Shown: one piece after another, positions 1-64,000 of the stretch
Numbering within the stretch: the stretch's first letter is position 1
How the letters are laid out: each line of letters begins with the position of its first letter
Assembly: GCA_018303325.1 (NCBI GenBank)
Contig: JAGVYH010000067.1
Location: 4,167-68,166 of the forward strand
Length of the DNA stretch: 64,000 bases
Direction: 5' to 3'
DNA from: Candidatus Woesearchaeota archaeon
GTDB lineage: Archaea > Nanobdellota > Nanobdellia > Woesearchaeales > DSVV01
The notes under the pieces: generated by a model
The model's input: the letters and a program-made list of their open reading frames with translations, nothing else
Told to the model about the DNA's origin: nothing
Databases searched by the model: none
Made by a program: the position numbers and the translations under genes

Positions 1-186
1 AAAACCATAGCTTCCAAAATAATCTGTGTTCCATATAGATGGCTTTTTAGCATCTGCTCTTTTGCCTGTTCCTGCCATACCATAACCGCCCCTATGGCCA
101 CTGCCACGATGCTTTTTCTTAGCACCCCAACCGTGAGTATGTGTTCCTCGTTGTCTGGATGTTTTTCTTCTTCTTCTTGCTGGCAT
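1..186 (-). CDS. rpl15: 50S ribosomal protein L15 (uL15), N-terminal part. The gene continues past the window start.
   Basis: Reverse complement of 1..186 translates to [43 protein letters not shown]..., a typical uL15 N-terminus. It sits at the expected position after L30 in the archaeal cluster. Confidence 0.8.
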
Positions 187-306
187 TTTTAATCACATCA
201 TGTTTATTTTTATATTCAATTATGTTACATTACTTTTATTATCGTACATTATTTTTATTATCGCGTTATATTGCATTAAATTATAATTATTATTCGATTT
301 AATAAC

Positions 307-771
307 TTAATGAATCATCCTGTGTATTATCTCATTAATTTTTGCTCCCCTATAACCCAGGGCGCCGCCTATCTTAAATGGTCTTTTTATACCTTTTCGA
401 CCGTATCCTTTCAAAGGAGCATTTAATCTGAAAAATGATTTTGTCTTTTTTTTGTCGTCTGGGTTTGGCTCGCCCTTTTCTTCAATCAATCTTTTTAAGG
501 TTGCTTCGTCAATCTCTCCCCATGTGACAGTATCTTTAACCTTTTTTATCATACCCATGATTGAAGGTGTAGCTTTATGTACACTGCAATAATTTACTCT
601 GTATACATTTAACATACCTAAAGTATCATTTATTTTTTCACTGACCCTTAAATTGCCCCTAACCCTTATAACTGCAATTAAAGGTTCCTGACCTTCAGGG
701 GTTGGTGCTACATTTACATTAGTTTTTCCTTTAGCTTCTTTCATGTTTTTTTTTCCTTTAGCTTCTTTCAT
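307..771 (-). CDS. rpl30: 50S ribosomal protein L30 (uL30)
   Basis: uL30 motif PLIAVIRVRGN..VS..I..TL..L.L.R.N. The N-terminus carries a 27-nt tandem duplication (MKEAKGKKN-MKEAKGKTN), so the true start may be the second Met. Confidence 0.85.
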   Translation of the reverse strand: MKEAKGKKNMKEAKGKTNVNVAPTPEGQEPLIAVIRVRGNLRVSEKINDTLGMLNVYRVNYCSVHKATPSIMGMIKKVKDTVTWGEIDEATLKRLIEEKGEPNPDDKKKTKSFFRLNAPLKGYGRKGIKRPFKIGGALGYRGAKINEIIHRMIH

Positions 772-779
772 GTGTATCC

Positions 780-1730
780 TTACTCTTCTTCAACATTAGT
801 ATCATCTATTGCATTAGACGATATTGATGATTGTAATTTTCCTTCAACAACATTCATATCTTTTTTTTGTGTATAGGATAATCTTGTTCTCAATAAATTA
901 TCTAAAGCCTGAACGCATGCTTTTAAATGATTCATTTTTGTTCCTGTTTGACCGCCTGATTTTGACCATACATCTTTTATTCCAGCTAGTTTCAGGATTT
1001 TTGCACTTTCTTTTTCTACACATAATCCTGTACCTTTTGGAGCAGGGAATAATTTAACAATTGAAGAACCGCATTTGCCTTCTACTTGGAAAGGTATTGT
1101 ATGCGGATTTCCGCAATTGCATTCCCATGATCCACAACCGCGCGAAATCTTGCGAACATTTAATTTTGCCTGCCTAATTGCTTTTTCTCTTGCAGGAACT
1201 GTTTCCTTTGCTTTTCCATAACCAACACCAAAATAACCATTTTTATTGCCGACAACAGCATATGTTGCAAAATGTGGTTTGTTGCCTTCTTTTGTTTTTT
1301 TCTGTGTTTGCCTGAATACTCTTCTTTGACCGCCGCCAAATTTACCTTTTGACTGACCAATCATCAATAAATCTGTTTCCAAGTCAGGCATTAAAGCATC
1401 AACTATTTCTGATTCAAGGATTTTCAGACCATTATCCAATATATGATCAATATCATTAATTTCTCCGCTTTTTACTTTTTTACCAACACTTGTTTTTGGT
1501 GTCCATTTATCTTTGTTGAATGACTTTGCAGGAAGTTGTTTTTCTTCTTCTTTCTTCTCAATCTCTTCTTTTGAAATTACTTCAACAACTTCACTTGGTT
1601 CAACAACAGGTTTCATATCTAAATCTTCAGCTACTTCAGCTTTAGATGATGCTTTTATGTTATCTTCTTTTATTTTGTCTTCACTTGATTCTTTTTGTTC
1701 TTTGGTTTTTCTTGTTTTTTCTTTTGCCAT
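780..1730 (-). CDS. rps5: 30S ribosomal protein S5 (uS5) with a ~100-aa Lys/Glu-rich N-terminal extension
   Basis: uS5 core GGQRRVFRQTQKKTKEGNKPHFATYAVVGNKNGYFGVGYGKAKET, at the expected position in the cluster. Confidence 0.9.
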   Translation of the reverse strand: MAKEKTRKTKEQKESSEDKIKEDNIKASSKAEVAEDLDMKPVVEPSEVVEVISKEEIEKKEEEKQLPAKSFNKDKWTPKTSVGKKVKSGEINDIDHILDNGLKILESEIVDALMPDLETDLLMIGQSKGKFGGGQRRVFRQTQKKTKEGNKPHFATYAVVGNKNGYFGVGYGKAKETVPAREKAIRQAKLNVRKISRGCGSWECNCGNPHTIPFQVEGKCGSSIVKLFPAPKGTGLCVEKESAKILKLAGIKDVWSKSGGQTGTKMNHLKACVQALDNLLRTRLSYTQKKDMNVVEGKLQSSISSNAIDDTNVEEE

Positions 1731-1760
1731 TGTTTATTACCTTGATTGTATTTTAATTAT

Positions 1761-2360
1761 TTATTTTTGTGTTGATTTATCTTGTGGAGGAATATTTCCT
1801 TTTATTATTTTTTCTTTTATTGCATTGAATTCAACAGGCATATTTTCAAAAGATGTATGTTTTAATTTTGAATATTGAAACGTATTCTGGCCTTTTATCT
1901 TGTTAAAATGAGTTAAGATATGTTTGCCTGAAAGTCTGTCTTCAGACGGATACATTTCTTTACCACATGGGATTACTAATCCACCGTCATTAACACCTTT
2001 CACAGCAGCATAAATCTTTGAACCCTTTACGTTTGTATGCAGCCCTGCGTCAAGTATTGCTTCTTTCACTTTTTTGCTTAATGCTAGTTTTCCCATTATC
2101 AAACCACCAAGATATGCTGCTGAAAGATTCTTTTTTGAATATTTCCAACCCATTTTTTCAAGTGATTTGGTATTGTATGAAATTATAACCTTGTCTCCTG
2201 CTGCCTGATATTCTACCAATTGAAGTAATAAATATTTTAAAGACTTTCGGATAACTAATCTTGGCGTTCTTGATTTCAACAATTTAAGCCGTTTATAATA
2301 GTTAGTTCTACCTTCTCTCTTTCTTCTGTATTGAACATTTACTTTTTTTCGGTTTACCAT
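1761..2360 (-). CDS. rpl18: 50S ribosomal protein L18 (uL18)
   Basis: uL18 N-terminus NVQYRRKREGRTNYYKRLKLLKSRTPRLVIRKS. Confidence 0.9.
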   Translation of the reverse strand: MVNRKKVNVQYRRKREGRTNYYKRLKLLKSRTPRLVIRKSLKYLLLQLVEYQAAGDKVIISYNTKSLEKMGWKYSKKNLSAAYLGGLIMGKLALSKKVKEAILDAGLHTNVKGSKIYAAVKGVNDGGLVIPCGKEMYPSEDRLSGKHILTHFNKIKGQNTFQYSKLKHTSFENMPVEFNAIKEKIIKGNIPPQDKSTQK

Positions 2361-2429
2361 TGTGTGTTTCCTTATTTTTATTTGTTTGAATTTTTTGTTT
2401 ATGTGAATTAAGTGTATACTGTTTAAGTT

Positions 2430-2927
2430 TTACAAATTTGAACTTTTTTCTGAGCTTTTTTCTTTTCTTTGCACTAATTTATTTTCAGCTATATAATGTT
2501 GAAGATGCTTCTTACTTCTGAAAAAGCCGCCTTTTGCTTTCAAGTATAACATTCTGTAAACATCTGATAATATTAATTCATTATCTTTCATTGTTTTCAA
2601 CAATCTTCTCTGCAATCGTATTTTATTTATCCATTCCCTTTTTGATGGGTTTCTTGCATTTGCAGTTCCTTTTCTTTTTCCTTGGCCTCTTTGTCTTCCT
2701 TTTTTTCTTTGTTCATGCTTTTGTTTTGCTCTTACCCTTGAAACACCTTTTTTCTGAACTTTGTGTATAGCCCCTTCACTAACTAATCCTCTTAAATCAG
2801 CTTTAGTGATTGCTTCTTTTATGTCAGACAATCTTTCCTGATCAAAGACTACTCTTTTCTTTGAGCAGCCTAAAATATCTGCTGCGATTCTTTTCTGAAC
2901 AATTAAATTCATTTTAACAACCTTCAT
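2430..2927 (-). CDS. rpl19e: 50S ribosomal protein L19e
   Basis: eL19 N-terminus MNLIVQKRIAADILGCSKKRVVFD. Confidence 0.9.
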   Translation of the reverse strand: MKVVKMNLIVQKRIAADILGCSKKRVVFDQERLSDIKEAITKADLRGLVSEGAIHKVQKKGVSRVRAKQKHEQRKKGRQRGQGKRKGTANARNPSKREWINKIRLQRRLLKTMKDNELILSDVYRMLYLKAKGGFFRSKKHLQHYIAENKLVQRKEKSSEKSSNL

Positions 2928-2945
2928 TAATTAAACTCATATTAA

Positions 2946-3560
2946 TTAAAATCCTGTGCCTTTCGAAGTTAACAATTTATCCTTCACTTTTTTTTCTTCT
3001 TCTTTTTTCTGTTCTTCAGATAATTCTTCTTTTGCAATTGTATCAATTGTTTTTTCCTTTTTAGATTCTTTCTTTTTCTCTTCTTCTTTTTGCTGTTTTT
3101 CCTTTGACTCTTTTTGAAGTTTCTTGTTTTTCAATGCATCTGTCTTTTCTTTAAGGAATTCTGAAGGATGTTTAACATTCTCCAAGTTAATTTTAAGTTC
3201 AATTGCCTTCTTTACTATTTCAAGCTTGAGTTTCAAACCAACTGTTGAACCAATTACTGCTGATTGTGTCTTTGTATTAATTTCAACCAGTTCTTTAACA
3301 TTATGAACAAGTACTGGGAACAATCCTGTTCTCAGCATACCTCTTACTTCTTGAGGAGATTTATAGCCTTTGGTAACAAGTTTAAGGTTGCCTCTTTGAT
3401 GAAGTCTCATCTTGCTGTGCATACCCTTTGGTCTTCTCCATTTAATCTTAAGGGTTTTTTTTCTGACAACATCCTGCCTGATAAAGTTTGGCTTTCTTTC
3501 TTTAAGATGTCTTCTCAGTGAAAGCAATCGTTCAGTATTTTTTTCTTCTGTTTGTTTCAT
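2946..3560 (-). CDS. rpl32e: 50S ribosomal protein L32e with a Lys/Glu-rich C-terminal tail
   Basis: eL32 motif KIKWRRPKGMHSKMRLHQRGNLKLVTKGYKSP. Confidence 0.85.
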   Translation of the reverse strand: MKQTEEKNTERLLSLRRHLKERKPNFIRQDVVRKKTLKIKWRRPKGMHSKMRLHQRGNLKLVTKGYKSPQEVRGMLRTGLFPVLVHNVKELVEINTKTQSAVIGSTVGLKLKLEIVKKAIELKINLENVKHPSEFLKEKTDALKNKKLQKESKEKQQKEEEKKKESKKEKTIDTIAKEELSEEQKKEEEKKVKDKLLTSKGTGF

Positions 3561-3645
3561 AGTAATAACCTTTTGTGACTATTTAATATCCTTTATTGTC
3601 TGTTGTTTTTTTATTATCTGTTGTTTTATTATTTTTTAGTATTTA

Positions 3646-3765
3646 TAAAGAGCTTTGAATAACCATCTTTTTATTTGATTTTCAAAGCGGCTCTATTAAA
3701 GGTTTTGACTATTTTATAAGTTATTCAAAACCTTCAATAAGTTATTCAAAACCTTCTATAATTTA
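3646..3765 (+). repeat. Repeat family C, copy C1: two-hairpin element of ~100 nt with the 3' half partly duplicated
   Basis: AGAGCTTTGAATAAC...TTTTCAAAGCGGCTCT forms hairpin 1 and AAGGTTTTGACTATTTTATAAGTTATTCAAAACCTT forms hairpin 2. It is near-identical to copies at 7642, 25136 and 54870 and lies between L6 and L32e. Confidence 0.7.
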
Positions 3766-3814
3766 TTTATCGTTTACATGATAAATATTAAATTGATATT
3801 TGTTATTTATCCTT

Positions 3815-4351
3815 TTAGGATGGTTTTTGTGTTATGAAAATTCCTTGCTGGAATACTCGTGGATCAAATCCATTTCTTGAACCTAATTTTTCTATTAATC
3901 CTGAAGTTTGACCGGCAATTTCAATATCATTTGCTTCGACAGTGATAAATTCACCTTCAACAATAACTTTTACATCAGGATTTAAAATTAATATACGTGG
4001 TATTTTTTCACCGATGAAATTTTTTATAGTAAGCTCTCGATTTTTTACGCTGACTGCCATTGGGAAATGGCCGGGGCATATTTTAAGTTTATACACAAAC
4101 CCTTGTGTAACGCCAGTTAACATATTCTTAATATGTGCAACAATTGATCCCAATTGTGTTTTCTCTTTTTTTGACATTACTGTCAGCGAAAATTTAATTG
4201 TGTTTCCTTCTAACCCCATTTTTACTTTAGGATTATAAAAATTTCTTTTCAATTCCCCTCTTTTGCCTTTCACAGTTAACACTCCTTTTTCTAAGTTAAC
4301 AGTTACACCTTGCGGCACTTCAATTGTTTCTTGATAATTTTTTAATTTCAT
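3815..4351 (-). CDS. rpl6: 50S ribosomal protein L6 (uL6)
   Basis: Two-domain uL6 sequence at the cluster position. Confidence 0.9.
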   Translation of the reverse strand: MKLKNYQETIEVPQGVTVNLEKGVLTVKGKRGELKRNFYNPKVKMGLEGNTIKFSLTVMSKKEKTQLGSIVAHIKNMLTGVTQGFVYKLKICPGHFPMAVSVKNRELTIKNFIGEKIPRILILNPDVKVIVEGEFITVEANDIEIAGQTSGLIEKLGSRNGFDPRVFQQGIFITQKPS

Positions 4352-4391
4352 TTTTAATTTAATTAGTTTGAATGTTTAATAACTAGATGGT

Positions 4392-4784
4392 TTAATAGCA
4401 ATATGCTATCAACTTTCCCCCTGTACTTTTTTTCTTTGCTTCGTTATGTGTAATTAATCCTTTTGATGTTGAGATTATTAATATACCCATGTTTCTCGAT
4501 GGCAAAAATCTTTTCTCAAATTTATCAATCTCTGATTTAGTTACCGGATATCTTGGTTTTATAACACCGCATTTATTAATATTACTTAATAAATTAATCT
4601 CTAAAATGCCGCCCCTGTTATTAGGTATTTCTTTGAACTCGCCGATATATCCTTCTTTTTGAAGTATAGATAAATTTGCTTTAATCATTTTTGAAATTGG
4701 ACTAAATCTGCAAACCTTTCTTCCCAATCTTTCATAAATAAGTATTTGCGAATAAATACTTGCTAATGTATCATTTTGTGCCAT
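4392..4784 (-). CDS. rps8: 30S ribosomal protein S8 (uS8)
   Basis: uS8-like sequence (MAQNDTLASIY...GGKLIAYCY) at the cluster position. Confidence 0.9.
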   Translation of the reverse strand: MAQNDTLASIYSQILIYERLGRKVCRFSPISKMIKANLSILQKEGYIGEFKEIPNNRGGILEINLLSNINKCGVIKPRYPVTKSEIDKFEKRFLPSRNMGILIISTSKGLITHNEAKKKSTGGKLIAYCY

Positions 4785-4880
4785 TTAATCACCTAACGTT
4801 TGAGTATATTTGAGTATAATTTGAGTATATTTTTAGTTTGAGTATTTTTTTATTTTATGGTATTTTAAGTTACATTTCTT

Positions 4881-5111
4881 TTAGCTATATTGCTTGAAAC
4901 CAATCTTCGTTGCAATATCCCTAAAACATTGCCTGCAAAGATGCAGACCATATTTATTTATGTGACCGCCAATTCTCAGGCATCTTCTGCACCTTTTTCT
5001 TGCTTTTCCTGTTTTTCTTAATTTGGGAGTATTATGTTTAAGGTATTTAGTAAGTATAGCTGGTTTAGCTTTGAGCTGTTTTAATGGTTTTTTATAATAA
5101 CTATACGTCAA
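4881..5111 (-). CDS. rps14: 30S ribosomal protein S14 (uS14, zinc-binding type), TTG start
   Basis: CRRC...CRQC zinc ribbon ([27 protein letters not shown]). The initiation codon on the minus strand is TTG, preceded by a strong SD GGAGGAG seen as ctcctcc at 5119..5125. Confidence 0.85.
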
Positions 5112-5137
5112 TTTGTTTCTCCTCCGTTGTTTTTTAT

Positions 5138-5265
5138 TAAATTATACTAAAAGCAATTAATTTTCGAACAAATTAATTGCTTTTGTAAGTTGGAAAGCAA
5201 AGCTTTCTAACTTCTCAGGAATCTCTGATTCCCGAGATATATTTTAGTATATTATTTAAATCTTA
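5138..5265 (+). repeat. Repeat family D-like element (D3): three hairpins flanked by inverted TTTAGTATA(T/A)ATTTAA arms
   Basis: Left arm is attaaattatactaaa and right arm is tttagtatattatttaaa. The internal hairpin AAGCAATTAATTTTCGAACAAATTAATTGCTT shares its loop with the hairpin at 52215..52250. It lies between L5 and S14. Confidence 0.55.
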
Positions 5266-5337
5266 TTTGAGTTTAGTTGATTATTATTTGATTATTTGTT
5301 AATGCTTTTTATTATGTTTACATTTGCATTTTAGGTA

Positions 5338-5871
5338 TTATTTCTCTTTCTCCTCGACAACAATACCAAAATCTTTTTTCATAAATTCTATTGCCTCATC
5401 TTGTGTGATTCTGTGTTTATGGGGGATTACACGATTCATTATCTTTCTGTTTTTCACTCTAAACCCATTTCGGCTCAGTGTGAAACAGACTTGAAATCCA
5501 GTTAATCCAATGTCTGGATTATATTTTACACCAGGAACATCAATATATTCTAAAATACCAAAGGATATATTTCCTTCTTTGTCGAAATTAGTTCTTCTTA
5601 ATTGATTATTCTTTGCTTTCAATAATCTTTTGACAAACTCAAGTTTATCTTTTCCCCTGAGTGTTAACTTGCAGCCGATTGGAAGCCCAGGTCTCAAGCC
5701 CCATGTAGGGATTCTTTTCTGTGTGATTGTTTTTACGGGCAGGATTCCTGTTATGTATTCCAAAAGTTTCATACCTTTTTCTAATACACCCTGCTCCTTA
5801 CCAGCGCCGATGTTTAATGTGATTTTCTCTATTTTTATGTTTCTGTTTTGATTCATTTTCCAGTCACTCAT
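5338..5871 (-). CDS. rpl5: 50S ribosomal protein L5 (uL5)
   Basis: uL5-like sequence at the cluster position. Confidence 0.9.
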   Translation of the reverse strand: MSDWKMNQNRNIKIEKITLNIGAGKEQGVLEKGMKLLEYITGILPVKTITQKRIPTWGLRPGLPIGCKLTLRGKDKLEFVKRLLKAKNNQLRRTNFDKEGNISFGILEYIDVPGVKYNPDIGLTGFQVCFTLSRNGFRVKNRKIMNRVIPHKHRITQDEAIEFMKKDFGIVVEEKEK

Positions 5872-5880
5872 TGATATTAT

Positions 5881-6591
5881 TTATTTTTTATCTTCAGTTT
5901 TTATTAAGGGTGATTCTTTGCCTATCAAAAATGCATAATCTAATAGTGTAACAAATGTTTCATTAGTGGTTGTTTTAAATATAACTTGACTACCTTTAAC
6001 ACCTTCAATTTTAACAACTGATCCTACATGTTGTCCGCCGGTAAGATAGATTGTGTTTCCTTTTTCAAGTTTTAAAACATCAATTGCCTTATGATTTACG
6101 AAATCATATACAATTACATCATTAATTTTAATCTGTTTGTCACTAACTTTTTCATTAAGCATTGTTGTTCCGTTTGTAAAACTCAGTTGGGATTTTCCGC
6201 CTTTAATTGTTGTCTTTTTTGATAATTTAAGCAAAATCAAATTTGCTTCATTGCCGTTTACTTTTACAAGCATTAATTTACCTTTCTTATCGAGCATTAA
6301 CCTGTATGATTCTTTCAAAGGCTTTATATCGATGACATCAAAAATCCCCAAAGGATATTTAATTTCCTTTCTTTTTTCTCCGTTAATCAATAAATCATTA
6401 TTGTTAAGTATGTATTTTATTTCCTTTGCTGTTTTACCAACCTTTAACATATCCCTCAATACAATAATTAAAGGAAGACAATATTTAATCTTTTGTCCTG
6501 TGGTGTTTGGCCTAGCAATAAATTGGTTCTCTTTCCTTTCAACTGCCCATGTATTCGGTGAGTTTAATCTCATTAAGTGATTTTTTCCCAT
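5881..6591 (-). CDS. rps4e: 30S ribosomal protein S4e
   Basis: eS4 N-terminus MGKNHLMRLNSPNTWAV and KOW-like middle. Confidence 0.9.
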   Translation of the reverse strand: MGKNHLMRLNSPNTWAVERKENQFIARPNTTGQKIKYCLPLIIVLRDMLKVGKTAKEIKYILNNNDLLINGEKRKEIKYPLGIFDVIDIKPLKESYRLMLDKKGKLMLVKVNGNEANLILLKLSKKTTIKGGKSQLSFTNGTTMLNEKVSDKQIKINDVIVYDFVNHKAIDVLKLEKGNTIYLTGGQHVGSVVKIEGVKGSQVIFKTTTNETFVTLLDYAFLIGKESPLIKTEDKK

Positions 6592-6650
6592 TTTGTGTTC
6601 CTTCTATTTTGTATATTTTTTGTATATTGTTTGTTTACTTATTGTAAAAA

Positions 6651-6766
6651 GAAAACCGACCACCACCAGTCAATAGACTGGTGGCATTCTCGCCCCATGG
6701 GCTCGGGTCGGTTTTCTTTAACTCTGATTTTTCCACCAGTGAATACACTGATGGAAAAATCAGATT
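6651..6766. other. Structured spacer between L24 and S4e with two copies of the same 22-nt hairpin (CCACCAGT-loop-ACTGGTGG)
   Basis: 6651..6716 is aaaaccgac[caccaccagtcaatagactggtgg]...gtcggtttt, a nested structure. 6724..6766 is tctgatttttccaccagtgaatacactgatggaaaaatcaga, an 18/19 bp stem. Confidence 0.5.
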
Positions 6767-7170
6767 TTAGCCTTCTCTTTGCTTTTATCCTGCTCTTTTG
6801 TTAACTTTTTCATTCTTTTCTTGTCTGATGTATCAAGCTCTATGATCATTAAATTTGATGGCTCAAGCTGTTTGAGGGATTTTGAACCGTCTTTCCTTGT
6901 TTGTTCTACCTTCTCGACAAAAACATAGGATTTCTTTACATTTACTTCTTCTACTCTGCCTGCATGTTTTTTATTGTCCCCTCTCAAAATAACTACTTTA
7001 TCGCCTTTTCTTATTCTTATACATCTTCTTCCATATTTTGCTCTCAATTCTTTGGATAAATGTACATGCAAAAATTTAGATTTGATATGTAATGGAGCAT
7101 TATGCCTATACTTTCTCTGTTTTCTTGGTTGTTTGCTCCCAATCCATGATGTTGAAAATTCTTTTTTCAT
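6760..7170 (-). CDS. rpl24: 50S ribosomal protein L24 (uL24). Start placed at an internal Met; the full ORF extends to 7212.
   Basis: SKQPRKQRKYRHNAPLH...KGDKVVILRGDNKKHAGRV KOW motif. The longer ORF overlaps L14. Confidence 0.8.
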   Translation of the reverse strand: MKKEFSTSWIGSKQPRKQRKYRHNAPLHIKSKFLHVHLSKELRAKYGRRCIRIRKGDKVVILRGDNKKHAGRVEEVNVKKSYVFVEKVEQTRKDGSKSLKQLEPSNLMIIELDTSDKKRMKKLTKEQDKSKEKAKI

Positions 7171-7204
7171 TTTTTGCACCAATATCCTGTTTTTTAATTT
7201 AAAA

Positions 7205-7615
7205 TTATACAATAATGCTTGCTAATTTTGCCACTGATGGCCACCTATAACATGCTTCTTTTGCAATAGGACCTTTAAACATTGTACCCTGCGGATTGCC
7301 TTTGTCGTCTTTCAAAACAACACATGCATTGTCTTCAAATTTGATTCTTGTACCATCTTGTCTTCTGTACTCCTTTTTCTGTCTTACTATAACTGCAAGC
7401 ACCATTTTTTTTCTTATATCTGGTTTACCTGTTTTAACAGCACCCATGATAAGGTCTCCAATTGCAGCAGCTGGTGTTCTGCCCTTTGAAGTTTTTAAAC
7501 CCATAACTGTTACTACCTTAAGCAATTTTGCGCCGCTGTTATCACATACTGTTAATATTGCACCATGCGGCAATCCTCTTGTAATGTTTGATTTTAATCC
7601 TAAAATAATAACCAC
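7205..7615 (-). CDS. rpl14: 50S ribosomal protein L14 (uL14)
   Basis: uL14 motif LTVCDNSGAK... Confidence 0.9.
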   Translation of the reverse strand: MVIILGLKSNITRGLPHGAILTVCDNSGAKLLKVVTVMGLKTSKGRTPAAAIGDLIMGAVKTGKPDIRKKMVLAVIVRQKKEYRRQDGTRIKFEDNACVVLKDDKGNPQGTMFKGPIAKEACYRWPSVAKLASIIV

Positions 7616-7641
7616 CTTTGAATTTATTTTGTTTTTTTGAT

Positions 7642-7742
7642 TATAGAGAGCTTTGAAAAACTCTTTTTTATGATATTTTTCAAAGCAGTTCTATTAAGGA
7701 TTTTGACTATTTGGATAGGTTATTCAAAACCCTCTATATTAA
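7642..7742 (+). repeat. Repeat family C, copy C2
   Basis: TATAGAGAGCTTTGAAAAAC...TTTTCAAAGCAGTTCTATTAAGGATTTTGACTATTT...TTATTCAAAACCCTCTATATT, between S17 and L14. Confidence 0.7.
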
Positions 7743-7754
7743 TTGATTCATGAT

Positions 7755-8078
7755 TCATATTTTTTTTACAACGACAAAATTCTTCGTCTTGCTCAATTTT
7801 TTAGTTTCCATTATTTGAACGTAATCGCCAATCTTGACACACAAGCATAATGGATTATGAGCCCATACTCTTGTTCTTCTTTTTTCTGATCTTTCGTATT
7901 TTGGAACAAATACTCTTCTTTCCCATTCAACAAGAGCATTTTTCTGGAATGTAATTTTTACAACTTTTCCTGTAAAACTCCTGCCTCTGACATTAATTTG
8001 TCCATGAAATGGGCATTTTTTATCATTGCACATTTCCTTTGGAGCAGGAATATCAATTCCTATATTTTTTGCGTTCAT
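7755..8078 (-). CDS. rps17: 30S ribosomal protein S17 (uS17)
   Basis: CNDKKCPFHGQINVRGRSFTGKVV. Confidence 0.9.
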   Translation of the reverse strand: MNAKNIGIDIPAPKEMCNDKKCPFHGQINVRGRSFTGKVVKITFQKNALVEWERRVFVPKYERSEKRRTRVWAHNPLCLCVKIGDYVQIMETKKLSKTKNFVVVKKI

Positions 8079-8154
8079 TTAATTCACCATTAATTTTATT
8101 TGTGATTGTGTTTTGTTTTTATTATGTGTTTATTGATTTGCATTATTATTTGTC

Positions 8155-8439
8155 TTATTTGATTTTTATTCTCTCTTCAGGTTTCTTTTCAAGCAAACTT
8201 CCTTCAACAATATATGTTATTGAATTTTGTGTTACTTGAAATACGCAACCTTTTTTCAACACTTTTTTTTTGTTATTATAATTTTCTTTATTTTTATTTA
8301 ATGTTAATATTGTGAATGTGTGTTTTGTCTCGTCTATGATTTTACCTTCAACATCAATAAGCGACTTATTGGTGGCATTGATAATCTTCACTATGGAACC
8401 AATCCATTCTGAAGTTAATATCTCTTTTTGTTTGTCCAT
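8155..8439 (-). CDS. rnp1: RNase P protein component 1 (Rpp29/Pop4)
   Basis: Canonical position between S17 and SUI1. Motif SEWIGSIVKIINATNKSLIDVEGKIIDETKHTF. Start chosen at the internal Met because the longer ORF (to 8532) overlaps SUI1 by 65 nt. Confidence 0.75.
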   Translation of the reverse strand: MDKQKEILTSEWIGSIVKIINATNKSLIDVEGKIIDETKHTFTILTLNKNKENYNNKKKVLKKGCVFQVTQNSITYIVEGSLLEKKPEERIKIK

Positions 8440-8467
8440 TATTTGGAAAACTGTAACTTTTTTAATG

Positions 8468-8791
8468 TTAATATCGGTCCAAACGATGAATTTCGATTGA
8501 TTCGGGCGCAAAACCCATTGTAACAAGTACATTTCTTACTTGGTTTGAATGATCGCCTTGCAGCTCGATTTTTCCATCCTTGTATGTTCCACCGCACGCA
8601 AAGGTTGATTTTAATTTTTTTGTAAGGTCTTTAATGTCAATCTGTTTTGGGTCAACACCTTCAATTACAGTGTATACTTTCCCAAATTTTTTTTTAATTA
8701 CTTTGACCTTTATGCTTTGCATTTCCTTTGCAATTGTTTCACATACACATAAGTCTTTTGGAAGTCCGCATGTTGAACAAATTTCATTCAT
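8468..8791 (-). CDS. Translation initiation factor SUI1 (aIF1)
   Basis: SUI1 fold signature ...KKFGKVYTVIEGV...KLKSTFACGGT.KDG.IELQGDH... Confidence 0.85.
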   Translation of the reverse strand: MNEICSTCGLPKDLCVCETIAKEMQSIKVKVIKKKFGKVYTVIEGVDPKQIDIKDLTKKLKSTFACGGTYKDGKIELQGDHSNQVRNVLVTMGFAPESIEIHRLDRY

Positions 8792-8866
8792 GCTTTTTTA
8801 CCACCCGTTGTTTTTAACGATTTTTATTTTTGTGTCCAATTTTTTCAAGTTGTTTTATTTTATTCT

Positions 8867-9094
8867 TTATTTTAATTGTTCTTTTTTCTGTTCTCTTGTT
8901 TTAACTGATTTAAGTGACAATATTCTTGCAATATCTTTCCTCAAATTTTTTATCAGTTTTGAATTCTTTAATTGGGTGCCTGTAACCCTCTGAGTGTTCT
9001 GTTTCATTAACTCTTTCCTTAAGTCACTTAGTTTATTATCTAAGTCACCTGCACTCATTGGTTTCAGTTCTTTGAATTTCATAGTTATCATCAA
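8867..9094 (-). CDS. rpl29: 50S ribosomal protein L29 (uL29)
   Basis: ELKPMSAGDLDNKLSDLRKELMKQ. Confidence 0.85.
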   Translation of the reverse strand: MMITMKFKELKPMSAGDLDNKLSDLRKELMKQNTQRVTGTQLKNSKLIKNLRKDIARILSLKSVKTREQKKEQLK

Positions 9095-9175
9095 ATATAT
9101 TTAAGTTTATTTTATCTTGTTTGATGTTATTTGAGTTTATTCTGAATATACATATTTCTTTATTTATTTCTTTAT

Positions 9176-9970
9176 TTATTCAGTTGTTCCTGCTTCTGAT
9201 TCAGACTCAATTGTTACATCTTCTTTTTTCTTTCTAGTTTTTTTAGCTTTTTTTGAATCTTTGTCTTCTTCAGCGCCTTCTGATTTATGCTTTTTTTCCT
9301 TTGCATCTGTTTTCTCTTTTACGATAGATTCTTTTGCAGTTTCTTTTGCGTTTGCTTCATTTAGTTGCTGCTCTTCGCTTTTTATTGAAATATCGTCTGG
9401 AAGCACAGTATCAGGCGGCATAATTCTTACCTGTATGCCTACAGTTCCGCTCTTTAATTGCGCTGCTCTGTACGCTGTTTTTACGCCTTCTGTTGCAACT
9501 GTGCCTGATTTTTTAAGGTAACCTTGATAAAATCTCCATTTTTTTGCCCTGCTGCTTGGAATTTTTCCTGAAATAAGTATTTCAATACCTAACGCACCAG
9601 CATTCATAACATCTTCCATTGCTTTGTGCCCAATTGCTTTAAATCTCATTGGCCCAAATTTTTCAAGTGAATTTGCAATTCTTTCTGCAATAATATTAGC
9701 GTCGACATTAACGTCTTGGATCTCATTAATTTCTATCTGTGGATTTTCAAGATTAAACTTTCTTTTCAATGTTGAAGTTAATCTTCTTATGCTCTGCCCT
9801 TTTCTGCCGACAATCATGCCAGGTCTTGAAGCTGAAATAATAATCTTTTCGCCCATAGGAGTCATTTGAAGTTTTACACCGCTTAAGCCAACTCTTTTTA
9901 GACTGTCACATACATATTCCTGAATCTCAAATTCTTTTAGTTGCTGGTCAACAATTTTTCTTACAATCAT
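9176..9970 (-). CDS. rps3: 30S ribosomal protein S3 (uS3) with a Lys/Glu-rich C-terminal tail
   Basis: KH-domain uS3 sequence. Confidence 0.9.
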   Translation of the reverse strand: MIVRKIVDQQLKEFEIQEYVCDSLKRVGLSGVKLQMTPMGEKIIISASRPGMIVGRKGQSIRRLTSTLKRKFNLENPQIEINEIQDVNVDANIIAERIANSLEKFGPMRFKAIGHKAMEDVMNAGALGIEILISGKIPSSRAKKWRFYQGYLKKSGTVATEGVKTAYRAAQLKSGTVGIQVRIMPPDTVLPDDISIKSEEQQLNEANAKETAKESIVKEKTDAKEKKHKSEGAEEDKDSKKAKKTRKKKEDVTIESESEAGTTE

Positions 9971-10050
9971 TTTATCGCCCTTAACTATTTATGTTTAACA
10001 TTTATTGAATTATTATTCATTTATTGAATTTCATTTATGGTTATAATTAT

Positions 10051-10650
10051 TTAGTTATGATCATGTTTAACTGCAGCTGTTGCAGATGTTTTTGGTTTTA
10101 AATTATCATTTTTTAAATTTGAATTATGCATTTTCTGTTCTTGTTTTTGTTCTTGGTTTTTTATATCTGATTTTACGTGCTTTTCTTTTGATTTGGTTTC
10201 TTTTGTATCTTTCTTTTTTGTTTCTTCGAGCACAACTTCAATGTGTGTTCTTTTCATCTTTCTACCCCTGTGTCTTCCAAAGTGATATGGCGTAGATGCT
10301 TTATGGGCACAGATATGCCTTATTACCATATTTCCCGGATTCAATCCTTTGAACTGCGCATTTGCTTCTGCTGATTTGATAACTGATAAAATTTCAGTTG
10401 AGGCACTTTTAGGATATCTCCCAGGTCCAATTTTGGTTTTATGTGCAACATGCATATTAAACCTTCTGTATGGGACTGCCATTTTTTCGTCAATAACATC
10501 ATTGAGCATCTTTTTAGCTCTTTCAACAGGCTTGTGTCTGATAAATGTGCATATCTCAGCACTTTCTTTAACAGAGATTGGCAGTGAATTGCCAACAGCT
10601 CTTGCCATAAGCTCCTGATTGTATTGATTAAATGCATATTTGTATCCCAT
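10051..10650 (-). CDS. rpl22: 50S ribosomal protein L22 (uL22) with a C-terminal low-complexity extension
   Basis: uL22 core AVPYRRFNMHVAHK..IGPGRY. Confidence 0.9.
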   Translation of the reverse strand: MGYKYAFNQYNQELMARAVGNSLPISVKESAEICTFIRHKPVERAKKMLNDVIDEKMAVPYRRFNMHVAHKTKIGPGRYPKSASTEILSVIKSAEANAQFKGLNPGNMVIRHICAHKASTPYHFGRHRGRKMKRTHIEVVLEETKKKDTKETKSKEKHVKSDIKNQEQKQEQKMHNSNLKNDNLKPKTSATAAVKHDHN

Positions 10651-10705
10651 TTTGTTGACCTGTTGATTTGTCTCTTTGCTTTGTTACATATTTTTTTTAT
10701 TAAAT

Positions 10706-11089
10706 TTATCTCACTGAAATACTTGAGCTTGATTTTGTAGCACCAATACCTGGGGCATTGTGGCTAACTTTTCTTCTTGTCATTACAAACTCACCAAGAT
10801 AATGACCTAACATTTCTACTGTAATAGTTAATGGAACAAACTCTTTACCGCTGTAAATCATAATATTTCTATCCAATAATTGCGGTATAACAATCATGTT
10901 TCTGCAGTGTGTCTTTACATTATTCCCTTTTTTTTCCAATTTTTTCAAAAAACTTTTTTGAGCATCACTAAATCCTTTGAGCAAAGATCTTCTCTGGCGT
11001 GCTGGAACTAATTGAGCAAACTCTTTTATACTCATCTGTTTAAGTTCCTCTTGCGACTTACCATAAAATTTCAATTCCCTTAATGCCAT
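10706..11089 (-). CDS. rps19: 30S ribosomal protein S19 (uS19)
   Basis: MIYSGKEFVPLTITVEMLGHYLGEFVMTRRKVSHNAPG. Confidence 0.9.
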   Translation of the reverse strand: MALRELKFYGKSQEELKQMSIKEFAQLVPARQRRSLLKGFSDAQKSFLKKLEKKGNNVKTHCRNMIVIPQLLDRNIMIYSGKEFVPLTITVEMLGHYLGEFVMTRRKVSHNAPGIGATKSSSSISVR

Positions 11090-11142
11090 GATTACACCTT
11101 AAATTATTTATTTAATTATTCATTAGTTGTTTAGTTATTTTT

Positions 11143-11856
11143 TTATTTCTTCTTCCTGCCTGTTCTTCTTGCTCTAATCATACCTACCTTTCTTCCTGGT
11201 GGTGCGTTCTTTGGAGCAACTCTGGCTTTTGATTTTCTTGAAGATCTCTTATTACCGAAAGGATGATCTACAGCGTTCATTGCACATGATGCTGTTCTTG
11301 GATATAAATGATTCTTTGCCTTCATCTTGAAGAACATTGTACCAGCTTTCAGGAATGGCTTTTCTGTTCTGCCGCTTCCTGCGACAATACCGATTGTTGC
11401 ACGGCAGTTTAAATTAAATGATTTTTGTTTCTTTGATGGCAATAAAACAATTGTTTGATTTTCCATCTGTGAAACTATTCTTGCGAATGTTCCTGAACTT
11501 CTGACAAATTTACCGCCGTCGCCTGGGACATTTTCAATATTATAAATAAGCGTACCTTCTGGAATATCTTTTAATGCCAATGTATTTCCTAATTCCAGTG
11601 TTTTGCTTCCATTTTCAATTATTTGATTAACACAAATATTTTCAGGGGCAATCATTAATGAAGATTCGCCATTTTCATATTCAACTTTTACCAATGGAGC
11701 GCTGTGCGCTGGACAATGAATAATATCAATAACAGTGCCTTTGATTGGCTCTTGCGCAATAGCAGGATGTTTAGCTGCGCCTTTAAAATTAAAGGATGGG
11801 CATCTGTATGTTGTGCTTCCTTTTCCTCTCCTTTGTGCAATGATTCTTTTACCCAT
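11143..11856 (-). CDS. rpl2: 50S ribosomal protein L2 (uL2)
   Basis: uL2 C-terminal motif MNAVDHPFGNKRSSRKSKARVA. Confidence 0.95.
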   Translation of the reverse strand: MGKRIIAQRRGKGSTTYRCPSFNFKGAAKHPAIAQEPIKGTVIDIIHCPAHSAPLVKVEYENGESSLMIAPENICVNQIIENGSKTLELGNTLALKDIPEGTLIYNIENVPGDGGKFVRSSGTFARIVSQMENQTIVLLPSKKQKSFNLNCRATIGIVAGSGRTEKPFLKAGTMFFKMKAKNHLYPRTASCAMNAVDHPFGNKRSSRKSKARVAPKNAPPGRKVGMIRARRTGRKKK

Positions 11857-11973
11857 TTTATCCTCGTGAACAGTTTAATTATTTTGTTTGTTTTTTGTAT
11901 TTTATATGATTTGCAAGTTTTATTTCAATCTTTTCTATTTGTTTATTATTAAATTAATATAATTAAAGATACA

Positions 11974-12237
11974 TTACATTATACCCAGTTTAGTTGCAAC
12001 ATCTATTGCTGGTTTGTCCATTGGCAGCTTGATTATTGCTTTTTTTGTACCTTTCGAAGTTATCAGCGTATTAACTTTTACTGGCTTTATTTTAAACATC
12101 TCTTCGAATGCTGTTTTTATCTCTTCTTTGTTTGCTCGTCTTTCTACCATAAATACTAATTTATTCTCTGATTCCATCAACCTAATTGATTTTTCAGTTG
12201 ATAATGGATGTTTTAAAATCATAAATGAATCCGTCAT
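11974..12237 (-). CDS. rpl23: 50S ribosomal protein L23 (uL23)
   Basis: PLSTEKSIRLMESENKLVFMV. Confidence 0.9.
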   Translation of the reverse strand: MTDSFMILKHPLSTEKSIRLMESENKLVFMVERRANKEEIKTAFEEMFKIKPVKVNTLITSKGTKKAIIKLPMDKPAIDVATKLGIM

Positions 12238-12265
12238 GATTGGCTCCTCATTATCTTATTTTTTT

Positions 12266-12458
12266 GTTATTAAGTATGTATTAAGCCTACCCTAATTTTG
12301 TCAGCTTTGCTATCATATCTCGTAAGACTATCAGGAAAGCGAAAACCATCGGTAAACTCAAGTTCCTTTGCTATAATGTTCGATTATTTTGCACTTTTAG
12401 TATAAATAATCAGGTTTTCGCCAAAGCTGACTGGTAGGCTTAATACATACGTTATTAA
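12266..12458 (+). mobile_element. MITE (family B, copy B1) inserted between L4 and L23: 18-bp perfect TIR plus 8-bp TSD
   Basis: TIR is GTATGTATTAAGCCTACC (12274..12291) pairing with GGTAGGCTTAATACATAC (12433..12450). Direct repeat GTTATTAA flanks it at 12266..12273 and 12451..12458. The internal core shared with B2 and B3 is TGTCAGCTTTG...TCTCGTAAGACTAT...GCGAAAAC...GTTTTCGC...CAAAGCTGAC. Confidence 0.8.
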
Positions 12459-12524
12459 TTGTTATTATTAGTTTTGATTATGGTTTTTAATTTGTTTTTT
12501 GTTTTGACTTATTTTTATGCAAAT

Positions 12525-13328
12525 TTAGGATATAAACAATTTTTCCTTGTCTAATCTTTCAATTGCACTTTCTGTGAATAATGTCAGTCTGCCTATCTTA
12601 CAGCCAGGTGCAAGCAATTCAGCATTAAGTTTTGATACTTCAACAACATCAATGCCCGGCAAATTAAGCTTTGATAAATTACATTCTTTCGATACCACTA
12701 ATAATGGCCCTTTTCTCTTCTTGTATTTTCTTCCTCTCATTTTGCCTTTACCAGCCCTTACTTTTTTTACTGCTGCTCTGGTAAGGTCTTCTTTAAAACC
12801 CAATGTTTCCAAAATATTCTGAAGATTTTGTGTTTTGGTTATATCTTCAAGTTTGTTCTCGACTATAAACGGATAATCTTTTGGTACTTTGTGCCCTCTT
12901 TCTTCAACCAATTGGGGAACAAGTGTTGCAGCAAGTGCGCTTCTTATCGCTTTTTGCCTTTCTTTTCTGTTGATTTTAAGGTTCCATTGTTTGTCTGCTT
13001 TTGGAGGATGAGATCTTCTACCGCCAACTGTGCCTGGAGCAACTGCACCAACCCAGTTAAATCTTATTCCTCTGTGCGACATAATTTTTCTAGGAACTCT
13101 TGAAATACCATGACCATAACTTGTTTTATACCAATGTCTTCTTCTTGAAATCTTTGCACTCTGTCTTTTACCAGCTTCTGTGAAAGCACCATATGGCTGC
13201 CTTTTATTTGACCAAATTGAAAAAACAGCCCTCTCTATTAAGTCTGACCTGATTAATTCACTGAATTGCACAGGCAGTTTCTTTTTTCCGACGCTGGTTT
13301 TTGTTATTGAATACACAGGTAATTCCAT
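12525..13328 (-). CDS. rpl4: 50S ribosomal protein L4 (uL4)
   Basis: Archaeal uL4/L1e family sequence at the cluster position. Confidence 0.9.
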   Translation of the reverse strand: MELPVYSITKTSVGKKKLPVQFSELIRSDLIERAVFSIWSNKRQPYGAFTEAGKRQSAKISRRRHWYKTSYGHGISRVPRKIMSHRGIRFNWVGAVAPGTVGGRRSHPPKADKQWNLKINRKERQKAIRSALAATLVPQLVEERGHKVPKDYPFIVENKLEDITKTQNLQNILETLGFKEDLTRAAVKKVRAGKGKMRGRKYKKRKGPLLVVSKECNLSKLNLPGIDVVEVSKLNAELLAPGCKIGRLTLFTESAIERLDKEKLFIS

Positions 13329-13393
13329 TTTATATCCTCATGACATTTTGTTCATACTACATTTATATTAATATTACATTGAATTTAGTATAT

Positions 13394-14401
13394 TTACTTA
13401 CCTTGACTTGAATCTAAATGAATATAATCTATTGCTGGTGCTTCTTGCGGTGATTTATTTCCAGTAGTTCTGCTTGGGAAATTAAATCTTAATAATCTTT
13501 TTTTATGCCCTGAAAGCGAACCTTTGATTAAGACATAATCACTTTTTACAAGACCATAACTTAAAAATCCGCCTTTAGGATTAATCTCATCTACTTTGTC
13601 AGATATTTTTAATAGCCATTTATTATATTCAGTTCTTGTGTGAAAACCCATCCTTCCTGCATGTGCTACTCTGTACATCATATGTCCTTGGCCTCTCCAT
13701 GCACCTAAGCTACCTGGACCTCTTTTGGTTTTTTCTGCTTTATGCTGTCTTATCATAACACCAAATCTTTTAACAGGACCTTGGTAACCTTTACCTTTGG
13801 TTACGCCGTGAACATCTAATAATTGACCCGACTTGAAAACTTCACTTACCCTGATTTCCTTGCCAACATGTTCTTGAACATATTTCAACTTTTCTTCGTT
13901 TGGACCGCCAAGAGCTAATTCAAATACTTCTGGCTTTTTTTTACTGACGCCGGCAAGTTTTGGCTGTGTATAAACATTTATGCGAACATCATCATAGTCA
14001 GTGATTGCGATACTATTCAATTTTTCCTGTGATTCTTGTGCTGATATTTGTGTTTTTGGCAAACTAAGTTTTCTGCCTAATTCTTTATCGGCGTTAAACA
14101 TAATCTCTTTTTTTAGAACCCATTTATTTACATCATATTTGTAGAACCGAACAGAAAGAATCTTTAAAGGGGGGCATTCAACAACAGTAACCGGACAAAA
14201 AAGCTCCTCACCTTTTGTTTTGGATGTTTTTTTGTTATCTATAATAATAGTGTGTGTCATACCAACTTTGTAGCCTGCAAATCCTAATGGGGTTGCTTGT
14301 GCTACAATAGGCCAAGACCTAACTCTGGGATAAATTCTTATTGCCTGTTTTCTAGGCCAAAACTGCATTGAGCCTGCCCTTGATTTGTGTGGTTGTCCCA
14401 T
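13394..14401 (-). CDS. rpl3: 50S ribosomal protein L3 (uL3)
   Basis: uL3 sequence (FKAGMTH-like GYKVGMTH), first gene of the cluster. Confidence 0.9.
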   Translation of the reverse strand: MGQPHKSRAGSMQFWPRKQAIRIYPRVRSWPIVAQATPLGFAGYKVGMTHTIIIDNKKTSKTKGEELFCPVTVVECPPLKILSVRFYKYDVNKWVLKKEIMFNADKELGRKLSLPKTQISAQESQEKLNSIAITDYDDVRINVYTQPKLAGVSKKKPEVFELALGGPNEEKLKYVQEHVGKEIRVSEVFKSGQLLDVHGVTKGKGYQGPVKRFGVMIRQHKAEKTKRGPGSLGAWRGQGHMMYRVAHAGRMGFHTRTEYNKWLLKISDKVDEINPKGGFLSYGLVKSDYVLIKGSLSGHKKRLLRFNFPSRTTGNKSPQEAPAIDYIHLDSSQGK

Positions 14402-14866
14402 TTTAAACCTTTAATTTGATTTTTTGTTAATTTTATCCTTTAATTATATTATTATTTTAATTTAATTGATTGTTTATTATGTTTATTGTATTTCTTATTT
14501 ATTTGCTGTAATTTTAGACTCTTATCTCTAGGCCTAGGTAGGTTTCAATAGTTTAAACAGCCTATTGATAGCGCTTTTCAAGAAGATAAGTTGTAACATA
14601 AACGATTTATGTAAACAACATATTAGGTTGATTCGCTTTTTCAGGCCTAAGTTATTGTCTATACGCATTTAATATTATTAGATTTAAATGCTGTCTAATG
14701 ATATTTTAGGTAAAAATGGTAGGTTATTTATAAAGGTTGTTGTTTTGTGTAGATGTGTGTGTTATCTCTTTTAAGAATAATGCTATGCACATATTGTTTT
14801 TATACCTAAATTCCTAAATTGTCAAAAATTAGGGTGTTTTGAGTATAAAAAACAAGATAAAAAAAG

Positions 14867-15028
14867 CGGGCCTGATGGGATTTGAACCCACGACCTATTC
14901 AGCGATAATAAGCACGAATTAAGTTACACACTCATTATCTCAGCTTAGAAGGCTGTCGCCCTATTTGCATTACGTGTAAACCCATTAAATTTAGGAATTT
15001 ACAGGTATCCAGGCTAGGCTACAGGCCC
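14867..15028 (-). tRNA. tRNA, probably tRNA-Arg(UCU), carrying two putative introns (~44 nt in the D-loop region and ~45 nt at the variable-arm/T-arm junction)
   Basis: Acceptor stem GGGCCTG/CAGGCCC with discriminator G. T-arm GTGGG-TTCAAAT-CCCAT. Anticodon stem-loop CAGC-CTTCTAA-GCTG, giving anticodon TCT with U33 and A37. Total 162 nt, so ~90 nt of intervening sequence. Confidence 0.6.
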
Positions 15029-15122
15029 ATATGAATAAAAAAGTAGATAATAGTTTATAAAGTTAATGAAAAGTTCAGTAATAAATATTGGAATGAAGAA
15101 TTAGAAATTGGTTTTATTCGTT

Positions 15123-15311
15123 CTATTTTCCACGTATATTCTCAAATTTCAACGGCTCTCTGCAATAATTGCAATGCATCTCTAAAAAACATTCAACAAG
15201 CCAAGATTCAACATCATTAGTCATATTGCAGGATTTACATTTAATTGAAATATATTTTAATGTGTTGCCATCTTCGATTCCATAGGGTAATCTTTGAATT
15301 ATATCAACCAT
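15123..15311 (-). CDS. Small zinc-ribbon protein (62 aa), hypothetical
   Basis: CKSCN...CNYC with four Cys in two CxxC pairs. No homology recognised. Confidence 0.3.
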   Translation of the reverse strand: MVDIIQRLPYGIEDGNTLKYISIKCKSCNMTNDVESWLVECFLEMHCNYCREPLKFENIRGK

Positions 15312-15524
15312 TGCTCACCTGCCGTTTCTGTTTTGAGTGAGCCAGATAGTTGTTTATTAAAGTTTGCATTAGTAGTACTATTGTGTATAATGTTACAGAT
15401 AGTAGTTATAACACAATATCGAAAAAGCGTTATTAAACACAAAATCGACAATAAATATTTATATAACTTAATTTAGAATAACCATTGTAAAGGTAAATGA
15501 GATAAATAAATGAGGTGAATCTAG

Positions 15525-17195
15525 TTGAGAAAAGCTCAAAGTGCTGCAGGAGCAGCAGGATTAGTTGCATTACTAGCTGTTTTTATTGTACTATATATGT
15601 TATTATTGCCGCCGCAGGAAAGGGCAAATTTGCTTGGTGAACAATCTACAACAGGTACAGGCAATGGCGCAAACCAAAACTTGCCATCCGGCGCATTTAC
15701 TATTAATAAGACTGCTTTAACAGCTTCTCCTGGAAGAATTGAATATCTTAAATTCAGCTCTTACGATCATCCTTTACCTGCTGTAAATTTATACACGACA
15801 ACAAGCGCAAAAATATTGGCTAAGGAAGAGTCGTTATATATTAAGAATGGTATCTTTGATTTTCTGTCGCGAAACGTAACATTTAAAGTTGCAGATTTAG
15901 AATACACTGACAATGTTTTGTTATCAGCAAATACTGAAAAAGCACAGGGTAGATTAAGGATTTATTTAAACAATGTTGTTATTTATGACGGCGACGCAAA
16001 TCCTCTGCCAGTGATAAATATAGACAAAGAGTTTCTCCAGGCAATGAACACTATTTTGTTTGAAGTCAGCCCTGTTGGCTGGAAATTCTGGACAACAAAT
16101 GAGTTCACTCTGACAAAATTTCAGGTAACAGCAAATGTGATGGATGTAAGCGAACAAACAAGCAAGACATCATTTATCGTAACAGACACTGAGAAATTTA
16201 ATTTAGAAAAAGCCGCATTAAGATTTTTCCCTGACTGCAATCCAAGTGACGTCGGTAAATTAAAAATTTATTTTAATAACCAAAATATATATTCCTCTAT
16301 ACCTGACTGCTCGCAGTTAAACCAGCTTGATTTGTCACCTGATTTAATGTCGAGCGGCACTAATGATGTAACCTTCAAAACAGATAAAGGATATTATACT
16401 GTCTCACAGCTAAATGTCCACACTGAATTGAAAAAACAAACATATCCAGTATATTATTTTGAATTGGATGAAAGATTGTTTGTTGGCGAAGAAGAAGACA
16501 CAAATGCATGTGGAGAGGTTGACGGCGTCTGTCCTGCTAATTGCGATGAAGATCTTGACAGAGATTGCTGTTTTGAAACAGGCAACAAATACTGGTGCGA
16601 TGTTGTGCCAAATGAAGAAGGCGACAGATGCATCGCAGTTGTAAGCAAAGATGTTTGTGGACGATGTTTAACTGGGTATGAAGACAGCACTAATAATGCT
16701 CCTGATACATGTAAAAGCCTTTGTGGTGATGATAAAGACAATAAATGTCCTGTTGGCTGCAGTAAGAATTATGATAAAGATTGCTGTTTTGCAGACAATA
16801 CTGACAATTATTGGTGTGATAATGTTCCAATCTATGGCATAGATCAGGTATGCAAACATTCTCTGACACAGTCACAATGTAAAGATTGCGCAGGAAAATA
16901 TAAAACAAAAACAGGCGAAAGTTATAGTTGTGAAGATGAAGAAGAAACAGATATTAAAACACTAAGAGATGATTTTGAGGTGTTTATTATGTTTAGGTTC
17001 CTTGACGATAAAGAGCATAAGGCAGCAAATATTTATGTCAACGGCCACAAATTTTATCTTGACACTTACAAAGGCGAATATAAGAAAGCTGTAAGCAATT
17101 ATATTGGGCCTGGAAGCAATGCAGTCAAGATTGAGCCTGACATAAGCACATTGGACATTATAGAGCTAAAAATAGAAGTGCAACCAAAAAAGTAA
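15525..17195 (+). CDS. Secreted or surface Cys-rich protein with an archaeal pilin-like (class III) signal peptide; TTG start
   Basis: N-terminus (M)RKAQSAAGAAGLVALLAVFIVLYMLL. SD GAGGTGA lies 9 nt upstream of TTG. Two internal copies of the Cys module CPxxC..D.D.DCCF....YWCD.VP. Confidence 0.7.
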   Translation: MRKAQSAAGAAGLVALLAVFIVLYMLLLPPQERANLLGEQSTTGTGNGANQNLPSGAFTINKTALTASPGRIEYLKFSSYDHPLPAVNLYTTTSAKILAKEESLYIKNGIFDFLSRNVTFKVADLEYTDNVLLSANTEKAQGRLRIYLNNVVIYDGDANPLPVINIDKEFLQAMNTILFEVSPVGWKFWTTNEFTLTKFQVTANVMDVSEQTSKTSFIVTDTEKFNLEKAALRFFPDCNPSDVGKLKIYFNNQNIYSSIPDCSQLNQLDLSPDLMSSGTNDVTFKTDKGYYTVSQLNVHTELKKQTYPVYYFELDERLFVGEEEDTNACGEVDGVCPANCDEDLDRDCCFETGNKYWCDVVPNEEGDRCIAVVSKDVCGRCLTGYEDSTNNAPDTCKSLCGDDKDNKCPVGCSKNYDKDCCFADNTDNYWCDNVPIYGIDQVCKHSLTQSQCKDCAGKYKTKTGESYSCEDEEETDIKTLRDDFEVFIMFRFLDDKEHKAANIYVNGHKFYLDTYKGEYKKAVSNYIGPGSNAVKIEPDISTLDIIELKIEVQPKK

Positions 17196-17403
17196 TAAAT
17201 TAAGGTTTATTTCTTTTATTTGTTTATTTATTTTATTAGTAGAAGTAACTAGTATTATGACAACTTAATTTTGTAACATATTAATACAGGTACCTTTTGG
17301 GTATTATGCAGTTATTTGTCTGAAAATTAAATTGTCAAGCTGCTAGCAACATAGTTTATAATACTTATTTGTGTTGTTGTATAGTTATTAATATTTATTA
17401 TTT

Positions 17404-18492
17404 ATGGGTGTGATAAAAATTTTAACAATAAAAGTTCCATTAAAAGATGCCAACAAGGTTAAAACAATTCTTATAAGAAACGAGAATCTTGACAACAGTT
17501 ATAAAACATTAAAAGAAGGATTATTTGTTTATTTCCCTGTAAAAACCCTGTTTAAAACAAAATATGAACTCATTAATAAAGAGCTAGAAACACTTGAGCA
17601 TCTGCCGCATTCACTTAAAGATGCACTTAAAAATATTCTTACAAAAGATGAGCTGGAAAAAGTCAAGACAGCATATGATTGTATAGGAGATATAGCTATA
17701 TTAGAGATTGATCGAGAACTCAGAAAAAAAGAAAAAGAGATTGCGAACGCTTTATTAAATATAAGAAGAGATATTAAAACAGTTGTAAGGAAAGAAGGCA
17801 GCCATGAAGGAACATTCAGAGTTCAGAAAATGAAATATCTTGCTGGAGAAAACAGAAAGGAAACTATACATAAAGAAAACAATATCAGATTAAAATTAGA
17901 TATAGAAAAGGTATATTTCTCACCGAGGCTTTCACTGGAAAGAATGAGGATTGCTGAACTTGTCAATACTTCAAAGAGCAGAGAATCAAAGAATAAAAAG
18001 TCAGAGAAAAAAGAAGATATTCTTGTAATGTTCAGCGGATGCGCGCCATATTGCTGTGTCATTGCAAAAAATGCGGCTGAAAAAATAAATTCAATAATTG
18101 GTATTGAGATTAACCCTGAAGGCCATAAATATGGTATAGAAAACATTAAATTAAATAAGCTTGACAATGGGTGCAATATAAATTTAATTAATGGCGACGT
18201 AAAAAAAGAAATTCCTAAACTGGCAAAGATGGGAAAAAGGTTTGACAGAATCCTTATGCCTCTGCCAAAACACGCTGAAGATTTCCTGCCAGAAGCATTA
18301 GCTGTCAGCAAAAAAGGAACAATTATTCATTTTTATGATTTCTTGCACGAAGAAAAGTTTAATGATGCCTTAGAAAAAATAAAAAAAGTGTGTGATAAAG
18401 CAAAAAAGAAATGTAGAATACTGAAAATAGTTAAATGCGGCCAGCATTCTCCAAGAACATTCAGGATTTGTGTGGATTTTGAAGTAATGTGA
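17404..18492 (+). CDS. trm5: tRNA (m1G37) methyltransferase, Trm5/Taw2 (Met-10+) family
   Basis: Class I SAM-MTase of the Met-10+ family. DCIGDIAILE, VMFSGCAPYCCVIAKN, GIEINPEGHKYGIENIKLNK. Confidence 0.7.
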   Translation: MGVIKILTIKVPLKDANKVKTILIRNENLDNSYKTLKEGLFVYFPVKTLFKTKYELINKELETLEHLPHSLKDALKNILTKDELEKVKTAYDCIGDIAILEIDRELRKKEKEIANALLNIRRDIKTVVRKEGSHEGTFRVQKMKYLAGENRKETIHKENNIRLKLDIEKVYFSPRLSLERMRIAELVNTSKSRESKNKKSEKKEDILVMFSGCAPYCCVIAKNAAEKINSIIGIEINPEGHKYGIENIKLNKLDNGCNINLINGDVKKEIPKLAKMGKRFDRILMPLPKHAEDFLPEALAVSKKGTIIHFYDFLHEEKFNDALEKIKKVCDKAKKKCRILKIVKCGQHSPRTFRICVDFEVM

Positions 18493-18551
18493 GATAGTGA
18501 ATAAGACTACAAACGAATTTCAACAAAATTATTTACACCACCCAAAAATTA

Positions 18552-19172
18552 TTAAATTCTATAGTTATTATTTCTTATTGACATTCCTGTTGAATCAAAT
18601 TCAGCTTTAAATCCTCTTTTCATTACATATTGCCCAAAATCATAAATGACTTTGGCCATCGCAAATGTTATTGCCCCGTTAGGATATTGTTCTTCTATCA
18701 ATGCTCTCCTTTGGTCGGTTGTCTCAATTGCTCTTTCAATTGTTGAGAATTTTTCCGATTTAGGAAGAAAATCATTTATTTGATAGGGATGAAATCTAAC
18801 TAACAAACCATATCTTGGCTTATTACCATAGTACAAGTAAGTTCTATTAACTTGAACAATCACAATTTTATCATCAACATTATAATAGTTTACTTTACTA
18901 TGATACTCATATCCAACATCATTTTTTTCAAATGATTCTCTTAAACTAAATGTTTGAGGAAAAAATTCATCAGAAGTTGCTGATGCTTCAATGTCAGACA
19001 CCACTGTTTTAAATATATTTTCCTTCTCGTCAAATTCATCATCATCTTGGCCATAAAAAACAATAGAATAATTATCTAGAATTCTAAATTCTAATTTTAA
19101 TTTTTCTTCATCTTTAACCTCTAACGCTGATTTAAGACCATTTAAATAATCTTCTAAATTAATTTTCGCCAT
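18552..19172 (-). CDS. Hypothetical protein (206 aa)
   Basis: Long ORF with host-like composition. No recognisable motif. Confidence 0.5.
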   Translation of the reverse strand: MAKINLEDYLNGLKSALEVKDEEKLKLEFRILDNYSIVFYGQDDDEFDEKENIFKTVVSDIEASATSDEFFPQTFSLRESFEKNDVGYEYHSKVNYYNVDDKIVIVQVNRTYLYYGNKPRYGLLVRFHPYQINDFLPKSEKFSTIERAIETTDQRRALIEEQYPNGAITFAMAKVIYDFGQYVMKRGFKAEFDSTGMSIRNNNYRI

Positions 19173-19419
19173 AATAAATGTAAGTTAAGGTCATTAATAA
19201 ATATTTACTTTGTGGTTTCATGTTATGCTCCAAAATAAATTGCTTATCATCGTGAAAAGATATATAAACTATAATCGAATACATCTATTGCGCGCGATGA
19301 GATTGTGAACACCATGAGAGCGAAAGCAATGATCGACGGAAGTAACTTTCGAGCGCGCAACTTATATCTTAACTTTTTGGTTTGTTTAGTTGGTTGCATG
19401 TTTCTTAGCTTTTTTCTTG

Positions 19420-19680
19420 TTCTCGTCATGTTTTCTGCCCACACCCTGTTTGTGGGACGCAGTCCACAGTCACATGAATAAAAATGTAAGAAGGTTTGAA
19501 GGTCAGATGGTTTGATGGTAACGACTGATTTCCGTCGTTCCATTCGTAGTACCTTCAGACCATCAAACCATATTACCATCTTACCTTTTTTAGTGAACGA
19601 GTTGGACATGCCAGGAACGAAACAAACAAGTAGAATATAAAAATAATTATAGGTAGGGTAGCTGCGTCCATAAACGAAAA
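19420..19680 (+). repeat. Repeat family A, copy A1 (TIR-bounded MITE-like element with a ~50-bp central hairpin)
   Basis: 5' box GTTTGTGGGACGCAGTCCACAGTCACATGAA at 19449. Central hairpin gtaagaaggtttgaaggtcagatggtttgatggtaacgac...gtcgttccattcgtagtaccttcagaccatcaaaccat. 3' box GTGAACGAGTTGGACATGCCAGGAAC at 19593..19617. Inverted 5' box ...GCTGCGTCCATAAAC at 19661. Confidence 0.75.
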
Positions 19681-19772
19681 AAACAGACACATTTCAAAAA
19701 CATTTAAATAGTATAACCTACTAAGGACTAAACTAAGAGTAATAAATAACATCATAAAAAGAGGTTATATTA

Positions 19773-20207
19773 ATGCCAATGCGTGAATCAGACAAACATT
19801 TCTTATGGTCATTGTATTATGCAGTAGGTATTATTCTTATATGGAAAGGTGTATGGGAAGGTATTGGTTCTTTACCTTTGTTAGAACTGCCGTTTGTCAG
19901 TTTATTTGTTGGTTTAGTAATGTTAACCTTTTCAGGGCTATTAATGAGAGAGTTTGATCCATTGGGTGGTTTAGAAAAAGGTGTTCAGAATATGCTGCAT
20001 GGAATACATCATCATCCGCAAAAAGAAGAGTTTACTATTTCATATTTTGACAATAAGAAGAATAAAGAAGTAAAGATTGAAGCGCATAAATTAAAGCTTA
20101 TAGAAAAAAACGTATTGTCTTTCCATGAACATGGTAAAGAAATATTTATACCTATGCATAGAATAAGGAGAATACACAGAAAAGGTAAAGAAGTGTGGAG
20201 ATTGTAA
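19773..20207 (+). CDS. Membrane protein (2 TM) with a C-terminal region resembling DUF504/MJ1316 (IPMHRIRRI)
   Basis: Hydrophobic N-terminus. C-terminal motif EIFIPMHRIRRIHRKG. Confidence 0.4.
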   Translation: MPMRESDKHFLWSLYYAVGIILIWKGVWEGIGSLPLLELPFVSLFVGLVMLTFSGLLMREFDPLGGLEKGVQNMLHGIHHHPQKEEFTISYFDNKKNKEVKIEAHKLKLIEKNVLSFHEHGKEIFIPMHRIRRIHRKGKEVWRL

Positions 20208-20368
20208 CTAGCTAAGTGTGTATCCAGAATATAAGAACATAAAGCAAAGCGCAAATTTTATAAACCATTTATCCTTTAATTATTTATCTTTTAATTATCT
20301 CATAAAAATCAGAAAATGAGAAATGCGTAAAAAAAGTAAACTTAGAATCAAAAAAAGAGGTACAAATA

Positions 20369-20680
20369 ATGGTTGAGTTCATTACAGGCACATTACAAAT
20401 AACTGCTGCAACATTATCAGTTGTCGCTGGTATTATCGCAATCAGCCTGTTCAAAGTTTCTCATGTAAATGTTGGGCTGAGGGCATGGAAATATCTTATT
20501 GTTGCACTGGTGCTTTTCGCTATTGAAGAGGTAATTGGCGCATTGGTTTCATTCAAAATTATTGCTCCTACATTTCTGACGCATGTCATACCTGCAGGAA
20601 TAGTTGGGTTTATCATTATTGCGCTGACATTAGAAATTAATTATGTAAACACAGAAAAAGGCAGGAGGAACAAAAGATAA
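20369..20680 (+). CDS. Small membrane protein (3 TM), paralog of the next gene
   Basis: ALVLFAIEEVIGAL matches GILIFVLEEVFTIL in the 20683 gene. Confidence 0.5.
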   Translation: MVEFITGTLQITAATLSVVAGIIAISLFKVSHVNVGLRAWKYLIVALVLFAIEEVIGALVSFKIIAPTFLTHVIPAGIVGFIIIALTLEINYVNTEKGRRNKR

Positions 20681-20682
20681 AA

Positions 20683-21021
20683 ATGGTTTTAGAATATTGT
20701 CTGACAAAGGTTGCGCCATTGTATAATCTGGCGTTAGTGGTAATTGTAATAATCATGTTTATCAAATTATTCATGACTCAAAATAAACAAAGATATACTA
20801 AACCATGGGCATTAATTTTTGCAGGCATATTGATATTTGTACTTGAGGAAGTGTTCACTATATTAAGGCATTCACAAATATTTGTCTTGCCAACATATTT
20901 TAATGGTATTTTTGAAATAATAATAATCTCGTTATTTATCTATGCTATGCTTCTTCAGAGAGAATATAATGCATTTAATTATTCATTAAACAGAAATAAG
21001 AAAAAAGTAAAAAGAAGCTAA
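20683..21021 (+). CDS. Small membrane protein (3 TM), paralog of the previous gene
   Basis: See 20369..20680. Tandem arrangement with a 2-nt gap. Confidence 0.5.
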   Translation: MVLEYCLTKVAPLYNLALVVIVIIMFIKLFMTQNKQRYTKPWALIFAGILIFVLEEVFTILRHSQIFVLPTYFNGIFEIIIISLFIYAMLLQREYNAFNYSLNRNKKKVKRS

Positions 21022-21034
21022 AGAGAAAAATAAA

Positions 21035-21298
21035 ATGTTTGAAAACAAAAGAGGAGTAACACCATTAATGGTTACAATCATTTTAATAGGTTTTGCAGTA
21101 GCTGTAGGTTCTATAGTTATGAGTCTTGGCGAGGATTATGTTCAAGATATACCTGATACAGAGACTTCCCAGCAAGACAATGTTGTATGTGTTGGGACAG
21201 CAGGTGAACCATTGAAAGATCTCATGGTCAAATACATAAATGATGAAATAACAGTTGAGCAGTATTTGCAGGGCGAAGGTATTCTGAATAAAGAGTAA
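21035..21298 (+). CDS. Archaeal type IV pilin-like protein (class III signal peptide, DUF361-like)
   Basis: MFENKRGVTPLMVTIILIGFAVAVGSIVM matches the K/R-G-(I/V)-(S/T)-P-(I/L)-(I/V)-AT-(V/I)-LLI prepilin pattern. Confidence 0.6.
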   Translation: MFENKRGVTPLMVTIILIGFAVAVGSIVMSLGEDYVQDIPDTETSQQDNVVCVGTAGEPLKDLMVKYINDEITVEQYLQGEGILNKE

Positions 21299-21334
21299 AA
21301 CAGATTAAAAGTGTAAATTTTTCTTAATATTTTT

Positions 21335-21400
21335 CTTCTGCTCTCAATCCGTTTGTGGGACGCAGTCCACAGTCTTATGAAAAATTAATTTTTTTTGAGC
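21335..21400 (+). repeat. Repeat family A, truncated copy A2 (5' box only)
   Basis: CTCTCAATCCGTTTGTGGGACGCAGTCCACAGTCTTATGAAAAATTA with no 3' box. Confidence 0.6.
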
Positions 21401-21462
21401 AGTCGAAAAAAGAAATCAAAGGTGTAACAATAAAGGAAATAGAAAAATAGATATGATTAATA

Positions 21463-22605
21463 TTACCCAAACATTTCTATATAAGTATTATCCATTTTCT
21501 CTTTCTGCTTGACTTTTTCAATTGCACTTAGAATATCTGTCTGGCATATTGTTGTTCTGTCATTACGTATGGCAAAATAACCTGCTTCTGTACATACTGC
21601 CTTAATTTCTGCGCCAGAGAAACTATCCATTTTTTTAATAAGAATATTTAATTTAACTGTCTTGTCAATGGTCATGTTTTTTGTATGAATCTTAAATATC
21701 TGCTCAACACCTGCTTTTGTTGGCAAAGGCACTTCTATCAGCCTGTCAAACCTGCCAGGCCTTAAAATTGCAGGATCAAGAATATCTTTTCTGTTAGTGC
21801 ATCCTATAATTTTTACATTGTCTAAGCTTTTGAATCCGTCCATCTCAGCTAGGAACTGCATAAAAGTTCTTTGAACTTCTCTCTCGCCGCTTGTCCCAAT
21901 CTCTATTCTTTTCGCTGCTAATGCGTCAATTTCATCTATAAAAACAATAGATGGCGCTTTAGCCCTTGCTAGATCAAACATTTCTTTGACCATCTTTGCA
22001 CCTTCTCCAATAAATTTTTGGACAAGCTCAGAAGCTACAATTTCTATAAACGTGCTTTTAGTTGAGTTGGCAACTGCTTTTGCTAACAAAGTTTTGCCTG
22101 TGCCTGGAGGACCATGAAGCAAAACGCCTTTTGGTGGAGTGATACCTATTTTTTTAAACAATTCCGGCTTTAATAATGGCAGTTCAATAACCTCTTTGAT
22201 TTCATTAATTGGGGCTTCTAAACCACCAACCTCAGCCCATGTTGTTGTTGGTTTTTCTATGATCACAAAGCGTTCAACATTGAATTTAGTTGTAGATGAG
22301 ATTTTTTGGATTATGTTAAGATTTTTTTGTTCTGTCAGTACACTGTCTCCAGGCGCTAAACCCTTTAAATCACTTGCAATATTAACAAGAAATTGGTTGC
22401 CGTTTGGTGTTCTTATGATTGCTTTGTCTTCTATGATATCACAAACCTCGCAAACCATTAAAGCTGGCTCTCTTAATCGTTTCAATTCTTTTTGCAATTG
22501 CGTAACTGTCTCTCGAAGAAGCTTGTTTTCTGACTCCAAACGATGAGAACTGGCAGTATAATTGTACATTACATGATCAAGAGCATCTGATGTTTTTGTG
22601 TCCAT
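21463..22605 (-). CDS. pan: Proteasome-activating nucleotidase PAN (AAA+ ATPase)
   Basis: N-terminal coiled coil, Walker A GVLLHGPPGTGKTLLAKAVA, Walker B IVFIDEIDA, AAA second region of homology. Confidence 0.9.
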   Translation of the reverse strand: MDTKTSDALDHVMYNYTASSHRLESENKLLRETVTQLQKELKRLREPALMVCEVCDIIEDKAIIRTPNGNQFLVNIASDLKGLAPGDSVLTEQKNLNIIQKISSTTKFNVERFVIIEKPTTTWAEVGGLEAPINEIKEVIELPLLKPELFKKIGITPPKGVLLHGPPGTGKTLLAKAVANSTKSTFIEIVASELVQKFIGEGAKMVKEMFDLARAKAPSIVFIDEIDALAAKRIEIGTSGEREVQRTFMQFLAEMDGFKSLDNVKIIGCTNRKDILDPAILRPGRFDRLIEVPLPTKAGVEQIFKIHTKNMTIDKTVKLNILIKKMDSFSGAEIKAVCTEAGYFAIRNDRTTICQTDILSAIEKVKQKEKMDNTYIEMFG

Positions 22606-22692
22606 GACTTCAGGTTTGATTTATATATTTATAAAGTTTGTGCTGATTTATTTGGTTTAGAATATATGAAGTTAACTATAAACTCTTAATAA

Positions 22693-23769
22693 TTACACGA
22701 CAACAAGCTTTTTCGGCGCTTTTGTCAGTCGAATAAGTTTATTTCTTTCCAATAAATAATCATCTTCTATTCTTATACCAAACTTAAGTTTAAAATAAAT
22801 GCCTGGCTCTATAGTAAATATCATTCCATTCTCAAATTTCTCTTTAGATGTTTCTTTAAGGTTAGGCAGTTCATGAATCTCTAAACCAATGCCGTGCCCT
22901 AAACCATGTGTAAAATATTTGTCATATTTCCCAAGATGTTTTCTCGCTGTTTTTACAACATTAAGGATTTTCTCTCCAGAGCTTATTTTGTTTGCAGCGC
23001 ATTCTTTTGTTTCATAAACAAGATTATAAAATTTTTCTTCTTTATTAGTGGGCTTGCCGATAAATATTGTTCTTGTAACATCTGTGCAATATCCTTTGTA
23101 CCTTATCCCAAAATCAATTATGCAGAAACCATTAAGCTTATCGTTGTTAGTAACATGATGCGGTATAGCTGCATTTTTTCCAGAAGCGACAATTGTTGGA
23201 AACGAAGGAGCATGATTAATTAGTTTTATCTGCTGTTCAATAAATTCTTTAACCTGGACTTCTGTATTTAGTTTTTTGCGCTGGATTTGTGCTAATGCTT
23301 TTGACCAAATTTGTTCAGTTAATCTGCATGCTTTTTTGTAAATATTTATTTCATCATTGGTTTTTATAGCTCTGAGATTTAACAGCTCGTCGGAGATATC
23401 AACAAATTTGCATTTAAATAATTTTTTTAAGTTTTTAAGCTCCTTTACAGTTAAGTATGAAAAATTAACCCCTATTTTTTTTATTTTGTGGGTTTTTGTT
23501 AATTTTTTAATCTGCTCGAGAGTGTTTTTTTTGAATTGTAAAAATGGTTTTATTCTTGAACTGGCTTTTAATTCTTCAAAATCCAAAGATGAGCAATAAA
23601 TTCGTGGGAAAAATTTTGAAGACATCAGCATCAATGCATATTCTGGGCTAATATTAGAGAAATAAAAAAAAGCAGGATCTTTTAGTTTTGTGCTGAATAT
23701 TAAAGCCAAAGGCAGTTTCAGCTTTACTAATTTTTTTTGAAATTCTTTAATTTTATTGTTCATTAGCAA
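22693..23769 (-). CDS. M24-family peptidase (Xaa-Pro aminopeptidase/prolidase-like)
   Basis: Pita-bread fold metal ligands HGLGHGIGLEIHE...FTIEPG...IRIED. Confidence 0.8.
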   Translation of the reverse strand: MLMNNKIKEFQKKLVKLKLPLALIFSTKLKDPAFFYFSNISPEYALMLMSSKFFPRIYCSSLDFEELKASSRIKPFLQFKKNTLEQIKKLTKTHKIKKIGVNFSYLTVKELKNLKKLFKCKFVDISDELLNLRAIKTNDEINIYKKACRLTEQIWSKALAQIQRKKLNTEVQVKEFIEQQIKLINHAPSFPTIVASGKNAAIPHHVTNNDKLNGFCIIDFGIRYKGYCTDVTRTIFIGKPTNKEEKFYNLVYETKECAANKISSGEKILNVVKTARKHLGKYDKYFTHGLGHGIGLEIHELPNLKETSKEKFENGMIFTIEPGIYFKLKFGIRIEDDYLLERNKLIRLTKAPKKLVVV

Positions 23770-23801
23770 ATGCTTTAAATAAGAAGATATATAAAGTTAT
23801 T

Positions 23802-24209
23802 GTGTACAAAAGTATATTAAAAGCACAAAATAATAGAAACATTATCGTGCTTTTATATATCCATAAATATGTTCGGCATGATAAAGGGGTGGATAAAATG
23901 GTATGTTACATAATACCGACGATTGCTGCGATTGTACATGGAATATCAAGAAAAAAAATAAAACTATTGGGAAATGATGAAACACAGAAACATCTGTTTT
24001 TACTTTTGACAGGCGGCGCAATTTTTGGATTTATCGATCATTTATGGAACGGTGAGTTATTTATAAGCAAAAATCTAGGAAAAGATCTGTTGCTTGGAGT
24101 TACGATAACAATTATCATATTTTTGGTGTGGGGAATAATTGTCTTTGCAGAAAAAGCTAAACAAAGCCAAGCTACTGAAGAAAAAATAATTAAAGACACT
24201 GAAAAGTAA
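23802..24209 (+). CDS. Small membrane protein, hypothetical (the start may be the internal Met at 23898)
   Basis: Two hydrophobic helices (IIPTIAAIVHGI, LLGVTITIIIFLVWGIIVF). Confidence 0.4.
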   Translation: MYKSILKAQNNRNIIVLLYIHKYVRHDKGVDKMVCYIIPTIAAIVHGISRKKIKLLGNDETQKHLFLLLTGGAIFGFIDHLWNGELFISKNLGKDLLLGVTITIIIFLVWGIIVFAEKAKQSQATEEKIIKDTEK

Positions 24210-24386
24210 AATCAAAAAATTGAAAGATAATTATGATGATAAACCAAACATTATAATAATTATAATGTCGGACATAAATACTTATACAAATAGTTATGTC
24301 CGACAAATATAGTAAGTGACATGATTTGTCTAAAAATTTAGGTCACTTACTATAGTTTATAATAATCCACAAGATTATAATAATCA

Positions 24387-25091
24387 TCACTGCATTTGCG
24401 TCATAATCAATTCGTCAAGACAACCATTACTTTCCAAGGCAGAAACAAGAACCATTGCAACTTCTTTTGGCTCCATAAAAACATATTTCTTTTTATATTT
24501 GGCATCGACATTATCAAAAAGATGTGTTTTCATTGCGCCTGGGCACACATTGGTTACTTTTATTCCTTTACTTTTACATTCTAAAGCCAATGCTTCTGAA
24601 AATCCAGTAACACCATATTTGCTGGCGCAATACGGCGCTTTGTTCATGCTCGGCCTTTTTCCTGCGATTGAGCTTATATTAATAATATGGCCTTTCCCTT
24701 TCTTAAGCATATGCAAATAAACAAGATGAGTAAGATTGATTAAAGCTCTTAAATTAACGTCAATAATATATTCGCACTCTTTTCTCGTCATCTGCTCAAA
24801 TGGCTTGATAATCATTATTCCTGCATTATTGATAAGAATGTCAATTGTCTTGAATTCCGTTAATGTTAAACTTACTATTTGTTTAATGTCATTATAATTA
24901 GTTATATCTGTTTTAATGAATCTTGCATTTCCTTTAAGTTTGTTAATCTTTTCTGCAACAAGTTTTAGCTCATTTTCTTCCCGTGCTGCAAGAACAAGAC
25001 GGCATCCTTTTTGCCCTAATAAAATAGCCAGCTCTTTCCCAAAACCTCTGCTGGCACCAGTGATTATACAAACCTTGTTTTTTAGTATCAT
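24387..25091 (-). CDS. Short-chain dehydrogenase/reductase (SDR)
   Basis: TGASRGFG cofactor motif, NNAG, catalytic YCASK. Confidence 0.85.
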   Translation of the reverse strand: MILKNKVCIITGASRGFGKELAILLGQKGCRLVLAAREENELKLVAEKINKLKGNARFIKTDITNYNDIKQIVSLTLTEFKTIDILINNAGIMIIKPFEQMTRKECEYIIDVNLRALINLTHLVYLHMLKKGKGHIINISSIAGKRPSMNKAPYCASKYGVTGFSEALALECKSKGIKVTNVCPGAMKTHLFDNVDAKYKKKYVFMEPKEVAMVLVSALESNGCLDELIMTQMQ

Positions 25092-25135
25092 GTTGAAGTT
25101 AATTGTTCATATCTATTTATGAATTTAAATCAGTA

Positions 25136-25235
25136 AATAGAGAACTTTGAAAAACTTTATAAAAATGGGTTTTTCAAAGAGCTCTATTAAGGGTTTTGAC
25201 TATTTTAATAAGTTATTCAAAACCCTCAATAGTAT
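25136..25235 (+). repeat. Repeat family C, copy C3
   Basis: ATAGAGAACTTTGAAAAAC...TTTTCAAAGAGCTCTATTAAGGGTTTTGACTATTTTAATAAGTTATTCAAAACCCTCAATAG, between TyrRS and SDR. Confidence 0.7.
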
Positions 25236-25237
25236 AT

Positions 25238-26317
25238 TTATCTTGAAACATTAAATTCTTTTATCTGCTCTGCTAATTTTGTGGCTTTTTTGCTTTGATT
25301 CAATTTGTTTCTTACTGGCTCAAGCAATTGGTTAAGATGGCTTGCAACAGCCTGTTTCAGGTCAGCAGGATGAAGCTCGCCGTTGACAAATTTCTGTTCT
25401 AATTCTTCATAATTGCAAAATTCTAAATTCCCGCCCCATTTTGCAGGCCTTTCAATAACAAAATTATCAAATTTACTGAAAATAATATATTTGCAGTATT
25501 CAAGGATTGGGTTTTCAAATGTCTGTTTTTCCGGACAGTAAGCTTTAGATATTTTTCGTTTTATATCTTCGGCATTATCATTCATGAATATTGCGCTGTC
25601 TGGCTTAGACTTGGACATTTTCATTGCCATCATTCTTTCTTCCTGAGAAACATCTTGTCCTGGTGGCTGCAAAAGACCTTGAAGCATGTGATGGTTTACG
25701 ACAACAGGTTTCCAGAATCCTAATTTTGACCCAATTTCTCGTGCAAGAACATTAACCTTTCTCTGATCCATACCTAATTGAGTTATATCAGCGCCAATTT
25801 CAAATATATCAGCGCATTGCATGCAAGGATAAAATATTTGTGATGCCTGCAGAGCATCTTTCTCGCTTCTTCCCATTATTTGAGAACATCTAACTATTCT
25901 ATTAACAGTAGAATTTCTTGCTATTTGCATAACTGTTTTCCAGTATGTGCCATTATTGATTAAATCTGTGCTTCTCATGAACTTAACATTTTCTAAATCC
26001 ATATCGCATGCTTTCCACACTTCTATAAGATAATCGCCGACAATATTGATTTTCTCTAAATCTCCGCCTAACTTGTTATTAGCCCAGCCATGCCAATCAG
26101 CAGCTAGCATAACAAATTTAACCCCTGCCTTGGTCATTTTGTTAATATTAATAGCTCTCAATAAACCTTGAGCGATGTGAATATTAGTTCCTGAAGGCTC
26201 AAACCCGTCATAAGCAACAGGATGCTTCTTCTTTTCAAAAAGCTCTCTTAGCTCTTCCTCTGTAAGAATCTCTTCTCCGACTTCTTTTACTAGCTTAATT
26301 TGTTCTTCTGTTTTCAT
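25238..26317 (-). CDS. tyrS: Tyrosyl-tRNA synthetase (archaeal type) with a degenerate HIGH motif
   Basis: Collinear with archaeal TyrRS: GFEPSG, ADWHGW matching ADLHAY, a KMSKSKPDSAIFMND KMSKS loop, and C-terminal GGNLEFCNYEELEQKF..GELHPADLK. The HIGH position reads NIHIAQG. Confidence 0.7.
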   Translation of the reverse strand: MKTEEQIKLVKEVGEEILTEEELRELFEKKKHPVAYDGFEPSGTNIHIAQGLLRAININKMTKAGVKFVMLAADWHGWANNKLGGDLEKINIVGDYLIEVWKACDMDLENVKFMRSTDLINNGTYWKTVMQIARNSTVNRIVRCSQIMGRSEKDALQASQIFYPCMQCADIFEIGADITQLGMDQRKVNVLAREIGSKLGFWKPVVVNHHMLQGLLQPPGQDVSQEERMMAMKMSKSKPDSAIFMNDNAEDIKRKISKAYCPEKQTFENPILEYCKYIIFSKFDNFVIERPAKWGGNLEFCNYEELEQKFVNGELHPADLKQAVASHLNQLLEPVRNKLNQSKKATKLAEQIKEFNVSR

Positions 26318-26425
26318 GTTAAATGTATTGTTTATAGTAAGTATATAAATATTTTTGTTGTAAAAGATAAAGTAAACATTAAAGTTTTAAATTAAGAAAG
26401 AAAAACAAGCTAAAAAGGTGATTAA

Positions 26426-27871
26426 ATGTTCAAGTTTTCGTTTTGCTGGGGTCAGACTGAAAGTTTATTAAATGGTCTTGCACAGGAGATTTCTTTTTAT
26501 AGAAAAGATCCATCAACAATGGGTTTTGCAGCGAATTTCAATAATCATCTTCAGTTTTGGATTAATGGAATGTCTAATAATTATTTTGGAGAAGATCATC
26601 TGAAAGCATGGAGAGATGCAAGTGAAAAACATAAAAGCTCTGAATTTGTAACAAAAGTATTTCTTGAATCTAAGAAAATTAGACAAAGGTATTATAAAAT
26701 AATAAAAGATATTGAAAAAACAAATTTTGAAAAAGTTAGCAGAAAGAGGTTACTTAAACTGTTCAAAGATTATTATCATTCTCTTGTGGAAATAAGGGGT
26801 ATGTTCACAATTTCCGCTCCAAATGGAACATATTATGTTGAACAGCAAATTAAAAATTTACTTTTTGAAATTAACGACGAGAAAAAAGAGAAAGAGACAT
26901 ATATTTTAATTATAACACCAACAAAACAGGACTTGATTCAGAGAGAAAAAGTTGGATGGTTAAAACTTGTTTCGAAAAAATATAATGATAAAATATTAAT
27001 GCAGCATGCTAAAAAATATGCTTCTTTTTTCTTTAATACTTATGATGAAAAGTTTGTGTTGGATTATTTAAGGAATAAAGCTAAAGAAGAATCTATTCAC
27101 GAATTAAGAGATGAAGTTAAAAAAACATATATTCATCTTAATGAAATAAAGAACAGGCAGAAAAACATATTTCCTAAATTTGATAAAAAATTAAGATATT
27201 ATGCACAAATTTTGCAAAAACATGCAATAGACAGGTTTGAATTAAAGAATTGCTGGAGTGGAGCAGAGTTTCTGGCATTATCTCTGTTTAAGAAGTTAAG
27301 TGGACTGGCTAATATTTCTATTCATGATTTCATGAAGAGTTATTATCATGAAGACATTGAAAGATTAATCATTAAAGGAATTTGTTTGAAAAAAGACGAA
27401 ATTACTAGAAGAAAAATATGTTTTGCATGCTATTTTCATGACAATAAACTGTTGTTTAAAAGCGGCAGTGAAGCTGAAGGGTTAATTAAACAACTATTAA
27501 GAAAAAGAGACTCATTGACAAAAGAGCTTAAAGGTATGACAGCATCCTCTGGAAATGTTAAAGGAATAACAAAAGGTACAGCAAGGGTTGTGCTGGTAAC
27601 TGATTTGGCTGGTTTTGTTAAAGATTTAAGTGAGTTTAAGAAAGGAGAGATATTAGTTACCACAATGACTACACCAAATATGGTTGTAATCATGAAAAAA
27701 GCGTCTGGAATTGTTACAGATGAAGGTGGTATTTGCAGTCATGCTGCTGTTATAAGCAGAGAATTAAACTTACCTTGTATTGTTGGAACAAAGGATGCCA
27801 CAAGAACAATAAAAACAGGGGATATTATAGAGATAGATACAAGTAATGGAAAAGTGAAGATATTAGGTTAA
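26426..27871 (+). CDS. Protein with a C-terminal PEP-utilising-enzyme mobile (phosphohistidine) domain
   Basis: C-terminus TDEGGICSHAAVISRELNLPCIVGTKDAT...GDIIEIDTSNG matches the PPDK/PEP synthase swivelling domain. N-terminal ~350 aa unassigned. Confidence 0.65.
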   Translation: MFKFSFCWGQTESLLNGLAQEISFYRKDPSTMGFAANFNNHLQFWINGMSNNYFGEDHLKAWRDASEKHKSSEFVTKVFLESKKIRQRYYKIIKDIEKTNFEKVSRKRLLKLFKDYYHSLVEIRGMFTISAPNGTYYVEQQIKNLLFEINDEKKEKETYILIITPTKQDLIQREKVGWLKLVSKKYNDKILMQHAKKYASFFFNTYDEKFVLDYLRNKAKEESIHELRDEVKKTYIHLNEIKNRQKNIFPKFDKKLRYYAQILQKHAIDRFELKNCWSGAEFLALSLFKKLSGLANISIHDFMKSYYHEDIERLIIKGICLKKDEITRRKICFACYFHDNKLLFKSGSEAEGLIKQLLRKRDSLTKELKGMTASSGNVKGITKGTARVVLVTDLAGFVKDLSEFKKGEILVTTMTTPNMVVIMKKASGIVTDEGGICSHAAVISRELNLPCIVGTKDATRTIKTGDIIEIDTSNGKVKILG

Positions 27872-28037
27872 TGTTTAAGAATTATCTAAAAATTAGTTAA
27901 AGAACACTTCTTATAGAACATCTGGGAAATATAGCTTTAACCAGCGAAACATTTATATACAAAAAGAACTCTCGGAATAGTCAACCATAAATGTTATTAA
28001 GAACAAAAAGGATAATTATTACTTAGAGGGGATTATA

Positions 28038-28301
28038 ATGGCAGAAGAAGAAAAGAAGTTTTCAAAACAGTTGTTAGGGAAGATAGTTGTATCAAAATCA
28101 GCAAAAAGATTTGGTGAAGTTGGTGATTTAGTATTTGAAACAAGATCTGGCGAATTAATACATATAGTATTAGTGAACCCAACACCTTACACTGAAAAAT
28201 TAGAGCTGGAAAAAGATAAAGAAGGTAATATTCTTATCCCATTCAGCGCAGTAATTGCAATTGGTGATTACTTGGTTATTGCTGAAGAAGATATTGTTTA
28301 A
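28038..28301 (+). CDS. PRC-barrel domain protein
   Basis: LLGKIVVSKSAKRFGEVGDLVFETRSGELIHIVL. Confidence 0.6.
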   Translation: MAEEEKKFSKQLLGKIVVSKSAKRFGEVGDLVFETRSGELIHIVLVNPTPYTEKLELEKDKEGNILIPFSAVIAIGDYLVIAEEDIV

Positions 28302-28389
28302 GTGTTTATATTTTATTTTTAGTATATTTCTATTTGTTTTGTATAATTTTTTAAAATTTCATGTTTTGTTTAGCTGATTAATATCTTTT

Positions 28390-28575
28390 TCTCGCTCACA
28401 ATTCAGTTTACCGCTCTCAATCCGTTTGTGGGACGCAGTCCACCGTCTCATGAAAAATTATTAGTTATTCGTTCTTCGCTATTCGTCATTCGTAACTAAG
28501 AACGAAAAACGAAGAAAGAATAACCGTTTTATCATAGTGAACGGGTTGGACATGCCGGGAACTAAAATAAAAAAA
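28390..28575 (+). repeat. Repeat family A, copy A3
   Basis: CACAATTCAGTTTACCGCTCTCAATCCGTTTGTGGGACGCAGTCCACCGTCTCATGAA, then central hairpin gttattcgttcttcg...cgaagaaagaataac, then GTGAACGGGTTGGACATGCCGGGAACTAAAA. Confidence 0.75.
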
Positions 28576-28778
28576 ATGCCGACAATCTGCAACCTGAAGG
28601 TTGCAGTATTTAATGTTGGCATTTTTAAATTCTTGACGAGCACTGCTCGTCAAGTCTAATAATGCCGATGAAGTCGGCATTATTTTTATAGAAAAGACCC
28701 ATCTGTGACCTTAAGGTCACAGTATTCGCTTTTCCAAATAAGATAAATTTAAAAAGATTCAATAATATAAATGAATTA

Positions 28779-30017
28779 ATGATTAAATTAAAACGAACTC
28801 TTAACTTATTTTGGATCACGTGCGCTGTTACAGGTATTATTGTCGGCGCAGGTATTTACGCATTAATTGGTAAAGGCGCAGGTTACAGCGGCAATATGCT
28901 CTGGCTGAGCTTCTTACTTGCGGCAATAATTGCTTCATTTACTGGATTAAGTTATTGTGAATTGTCGTCAAGATATCCTAAAACAGGCGGGGAGTACGTT
29001 TATTTATCTAATATTTTCAATAAAAAGATTGGAACTATAATAGGGTTGCTGATTGTCCTTATAGGGATTTTAAGCAGCGCAACCATTGCTTTTGGTTTTG
29101 GCGGATATTTTAATGCATTAACATCATTGCCAGCGCTTTGGGCAGCGATTATATTAATATTAATTGTTGCTGTTATCAATTACATCGGCGTCAAATTTAC
29201 TATGTGGTTTAATTTTATTGCAACCTTTTTCGAGGTTATTGGCTTAATAATAATTTTAGTGTTAGGTGTAAAATTCTTTGGAAAAGTTGATTATTTTGAA
29301 TATTCTGCTGCAAAAGGTATGTTTGGGATTTTTTCAGCAATAGGTATAATCTTTTTTGCATATTTAGGTTTTGAAAGTATGGTAAATTTAAGTGAAGAAA
29401 CAAAACATGCAAGAATTATAATTCCAAAAGGATTGATTTTAGGCATGATAATCAGTGCAATATTATATGTCCTTGTTGCGATTTCTGTTGTCAGCATTGT
29501 TCCTTATAACGAATTATCCTCAACAAATGCCCCATTAAGCCTGGTTGTAAAAACAGCATTAAATTCAGATATAGGAAATTATTTTTCTATCATTGCATTG
29601 TTTTCAACATTCAATACTGTTTTATTGGTGTTTATAGCTGCAACAAGGGTTCTTTACAGCATAAGCAGAGATATAAATCCATTAACTTTTTTTAGTAGGA
29701 TTAATAGAAAAACAAGAACACCATATAATTCAATCTTAATTGTTGCAGTGATTGGTATTATTTTTCTGTTAGTTACTGAAATAAAAATAGCAGCGCAATT
29801 GACAGACATTGTTGTGTTAAGTGTTTTTACTATGGTTAATGTTGCGCTTATAAAATCAAGGTACACTGATAGTAAGAAAAAAAGAAAGGAATTGGAAGCA
29901 GGCCATTATTTTAAAGCACCTTTGAATATTGGAAGATTTCCATTTCTTGCATTATTAGGTGCTATCACAAGCATAATAATACTTCTTATTACATTATATG
30001 ATATATTTTGGTTGTAA
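28779..30017 (+). CDS. Amino acid/polyamine permease (APC superfamily), 12 TM
   Basis: Long hydrophobic ORF; GxG..SGxxxxxG-like N-terminus typical of APC transporters. Confidence 0.8.
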   Translation: MIKLKRTLNLFWITCAVTGIIVGAGIYALIGKGAGYSGNMLWLSFLLAAIIASFTGLSYCELSSRYPKTGGEYVYLSNIFNKKIGTIIGLLIVLIGILSSATIAFGFGGYFNALTSLPALWAAIILILIVAVINYIGVKFTMWFNFIATFFEVIGLIIILVLGVKFFGKVDYFEYSAAKGMFGIFSAIGIIFFAYLGFESMVNLSEETKHARIIIPKGLILGMIISAILYVLVAISVVSIVPYNELSSTNAPLSLVVKTALNSDIGNYFSIIALFSTFNTVLLVFIAATRVLYSISRDINPLTFFSRINRKTRTPYNSILIVAVIGIIFLLVTEIKIAAQLTDIVVLSVFTMVNVALIKSRYTDSKKKRKELEAGHYFKAPLNIGRFPFLALLGAITSIIILLITLYDIFWL

Positions 30018-30030
30018 ATCTTAGAAGATA

Positions 30031-30792
30031 TCACTTTTGACATACATAAAAAATAGGTGGGTGTGTTCTAACGTCTGTTTTAGAAATTTGCAAGTTTCCA
30101 TTTGTCTCGAGAATTTTGAATCCTGTCTTTTTAATTTCTCTTTCAACTTCTTTTACAGAGGGGATATGGATATATTGCTGTGTTTTGTAAGTCTTTTTGT
30201 TATCACTTGATTCTCTGTCAAAAAACCTGTCGCCAAAATCTTGCTCCCAAATATTAAATCCTAATGATTTCAATATGTAAAACCTTATCCAATGTTTAAT
30301 CCAGAAAAAAGAAAATTCTAAATTAAAAACTCTCGGATGCGCTGTAAATATGAAAATTCCCCCCTTTTTCAAGATCCTATGCACTTCTTTAAGTGCTTTT
30401 AATCTGTTCATATTATTGGGAATTTGTGTCCATCCCTGATTTGAAAAAAGAGCATAATCAAAGGAGGTTTCATTAAAGTTGAGATTGGTGGCGTCGCCAA
30501 TTCTATAATCTATTTTCAAATTCATTTTTTTGGCAATTTTCTTTGCATTTATAATCATTGCAGGAACAAGATCTATGCCAACTATTTTGAAACACATTTT
30601 GGAGAGTGGTATTGTTGTTCTTCCAGTTCCACAACCAATATCTAAGAGTTTTGCGTTTTTCTTTTTAAAGTATTTTTTAATAAAGTGAAGTTCAGAAATC
30701 CATAACCCCTCTTTTGCTTTTTTGATATAAAGTAGTTGAGCATTTTCACCTGAAAATTCTTCAACAACTAGTTTTTTAATATCAGTAGTCAT
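30031..30792 (-). CDS. Class I SAM-dependent methyltransferase
   Basis: Motif [12 protein letters not shown], motif [10 protein letters not shown]. Confidence 0.75.
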
Positions 30793-30863
30793 AGTTCTAA
30801 TAAGAATTAAAATGTTTATAATGTTTTCGCTTATAAACGAAAAAGATAGTTTAATTCAATGAT

Positions 30864-31060
30864 AATGGGTTTTAAATCTCGCAGCTCTGCTGCGATTGGA
30901 ATTTTTACTGATTATATAATTGAAGGCGTATAACCTCACCCCTTGGGGCGATGGCGTTACGCCTTCAATTATCCCAAGAATTTGCCCTATATAATGTGAG
31001 CCTAAAACCTCGCCATTTATGGCGAGGATAGGCGAACACATACAAAAGGGCAAATTCTTG
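30864..31060 (+). ncRNA. GC-enriched multi-hairpin region directly upstream of RFC, either a structured leader or an independent small RNA
   Basis: Hairpin AATCTCGCAGC-TCT-GCTGCGATT. Hairpin ATTGAAGGCGTA...TACGCCTTCAAT (30915..30970). A 14-bp long-range stem CAAGAATTTGCCCT/AGGGCAAATTCTTG (30975..31058) encloses CCTCGCCATTTATGGCGAGG. TATA-like CTATATAAT sits at 30988. Confidence 0.4.
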
Positions 31061-31062
31061 TT

Positions 31063-32124
31063 ATGTTAGAAAGAATCTTTTCCATTTCCAATAAATATTT
31101 AAACATGTTGGCTGTCTTGAAACACATGGAAAAAGACAAAGATGCAGACAATGATAATAATGTGCAGAAAGATACAGCGATATGGATAGAGAAGTACAGA
31201 CCAGGCACATTCACAGAAATAAAAGGACAGGATGATATTAAAAAAAAGGTTCAGGCATTCATCAAGCAGGGTAATATGCCGCATTTAATGTTCTCTGGTC
31301 CTGCTGGTACAGGCAAATCAACAATGGCTATAGTTGTTGCGAAGAAAATGTTTGGCGAAAACTGGAGACAGAATTTCTTGGAGCTGAATGCGTCGGATGA
31401 AAGGGGAATTGATGTCGTGAGACACAAGGTCAAAGATTTTGCGCGAACACGTGCACTAGGCAATGTGCCTTTTAAAATAATTTTTCTGGATGAAAGCGAT
31501 GCTCTTACAAAAGAAGCACAGCAGGCATTAAGAAGAACCATGGAGAATTATACCACAACTTGCAGGTTTATACTTTCAAACAATTATTCTTCAAAGATTA
31601 TTGATCCTATTCAAAGTAGATGCACTTTGTTTAGATTCAGGCCATTGGAGAAAAAGGATGTTTTGGCAATCATAGAAAATATTGAAGGAAAAGAAAAATT
31701 AAAGATTGACTCAAAAGCAAAAGAAGCATTGTTTGAAATCAGCGAAGGCGACTGCCGAAAATTAGAAAATATACTTCAAAGCTGCGCTGCACTTGATGAA
31801 AAAATAACAGAAGAATTAGTATTTTCAATGGCATCTATCGCGAAGCCTGCGGAAGTCAAGGATATCCTTGAGCTTGCAGTAAAGAACAGGTTTATTGATG
31901 CAAGAAACAAGCTTTTAGACATAATGCTGAAGTATGGGTTAAGCGGCCAGGATATAATCAAACAGATTCAAAAACAGATTTTAGATCTCAATATTGACGA
32001 CAGAATGAAAGTGCATATGATAGACAAATGCGGAGAGATTGAGTTTAGAATGACAGAAGGCAGTGATGAGTATCTGCAGTTAGAGGCGTTATTGGCGAAT
32101 TTTACGCTGTGTAATTTAAAATAG
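31063..32124 (+). CDS. rfcS: Replication factor C small subunit (probable start at the internal Met near 31126)
   Basis: IWIEKYRPGTFTEIKGQDD, Walker A FSGPAGTGKST, DEAD-like FLDESDAL, SRC-like ILSNNYSSKIIDPIQSRC. Confidence 0.9.
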   Translation: MLERIFSISNKYLNMLAVLKHMEKDKDADNDNNVQKDTAIWIEKYRPGTFTEIKGQDDIKKKVQAFIKQGNMPHLMFSGPAGTGKSTMAIVVAKKMFGENWRQNFLELNASDERGIDVVRHKVKDFARTRALGNVPFKIIFLDESDALTKEAQQALRRTMENYTTTCRFILSNNYSSKIIDPIQSRCTLFRFRPLEKKDVLAIIENIEGKEKLKIDSKAKEALFEISEGDCRKLENILQSCAALDEKITEELVFSMASIAKPAEVKDILELAVKNRFIDARNKLLDIMLKYGLSGQDIIKQIQKQILDLNIDDRMKVHMIDKCGEIEFRMTEGSDEYLQLEALLANFTLCNLK

Positions 32125-32198
32125 ATTGAAATATAGATAACGATTAATAAGTTCTGGAAGACAAGAAAATAAAAAATAAGAATAAAGAATAGAAAAAT

Positions 32199-33134
32199 CT
32201 ACGTCAGCTCAGGATTTTCTCTTATTCTCACTGTTTGGCTTACAAAGTCCCAGTAGATATAAGTTAGTTTCAAGTCAAAGGTGCTTGTGTAAATCTCATT
32301 TTCAGCAATAGGATTTAAGAATCCATACTTGCATCTGATTACTGTTTCACCGTTTTTAGTAATTCTTACTAAGTCACCAGTGCCCTTTGCAGTGCATTCC
32401 CATCCGTCTGGAACCTGCATTAAAACCTCGTCGTACATTGGCGAAAATTCTTCGAATGTGCTATCGCTTGCTTTTGCCTTGCCGCCGCCGACATTTCTGA
32501 TAGGTATTTCCAAACTGATTCTTCCTTTGCCAGCAGGTCTTTGAATAACTGTACCTATCTGCAATGGTCCGCCAGAGATAAATCCTTGTTTTCCTTCGTC
32601 AATATTACATATCGTAGTTTCATAAGGATTACCTTTGAAACAAACTTTTGGCACAACTATTGTCTGCTCGTAAGGATAAGTGTATTCGACAAATACATTA
32701 GCATCGTAGAATGTTCCTTTGACGCCGCTTACATAAAATGCCTCACCGAAATCAACTAATTCCTCACCACCGTCTGGCAGATATTCAGAAACCTTTTCTA
32801 TCTCTTTAGAATTTGTTTTAACTGGTTCTATACCTTGGAAATCTTCTGGAATTTTTATGCCTTTAATAGCAAACTGAACCATGCCAGCTGGAACAGTATA
32901 TTCTCCTCTGTTGCTAACCCTCACTACAACAGGAATACCCTGATCTTCCCATATTTCTGGCAAACCAGACTGACTGATTAACGAGCCAACATCTTCAAAT
33001 TGTGAAATTAAACCTTCACTGCCACCCATATACGGCGAAGAAACACCTGACTCCAATCTGTTAGTGCATCCAATAACAATTAAAGATAAAGCTAAAACAC
33101 CAATAATTAAGTATCTTAATAATTTCATGTTCAT
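32199..33134 (-). CDS. Secreted lipoprotein-like protein, paralog family (1 of 3)
   Basis: Signal peptide plus Cys (LIVIGC). Conserved block GGPLQIGTVIQRPAGKGRISLEIPIRNVGGG shared with the 33361 and 34382 genes. Confidence 0.6.
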   Translation of the reverse strand: MNMKLLRYLIIGVLALSLIVIGCTNRLESGVSSPYMGGSEGLISQFEDVGSLISQSGLPEIWEDQGIPVVVRVSNRGEYTVPAGMVQFAIKGIKIPEDFQGIEPVKTNSKEIEKVSEYLPDGGEELVDFGEAFYVSGVKGTFYDANVFVEYTYPYEQTIVVPKVCFKGNPYETTICNIDEGKQGFISGGPLQIGTVIQRPAGKGRISLEIPIRNVGGGKAKASDSTFEEFSPMYDEVLMQVPDGWECTAKGTGDLVRITKNGETVIRCKYGFLNPIAENEIYTSTFDLKLTYIYWDFVSQTVRIRENPELT

Positions 33135-33360
33135 CCTCCTCTTTTTCTAATCAGTTTAGTAATTTTACTTTTATTATCTAATCTTAATAAGCCTTTTAAG
33201 GTTAAGTATATTTATCCTTAATAAATCTTTTTATTTATGAATATATAAATTTTTGGTTGTTTAGTTGTATTCACGCATTGTTTCATGCAATTTCTTCTCT
33301 TTCTTAATTGAAATTAAGTGTTTTTCCAGTTATATGTTTTTATTCTGAAACTGAGTAAAC

Positions 33361-34341
33361 CTATTCCCACCCACTGTTTTGTTCTTGGCCAGTATAAAAC
33401 GGGTTTATAACTTCTATTTGTTTGTTTATTGAAGTGCTATACCCATAATTAAGTGTAATCTCCATTTCAGTGGTGTATGAGTAGGTTCCAAATCCTTTAG
33501 GAAGGTAACATAATGCAACGCCTTTCCCGTCAATTAATTTTACTCTGCCATTGTTTGTACATTCTGCATAGCCTAACGCAGATATTCTTGCTTCAATGAC
33601 TAATTCATCAATATCAGTTAAACCTATATTTGTTGGACAGTCATTAAGATGGTCTTCTTTGATAATTACTCCTTTGCCGACATTAGCAATATGTATCAAA
33701 AACTGTAATTGGTCATTACTCATGCTTGGCTCAATATAAGTTACTGCAACTGGTGCTCCTTGTGTTGATAAAGAAGTTGGCTCAATCCTGCAGGTTGATG
33801 TGCCTTTAACATATTCGTCTATATTAGGGATAATACAAACAGGCAAGGTTGCTTTGGTTTGATAATTATAACAAGTACTGAACATAATATTTGTTTTGTA
33901 AGAAGAGCCATAAGGCACTTTTAATGGCTGCAACTCTTCTATTTTGATAATTTTAGATTCGCCATCAGTATATTGATTTTTGGCTAAAAGAAAAGGCAGC
34001 TCTTTTTTTTGCTCGCTAAAAAATATTGCAGACGGGTCATAACCACTTATGGCAATATGTCCCATTGGCTCGTCATACCTGCCCTGATTGCTTATTTCAA
34101 GCACTATGTTAAGATTTTGGCCTTGTATAAACCTATCTCCTTTGTTTACGTCTAACATTTCAATTCTAATGCCTTCTGTTCCTGTACCATAATCTTTTGA
34201 TGATTGAATTGAACAGGAAATTAAAAATAATGAAAATAATAAAAGTAATAAAATAAGGATATAGTTACTTAAATGAGATATTTTTTTATTATTAGATTGC
34301 ATTGTTTTATTATGAAGTGTATTACCTATATTATTCATCAT
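33361..34341 (-). CDS. Secreted protein, paralog family (2 of 3)
   Basis: Signal peptide. STCYNYQTKATLPVCIIPNIDEY and TQGAPVAVTYIEP...IHIANVGKG match blocks in the 34382 gene. Confidence 0.6.
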   Translation of the reverse strand: MMNNIGNTLHNKTMQSNNKKISHLSNYILILLLLLFSLFLISCSIQSSKDYGTGTEGIRIEMLDVNKGDRFIQGQNLNIVLEISNQGRYDEPMGHIAISGYDPSAIFFSEQKKELPFLLAKNQYTDGESKIIKIEELQPLKVPYGSSYKTNIMFSTCYNYQTKATLPVCIIPNIDEYVKGTSTCRIEPTSLSTQGAPVAVTYIEPSMSNDQLQFLIHIANVGKGVIIKEDHLNDCPTNIGLTDIDELVIEARISALGYAECTNNGRVKLIDGKGVALCYLPKGFGTYSYTTEMEITLNYGYSTSINKQIEVINPFYTGQEQNSGWE

Positions 34342-34381
34342 TTTAATAGTTTTTAATAGTTTTTAATCATTTTTAATATTT

Positions 34382-35458
34382 CTAACCATAAGTGCCAAAT
34401 CGCTTTATTTTTATTTGCTGAGATTTTGATAATGTATAGCCATAATCAACAACTATCTTCATTTGCGTCGAGATTGTGCCAATATCTGCAGTAATTGGCT
34501 GTTTAGTAATACACTTTATTTCAGCCTTTCTATTTTTCAGTTTTGTTTCTTTTTGTTTATTTGAGAATGTACATTCAATATTGCTATTCTCGTCGTCTCT
34601 GTCAAATTTGTATACGCCATTCAAAAATTCAACACTTTTGAGATGGATAACATTAAACGCATTTGATGGCAGATGAGAAGATGTACAAACTTTGTCAATC
34701 ATATCTTTGTGTATGACTTCGCCGTTTCCTGAATTTTGTAAGGTAATAATAAACATTGGTCTGACTGAATTTTTTCCTTCTGATAACATCTGTGTTTCTA
34801 TTTTTGTGATTGCCAATGGAGCGCCTTGGCCTGAGAAACTTTTACTCTCGACTTTGCATGGTTTTTCAATCACACCCAATTCATAAAAAAACGGGTCAAT
34901 GCATACTTCTGTAATCAAATCTGTTTTATATTGATAGCAGGCACTTACACCTATGTTTGAAGTGTGTTCAAAACTCTGCTTGTCAATTGGTCTGGTAAGA
35001 ACATAATATTCTATTAATTCAAAATCACCTGGTGGATTTGCCATTGATTTGCCTTTTAACTGCTGTTCCTGCAAACTTTCACCAAGCATTCTTATTGTAT
35101 CTGTTCCGTCTGAACATTGTTTAGCGCCCGGATCTGAAAGACACATATAATCCCTTTCAAGATTTATGTTCACATACCCCTGCCCTGGAAGAATGTCATA
35201 TGCACCTTTATTAAATATGTTCACAGCCAATTTAAATGCAGTATCTTCATAAATTTCAGGCATTAAACCAATAATATCGAAATCAACACCATTTGTTCCT
35301 TTATGAAATTCTATATCCAGTACATGTTTCTCGTCGCCATAGCCACCACTGCATGCAGTTAACAATGTGAAGATTAGTGTGAAGATTAAAATAAGTAATA
35401 ATATTATCATTCTTGTGTATATCAATTTAATATATAATTTTCTTGGCATAGTTAACAT
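34382..35458 (-). CDS. Secreted protein, paralog family (3 of 3)
   Basis: Signal peptide plus lipobox-like LLTACSG. VSACYQYKTDLITEVCIDP and SGQGAPLAITKIETQ...ITLQNSGNGEV. Confidence 0.6.
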   Translation of the reverse strand: MLTMPRKLYIKLIYTRMIILLLILIFTLIFTLLTACSGGYGDEKHVLDIEFHKGTNGVDFDIIGLMPEIYEDTAFKLAVNIFNKGAYDILPGQGYVNINLERDYMCLSDPGAKQCSDGTDTIRMLGESLQEQQLKGKSMANPPGDFELIEYYVLTRPIDKQSFEHTSNIGVSACYQYKTDLITEVCIDPFFYELGVIEKPCKVESKSFSGQGAPLAITKIETQMLSEGKNSVRPMFIITLQNSGNGEVIHKDMIDKVCTSSHLPSNAFNVIHLKSVEFLNGVYKFDRDDENSNIECTFSNKQKETKLKNRKAEIKCITKQPITADIGTISTQMKIVVDYGYTLSKSQQIKIKRFGTYG

Positions 35459-35493
35459 ATTCTTACCTTTTTAGTGTTATAAGACTATTTTTT

Positions 35494-38739
<3,246 letters not shown>

Positions 38740-38888
38740 AATCTGCCTCTTTTTTTGATAGATTTATCTATTTACTCTTATTTTTATTATTATTGTTTTT
38801 AAAGTTATTGATATTTATTATTGTATAGACACTAATTTATAGCAAATTTACTAAATATTTATATAATTATGGCTATTCATTAAACTTT

Positions 38889-39344
38889 ATGCAAAAAAAA
38901 GTGATAGTAAAAGAAGCCACATTTGATGATGTTGTGAAAGTAAACAAAACCATTTTAGAGTTTGACACTTCTTATAATAAAGAATATTTCAAAGAAAGAT
39001 GTGGCGATAAAAAGAGATTGATTATTGTGTCTTATCTCCAAGTGCACATAAAAGAACTGCCAATTGGCTACATTGTTGCATATGACAGATTTGGCAAGGG
39101 TTCATTTTATTGCTGGATGGCTGCGGTAGATCCAAAATACAGAGGGAAAGGTGCATTAAAAGCCATGATAAAGTATCTTGAAACATGGGCAAAGAAAAAA
39201 GGTTACAGGCAATTAAGAATAAAAACAAGAAACAGACGACGGGAAATGTTAAATTATCTTGTAAAATATGGATATAATTTTGTTGATGTTATTAAAAAAG
39301 AAGATATTTTAGAAAACAGAATTCTGTTGCAAAAAGAGATTTAA
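38889..39344 (+). CDS. GNAT-family N-acetyltransferase
   Basis: Acetyl-CoA binding motif A RGKGALKAMIKYLETWAKKKGY. Confidence 0.7.
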   Translation: MQKKVIVKEATFDDVVKVNKTILEFDTSYNKEYFKERCGDKKRLIIVSYLQVHIKELPIGYIVAYDRFGKGSFYCWMAAVDPKYRGKGALKAMIKYLETWAKKKGYRQLRIKTRNRRREMLNYLVKYGYNFVDVIKKEDILENRILLQKEI

Positions 39345-39416
39345 ATGGTTTTAAACAGTTATAGAATAATCAATTAATATATCATTTTATTGCCAATGTT
39401 TATATGGTCTTAAAAA

Positions 39417-40463
39417 TCAAAAAAACTCTCCCAAACCTTTCTGTTTCATATCTTTTGTTTCCATCAGCTTAGCCAAGGTTTTTTCTACTCTTTCTTTATC
39501 AAAATCATGCTTATCGCATAAAAATGCCATTAATTTATTTGGCTCGGGTTTGGCAAACTTGATAGAATAGGTTTTTTCAACAGGCATTTGCCTGAAAGTT
39601 TCATAAACATCCTGCCATGGATAATCAAAGTAATCCTGCCATTTGACTTCTTTGAAAAGTAGATTATAATCTTCTGGTGATTTGGCATGTTTGTATTGCT
39701 TAACTAACTTTAATGCTTTTTGTGGACCAATACCTTTTATTCCGCCAATATTGTAATCAGTGCCGACGAGCATTGATAAAATAAGCAATTGCTCATTTGA
39801 AATGCCCAAAGACTTCAAATTATCGTCAAGGTTTATTAATTCCGGCTTAATAGCAGTATATCCTAATGCACTGTTTTTTTTTCTTTTTCCTGCGATTGAT
39901 AAATTTCTAATTATATTGGGTGCACCATACAACAAAGAATCAAAATCCTGGCTTACACTGGCAAATGCGTCATTTTGCTTGACAATGTATGCTGCCTGTG
40001 CTTCTCCCTCTGAAGCTGCCTGAATAATAGGCAAACCTAAACAAGTTATAAGTTCTTTTGCATCATCAACCATTTCACTTGTTAATTTAGTTGTTCTTGC
40101 TGCATATTTTTTCATTGAAGTAATATCTTCCCTTTCTTTTGCGATTTCATATTCTTTCTTTGCTTCTGCTTTCAGTTCAGATCTTCTTTTTCTTTCATAT
40201 ATTTTTAATTTAGGGGGAGGACCATCGAAAACAAACACAGGTTTTAAACCAAGTTCCATAAATGTTGTCACACGCGAAAATAAGCCAATTAGATGGGATG
40301 TCACATTACCTTTGCTGTCTGTCAATAAACTTCCGTCGGAAGAACGTATTGTTGTCAAGAATTGGTACAGCATGTTAAAACTATCAACAGCAAGAATTTT
40401 GTTATTTAAATCATTCATGCTTATTTCTTTTGATATAATCAAATCTTTAATTGCTATGCCCAT
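39417..40463 (-). CDS. fen: Flap endonuclease FEN-1 (start at the internal MGIAIKDL; the long ORF to 40541 has a 26-aa spurious extension)
   Basis: XPG-N/XPG-I motifs MGIAIKDLI, VFVFDGPPPKLK, GLPIIQAASEGEAQAAY, H3TH LVGTDYN, C-terminal PIP-like LGEFF. Confidence 0.9.
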   Translation of the reverse strand: MGIAIKDLIISKEISMNDLNNKILAVDSFNMLYQFLTTIRSSDGSLLTDSKGNVTSHLIGLFSRVTTFMELGLKPVFVFDGPPPKLKIYERKRRSELKAEAKKEYEIAKEREDITSMKKYAARTTKLTSEMVDDAKELITCLGLPIIQAASEGEAQAAYIVKQNDAFASVSQDFDSLLYGAPNIIRNLSIAGKRKKNSALGYTAIKPELINLDDNLKSLGISNEQLLILSMLVGTDYNIGGIKGIGPQKALKLVKQYKHAKSPEDYNLLFKEVKWQDYFDYPWQDVYETFRQMPVEKTYSIKFAKPEPNKLMAFLCDKHDFDKERVEKTLAKLMETKDMKQKGLGEFF

Positions 40464-40537
40464 TTTAGTAATGTTTAGTAACGCATAATGTGTTGATGAT
40501 GTGTTGATAATTGTTTGATAATTGAATTGTACAAAAC

Positions 40538-41248
40538 TCACTTAACTATTAGTGTAAAATCAAAAAAATGATAATCATGTGTAAACGGCTCTTCTACTGT
40601 TTCTGTTTTAAGCCTAAATTTGTATGTACCGGCAAAGGTAAGCTTGCCTTCATTGTTTGCTTTCTCACCAATCGAAACAATTAAAGGGATATAAGCAATT
40701 TCATTTTTTCCTAAAGTGTATTGTTTGTTAGTATCAGTATACTTTGAAAACCAGCTAAGTACAGTATCATCTGCGCCACCATTGCTTAAAGAAACGGTTT
40801 TTGATTCAAGCAGTTGGATGGTATATTTAAACGTTGCAGGTTTAACATTAGTATTTTTTATGCCGAAGGCATATGTATATGCCCCACCGACAGGAACTTG
40901 ATCATTAATGCCTAACATTTGAGGGAATATCGCTGTTTTCTGCGTCATTAACATTTCTTTAAGGATATCTTTTTGTGCCTGTGTTAACTCCAACTGCGGC
41001 TTTGCTTCTTGCTGTGTTTCTTTAACAGATTCTTTTGGTATTTCAGCTGATTTTGTTTCCTGTGTTTGCTCTGATGGAATATTATTTGTCTCTTCGGAAA
41101 CTTGCGGTGTTTCAGTTTTACACTGTACAGCATCATTAACTGTTGTTCCGTCTGTGCATACATATTGCTTTGCACAACCTAAAACAAAAATAAAAATCAT
41201 CAGAATAACACAGAATGCTATTTTTACTATCTTTTTCATAAAATTCAC
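40538..41248 (-). CDS. Secreted lipoprotein, hypothetical
   Basis: Signal peptide plus LGCAK lipobox, Thr/Gln/Glu-rich linker, beta-rich C-terminal domain. Confidence 0.5.
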   Translation of the reverse strand: MNFMKKIVKIAFCVILMIFIFVLGCAKQYVCTDGTTVNDAVQCKTETPQVSEETNNIPSEQTQETKSAEIPKESVKETQQEAKPQLELTQAQKDILKEMLMTQKTAIFPQMLGINDQVPVGGAYTYAFGIKNTNVKPATFKYTIQLLESKTVSLSNGGADDTVLSWFSKYTDTNKQYTLGKNEIAYIPLIVSIGEKANNEGKLTFAGTYKFRLKTETVEEPFTHDYHFFDFTLIVK

Positions 41249-41299
41249 CCCATTATTTTCTTTCTAAACAAACTCGATAATAGTATAGTTTTAAGTTTT

Positions 41300-41402
41300 A
41301 TAATATACTAAACCATAATTAGTTTTTCTAACTAATTATGGTTTGTATATACAAAACGGAAATGAAAGTTCGGAATTTCATTTCCGTTTTAGTATATTTA
41401 AT
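41300..41402 (+). repeat. Repeat family D, copy D4: two perfect hairpins inside ATATACAAAA...TTTTAGTATAT arms
   Basis: AAACCATAATTAG-ttttt-CTAACTAATTATGGTTT, then gtatatacaaaaCGGAAATGAAAgttcggaaTTTCATTTCCGttttagtatattta. Confidence 0.6.
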
Positions 41403-42480
41403 TCAAAAACACTATTTTCATATTTCTAAATTCTGTAGTTAATATAGATTGCGCTTTTTTAGTAACCTCGCCGGTTGTTATAAACAAAACAGGCAGATTT
41501 TTTTTCTGGCCTTTGACATAAGCGCTCGCTAAGTCTCCTTCATTGCACTTTTTCTTTGTTTTTATTTTGCACAAATATTCTATTTTGCCAACAGGCGAAG
41601 GCACTTCTGCCATACAATCAATTTCTTTATTTTTTTTAATAATCTCGACATCACCAAAAGTTATATTATTCTCATTAAAATATAGTTTTAATTTTAAAAA
41701 TAGTTCATCTTTAATAGAGTCATGTTTAATATTGGTTTGTGGCTTGGTTAATGATTGTAATGATTGCTGCTCTTTAACTTCTTTAATATTATCTTGAATA
41801 AATGATTCTGAGATTCCAGAAATCCCTAAAGCAGATTGTTTTTTCTTAATTTTTTCTGTATCTTTTTCTCCTTTATCTTTCTCTTCATCAGTTATTGCCT
41901 TAATTGTTTCTTTCTCTGATTGATTAATTTCAGTAAGAGGATATTCTTTCAAGATTGTTTTTTGTATAATGAGAGGTTCTGCCTTTAAATCGGGTTTAAT
42001 CTCTTTTTGTAGTTCATCCTGTGGTTGTTTAAGCATTAGATGCTGCTGTATAAATGCAACGCATTCTTCCTGCGCCAATAAATACCAACCCCAAAATAAT
42101 TCAGTCGTATTGTCAACAGTAACCTGTAAAGGCCTTGCATAATCAGGGATATAACGCAGAGAAACTCTTAATAAGGGTGTTAATTCATTATCCTTCAATA
42201 CCTTTTTTTCTTTTAATAAGTTATAGGCTTTGATGTCTTTTTCATTTAAATGTTTATTAAGTTCCTGCAATCTTGCTTTTTGTTCAGGAAGATAATAAAA
42301 AGGGCTACCGCCAATCTTAACAGTTGTTATGAGAAGCTTTCCATTTGCAACAAGCTCTGATAATGTTGCACCCATCATAAATGTGTCTGAGCCAAAAGAT
42401 TTAACAAGATCTTTTGGGATAACCGGCCCTTTGGTTTTAATAAATTGTATAATTTTATCTTTGTCTATTGTTTGATACAT
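41398..42480 (-). CDS. Hypothetical protein: N-terminal winged-helix-like region plus C-terminal PD-(D/E)xK nuclease-like motif
   Basis: N-terminus KIIQFIKTKGPVIPKDLVKSF...LSELVANGKLL. C-terminus DVEII...EIDCMAEV...KIEYLCKIK. Assignment tentative. Confidence 0.35.
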   Translation of the reverse strand: MYQTIDKDKIIQFIKTKGPVIPKDLVKSFGSDTFMMGATLSELVANGKLLITTVKIGGSPFYYLPEQKARLQELNKHLNEKDIKAYNLLKEKKVLKDNELTPLLRVSLRYIPDYARPLQVTVDNTTELFWGWYLLAQEECVAFIQQHLMLKQPQDELQKEIKPDLKAEPLIIQKTILKEYPLTEINQSEKETIKAITDEEKDKGEKDTEKIKKKQSALGISGISESFIQDNIKEVKEQQSLQSLTKPQTNIKHDSIKDELFLKLKLYFNENNITFGDVEIIKKNKEIDCMAEVPSPVGKIEYLCKIKTKKKCNEGDLASAYVKGQKKNLPVLFITTGEVTKKAQSILTTEFRNMKIVFLN

Positions 42481-42627
42481 AGCTCGATGGGGTTAAAGAA
42501 TGTTTATATATTTATTGTAAATTTAATGGGGATGATTTATTCAATTCATCATGGTTTATAAGATTAGGCACTTGTTAAAGCAAGGATTTGTTAGCTGATT
42601 TCTTGTTTTTAAATCTCTTTTTCTTGT

Positions 42628-42880
42628 TCACAATCTTGTTTCTCGTTCTCAGCTGGTTTGTGGGACGAAGTCCACGATTACATGAAAAATTAAAAAAGGT
42701 GCTGGGTGCTAGGTGCTGGGTGCTAGTTACGATGAATTATCGCTGCTAGCACCTAGCACCTAGCACCCAGCACCTAGCACCTAGTTTTCATAGTGAACTA
42801 TTTGGACATGCCAGGAACTGAACAAAAAACTTAAATTAGTGAACAATGGCTGCGCCCCTGAACTAAAAAACAAAAGAAAA
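42628..42880 (+). repeat. Repeat family A, copy A4 (central hairpin is a 29-bp perfect GGTGCTGGGTGCTAGGTGCTGGGTGCTAG palindrome)
   Basis: CACAATCTTGTTTCTCGTTCTCAGCTGGTTTGTGGGACGAAGTCCACGATTACATGAA...GTGAACTATTTGGACATGCCAGGAACTGAAC...GGCTGCGCCCCTGAACTAAAAAACAAA. Confidence 0.75.
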
Positions 42881-42888
42881 CAAATACA

Positions 42889-43737
42889 CTAAAAAAATCT
42901 CGGTGTAACAAACACTTCTATTATCGCAGAAATAAATAATAAAACCAGAGAGATTATCAGCAAATCTGAAACATCAAAGATGATTTTTTCAAATTTATTT
43001 GATCCGAGGACATGCCTGATTACTGCGATAGAAATAATGCCTCCTGCTAAAGCAGCGATAACATATGCTAATATTTCAAAAAAACCATGTATCATAAATT
43101 TTAAGATGCCGATAGAAAATAAATGAAAATATTTAGCAGCCCAGACAAAACCAAATGAATTACTTATAGAAGCGAGGTTTGCACGAATAAATGTTCCGGC
43201 AGCAGTTGCAATAACTGCAGCGTTCCATGAAAGAATAAACATTGCGCCAACACCATACAAAAATGAGAATAACACACAAATAGATAACACACGAAGATTA
43301 TTAAAGAAAATTGTTTTAAGATGCACGGCTTGTATTGTATGTCCTTGGATAACTGTATTAATATTGATTATTGTTTCGAGTTGCGCACTAAATACTACTG
43401 TTACATATTCTTGCGGCAAAAACATAAACCACAAAGTATATGATATTAAGAAACCAACAAAAAGAAACATAAAGACTTCCAATGCTTTGCTATGCTCTTT
43501 AAGAAGGGTTTTTTCGCTTGTCCCTGTTTCATCTTTATATTCTTCCAATCTTACAGTATTATAAATTATAGGAAAACTCATCAGAACAGAAAGAAAAATC
43601 ATGACTAATGACGCATGTGACTTGAAAACAATTAAACTTAAAACAATTGCTAAAGACGTGAACACAATACCGAGAAAAAACATCTGCCATGGACGTTTTT
43701 CAGCGCTTATTGGATTAATTAAGAGATTTAACACCAT
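42889..43737 (-). CDS. Integral membrane protein (6-7 TM), hypothetical (SpoIIM/DUF95-like topology)
   Basis: Multiple hydrophobic helices. No catalytic motif recognised. Confidence 0.5.
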   Translation of the reverse strand: MVLNLLINPISAEKRPWQMFFLGIVFTSLAIVLSLIVFKSHASLVMIFLSVLMSFPIIYNTVRLEEYKDETGTSEKTLLKEHSKALEVFMFLFVGFLISYTLWFMFLPQEYVTVVFSAQLETIININTVIQGHTIQAVHLKTIFFNNLRVLSICVLFSFLYGVGAMFILSWNAAVIATAAGTFIRANLASISNSFGFVWAAKYFHLFSIGILKFMIHGFFEILAYVIAALAGGIISIAVIRHVLGSNKFEKIIFDVSDLLIISLVLLFISAIIEVFVTPRFF

Positions 43738-43780
43738 CTTGCTGATTTAATTTAGTTTATATTTTATAAATCTTTTGAAA

Positions 43781-43790
43781 AGATTTATAA
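43781..43790 (+). promoter_or_regulatory. TATA box (TTTATAAAT) for a leaderless aIF2-beta transcript
   Basis: Located ~27-30 nt upstream of the ATG at 43814. There is no SD, consistent with leaderless initiation. Confidence 0.4.
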
Positions 43791-43813
43791 ATCATTCTGC
43801 TAACCTTTTATAT

Positions 43814-44242
43814 ATGGGTAATATGAATAGTGAAGAAGAATATAATGCATTATTGAATGAAGCATATATAAAGCTGCCTGAAAAACAAGAAGCTACTTCG
43901 AGGTTTGAGATACCTAAAGTTATGGGCCACGTTCAGGGCAACAGAACAATTATAAGCAATTTTCATCAGATTGCAAGTACATTAAACAGACCTGTTGAGC
44001 ATCTGTTAAAATATCTGCTAAAAGAACTTGCTACACCAGCAGAACTGAAAAAGAACGGAATAATTTTCGGGACTAAGATTTCTGCATCGAGAGTTAATGA
44101 AAAGATAGAAAAATATACAGAAGAATATGTTCTGTGCAAAGACTGCAATAAACCAGACACAAAATTAATCAAAGAAGGCAATTATCTATTCAAAAGATGT
44201 ATGGCATGCGGCGCAAAACAGTGTGTAAACGCAAAAATTTAA
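43814..44242 (+). CDS. Translation initiation factor 2 beta subunit (aIF2-beta)
   Basis: EYNALLNEAYIKLPE, FEIPKVMGHVQGNRTII.NF..IA..L.R...HLLKYLLKELAT, C2-C2 zinc ribbon CKDCNKPDT...CMACGA. Confidence 0.85.
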   Translation: MGNMNSEEEYNALLNEAYIKLPEKQEATSRFEIPKVMGHVQGNRTIISNFHQIASTLNRPVEHLLKYLLKELATPAELKKNGIIFGTKISASRVNEKIEKYTEEYVLCKDCNKPDTKLIKEGNYLFKRCMACGAKQCVNAKI

Positions 44243-44286
44243 ATAATAAACAAAGAATTTAATAATTCTAAATAAACATAATTAAT

Positions 44287-44559
44287 ATGATCACCGCACA
44301 AATAATAATAAATGGTTTGGTTCAGGGTGTTTCTTTTCGCTATTATACAAAAAAAACTGCTTTATCTCTTGGCTTAACTGGTTTTGTAAAAAATTTAAAA
44401 GATGGTTCTGTTGAGATTGTTGTTCGAGGTAATAAAGATAATATCAACAAATTAATTAATTGGTGTAAAAAAGGCTCTGAACAGGCAAAAGTTGAAAATG
44501 TAAAAATTAAAGAGATTAATTTAATAGAAAAGTTTAATCTTTTTGAAATAAGATATTAA
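44287..44559 (+). CDS. acyP: Acylphosphatase
   Basis: INGLVQGVSFRYYTKKTALSLGLTGFVKNLKDGSVEIV. Confidence 0.8.
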   Translation: MITAQIIINGLVQGVSFRYYTKKTALSLGLTGFVKNLKDGSVEIVVRGNKDNINKLINWCKKGSEQAKVENVKIKEINLIEKFNLFEIRY

Positions 44560-44571
44560 AAAGTATTGATA

Positions 44572-44632
44572 ATTTGATATATACAAAAGTCCTTAATTTT
44601 TGTTCGAAAGCTAAGGACTTTTAGTATAATTT
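44572..44632 (+). repeat. Repeat family D, copy D1 (hairpin AAAGTCCTTA...TAAGGACTTT with ATATACAAAA / TTTTAGTATAATTTAA arms) between convergent genes
   Basis: gatatatacaaaagtccttaatttttgttcgaaagctaaggacttttagtataatttaagc, near-identical to 52255..52312. Confidence 0.65.
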
Positions 44633-44641
44633 AAGCTGAAT

Positions 44642-47600
44642 TCAAAACCATTTTCCCAATCCTTCCTGCTTTTCTTTTTCTTTGCCAAAGACACTGTCAA
44701 TCCTGTTTTTTAAAAGGTCTAATGTTTGTCTTGTATACATAGAAACATTAAAGTCTTTGGACAGTTTTATACTGAGATCTAAATATTTCAATACAGATCC
44801 TTCAGATATTGTAAATATTAATTTTCCGCCGCATTTTGTGCAAATACCCCTTAATGGTGGCCGTCTAAACTTTTCATTGCATTTGACACATCTAAATTGC
44901 TGCTGTGAAAATTTTCTAAGGTTTCCTTTCGTATCTTTAATGAAATGTTTGGTAATAACAAGTTCAGCAACATTTGCTTCATCAACAGCTCTTACCATTC
45001 TTGCAATCTCCATTTGTCCGTTTAATTTTTCTTCCATTGAAGGCAGAGATTTATACGCAGAAAATAAAACACCATCATTTATACTTGAAACCGGATGTGT
45101 ATAACCAACTTGTTCATACTGTGTTTCTTGGCCTAATCTGTGTTTTATCTGTTCTATTTTAACATCCCATGGATTCTTGTATTGTTCTGCTGCTTCGTAT
45201 AATTCCAGAGGATACTGCCAAGTTACATCCAATCCGTGCACTTGGTCATCTACTTCAGCAGGATTAAGAAGTGATGTTAAAACCAAAGGTGCGTCCATTG
45301 TTTTCGCTCCTCTTGAATCTGGCAAAAACTGTGTTGAAAAATTTAATAATCCGTCCAACAGCAAAGACACGCTTGCCTCGTCGCCATCACAATCACGCCT
45401 AAGCGAAGCATGAAACAAAGGATGTGCAAACATACCTTGTGTTTTTGAAAAACCAACAATCCGAGCCACCATTCCTGCTGAAATATGAGGTGCTAGTGCA
45501 ATAACCAAATGCCCCACTAAATCAGATTCTGTCTTAAAGTTATAATAAGGTTTTGTAGAGTAATATTTAATAAGCAGTTCATCTATAAAATTACCTGTCC
45601 TGAACAATATTTTGGTGGCAGGCTCTTCCATTGCTTCTGCACCGCCAGGCAAAATAAGGTCTTGTGGTTTTAATTCTAGAACTTGGTCTGGGTCAACCAG
45701 CTCTTTACCATAAATATCTTTGTCATATCCTAATTCTTTTAATCTATTAATATCCGATCCAACTTCTGCTGGCTTGAAGTGTGTAATGGGCAGTTCAGAC
45801 ATATCATATCTGATAGTGCCGTCTTTGTTCACATATAAATTATGTTTTGCTCTCAACATACCTTTAACAAGATGCTCAGGGATATGATTTTTATTGCTGG
45901 TGCCTTTGACACCTTTTATCAAATCAGGATATGTTTTTTCACCAAAAATAGAAAGTGCGCTGTCAAAATAATGTTTGATATCAATCGTTTGTCTTTGGTG
46001 TTTAAACATGTCCTCATTTTTACAGGAAGGGCATTTTTGTTTGTCTGTTTTGCCGCACGCCTTGCAGAAGTATAATTGTTTTGTTTGATTTTTGCATGTT
46101 TCGCATACTTTGTATATTGTTTCTTTCTCGCATTTGGGGCACATGAATATTGGAAAATCTGCTGTTACTTTTTCAGATTCTAAAGCAGACTGAAAACTTC
46201 TTGTTTTCCCGCCTTCTTCTCCCACAGGAAATAAAACTTGAGGTGAACCTGTCATTTTTCTCATCTTTGCCTTTTCAGGCCTGCCCATTCTTGCACCTAT
46301 GAAAGTACCGGATTTATCCTTAAGAATAATCCCTGACAATAAAGTTAGATTTTCTATAATACTCTTGTTCTTGTCAATTTCAAATGTATGTGATGTAATA
46401 ATATGTGATGTGATTGTTGGTTGGATAGTTTCGACGCGAGTATTAATATTGATATTATCTGGCAATAAAGAGTTAAGAATCAATCCATATTGTTTATTGA
46501 AAACTATAAATTCTTTATTTACAAATTGATGAGGACAGCCAATAAATTCAAAAATTTTTTTGATTGCATCGTCATGTTTTACAACTATTTTTATTATTTC
46601 ATCGTTTTCCTTTTGCTCCTTGGTAAAATGCGGATTTTTCCAATAATCCAACAAAAATTTAAGTTCATCATGTGTTATATGATTCCAATGAAAAGTATAA
46701 AATGGGTGAAGCGGAACATTTAATTTCTTTGAAATCAGAAGAGTTGTTGCAGCTGATACTCTTGTAAATAAGGGGTTTTTCATTATTGCTTCTATTTCTT
46801 CAGATTCTAAACCTAATAAGCTGGAAAGTTTATCAATATCAATTGTACCGAATAATTCAACACATTTTTTTTCGACATCCCTTACCCACCATTCTTCATT
46901 ATACCCGCATGGCACTAGCACGTGGCCGTTCTCTGAAAAATCACCATAATTAATAAGTATATCCCCTAAAAATAAGATTGTCTCGACGTCCAGCATTGCT
47001 TTTTTTGCTTGTTCAACATTATCAACCCTTTGCACTGAACCGTCTTTTAATTTGACAACAGGTCCTTCAATAGAATCAGTAACAGTCATTGCTGCTGCTT
47101 TTCCTGGTCTTTCAATTTTTAATTGTGTGCCGACAGCAATATACTTTTTTAGAAGAATCATTGTTGCAGGGTTTATTGATGCCGCTGAAAAACCAGATGT
47201 CCTTGTTCTTCCATATCTTAACCTAAAACCACCCTTTGCCATTGGATGAGTAAGCACAGGTCTGCCAGCAACAAGGTCAGCAATAAAAGTAAAGTTTGGG
47301 GATAATTTTTCTTTTTTCTCCTGCGAAACTGCCTTCTTCGCTTTTATTTGTTTCTGTAGTTTGATAAACTCCCCAAGAAATTCCCATTCAAACCCAAACT
47401 CTTTTCCCCATTGTTCAAGACGTTTCCATAATTTTGGCGCTTTTTGCGAAAGCCCTTCCGCCAAAACAAGGCACATCCCGCCTCTTATCATGTTTGTTTC
47501 TATTCTGGGAAGATCCTTATAATTGGAAACTTCTATTTTTTCCGTCGGGTCGCCTTCTACTTCAATTGGAAGATTTTTTGTAAGAAAATCTATCTCATCT

Positions 47601-48235
47601 GCTGAAGGCAGATATTGTAAATTAGTCACACGCTCATTATAATCAAATATTTCTGTTCTGAACCTTGACATTTCAGCTGGTGATGGATCATATTTTGCAT
47701 ACCCGAATTTTATGCGTAGAAAATCAACAAGCAATAAAGAGAATGCTGCTGCTGTTCCGCCTGCGCCCCTGATTGGCCCGGCATAAAATGGCGCCAGATA
47801 TTCTTTGCCGTCATTGGTTCTTTTGATTTTTAATTCTATGAATCCTTCGAGTGGTGCTGCAACAATACCGCCCGTCTGGTATGCAAATCCTGTCCTTATC
47901 CCCACTTCTATTGCTTCTTTCTGATCTTTAAATTTACAGAATTTCTGTTTTGCAACTTCATGAGCTATTAAAAGAGCGACTCTCCAGTCAAGCGGCGCAT
48001 ATTTTTTTTCCATTTCAATTATCTTGTCTGTGACGCCTGAACCGATTAACTGCGGAGCCACAACACCAATAAGCGCTTCTACACGTTCTGCCATGTTTCT
48101 TGCCAGTCTTATATCTACTTTTTGTTCCGGGTCAAGATTAAGCTTTCTTGCAGTATTAGCTATTGAATAACATAGTTCTAATTCCTCGGAAATATTATCA
48201 AAATATTTTTGCATTTGAATGCTTGCTGCAACCAT
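44642..48235 (-). CDS. DNA polymerase II (PolD) large catalytic subunit DP2
   Basis: 1197 aa, multiple CxxC zinc clusters (CPKCEKETIYKVCETC, CKACGKTDKQKCPSC, CVKCNEKFRRPPLRGICTKCGG). Lies immediately next to DP1. Assigned by length, architecture and synteny. Confidence 0.85.
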   Translation of the reverse strand: MVAASIQMQKYFDNISEELELCYSIANTARKLNLDPEQKVDIRLARNMAERVEALIGVVAPQLIGSGVTDKIIEMEKKYAPLDWRVALLIAHEVAKQKFCKFKDQKEAIEVGIRTGFAYQTGGIVAAPLEGFIELKIKRTNDGKEYLAPFYAGPIRGAGGTAAAFSLLLVDFLRIKFGYAKYDPSPAEMSRFRTEIFDYNERVTNLQYLPSADEIDFLTKNLPIEVEGDPTEKIEVSNYKDLPRIETNMIRGGMCLVLAEGLSQKAPKLWKRLEQWGKEFGFEWEFLGEFIKLQKQIKAKKAVSQEKKEKLSPNFTFIADLVAGRPVLTHPMAKGGFRLRYGRTRTSGFSAASINPATMILLKKYIAVGTQLKIERPGKAAAMTVTDSIEGPVVKLKDGSVQRVDNVEQAKKAMLDVETILFLGDILINYGDFSENGHVLVPCGYNEEWWVRDVEKKCVELFGTIDIDKLSSLLGLESEEIEAIMKNPLFTRVSAATTLLISKKLNVPLHPFYTFHWNHITHDELKFLLDYWKNPHFTKEQKENDEIIKIVVKHDDAIKKIFEFIGCPHQFVNKEFIVFNKQYGLILNSLLPDNININTRVETIQPTITSHIITSHTFEIDKNKSIIENLTLLSGIILKDKSGTFIGARMGRPEKAKMRKMTGSPQVLFPVGEEGGKTRSFQSALESEKVTADFPIFMCPKCEKETIYKVCETCKNQTKQLYFCKACGKTDKQKCPSCKNEDMFKHQRQTIDIKHYFDSALSIFGEKTYPDLIKGVKGTSNKNHIPEHLVKGMLRAKHNLYVNKDGTIRYDMSELPITHFKPAEVGSDINRLKELGYDKDIYGKELVDPDQVLELKPQDLILPGGAEAMEEPATKILFRTGNFIDELLIKYYSTKPYYNFKTESDLVGHLVIALAPHISAGMVARIVGFSKTQGMFAHPLFHASLRRDCDGDEASVSLLLDGLLNFSTQFLPDSRGAKTMDAPLVLTSLLNPAEVDDQVHGLDVTWQYPLELYEAAEQYKNPWDVKIEQIKHRLGQETQYEQVGYTHPVSSINDGVLFSAYKSLPSMEEKLNGQMEIARMVRAVDEANVAELVITKHFIKDTKGNLRKFSQQQFRCVKCNEKFRRPPLRGICTKCGGKLIFTISEGSVLKYLDLSIKLSKDFNVSMYTRQTLDLLKNRIDSVFGKEKEKQEGLGKWF

Positions 48236-48342
48236 TTTAACCCCGATGACTTAAAAAATTTAAACTATGTTTTTTATTTGTAGTTATTTAATTCTGTGTT
48301 ATTATTGAATTATTATTTAATCTCTATTTCATTAAAATTTAT

Positions 48343-50079
48343 TTAAAACCTTAAAACTTTTACTTCTCTAGTCTGCAAATTTACAATTGGCACCCTTGCC
48401 GGTTCTGGTTTATGCCCAACCTTTTCTTGAAATGTTGTTGTGCTCTGCCAGCATGAGCCAGATATTAAAGTAATATGATGATAATTGGCAATACTGGTTT
48501 TATGAATATGTCCTGTAACAAAAAAATCTGGTATGTGAGAGATTACCAAAGGGTCTGAAGCCGAATCTGGGATGTATAATGAAGAAGTGTGTGTCGGCGC
48601 AAGGTGGCGTCTCTGCAATAAAAATTTCATAACCAAATCTGCTCTGTCATAACCGCCGTTGTTTCTTATATAATCTACATTGGAAATGTAATAATCAAAA
48701 CTATAGCCGTGATACATTAATATATCAAATCCTGGAAAAGTGTCGTCGGCGCCAATGTTAACCATCGCAGGATTGCTGACAAAAACAATATTTGGAAGTT
48801 CTAGTAATTGTTTAACAAATTCTCCGCTTAAAATTGGCTGAGGCTCTGATAATCTTGATGCATCGTGGTTTCCTGCGCAGAGAATAATTGTAATTTCTTT
48901 TGGTATTTTTGATATCATTTCAGTAAATACAGAGTACTGCTGATAAATATCTTTTATAATTAATTCTTTGTCCTGTTCAGGATAAATTCCAACGCCGTCA
49001 ACAAGATCTCCGATTATGAAAACATATTTTATATTTTTAGTAAGGGTTTTTTGCTCATCTGAACCCATATTTCCGTTTATCCATTCTATAAATTTTAGAA
49101 ATTTTTCCTCTAAAAAAAATCGTGAACCTACATGAATGTCAGATAAGAACACCGCATACTCTTGGTTTGGTGATTTTTTTAATTCTCTCGGATATATATC
49201 CGGCAATAATATTTTATTCGCAAAAATTACATCTTTGTCATTAAACCCCGCCAAACCGATAACTTCATCTTCAATAATGTTTTTGGCAATTTCAAAAACA
49301 TCAGGCTTTGTTTTGTTGATTACGACGCTGATCTGGCCGGTTGTGTCTTCAATTTTTAAAAGAATATTTTTTGCTTTTGTTATGTTCTTTTCCATTACTA
49401 TGCCTATAATAGATACATTTTCTTTTTCTTTTTTATTGAGAATTTTATTAATGGAAAGCAGATTAACTAGTTCCTGCCTGTTAAGAAGTATTTTTTTTAT
49501 TGCTTCATATCTTTTATTAAAATGCGCAACAAAATCTTCCACATACCTTTTTTTTGACTCGCCGCAATAGGAAAACAAAACTTTAACTTTTCGCAGCGGA
49601 TCCTGTGTTGGGTCTTGTATTTGTGGTATGTTCTGTTTGCTGGTTTGCGAATCCTGATCCTGCAAGGCGGTTAATTTTACTTCGTATTTTTCTATTAAAG
49701 CAGCGGCTATTTCTGCACTACTCTCTGCTTCTTGTTCTGATTCTTGATTTAAGGTTTCTATGCCTTGTTTGTCTTCAAGTGGTGGTTCAAGAATTAGTGC
49801 TGTGGATTGTTGCGATACTATTTGTGGTTGGTTATTTATTTCAATAGCAGATATTTGTATGTTTGGTTGTATGTTAATTGGTTTCTGTTTTAACTTTGAA
49901 ATTTTGGAAAGAGTTAGTGCGTCGAGAAAAAACTGCTCTTCACCCAATTTTACATCAGTCATTGCACTTTCAAAATCAGAATAATTATCATAATTTATCT
50001 GTTCAATAACATCTTCGCTCAGTAAAATACCCCTTTCCATGAAAGCTCTCACTATTTTAGTTTTTGCTTCAGAAGACAT
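48343..50079 (-). CDS. DNA polymerase II (PolD) small subunit DP1 (calcineurin-like phosphoesterase). Start at an internal Met to avoid overlapping cdc6.
   Basis: Metallophosphatase motifs VFLSDIHVG, GDLVDGVG, LCAGNHDASR. OB-fold N-terminal part. The upstream ORF extension would overlap cdc6 by 89 nt. Confidence 0.85.
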   Translation of the reverse strand: MSSEAKTKIVRAFMERGILLSEDVIEQINYDNYSDFESAMTDVKLGEEQFFLDALTLSKISKLKQKPINIQPNIQISAIEINNQPQIVSQQSTALILEPPLEDKQGIETLNQESEQEAESSAEIAAALIEKYEVKLTALQDQDSQTSKQNIPQIQDPTQDPLRKVKVLFSYCGESKKRYVEDFVAHFNKRYEAIKKILLNRQELVNLLSINKILNKKEKENVSIIGIVMEKNITKAKNILLKIEDTTGQISVVINKTKPDVFEIAKNIIEDEVIGLAGFNDKDVIFANKILLPDIYPRELKKSPNQEYAVFLSDIHVGSRFFLEEKFLKFIEWINGNMGSDEQKTLTKNIKYVFIIGDLVDGVGIYPEQDKELIIKDIYQQYSVFTEMISKIPKEITIILCAGNHDASRLSEPQPILSGEFVKQLLELPNIVFVSNPAMVNIGADDTFPGFDILMYHGYSFDYYISNVDYIRNNGGYDRADLVMKFLLQRRHLAPTHTSSLYIPDSASDPLVISHIPDFFVTGHIHKTSIANYHHITLISGSCWQSTTTFQEKVGHKPEPARVPIVNLQTREVKVLRF

Positions 50080-50080
50080 T

Positions 50081-51280
50081 TTACAACCCCATGCTTTGTT
50101 CAAGAGCAGAAACGATTTTAGGAATAAGTGTCTCTGGGATTGGAAGACTAATCTCTCTTGTTCTTCCAAATCTGCCTTTAGATATAACTTTCGCGGTTAT
50201 AATCCCCAACATATCCAACTCACCAATAATATCAGAAACTCTTCTTTGTGTTAATGGCCGTAAACCAACCTTTTCACAGATTTGTTTGTAAACATCATAA
50301 ATTTCGCCGGTAAATATTGCTTCACGTTTTTTAAAATATAAGATAGCATATAATGTTGCCTGCTGTTGTTTTGGTTGTGTTTTTACAATATCAATAATTC
50401 TGTCCTTTTCTATTTTTTCCTCTGCCTCGTCGATATGCTCTATATTAATTGTTTTATTGTTTGCTCTTTCAGCAATCTCTCCTGCAACTCTTAGAAGTTC
50501 TAATGCTCTTCTGGCATCGCCGTGTTCTCGGGCCGCATATGCTGCGCATTTTCCGATTACACCGTCAGACAAAACACCTTGTTTGAAGGCAAAAGAAGCG
50601 CGCTTCTTTAATATGTCTTGTAATTGTAATGCGTTATATGGGGGGAATACAATTTCTTCTTCGCTTAAAGAAGACTTTACTCTTGGATCCATTGTATCAG
50701 TAAACATAAGATCATTTGATATTCCAACTAATGTTACCTGGCTGTTTTTCAATTCTGCATTCATTCTGGTGAGATTATATATTATCTCGTCGCCAGCCTT
50801 TTTTACGAGCTGATCAATTTCATCCAAAACCAGAATAAACTGCATTTTTTGTGTTGTTATTGCATGATTAAAGATTTTGTAGACTTCTTCAGTTGGGAGG
50901 CCAGTGGGTGGTATTTCTTTACCCAATTCTCTGGCTAATTGCGCAACCAGCCTGTATTCAGTATCTGCAACTTTGCTCAGTTTACAGTTTATATATATTA
51001 TTTTTACGGGTAAATTGTTTGTTTTTGCCAGCTCCATCATTTGATTAGAAACATATTTAGCAGTTAAAGTCTTACCTGTGCCTGTTTTACCATAAATAAA
51101 GACGTTTGACGGCTTTTCTACTCTTAAACAAGGCGCCAAGATGTTAGCTAGTTGTTTTACCTCGTTCTCTCTATGGATAATTTCTTCTGGTGTGTATTGT
51201 GACTGTAAAACAGCGCGTTCGCTAAATAAACTGTCTTTTTTAAGAAAAGTCTCGAAAAAACCCTTTAAACTCTTTTCCAT
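50081..51280 (-). CDS. cdc6: Orc1/Cdc6 replication initiator
   Basis: Walker A IYGKTGTGKTLTAKYV, Walker B ILVLDEID, sensor, C-terminal winged helix. Confidence 0.9.
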   Translation of the reverse strand: MEKSLKGFFETFLKKDSLFSERAVLQSQYTPEEIIHRENEVKQLANILAPCLRVEKPSNVFIYGKTGTGKTLTAKYVSNQMMELAKTNNLPVKIIYINCKLSKVADTEYRLVAQLARELGKEIPPTGLPTEEVYKIFNHAITTQKMQFILVLDEIDQLVKKAGDEIIYNLTRMNAELKNSQVTLVGISNDLMFTDTMDPRVKSSLSEEEIVFPPYNALQLQDILKKRASFAFKQGVLSDGVIGKCAAYAAREHGDARRALELLRVAGEIAERANNKTINIEHIDEAEEKIEKDRIIDIVKTQPKQQQATLYAILYFKKREAIFTGEIYDVYKQICEKVGLRPLTQRRVSDIIGELDMLGIITAKVISKGRFGRTREISLPIPETLIPKIVSALEQSMGL

Positions 51281-51473
51281 CTTTAAATTTCCATAAGAAA
51301 CAGAGGTATATAAATATTATTGTAAACTAGTTAGGGACACACCCCTTGATTTCCTATGGAACTTGTGTAAATTTGGTTTAGTTTGTGAATTGTTTTGTAA
51401 TTTTGATGTGTTTAATCAAGAACCAACAGTCACCGCTGCGGCTTAGAAAAGTGGAAAGAGGAATTCTAAAATG

Positions 51474-51537
51474 AGCTTAAAGCATGATAAGCTTAAAGTA
51501 TGATGAGTTTAAAGTATGATAAGCTTAAAGCAGAGCA
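51474..51537. repeat. Four tandem 16-bp repeats, (G/A)AG(C/T)TTAAAG(C/T)ATGAT
   Basis: gagcttaaagcatgat aagcttaaagtatgat gagtttaaagtatgat aagcttaaagcagagc. Confidence 0.8.
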
Positions 51538-51603
51538 TCTTTATTTCTTCTTTCGAACTTCAAATTTTCCTTTTGACGCCAAATATATCTTTGTATTCTT
51601 ATA

Positions 51604-51735
51604 CTTCTTTCCTTCTTTCCTTCTTTCCTTCTTTCCTTCTTTCCTTCTTTCCTTCTTTCCTTCTTTCCTTCTTTCCTTCTTTCCTTCTTTCCTTCTTTCC
51701 TTTTTCCTTTCCTTTCCTTTCCTTTCCTTTCTTCA
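51604..51735. repeat. Polypyrimidine/polypurine microsatellite (CTTTCCTT)n followed by (CCTTT)n, a mirror repeat with H-DNA potential
   Basis: About 12 units of ctttcctt then cctttcctttcctttcc. The ORFs called here (FPSFLLSF... and KKERRKEG...) are translations of the repeat. Confidence 0.9.
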
Positions 51736-52214
51736 TATATTTTTCGTTAATTACAATCTGTGTATTAAACCTCGTGGTTTGCTGTGATTGGGTTGGCGAA
51801 TTTAAGGCTTTTTTTGATTTTATTCTCATTTTAACTTTGTTATTATTTTAAATATTATTTCATACAAAAATATTATGTTTTTGTATTATTTTGATATTAT
51901 ATATAATTTTTATTATTATCTTATTATATTATTATTATAACTCTTTATTTTCTATATTGAAATAAAATACTTATTATAAATATAAAATGTAAAATTATAA
52001 CAAAAAAGTAAAAGAGCAAACAAAAAAATTATTATAATATTATATTATTATTAATATCAAACATAATAAATATAATTAATAATAATCATCAATCATTAAT
52101 TGTAAATAATAAAAAGAAAATTATAAAAATAAATAATCAATTAAAATAAGTTATAATTGTTTATAATTTTGGTTGATGTTAAAGATTTCGATAAAAATAG
52201 TATAAACATATCTT

Positions 52215-52312
52215 AAATGGAATTAGTTTTCGAATAAATTAATTCCATTTAGTATATACAAAAGTCCTTGTTTTTATTCAAAAGCTAAGGACTTTTAGTA
52301 TATAATTTATAA
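52215..52312 (+). repeat. Repeat family D, copy D2 (two hairpins) at the edge of the putative origin
   Basis: AAATGGAATTAGTTTTCGAATAAATTAATTCCATTT, then agtatatacaaaagtccttgtttttattcaaaagctaaggacttttagtatataatttat. Confidence 0.65.
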
Positions 52313-52551
52313 GTAAAACCAGATACTATCAATACAAAAACATTAACAACACATTTTCCACACGCAATCAACGGGTCAGGGGCGCAACTTTAATGTTAAT
52401 CTATTACTTATTAATCATAAAAACCACATCTATTCGAAACATTTTTAAACTATAATATATCTAAAATAATAAAATACACTTAAAATGCATTTAATGTATA
52501 GTTAATATACTTAATTATTAAAATAGATTTTGAAAAAGAAGGTGATTAAAT

Positions 52552-52812
52552 ATGGCAATATCAGATCCATTAGAAGTTGTGATTTTAGCGATTATTGTTG
52601 GTACTTTAGCAGCAATAGTATACAGCTTAAGAGTTCTAGTCATTATGGAAAGAAGAGTAGCTAGAATGGACCTCAATATAGAAAGAATCACACGAAAGAT
52701 TGCTCGAGAAGAAATGAAGATTGAGGAAGAAGAAGCAAAACTATTGTCTGAACAGAGGGTAATAGAAAGAAAGTTGGGTATTAAACCAAAAACAGGCAAA
52801 AAGAAGCGGTAA
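52552..52812 (+). CDS. Small single-TM protein with a charged coiled-coil tail, hypothetical
   Basis: VVILAIIVGTLAAIVYSL TM helix. RBS-like AAGGTGA upstream. Confidence 0.5.
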   Translation: MAISDPLEVVILAIIVGTLAAIVYSLRVLVIMERRVARMDLNIERITRKIAREEMKIEEEEAKLLSEQRVIERKLGIKPKTGKKKR

Positions 52813-52852
52813 TTTATTTTTCTCTTTTTGTTTTTTAAGTTTTTTATTCAAA

Positions 52853-52896
52853 AAAAATGGGTTATAAACCCCACAGCTCTGCTGTGACCCATTTTT
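52853..52896 (+). terminator. Hairpin plus T-tract downstream of the 52552 gene (family E hairpin, CACAGC-TCT-GCTGTG apex)
   Basis: AAAAATGGGTtataaacccCACAGCtctGCTGTGACCCATTTTT. The covarying homolog at 30864..30899 has CGCAGC/GCTGCG. Confidence 0.45.
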
Positions 52897-52991
52897 AAGA
52901 GTAAACCTCCCATCTGAAGCGTTGGCAAAATAAAGCCCGCACTTTGACGTTTGTATTTTTATTCTCAGGAAAGGGGAGATAAACAGAAAGA

Positions 52992-53864
52992 TTAAATTTC
53001 CTTTGAAATCAAGCCAGCTAAATCTATTTTATTTGTTATATGTGGTATAGAATTTGTTGTAATAATCGAATCCGCGCCGGCTTTTTTCAATTTTTTGTAA
53101 GCGTTCTCTACAAACAATCCATGAACACCGATACAAGTGATAGAAATAGGTTTATATTTTTTGACATGTTTTACTGCTTCAATCATTGTGTGTGCTGTGC
53201 TGATTATATCATCAACAATTACCACTTCTTTGCTTTTAATTGAGATATTATTTTTTAACAAAACTTTAACTTTTCTTGAAGAAAACCTTGTTTTTTTGCA
53301 GACAGTAACCTCTGCTCCTGCAATTTTTGCAATTGCTTCTGCCCATTGGTAAGATTCTTCGTCAGGGCCGATAATTATTGGATTGGTATAATCCTTTTTT
53401 ATATATTCACCAATTAAAATGTTTGCTGTTAACACTTTAGTTTTTAGCCTGTAAATTATTCCTAATGATTTATATCTGTGCAAATGCGGGTCAACAGTGA
53501 TTAATTTTGAGAAGAAAGGAGAAATTATTTTTGCAATGGTTTTTGAAGAAATACTTTCACCAGTATGAAACCGCTTATCCTGTCTTAAATAACACAGGTA
53601 CGGCGCAACAAGAATCATTTGTTTCGCTCCGAGATCTTTTGCTGTGTCGGCTGTTAAACATATATCTAATATCTTTTCGTCAGGAATATACAAACTATCA
53701 ACAATAATCACTTGTTTGTTTTTCACGTCTGCATTAAGTTGGATAAGTTTTTCTTTGTCTGGAAACGCTTTTATTTTAACCAGAGAAAATTCACAATTTA
53801 ACTTTTTAGCGAGGTTTCTTCCAAGCTTTTGCGAATATAAAAAAGATAAAACTATTTTTTTCAT
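52992..53864 (-). CDS. prs: Ribose-phosphate pyrophosphokinase (PRPP synthetase). Start at the internal MKKIV; the ORF extends to 53921.
   Basis: PRPP-binding loop VVIVDDIISTAHTM. N-terminal KLIQLNADVKNKQVIIV. Confidence 0.8.
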   Translation of the reverse strand: MKKIVLSFLYSQKLGRNLAKKLNCEFSLVKIKAFPDKEKLIQLNADVKNKQVIIVDSLYIPDEKILDICLTADTAKDLGAKQMILVAPYLCYLRQDKRFHTGESISSKTIAKIISPFFSKLITVDPHLHRYKSLGIIYRLKTKVLTANILIGEYIKKDYTNPIIIGPDEESYQWAEAIAKIAGAEVTVCKKTRFSSRKVKVLLKNNISIKSKEVVIVDDIISTAHTMIEAVKHVKKYKPISITCIGVHGLFVENAYKKLKKAGADSIITTNSIPHITNKIDLAGLISKEI

Positions 53865-53893
53865 GTTATTCATTTCATTAATTAAGGTATTTT

Positions 53894-54202
53894 TAAATGT
53901 TTTGAGTTTGAGTATGCGCATAGCTCTTTTAAGGATTATGCTGCTGTCTCAAATTTGTTTTCTGAGCAGTTTTATTCGTAAGATATCAAGTGACCGAAAA
54001 CTTATAAGATATTCATTATATATAGTAAGTAACCTAAATAATTGTATAGTTCGTGTTACTTACTATATACGTGGACTTTAACTAAATAAATAATAATATT
54101 AAAGTCCACCACTATGCTTGTAGAGAATGAACAATCGTGTTTTCGGCGAAGAAAACTGACAGTAGCATAATCCCAATGAGAGCTATGCGCATACGAGTTT
54201 GA
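53894..54202 (+). mobile_element. MITE (family B, copy B3): 16-bp perfect TIR plus 8-bp TSD, ~290 bp, highly structured interior
   Basis: TIR is GTATGCGCATAGCTCT (53902..53917) pairing with AGAGCTATGCGCATAC (54179..54194). Direct repeat GAGTTTGA flanks it at 53894..53901 and 54195..54202. The interior shares ...TTCGTAAGAT...CCGAAAAC...GTTTTCGG...AACTGACAG with B1 and B2. Confidence 0.75.
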
Positions 54203-54259
54203 ATAGTTTAAAATTATCGCTTCTCTTCTCACTAACATTTTGAATGCGCTTACCACCAT

Positions 54260-54661
54260 TTACCTTATCAATTCCTCAAACAACAACCCTTTCCTTTTCG
54301 CCAATACTACTGACACGGAATATCCATTCTCTGTCTCTTTTATATCTTCCAATGTCAGAAAAAACCATTCTTTCAAATTTATTCTTATACCAATCCATGG
54401 TTCAGCGCCGAATCTTCGGCCAAATTCTTTTAATTCATTAATTTCTTTTTTTTCAAGATAAATATTATCTTCTTTCGAAGATTTACATTCTATTGCCAAT
54501 TTTCTCAATGAATTTCCTGCAAGTACATCAGGTGATGGATATCTTGAGCATCCGCTGCCGGCAGCTCTTATAGCTGACCAAGAATCAGTATTCCAGAAAA
54601 GATGAATCAGTTCACGTTCAGCATTAATACCTTTTGATTTTCTGTTCATTTGCATCACCAC
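54260..54661 (-). CDS. hjc: Holliday junction resolvase Hjc
   Basis: KGINAERELIHLFWNTDSWSAIRAAGSG...LAIECKSSK, the archaeal Hjc PD-(D/E)xK signature. Confidence 0.85.
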   Translation of the reverse strand: MVMQMNRKSKGINAERELIHLFWNTDSWSAIRAAGSGCSRYPSPDVLAGNSLRKLAIECKSSKEDNIYLEKKEINELKEFGRRFGAEPWIGIRINLKEWFFLTLEDIKETENGYSVSVVLAKRKGLLFEELIR

Positions 54662-54869
54662 AACAAATAAGATAAGATTCTTGTGGTCTGCTATAAATTC
54701 TTTTTCTTTTTGAACTTAAATGTTTTAATCATTGCTAATATGAGGCGAATACATAAATTTAACCATAAATTAAGCTTTTTTCCTCTTTTCCAGCCCAAAT
54801 TATTCATAAATTTTATAAATACGTTTAATTTAGTCTCTTTTTAATTAATAATTAATCTTTTAATTAATA

Positions 54870-54966
54870 ATAGAGAGCTTTGAATAACCTCTTTTATTTG
54901 ATTTTCAAAGCGGCTCTATTAAAGGTTTTGAGGATTTTTATAAATTATTCAAAACCTTCAATAATT
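54870..54966 (+). repeat. Repeat family C, copy C4, also carrying the likely histone promoter
   Basis: TAGAGAGCTTTGAATAACC...TTTTCAAAGCGGCTCTATTAAAGGTTTTGAGGATTTTTATAAATTATTCAAAACCTTCAATAATT. TTTTATAAA sits ~45 nt upstream of the histone ATG. SD GAGGTGG. Confidence 0.65.
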
Positions 54967-54977
54967 AATGATTTGAG

Positions 54978-55199
54978 GTGGTAATCATGGCAGGTAAAAG
55001 AATAATTCCTCTTGCTGCAATGGAAAAGATTATTAAACAGGCAGGCGGCGAAAGAGTATCAGATGGCGCAAAAGTAGCATTAAAAACAGTCCTTGAAGAA
55101 ATTGGCGAAGAGATTGCGATGAATGCAGTCAAACTGGCTGCCCATGCAGGAAGAAAAACAATAAAAGCAGGAGATGTTAAGTTAGCATCAAAAAGTTAA
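54978..55199 (+). CDS. Archaeal histone (HMf-like histone fold)
   Basis: MAGKRIIPLAAMEKIIKQAGGERVSDGAKVALKTVLEEIGEEIAMNAVKLAAHAGRKTIKAGDVKLA. Confidence 0.9.
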   Translation: MVIMAGKRIIPLAAMEKIIKQAGGERVSDGAKVALKTVLEEIGEEIAMNAVKLAAHAGRKTIKAGDVKLASKS

Positions 55200-55507
55200 T
55201 TTTTGCTTTTTGTGATTTTTTCAATCTTTTTTCTCGTTTTTAATTACAAACTGGGTATTATACAACAAAATGCTTTGAATTTTGTGTACATTTGAACTAT
55301 GTTCAAATTGTACCCCGCAGCTTGCTGCGACACCCAGTTTGTAATCTTAAAAATGCCGGTCACGAAGTGACAAATTCGTCGTATACAACAAAATGCTTTG
55401 CATTTTGTGTGCATCTGAACTTGTTCAGATTCCACAGCTTGCTGTGGTTGGGTAGTCGAATTTGAGGCATTTTTTTTGATTCAGTTTACTGAATTCAATT
55501 CATCTTT

Positions 55508-55680
55508 CCACAATCAATCTAGTTTTCCGCTCTCAGCTCGTTTGTGGGCGAAGCCACACGTCTCATGAAATATTTTTAAAGTTTTTTTAATAGTTTTATC
55601 GAAAGAGCAATACCGTGTAAATAAACTAAAATATCATCATGAGACGTGGGACTGCGTCCCTAGTACTAAAAAACAAACGA
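55508..55680 (+). repeat. Repeat family A, copy A5 (near-perfect TIR of the dyad box)
   Basis: 5' end CGTTTGTGGGCGAAGCCACACGTCTCATGAAAT. 3' end TCATCATGAGACGTGGGACTGCGTCCCTAGTACTAAAAAACAAACG. The 3' end is the inverted complement of the canonical 5' box. Confidence 0.75.
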
Positions 55681-55701
55681 TAATAAATTATACCAAGAAT
55701 A

Positions 55702-56622
55702 TCAAACTTTTATCTTCATAAAATCAAATGCGCAGACAGATTCAGGAAAAATGTCTTTGGCATTTGTTTCTATCTCTTCCACTGTTTTGTATCTTTGCGA
55801 AAAGTGTGTTAAAATTAATTTCTTTGCATTTGCTTGATGCGCAATCTGCGCTGCTTGTTGCGCGGTCATATGCTTGTAAGCATCAGCCTTTTCTTCCATG
55901 TTTGTTGCATAAACACTTTCCATTATTAAAATATCTGCGTCTCTTGATATTTCAATACAGCTCGGGCACGGTGTTGTGTCGAGAACAAACACAATTTTTT
56001 TACCTTTAACTATTTTGCTAACTTCGTCAGGATGTATTTTTTTACCTTTGAATATGACTTCATCTCCGCTTTGCAGTCTTCCAATATATGGCCCTTCTTT
56101 TAATCCTAATTTGCCTGCTTTGCTCATATCAACCTTTCTTTTATCTTTTTCAATAAATGAATATGCTAATGTTGGCGTGCTGTGTTTTACATTGACAGCT
56201 TCAATAGAATATTCTCTGGTTTCAAAAATCATTTCAGGTGTTTTTGAATTTATTTCTTTTATGTCTAAATCAACCTTATTTTGAAACACGCAGCTGTTTA
56301 ATAAATGCTGCATTCTTTCTTTTGTACCTTCTGGTCCGAATAATCTAATCTTTGTTTTCTCGCCGCTTTCTGCGTTTTTTTCATTGTTGCCGACAGTTTG
56401 TATTAATCCTATTAAACCAGAAACATGATCGCCATGCCAATGTGTTATAAGAATTGTTCTAACCTTTAACCGATTAATGCCTGCAATGTTCATCTGCCTT
56501 TGTGTTCCTTCGCCGCAATCAATAAGAATACCTTCGCCTTTATAATCTAAATAAATGCCAGTAACGTTCCTATCTTTTGTTGGAACCATTGCGCTTGTGC
56601 CCAAAAATGTTATTTCAGTCAT
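55702..56622 (-). CDS. rnz: Ribonuclease Z (tRNA 3' endonuclease, MBL fold)
   Basis: HxHxDH motif ILITHWHGDHVSGLIGL. Short-form RNase Z length. Confidence 0.85.
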   Translation of the reverse strand: MTEITFLGTSAMVPTKDRNVTGIYLDYKGEGILIDCGEGTQRQMNIAGINRLKVRTILITHWHGDHVSGLIGLIQTVGNNEKNAESGEKTKIRLFGPEGTKERMQHLLNSCVFQNKVDLDIKEINSKTPEMIFETREYSIEAVNVKHSTPTLAYSFIEKDKRKVDMSKAGKLGLKEGPYIGRLQSGDEVIFKGKKIHPDEVSKIVKGKKIVFVLDTTPCPSCIEISRDADILIMESVYATNMEEKADAYKHMTAQQAAQIAHQANAKKLILTHFSQRYKTVEEIETNAKDIFPESVCAFDFMKIKV

Positions 56623-56684
56623 ATATTAAAGATAAGAAAGGTTATATATAAAGTTTTCATCATCTTTTTGGTGGGTTATTATTG

Positions 56685-56900
56685 TTCTCATCATGGTTTC
56701 TGCTCAAAACTTGTTTGTGGACAAAGTCACACATCACATGAATAAAAATGTAAGAAGGTTTGAAGGTCAGATTGTTTGATGGTAACGACTGATTTCCGTC
56801 GTTCCATTCGTAGTACCTTCAGACCATCAAACCATCTAACCTTCTTACCTTTCTTCGTGAACTAGTTGGACATGCCAGGAACGACTAAAAACAAAAAAAA
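56685..56900 (+). repeat. Repeat family A, copy A6 (same central hairpin as A1)
   Basis: CTGCTCAAAACTTGTTTGTGGACAAAGTCACACATCACATGAATAAAAATGTAAGAAGGTTTGAAGGTCAG...GTGAACTAGTTGGACATGCCAGGAACGACTAAAAAC. Confidence 0.75.
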
Positions 56901-56990
56901 TTAATTATATAATATTATCTTTCACAAAGTGCCTCTTTCACAAAAACTCGACAAAAACTTTATAAGCAAAACATAGTTTTATACTTACTT

Positions 56991-57521
56991 ATGGCAAAGA
57001 CAATAGTAACTGGAACCATTGTTGGTGAAAGAATTATCACAGAAGACAGTGATGAAGCCAGAGAATTTTATAATCAAAGCAGATATGGCGCTATTGTCAA
57101 TAATAAAGTAGAGTTAAGTCTGCTGGAAGCATTATATTTAATGGAAAAAGAGCGTCTAGAAATAAAAACAGAGAACGGAAAAAAAGTTAATTCAGAACAG
57201 TTCATTAAAAAAGCGAAAAAAACAGACCCTAATTTTTGGATAAGATATTGTGTCTTTAAAGATATAAGAAACAGGGGATACATAATAAAGACTGCGTTAA
57301 AATTCGGCGCAGATTTCAGGGTATATGACAGAGGCATTAAGCCAGGAGAAGACCATGCAAAATGGGTTGTGTTTCCAGTGCATGAGGCATACGCACTAAC
57401 ATGGCATGATTTTGCTGCAAAGAACAGGGTCGCGCACAGCACCAAGAAAAGATTATTGCTGGCAGTTGTCGATGAAGAAGGAGATATTTCTTACTGGGAA
57501 TCGCGATGGATACGGCCGTAG
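56991..57521 (+). CDS. endA: tRNA-splicing endonuclease EndA
   Basis: Catalytic C-terminal domain: YIIKTALKFGADFRVYD...HAKWVVFPVHEAYALTWHDFAAKNRVAHSTKKRLLLAVVD. Confidence 0.85.
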   Translation: MAKTIVTGTIVGERIITEDSDEAREFYNQSRYGAIVNNKVELSLLEALYLMEKERLEIKTENGKKVNSEQFIKKAKKTDPNFWIRYCVFKDIRNRGYIIKTALKFGADFRVYDRGIKPGEDHAKWVVFPVHEAYALTWHDFAAKNRVAHSTKKRLLLAVVDEEGDISYWESRWIRP

Positions 57522-57563
57522 ATTAATATAAATTAACTATAACTTAATTATATTATTAATCAT

Positions 57564-60500
57564 TCATATATCTTCTAAACTTTCTTCTATTCTAATTTCT
57601 TGAATTTTTTCTTGTTGTAATAGCTTTAACGAATAATTTCTGCTTGCTTGTTCAAATGTTTCAGTTACGTATGATGGTAAAAGCAGCGAAATGTGATCTT
57701 CTCGTATAAATCTTCTTTTTTGACTTCCTTTCTTGTCTATCTCCATCCAAACCACTAAAGAATCAATATCATGCCTATTTTTTTTACCTGCGCACCCATT
57801 TATAATACGGTGATACCTTGCAATTAATTCCATCCTGTCTAATCTTCTTTTATACTGTCTTAATCTAAATATTTCTTCAACTTCCGTTATACTAAAATAT
57901 CTTTTTCCATCGAACGCAACAAATTCTAACCTTCCTTTTTCGTCTTCAACAATTCTTTCAAGATTGGTTGTATTCATCCTTCTTTTTAAGTCTTCAATTA
58001 TCATATCTGTTTTTTTCGTATCGGTAAGTGGTTTAGGAGATTGTTCTTTCTTTGAATCCTCACTTGGCTTGTTACGACGTTCTGAATACAATGGTTGTGT
58101 TTTAGTTATAAATCTGTACACTTTTTCTATTGGAATCGGTTTAAACGAATAACCTCTCGCAACATCTTCAAATGGTTTATCTGCAATTCCTTTAAAAATA
58201 TCATCTATGCTTTCTTCCTTAATAAACCACCTTGCTCCCTTATACCTGCATTTTTGCACACCTTTCCCAACATATACTTTAAATGCCTTGCGTGTTGGTG
58301 CATTTCCCCCTTCACGAATTCTTCCCCACACTTTTTTTGCATATTTTAATTTGTCTTTGGGCCAGTTATAAACATCATATACTGCGGTCATTACAAAATA
58401 TCTTTCTCCATCTACTGCTAAAAATTCAAGCGTGCCTTTTTCACTTCTAACCTTTCTTTCTAAACCATCATAATTTAACCTCTCAAGATCAACATTTTCA
58501 TTATATGACCTTAATGTTTCAATTATTTCTTTAACATCAACCAATTCCTTTCTTCTTGAAGGATGTTGTAATTTTCTCAATGCCTCTGCTTCTATTTGCC
58601 TTATTCTTTCTCTGGTGACAGCAAAATCCTGCCCAACTTCTTCTAATGTATGATCATCCTCTTCACCTATTCCAAATCTCATTCTTAACACTTTTTCTTC
58701 TCGTGGGTGTAATGTTGCAAGAACTCTTGTTAGTTTCTCATGAAGATTTTTATCGCTTACAACCACATCAGGTTTTGGTGCTGTTTTATCTTCAATAAAA
58801 TCACCAAGCTCGTCTTTTCCATCTTCATTAATCTTTGTTTGCAACGAAATTGGCTCTTTTGCTACTTTTTGAATCTTCTTAACTTTCTCAACAGAAATTT
58901 CCATTTTTGCTGCAATCTCTTCTGAATTTGGTTCTCTTCCCAACTCCTGAACAAGATACCTTGTGGTTTTTACTAACTTATTTATTATTTCGATCATATG
59001 CACAGGAATTCTTATTGTCTTTCCCTGGTCAGCTATTGCTCTTGTAATTGCCTGCCTTATCCACCATGTCGCGTATGTTGAAAATTTATACCCTCGTTCC
59101 CATTCATACTTTTCAACTGATTTCATTAACCCAATATTACCTTCTTGCACCAAATCTAAGAATTGTAACCCTCTGTTTGTATATCTCTTTGCGATGGAAA
59201 CAACTAATCTTAAGTTTGCAGTCGTCAAATCTTCTTTAGTTTTTTCATACCTCCTTCTTTCTCTTTCTATCGCAGAGACCCGTGCGCCAATATCCAAAGC
59301 TGCTATTCCTGTTTCTTCTTCGTATTTTTCGATTCTTGTGCAACTTTCATTATATTCGCTATTATCTCTTGTTACCTTTCTTCCTTCATGCGTTTCTTTA
59401 TACCTTTCTTCATATTTCTCTTTCTGCTTCACTGTGTTTGAATAATCTCTAACATATTTAAGAACCTCTTCCTCAAATTGCTGACGCCAATTATAATATA
59501 TTTTTCTCACAGATGCAAAAAATAAGATATCCTTTTGACTAATATCTTCGAATGAGGTATAAACTGTGAACCTATCATCTGGCGCATTTTCCTCTTTTTT
59601 TACTCCCTTCTTATCCTTTTCCTCTTTAAACCTAGAATAAATATCTGCAAATAACTTGAAAATAGCAGATTTATTGTTTAATGCATCTTTATCTTCCCCT
59701 ATATCTTCAGTCTCTTCAATATCTTCATCCTCGTCAATTCTGTGGGGTGAATAAACAGCACATGGTCGTATTTCACCATCATTTATTTTCTTTTCAGCTT
59801 CTTTTAATTTATTGAGAGAGTAATTTAATCCATACAATAATTTAGCATAATTTAACAAGTACATATCTCTTTTCTTTCCAAGTTCTATCTCTTTATCGCG
59901 GGTTAATAAATCAATATCCCCCATCTGCCTAAAATATGTCCTCACCATATCTTTTCCAGCGCCTTTTTCTAAGTCAGCATCCTTTTTTGTTATTCCCTCT
60001 TCGCTTCTTTCTTCTCTTTCTGGTTCTATATGTTCTTCACTTGCAAACTCTTGCTCATCTTCAGGTAGAGTTTTATCTATTCGTGATTCCAAAAATTTCA
60101 CATATTTTTCGATTTTTCTTTCTTTTGCAGACAATGCACGAGCATCTTGTTCTGCTTTACTTACAACCTCTCCTTTTTTTTCTTTAGCATCTTGTTTTCT
60201 TAAAGGAAGAATATGCACAGTAGCGCCTTTTGTTGTCGTGTCTGCTTTTTCTTGTCTGTGTTGTTCTGCTCTTTCAACACTTTCACAATACGCTTTAAAT
60301 AAATCATCTAATAATTCTTTGCTTGCATTAAAAGATGTTTTGTATAATGATGTATTAATGGCATTAAGCGCCCCAAGAACTTGTTTATAATCTAAAAAAG
60401 CACCTTCGCCAAATATTTTCAGCATTAGCCAATTTTTCTCAACCCAGACATAAGAGGGGTCGTCTCCTTTCCATTCACTTTCAACTTTTGCTATAAACTC

Positions 60501-60893
60501 TTTAAAATATTCCCTCAAACTAATCATAGCAATGCTTAAATCTTTGTTTCTGTCATTTCCAACTTTACATGCCTTAAAATATACTTGTTTAGAAATTAAT
60601 TCCTTTTCCCCGCCGACAACACCAAAACTTTTAACAATATCATCTATGCTGAAAAACCCAAACTCTCCAACTTTTTCTTTTTCAATTGCCTGTCCAAGTT
60701 TCATTCCCTGTGTACTGTAAAGTGTTTTAAACAAACCAGGATATACTGCATTAACAATATCTATATCATCAAAACTAATGCTATGGAGAGCAGGAATTCT
60801 TTGATAGAAAACATAATCTTGTTTCAGCTTTTCAGCTGTTAACGACAGAGACCTATCTTTACTTTTCAAAAAGTATGAGATTACGTCGCCCAT
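57564..60893 (-). CDS. 1109-aa multidomain protein containing a complete bacterial-type primary sigma-70 (RpoD-like regions 1.2, 2, 3, 4; approx. nt 58550..59950), plus unique N- and C-terminal extensions with a repeated motif
   Basis: Seen in translation: [27 protein letters not shown] (region 1.2). [82 protein letters not shown] (region 2). [14 protein letters not shown]...[27 protein letters not shown] (region 3). [48 protein letters not shown] (region 4). These match E. coli RpoD nearly residue-for-residue in the conserved blocks. The C-terminal extension has two copies of LEF(L/V)A(V/F)DG(E/K)RYF. Confidence 0.8.
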
Positions 60894-61025
60894 GGTAAAA
60901 TAATGCTTATAATAAGTTTATAAATCTACCTAATTTTACCCCGCACATTTTGGCGATTGGGTAATTCATTTGATTGTATTTTTGAAATGGATTCAAGAAT
61001 ACAATTTTTAGGTTTAATACCATAC

Positions 61026-63296
61026 TTAACTTTGTGTCTCTTTAAGGAATGAGGTTAAATTTACTAATTCTTCTGCTCGAATACCTTTTGGTGAATCATC
61101 ACCTAATTCAGGTATAGTTGCTTCTAATTTCAATTTTCCGTCGCTAACTAAAAGTTCACATGCAGCAGTGATATCCCCCATAGAATACCCTAATCTGCTT
61201 GGCAAATCATCATAAGGGATTAAAGGGTTTGCGTCTTGTGGTAATGTAAGTTGTGCACTATCTACTTCTGCTGCAGTAATGGCAGCAGCTTCTAAACCAC
61301 TTTCAGCTTCTGCAGTATCCTCTACACTCTCACTATCTACTGATATTTGTCGTGCTGCATCCCTTTTGCTTTTAGACACAGTATATAATCCATATTTTTT
61401 CATCTCACTAGTCAAGCTTTCGACATCAACACCAACTAAAGAAATTGCACTTAATGAATATCCTTTAATTAAATCGCTAAATTGGTCGTCAACATATTTT
61501 GGCAGGGCAGGCTGTACATAATCTTCCCTTACAAAAGCAACTGTTTTTCCTTGAGATGATTGAAGGCCTTCCACTTTTAAGTACGTCCCTTCCGGCAGTT
61601 TTCCAGTACTTTGCAATATACATATATTTGCAGGATAAGAACTACTTGGAACTTTCTGACCATCATATTCTCTTTCACTGTACACCTTTCTGACTTCTTT
61701 CGCTTTGAAATATCTTTGTCCATTAATTGCCAAGAAATATAATGTTTCTGCGCCTTCAACAGTTTGTTCTAACCCTTTTGCGCTTAACATTTCTCCTAAT
61801 TCAACAGGAATTTCTTGTGGTGATCTAGTCGTTTCTGGTCGCGCTTTTCTTTGTACTGCTGGTAGTGCTCTTACTCTTTCTGTTCTCTCGATTCCTTCTG
61901 CTTTTTTTGGTGCTTCTGCTTTCTCTACTTTTGCAGCAGAACTATTATCAACATTTCGTCCTACTAATGGCTGTGGCCTATATCCGCACACACTGGTACC
62001 ATTATCTGCTAATTTTACTGCTTTATATTTTCCATCATATTCCATTGATTTACTTTTTCTTTTAGAATCTACACTTTCTCTTACTTTTTCTGGTAGAAGT
62101 CCAACTAGTGCATCTTCTCTATAAACTTTTGTTGAATTACCTTTTTCTCTTTTTACTGCCTTAACTTTACCTTGTTGCTCTAATTCTAACAATATTTGGT
62201 TAGGGATTAGATTATAACCTAACTTAGAGTAATCAACACCAAGAAACTTTGCTGATTCTGGCGCTGAATAATAACGTTGGCCTCTTATTTCATAATAAAT
62301 TGCGGATTCACTCGAAGGTTCACTTGTACTTTTTGCGCCCTCATCTGCTTCAGATGTTCTCTCAACTTTTTTAACTACTTTGTCTATACTTCTTTCCTCA
62401 CCAACAACGTGATAATTATCTTGAGATGCTGGTTTTGGAGTAAATTCACTAAAAGTGTCCTTAAGAGTATGATGATACTTCTTAGGTAAAATAGTTTCAA
62501 ATATATCAAAGGAATATACTCCGCTCCTTTTTCCTTTGTAAATAACATCCTTTTCTTTTCCATCTCTTTCTAGCTGTGTTCTTTCTTTGTCATCAACACA
62601 CCTGCCGATATATTGATGCAACGCACTTATTGATGTCTTAAACATATCTGCTATTTCGCTAATGCGATAATACTGCTCGCCCCCAATCTCAAAACATAAA
62701 ACTTCTTTCCCCTTCTTTGCTTTGCCTAATACCTTTCCAGTATCAGTTCTCTGTGGTTGCGTGTGTGTTGGCTCAGTTCTTTGTTCAACTCTTCCGAGCT
62801 TTCTTACTTTTTCTATAACTTCGTTTCCAGCAATAAGTTTGAGTCTAGTATTTAAAAATCCAATATATTCTGTTACACGATTTAATGCTACATCCATAGC
62901 AGCTTTTTTTACAGGATCTTTGTCCGATACTTCGCAACTATTACAAAGATATAATATTTCAACTTCTTGCAATCTTTCTTTTGCTAATTTTAATCTCTCT
63001 ATCACCTTGCCTTTTGCATATGTTTCAGCATTTTTTTCAAGAGAGCCAGCAAAATCAATCAAATTAGAATACTTTAAAACAACAAAATTATAATCTGCTA
63101 CTACTTCTAACTCTATATCCGCAATTGCAAATTCTTGTGTTACCTGAACATCATGAACCTTTTTTGAAGCGCTGTCTATTTTGTCTAAAACTGTTAAGAC
63201 TACCTGCTCGTTTACTTTTGCATTAAGAACATCTTGACTTACACCGAATAATCTATTTGCTTCGCTTAACATCTCTTCAAGTTTCATTGCTACCAC
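61026..63296 (-). CDS. 756-aa protein with three copies of the same (I/L)xGxxY(Y/F) repeat motif found in the sigma-fusion protein. Composition departs from the host (Ala/Glu/Val/Ser-rich, locally higher GC).
   Basis: EVLCFEIGGEQYYRISEIADMF, AIYYEIRGQRYYSAPESAKFLG, TLYFLAINGQRYFKAKEVRKVY. Co-oriented with the 57564 gene, 132 nt upstream of it. Confidence 0.6.
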   Translation of the reverse strand: MVAMKLEEMLSEANRLFGVSQDVLNAKVNEQVVLTVLDKIDSASKKVHDVQVTQEFAIADIELEVVADYNFVVLKYSNLIDFAGSLEKNAETYAKGKVIERLKLAKERLQEVEILYLCNSCEVSDKDPVKKAAMDVALNRVTEYIGFLNTRLKLIAGNEVIEKVRKLGRVEQRTEPTHTQPQRTDTGKVLGKAKKGKEVLCFEIGGEQYYRISEIADMFKTSISALHQYIGRCVDDKERTQLERDGKEKDVIYKGKRSGVYSFDIFETILPKKYHHTLKDTFSEFTPKPASQDNYHVVGEERSIDKVVKKVERTSEADEGAKSTSEPSSESAIYYEIRGQRYYSAPESAKFLGVDYSKLGYNLIPNQILLELEQQGKVKAVKREKGNSTKVYREDALVGLLPEKVRESVDSKRKSKSMEYDGKYKAVKLADNGTSVCGYRPQPLVGRNVDNSSAAKVEKAEAPKKAEGIERTERVRALPAVQRKARPETTRSPQEIPVELGEMLSAKGLEQTVEGAETLYFLAINGQRYFKAKEVRKVYSEREYDGQKVPSSSYPANICILQSTGKLPEGTYLKVEGLQSSQGKTVAFVREDYVQPALPKYVDDQFSDLIKGYSLSAISLVGVDVESLTSEMKKYGLYTVSKSKRDAARQISVDSESVEDTAEAESGLEAAAITAAEVDSAQLTLPQDANPLIPYDDLPSRLGYSMGDITAACELLVSDGKLKLEATIPELGDDSPKGIRAEELVNLTSFLKETQS

Positions 63297-63430
63297 CCTT
63301 AATCTAATTATTTACTTTTTCAATATTATTTGTAGGAGAAGTTCAACACTAATTTATAATAGTTATGATTGTATTTTGTATACATTTCTTATTTTATAAC
63401 GACATGGTAACAAAATAAGTATTTGTTTTA

Positions 63431-63695
63431 CAAATTAAGCAACTACTAAGCCTGCCTCAAATTTGTCAGCTTTGCTATTGTATAGCAAATGCACTAAATT
63501 TTCGTAATTAGTCGTTGCATTTGCTATGTTGAATGAACTGAACTATATTGATAAGTAGTTTTAGTTCATTGGCTAAATCTCGTAAGACTATAGAGGAAGC
63601 GAAAACACTTGAATAAGTCATTTGTTCTTTATAACCTGCTTATTCTGCGGGTTTTCGCAAAAGCTGACTGACAGGCTTAGTAGTTGCCAAATTAA
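63431..63695 (+). mobile_element. MITE (family B, copy B2): 16-bp TIR plus 8-bp TSD
   Basis: TIR is GCAACTACTAAGCCTG (63439..63454) pairing with CAGGCTTAGTAGTTGC (63672..63687). Direct repeat CAAATTAA flanks it at 63431..63438 and 63688..63695. Conserved core TTTGTCAGCTTTGCTAT...ATCTCGTAAGACTATAGAGGAAGCGAAAAC...GTTTTCGCAAAAGCTGACTGACAGG. Confidence 0.8.
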
Positions 63696-63697
63696 TA

Positions 63698-63905
63698 TTT
63701 TCTTGCTCTCAGCTCGTTTGTGGGACGCAGTCCACCGTCACATGAAACTGTTTGAAAGCTCGAAAGTTATCTGTGTAAAGCGCACTTTCAAGCTTTCTAA
63801 CTTTCAAACCTTCTTACCTTTCTTCATAAACGTGTCCAATCAGGTAAGAAATAAAAAAATAAATATGTAGTAAGACGTCTGGCTTCGCCTAGGAACTAAA
63901 TAAAT
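63698..63905 (+). repeat. Repeat family A, copy A7, abutting MITE B2
   Basis: TTCTTGCTCTCAGCTCGTTTGTGGGACGCAGTCCACCGTCACATGAAACTGTTTGAAAGCTCGAAAG...GACGTCTGGCTTCGCCTAGGAACTAAATAAAT. Confidence 0.7.
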
Positions 63906-64000
63906 AGTTTACAAAACTTTAATCTTCCCCGCCTTTATCTCAAAAACTTCGCCTTCTTTTATCAGATTTATAATAATTTTTTCACAATCCGAAACATTAG

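Follow-up and report, generated by a model that had tools for sequence, protein, structure and literature searches.

The window, a 64,000-nucleotide stretch of a Candidatus Woesearchaeota contig, contained two adjacent genes that are best explained as a native, vertically inherited and lineage-restricted pair of a small Woesearchaeota (DPANN) clade, in which the upstream gene would act as partner or regulator of a bacterial-type sigma factor through a domain shared by both proteins. We hold this combined explanation with moderate confidence. The downstream gene, S (57564..60893, minus strand), encodes 1109 aa, and the upstream gene, P (61026..63296, minus strand), encodes 756 aa when read from GTG, as in the list of open reading frames; the gap between them is 132 nt. 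Two large co-oriented neighbours on the minus strand had been expected from the original prediction, and these two reading frames bear it out.

The archaeal host genes PolD, Cdc6, FEN1, PAN, Hjc, histone and EndA were found within the window. A protein identical to S was detected on 16 contigs from several metagenomes, and the archaeal context was confirmed on many independent contigs. Sigma-70 genes in Woesearchaeota and other DPANN archaea were reported before as family fam00359, and mis-binning was ruled out there (Castelle et al. 2021, PMC8204110). S is the same kind of gene from the same phylum, but the sections of that paper on the family do not describe its architecture, so that the N- and C-terminal additions, the partner gene and the rate contrast given below are added here; the same sections report no anti-sigma factor and leave the Woesearchaeota sigma factors unexplained.

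From its N-terminus, S was composed of a private domain, a charged linker, RpoD-like sigma-70 regions 1.2-4 and two copies of the shared domain. All four Pfam models (Sigma70_r1_2, r2, r3 and r4) matched, TIGR02393 RpoD_Cterm scored 358 bits with a cut-off of 354, and the full-length RpoD models scored 488, under their cut-off of 555. The core-binding surface and the -10/-35 recognition determinants lie in regions 2, 3 and 4 (residues 546-790; 58524..59258, minus strand). The core showed 68-74 % identity with primary sigma factors of Myxococcota, Oligoflexia and related bacteria, and matched solved RpoD chains at E = 3e-105 with regions 2.1-2.4 and 4.2 near-identical; its motifs for -10 and -35 recognition are essentially unchanged. 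Because regions 1.2 and 3 are present, S is RpoD-like and not an ECF sigma factor.

The ends of S differ from bacterial RpoD. The place of region 1.1 is occupied by the private N-terminal domain (residues 1-215; 60249..60893, minus strand), for which no Pfam or PDB match was found; in the alignment it is conserved in four lineages, the other three being 42-54 % identical to the window copy. The region 1.1 family PF03979 was present in the bacterial relatives of S and absent from S itself. Also unlike bacterial RpoD, S carries a 320-aa C-terminal extension holding the two private-domain copies, and it is archaeal-encoded with an archaeal TATA box in front. S is an RpoD-derived sigma-70 factor with regions 1.2-4 almost intact and region 1.1 replaced by a private 215-aa domain, and the part of the pair with bacterial origin is this sigma core, not P.

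The TATA box TTTATAAA (60917..60924, minus strand) precedes the start codon of S by 23 nt, and the sequence TTTATAA(A/G) was found 22-23 nt before the ATG of S in four of four lineages. By standard archaeal promoter geometry, this spacing suggests that S is transcribed from its own promoter as a leaderless mRNA. For P, an alternative start at ATG 63287 gives 753 aa and is more likely than the GTG; it is preceded by the Shine-Dalgarno-like GGTGGT in three lineages.

P begins with a private helical N-terminal domain and ends with a small private C-terminal domain; between them, the shared domain occurs three times, its copies separated by low-complexity linkers. No Pfam or NCBIfam family matched it, and only two homologues were revealed among 5.8 billion proteins searched. 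The last linker (residues 631-691; 61224..61406, minus strand) is acidic, rich in Ala and Glu, and poorly conserved in the alignment of three P orthologues. The C-terminal domain (residues 692-756; 61029..61223, minus strand) is conserved in four lineages, and hhalign revealed no relation to the other domains.

A private repeat of about 22 aa had been predicted as common to P and S. The sharing is real, but the unit is a larger, folded domain that spans some 100-125 aa, of which the motif is just the N-terminal hairpin and helix. The expected numbers, three in P and two in S, were also found, although two of the P copies belong to a short form. The long form comprises S1 (S residues 812-930; 58104..58460; HMM E = 1.5e-46), S2 (S residues 979-1102; 57588..57959; E = 1.5e-43) and copy C of P (residues 510-630; 61407..61769; E = 3.9e-41), all on the minus strand. 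With profile values of E = 1e-41 to 1e-47 and pairwise blastp of P against S at E = 2e-8 and 2.6e-8, these three are, by sequence comparison, clearly homologous. The short copies A (P residues 193-296; 62409..62720, minus strand) and B (P residues 326-425; 62022..62321, minus strand) matched each other (hhalign 95.7 %, E = 8.5e-9) and show a one-residue shift in the motif relative to the long form. Judged from these alignments, their kinship to each other is clear and that to the long form is weak (P = 4.8e-4 for A and 6.5e-3 for B, collinear end to end); a plain HMM of the long copies could not tell them from shuffled sequence. No copy was found in other reading frames of the window.

The AlphaFold model of copy A (pLDDT 91.5, pTM 0.82) has the order beta-beta-alpha-alpha-alpha-beta-beta-alpha-alpha-beta, and S2 was modelled with pLDDT 74 and pTM 0.71. 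The predicted fold is winged-helix-like. Through Foldseek comparison of the short-copy model with the PDB, the nearest structures were winged-HTH proteins including Pukovnik Xis, BldC and SoxR, with TM about 0.3. In the short copies, the first helices gave sub-threshold profile matches (MerR, E = 0.0017; MerR_1, 0.0045; HTH_17, 0.14; the PADLOC mad1 HTH, 3e-4), those of MerR and mad1 covering P residues ~206-230 in copy A. All of these scores are under the family cut-offs. Compared with MerR and HTH_17 proteins, the shared domain is extended by a beta-hairpin at the N-terminus, one more helix and additional C-terminal elements.

Among viral models (BFVD), the best fold neighbours were Rha, KilA-N, Bro-N and Ant antirepressor proteins, one of which was confirmed as Pfam Phage_pRha. 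The probability reached 0.98 over about 95 aligned columns with TM 0.4-0.52, but the E values of 0.007-0.2 are non-significant. The N-terminal domains of these proteins are similar in size to the shared domain and the start motif is alike (hydrophobic strand - G - x - x - aromatic - aromatic - x - x - x - acidic - hydrophobic), whereas tandem arrays and fusion to a sigma factor set the shared domain apart. Nothing above threshold was found in Pfam or PHROGs, and hhalign against the confirmed Rha domain found nothing. The Bro-N/KilA-N comparison of the original prediction gives a fold-level hint with no profile match, and the modelled domain may resemble the phage Rha/Bro-N/KilA-N domains, at a level below significance.

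This resemblance would suit a domesticated virus or plasmid cassette of a sigma factor with Bro-N/KilA-N/Rha-type regulators, now fixed in the chromosome and perhaps serving defence or element conflict. Rapid protein evolution would also agree, as would the likeness of S to MzaA of the MZA anti-phage system, a long sigma-70-family protein whose model matches S residues 279-789 (residues 545-794 in the PADLOC match). The MzaA score of 374 is far under the cut-off of 800, though, and RpoD models score higher; among the other genes near the pair, none matched a defence family. In the window and the upstream flank, no integrase, capsid or other mobile-element genes were found by the pair, the identified neighbours being housekeeping genes. 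No relative was found in 2.9 million viral contigs, no PHROG matched, and the location is stable in four lineages. We consider such an origin improbable.

The native pair is supported by its distribution. In a profile search covering 1.84 billion proteins, the shared domain was restricted to homologues of P and S in four Woesearchaeota lineages, two of which are represented by short contigs. P was directly upstream of S in all four, so the two genes do co-occur beyond the window. The number of copies varies among lineages, from one to two in S and from at least three to five in P. In the module tree, the S1, S2 and long P copies formed three orthologous clades, which indicates that the domain duplications are older than the lineage split.

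P had been described as compositionally foreign, horizontally acquired and later joined to a resident sigma gene, with the flanking repeats marking an inserted unit. Its GC of 0.357 is indeed slightly above the window gene mean of 0.337, by 0.75 sd (sd 0.027), and its codon-usage distance is mildly raised (z = 3.5). The same deviation was found in S (z = 3.8), however, and GC3 of P (0.198) falls below the mean of the window genes (0.269) and is one of the lowest values there, while its GC1 of 0.509 is the highest. The surplus G+C therefore comes from Ala, Val, Glu and Gly codons in the low-complexity linkers, and the run gcagcagcttc..., source of the less AT-rich look of P, falls in the linker at 61224..61406. 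Since GC3 is below average in both genes, neither is GC-richer at synonymous sites, and the codon usage of both is native.

At 4-fold sites of conserved codons, divergence from a sister genome was 0.39 in P, 0.44 in S and 0.32 in the flanks. This synonymous divergence matches the flanks, and together with synteny kept in four lineages and domain copies that diverged before those lineages split, it speaks against acquisition of P. The repeats do lie on both sides of the pair, but a bracket could not be sustained. The palindromic copy at 56675..56909, a long hairpin (z = -4.7 and -4.0 on the two strands), is located between RNase Z and EndA and does not adjoin S, so that EndA lies inside the supposed bracket, and its family occupies at least seven intergenic loci in the window. 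Upstream of P, more dispersed copies of families D1, D2, D5, D6 and D18 are located at 63434..63831, whereas the sister genome has a related copy in the gap between P and S instead. Rather than cassette borders, the flanking repeats are a genome-wide dispersed palindromic intergenic element. A foreign P is largely refuted, and we regard it as very improbable.

Although synonymous sites changed at a similar rate, the proteins did not. Between the window and the sister genome, the flanking proteins are 93-98 % identical with dN/dS of 0.025-0.065, whereas identity and dN/dS are 52 % and 0.48 for P and 59.5 % and 0.33 for S. By this ratio, P and S change about 10-fold faster than the proteins of the adjoining genes; relaxed constraint could account for values of 0.33-0.48 as an alternative to an arms race.

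Host-interaction genes typically show rapid protein evolution and a variable number of copies, and both features would fit an archaeal S that captures the core polymerase of an attached bacterial host or partner cell, its C-terminal domains and P then redirecting host transcription. The window, where annotation is partial, yielded no gene for a bacterial polymerase. Most near-invariant RpoD positions are kept in S, the -10 and -35 recognition motifs included, and the account of fam00359, in the sections on these genes, leaves the sigma factors without anti-sigma factor or explanation (Castelle et al. 2021, PMC8204110). Of 169 positions near-invariant in the closest bacterial relatives, 131-150 are kept, but 11-22 % are substituted, with shared substitutions in the region 3.2 finger. 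Neither P nor S has a signal peptide, a membrane segment or a recognisable secretion signal, and the pair sits amid core replication and RNA-processing genes. To our knowledge, the hosts of cultivated DPANN archaea are archaeal, and no bacterial host of Woesearchaeota is known. We think that action on a bacterial host is rather unlikely.

What the shared domain binds bears on how P could act. Its modelled fold makes DNA binding probable, since nearly every fold neighbour is a DNA-binding domain. The copies differ in charge: S1 (pI 9.8, net charge +11) and S2 (pI 9.4) are basic, and copy C of P is acidic, its pI of 5.0 fitting a DNA-binding role poorly. Charge complementarity would suit pairing of the long copies, and the domain may instead dimerise, so that P sequesters S as an anti-sigma-like paralogous decoy. 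That the sections of Castelle et al. 2021 (PMC8204110) on these genes mention no classical anti-sigma factor also agrees with a decoy, while the DNA-binding neighbours weigh against it, and we see it as an outside possibility.

In the explanation that we prefer, a native pair, the shared domain is a predicted module for binding nucleic acid or another target, and it would recruit P and S to common sites or bring the two proteins together. P may then be a competitor, a tether or an anti-sigma-like factor of the sigma fusion, and the copies in S were most likely gained by local duplication from the neighbouring P. Against this explanation, archaea have no known core polymerase of bacterial type to which a sigma factor could bind, and sigma-70-type promoters showed no excess at the locus (31 found vs 27 ± 5 expected). 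The activity of ECF41/ECF42-type sigma factors is controlled by a C-terminal extension or an adjacent anti-sigma gene, which would be the same logic as that of P and S, but neither the S extension nor P is similar to known extensions or anti-sigma domains.

Sigma-70 factors of Woesearchaeota are already published; the fusion architecture of S and the partner gene P appear to be new. Being native, co-inherited and fast-evolving together with S, P would be a first candidate for the partner of the sigma factors that had lacked an explanation in this small DPANN group.

By gene content the window is archaeal, encoding the two DNA polymerase D subunits, Cdc6/Orc1, FEN1, a PAN-type ATPase, Hjc, a histone, RNase Z and EndA; the host is an archaeon, and overall GC content is 32.6%. 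Two co-oriented large genes had been predicted side by side on the minus strand, and this was borne out. The sigma-70 fusion gene (S, 57564..60893) encodes 1109 aa, and the ORF of its upstream neighbour (P, 61026..63296) encodes 756 aa. The ATG at 63287 is the more likely start of P than the start of this ORF, because 753 aa are called on other contigs and a Shine-Dalgarno-like GGTGGT motif, found in three lineages, precedes that ATG. The closest homologues of both proteins came from a Candidatus Woesearchaeota genome. Beyond the window, upstream of P, we found TBP, an intein-containing MCM and an OB-fold protein; therefore, the pair is located among core information-processing genes. The TBP gene lies just before the MCM gene on contig L007, which covers the region upstream of the window's right end, and the intein of the MCM helicase gene (two genes upstream of P, L007 2793-6218) carries a LAGLIDADG endonuclease domain.

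The intergenic region adjoining Cdc6/Orc1 (51470-52500) is extremely AT-rich, with GC down to 0.15. Within it are a 16-nt repeat in 3.7 copies (51474-51532), CTTCTTTC repeated about 15 times (51604-51729) and tandem arrays of A and T only; it is probably the replication origin. Rfam and ARAGORN tRNA scans of the whole 64-kb window revealed no tRNA gene and no Rfam family at gathering score.

Sigma regions 2 (residues 558-625, E = 2.8e-23), 3 (637-708, E = 2.3e-23) and 4 (724-777, E = 8.7e-20) were all detected in S by Pfam in the correct order, and region 1.2 was found at residues 315-341 (PF00140, 28.9 bits against a cut-off of 22). The protein passed the RpoD C-terminal model TIGR02393 with 358.4 bits (cut-off 354) and did not reach the full-length RpoD equivalogs NF004208 (488 bits vs 555) and NF006666 (382 vs 572). 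Residues 546-790 showed 68-74% identity with primary sigma factors of Myxococcota, Oligoflexia and related bacteria. The core matched solved RpoD chains (E = 3e-105), regions 2.1-2.4 and 4.2 being hardly altered, and sequence comparison showed that the -35/-10 recognition motifs are conserved. In 107 close bacterial relatives, a reference set biased towards relatives of the query, 169 positions show at least 98% conservation; the four archaeal S proteins retain 131-150 of them, and the changes are mostly conservative. E685Q/S and P687K/R in the region 3.2 finger are common to all four. S scored 374 bits against the equivalog cut-off of 800 for MzaA of the MZA defence system, and the identified neighbours are housekeeping genes, so an assignment as an MZA defence gene was rejected.

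Region 1.1 autoinhibits DNA binding by free sigma-70. Most of the bacterial RpoD relatives listed contain this region (PF03979), whereas Pfam gave no match to it at the N-terminus of S, where a private 215-aa domain is found instead, kept in four of four lineages and without a match in PDB sequence searches. Without this region, S might therefore bind DNA independently of core polymerase.

P and S share a domain of about 100-125 aa. The shared repeat of the original prediction is real, but it is not a module of about 22 aa; it corresponds to the N-terminal hairpin and helix of this larger domain. In its long form (about 120 aa), the domain is present at residues 812-930 and 979-1102 of S and at residues 510-630 of P. 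Long copies of P and S matched each other in pairwise blastp (E = 2e-8 and 2.6e-8), and by profile the long copies scored E = 1e-41 to 1e-47. Two short copies, A (residues 193-296) and B (326-425), are located in P; their mutual homology is clear (hhalign 95.7%, E = 8.5e-9). The relation between the two forms is weaker: hhalign gave P-values of 4.8e-4 and 6.5e-3, with alignments collinear end to end, and a simple long-form HMM did not lift the short copies above shuffled controls. When the short-form HMM was run against the 334 six-frame ORFs of the window, the two best non-self matches were the long copies in P and S, at near full length, and the order of secondary-structure elements is the same in the AlphaFold models of a long and a short copy. 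We accepted five copies, three in P and two in S as predicted, although the short-long link is statistically weak. The HMM found the domain in no other of these ORFs, and hhalign revealed no relationships among the N- and C-terminal domains of P, the N-terminal domain of S and the shared domain. Three window ORFs, 35494-38739 (-, 1081 aa), 15525-17195 (+, 556 aa) and 41398-42480 (-, 360 aa), matched no Pfam family at E ≤ 1e-4, and the P/S domain is absent from them.

Short copy A was modelled with a pLDDT of 91.5 and a pTM of 0.82, in the order beta-beta-alpha-alpha-alpha-beta-beta-alpha-alpha-beta. Foldseek against PDB found no significant match for it (best E = 0.15); the top 50 matches, none significant, were mostly winged-HTH DNA binders (ArsR/HlyU, MarR, Pukovnik Xis, BldC, SoxR, TubR). 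The long-copy model (pLDDT 74) gave no usable PDB match. Among predicted viral structures, copy A aligned over nearly the whole domain with TM 0.4-0.52, prob up to 0.98 and E = 0.007-0.2; the best matches carry the annotations regulatory protein, KilA-N, Bro-N and Ant antirepressor, and one of them, VHML ORF48, is a confirmed Pfam Phage_pRha. A Bro-N or KilA-N relation, suggested for checking, thus received a structural hint but no sequence-profile match: Bro-N, KilA-N and Phage_pRha were absent even when the Pfam matches of 15 domain copies were listed up to E = 10, and hhalign gave a probability of only 0.5% between the short-copy alignment and a confirmed Rha domain. In scans of P and the 15 copies, the Pfam, NCBIfam, PHROGs and PADLOC models yielded nothing beyond sub-threshold HTH hints (MerR E = 0.0017, MerR_1 0.0045, HTH_17 0.14, PADLOC mad1 3e-4), and PHROGs returned nothing annotated for the copies. 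The MerR/HTH_17 winged-HTH profile is not reached, copy A scoring 12.6 bits for MerR against a cut-off of 28.2. Profile and single-sequence searches of PDB sequences with the shared domain and with P found no match. The copies in S are basic (pI 9.4-9.8), those in P have net charges of 0, +4 and -3, and no membrane segments were found in P or S. We conclude that the shared domain represents a new sequence family with a winged-helix-like fold, as judged from the models, and that it probably binds nucleic acid. The domain may be a remote relative, though not an established member, of the viral Rha/Bro-N/KilA-N group.

P matched no Pfam or NCBIfam family at E ≤ 0.01. These searches recognized no anti-sigma domain in it, and PDB gave no sequence relative. 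In gut-metagenome bacterial contigs (L003 at 7174-11683, L004 and L005) we observed an unrelated 942-aa sigma-70 protein with a long C-terminal extension that is repetitive by eye; upstream of its gene there is an overlapping gene of 562-779 aa with about six repeats of about 75 aa. This layout is analogous to that of P and S, without sequence relation to the archaeal domain.

P had been described as compositionally foreign and suggested to be horizontally acquired; the foreign composition was not borne out. Its GC content is 0.357 against a mean of 0.337 (sd 0.027, 49 ORFs); however, its GC3 (0.198 vs mean 0.269) is among the lowest in the window and its GC1 (0.509) is the highest. The G+C excess therefore reflects Ala, Val, Glu and Gly codons, which cluster in weakly conserved linkers, for example residues 631-691, containing the run quoted in the original prediction. 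In length-corrected codon-usage distance, S ranked first (z = 3.8) and P second (z = 3.5) among 48 genes; the excess is small and common to both genes, and GC3 of both is below average.

The pair was found in four lineages: the window organism, the sister genome L001 (Woesearchaeota, groundwater) and the Logan contigs L002 and L006. In each of the four, P is the immediate upstream neighbour of S, so the two genes do co-occur elsewhere, and EndA lies downstream of S wherever the contig extends. The identical S of the window organism was present on 16 contigs from several metagenomes. S carries the domain twice in three lineages and once in L006, and P carries it three times in the window and L001 and five times in L002; P of L006 is cut by the contig end. 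Only two homologues of P were found in 5.8 billion clustered proteins, and the long-domain profile recovered from 1.84 billion representatives only P/S homologues and a few low-complexity chance matches. Species-representative genomes added only the known sister genome, JGI metagenome contigs no further lineage, and viral contigs no relative. With synteny in four lineages, synonymous divergence equal to that of the flanking genes and GC3 below the native mean, the claimed acquisition of P did not hold. A transferred island was also rejected, as synonymous composition is not atypical and no mobility genes were seen.

Bracketing of the pair by repeats was not supported either. The repeat in question, of about 80-230 nt, has at least seven intergenic copies in the window (19404-19645, 21307-21390, 28380-28580, 42612-42836, 55520-55660, 56675-56909 and 63672-63831); its dyad core, GTTTGTGGGACGCAGTCCAC, is conserved, and its long inverted arms consist of 8-nt units. 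The copy at 56675-56909, whose two strands each fold into a long hairpin (z = -4.7 and -4.0), lies beyond EndA and does not adjoin S, and L001 has related copies both in the EndA-RNase Z interval and in the P-S interval. The repeat, which has no Rfam match, is dispersed and not a cassette border; a MITE-like nature or a role as regulatory site is possible. A 147-aa GTG-start ORF overlapping one copy (19247-19690, minus strand; GC3 0.39 vs mean 0.27) is unlikely to be a real gene. Members of a second repeat family, about 90-150 nt long (3625-3771, 7623-7758, 25116-25251, 54848-54983), lie just upstream of gene starts, including that of the histone gene at 54978, and hold TATA-like CTCTATTAA boxes; the family may serve these genes as a shared strong promoter of archaeal type or as a regulatory cassette.

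Between the window and L001, protein identity is 52% for P and 59.5% for S, with dN/dS of 0.48 and 0.33, and even sigma regions 2-4 share only 74-78% identity between lineages. Four-fold divergence, counted in conserved codons, is 0.39 for P, 0.44 for S and 0.32 for the flanking genes; two-fold-site divergence is 0.19-0.20 in all three classes, and the comparison with L002 gave the same picture of synonymous divergence. The pair has therefore co-diverged with its neighbours, while evolving about ten times faster at the protein level. An older allele brought in by recombination was rejected overall, as synonymous divergence matches that of the flanks. Sub-regions are uneven: residues 1-215 of S (60249-60893) and 431-756 of P (61029-62006) show a four-fold divergence of 0.62-0.63 at only 27-49 sites, and residues 1-180 of P show 0.18 against 0.32 in the flanks, also on small counts. 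This may hint at mosaic recombination within the cassette, though the counts are small. In the tree of long copies, the two copies of S (S1, S2) and that of P form three orthologous clades, so the duplications are older than the lineage split, and there was no sign of concerted evolution or gene conversion between P and S copies. Rates and module tree together refute a recent separate acquisition of P, and are compatible with an ancient local duplication that gave S its copies from the neighbouring gene.

A TTTATAA(A/G) box is located 22-23 nt upstream of the S start codon in four of four lineages, the rest of the spacer being different. By standard archaeal promoter geometry, this position predicts a leaderless S transcript made by the archaeal machinery. 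Sigma-70-type promoters are not in excess at the locus (31 observed vs 27 ± 5 in shuffles).

Sigma-70 genes were reported to be 'particularly prevalent in Woesearchaeota' (Castelle et al. 2021, PMC8204110); that study excluded mis-binning, found no anti-sigma factors and left the mechanism open. Our literature search found no later treatment of Woesearchaeota sigma-70. The sigma gene was thus already known to be present; what appears to be new is its fusion architecture, together with the partner gene and the rate contrast. On our best reading, the pair is a native, fast-evolving sigma factor and partner, coupled through a shared, probably DNA-binding domain, which would link S with P, a multi-copy partner encoded next door. 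A bolder scenario, which we consider improbable, is that an ultrasmall archaeon has tethered a constrained, complete bacterial primary sigma factor, with its own TATA promoter and lacking autoinhibitory region 1.1, to private DNA-binding modules and a multi-module partner; it would then reprogram the RNA polymerase of a bacterial partner cell, a cross-domain hijack, or be co-opted onto the archaeal machinery.

Bacterial sigma-70 genes of DPANN archaea were reported without known function or regulator (PMC8204110), and this locus offers a specific handle: a conserved neighbour made of the same private domain as is fused to the sigma factor, a clear domain map and a predicted archaeal transcription of the sigma gene. 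It makes the archaeal retention of a sigma factor experimentally approachable, through the polymerase bound, the targets of the domain and the competition or pairing of P and S. The roughly tenfold faster protein evolution of the pair relative to neighbouring genes suggests that P and S may take part in an interaction under conflict, and such an interaction could bear on the dealings of these symbionts with their hosts.
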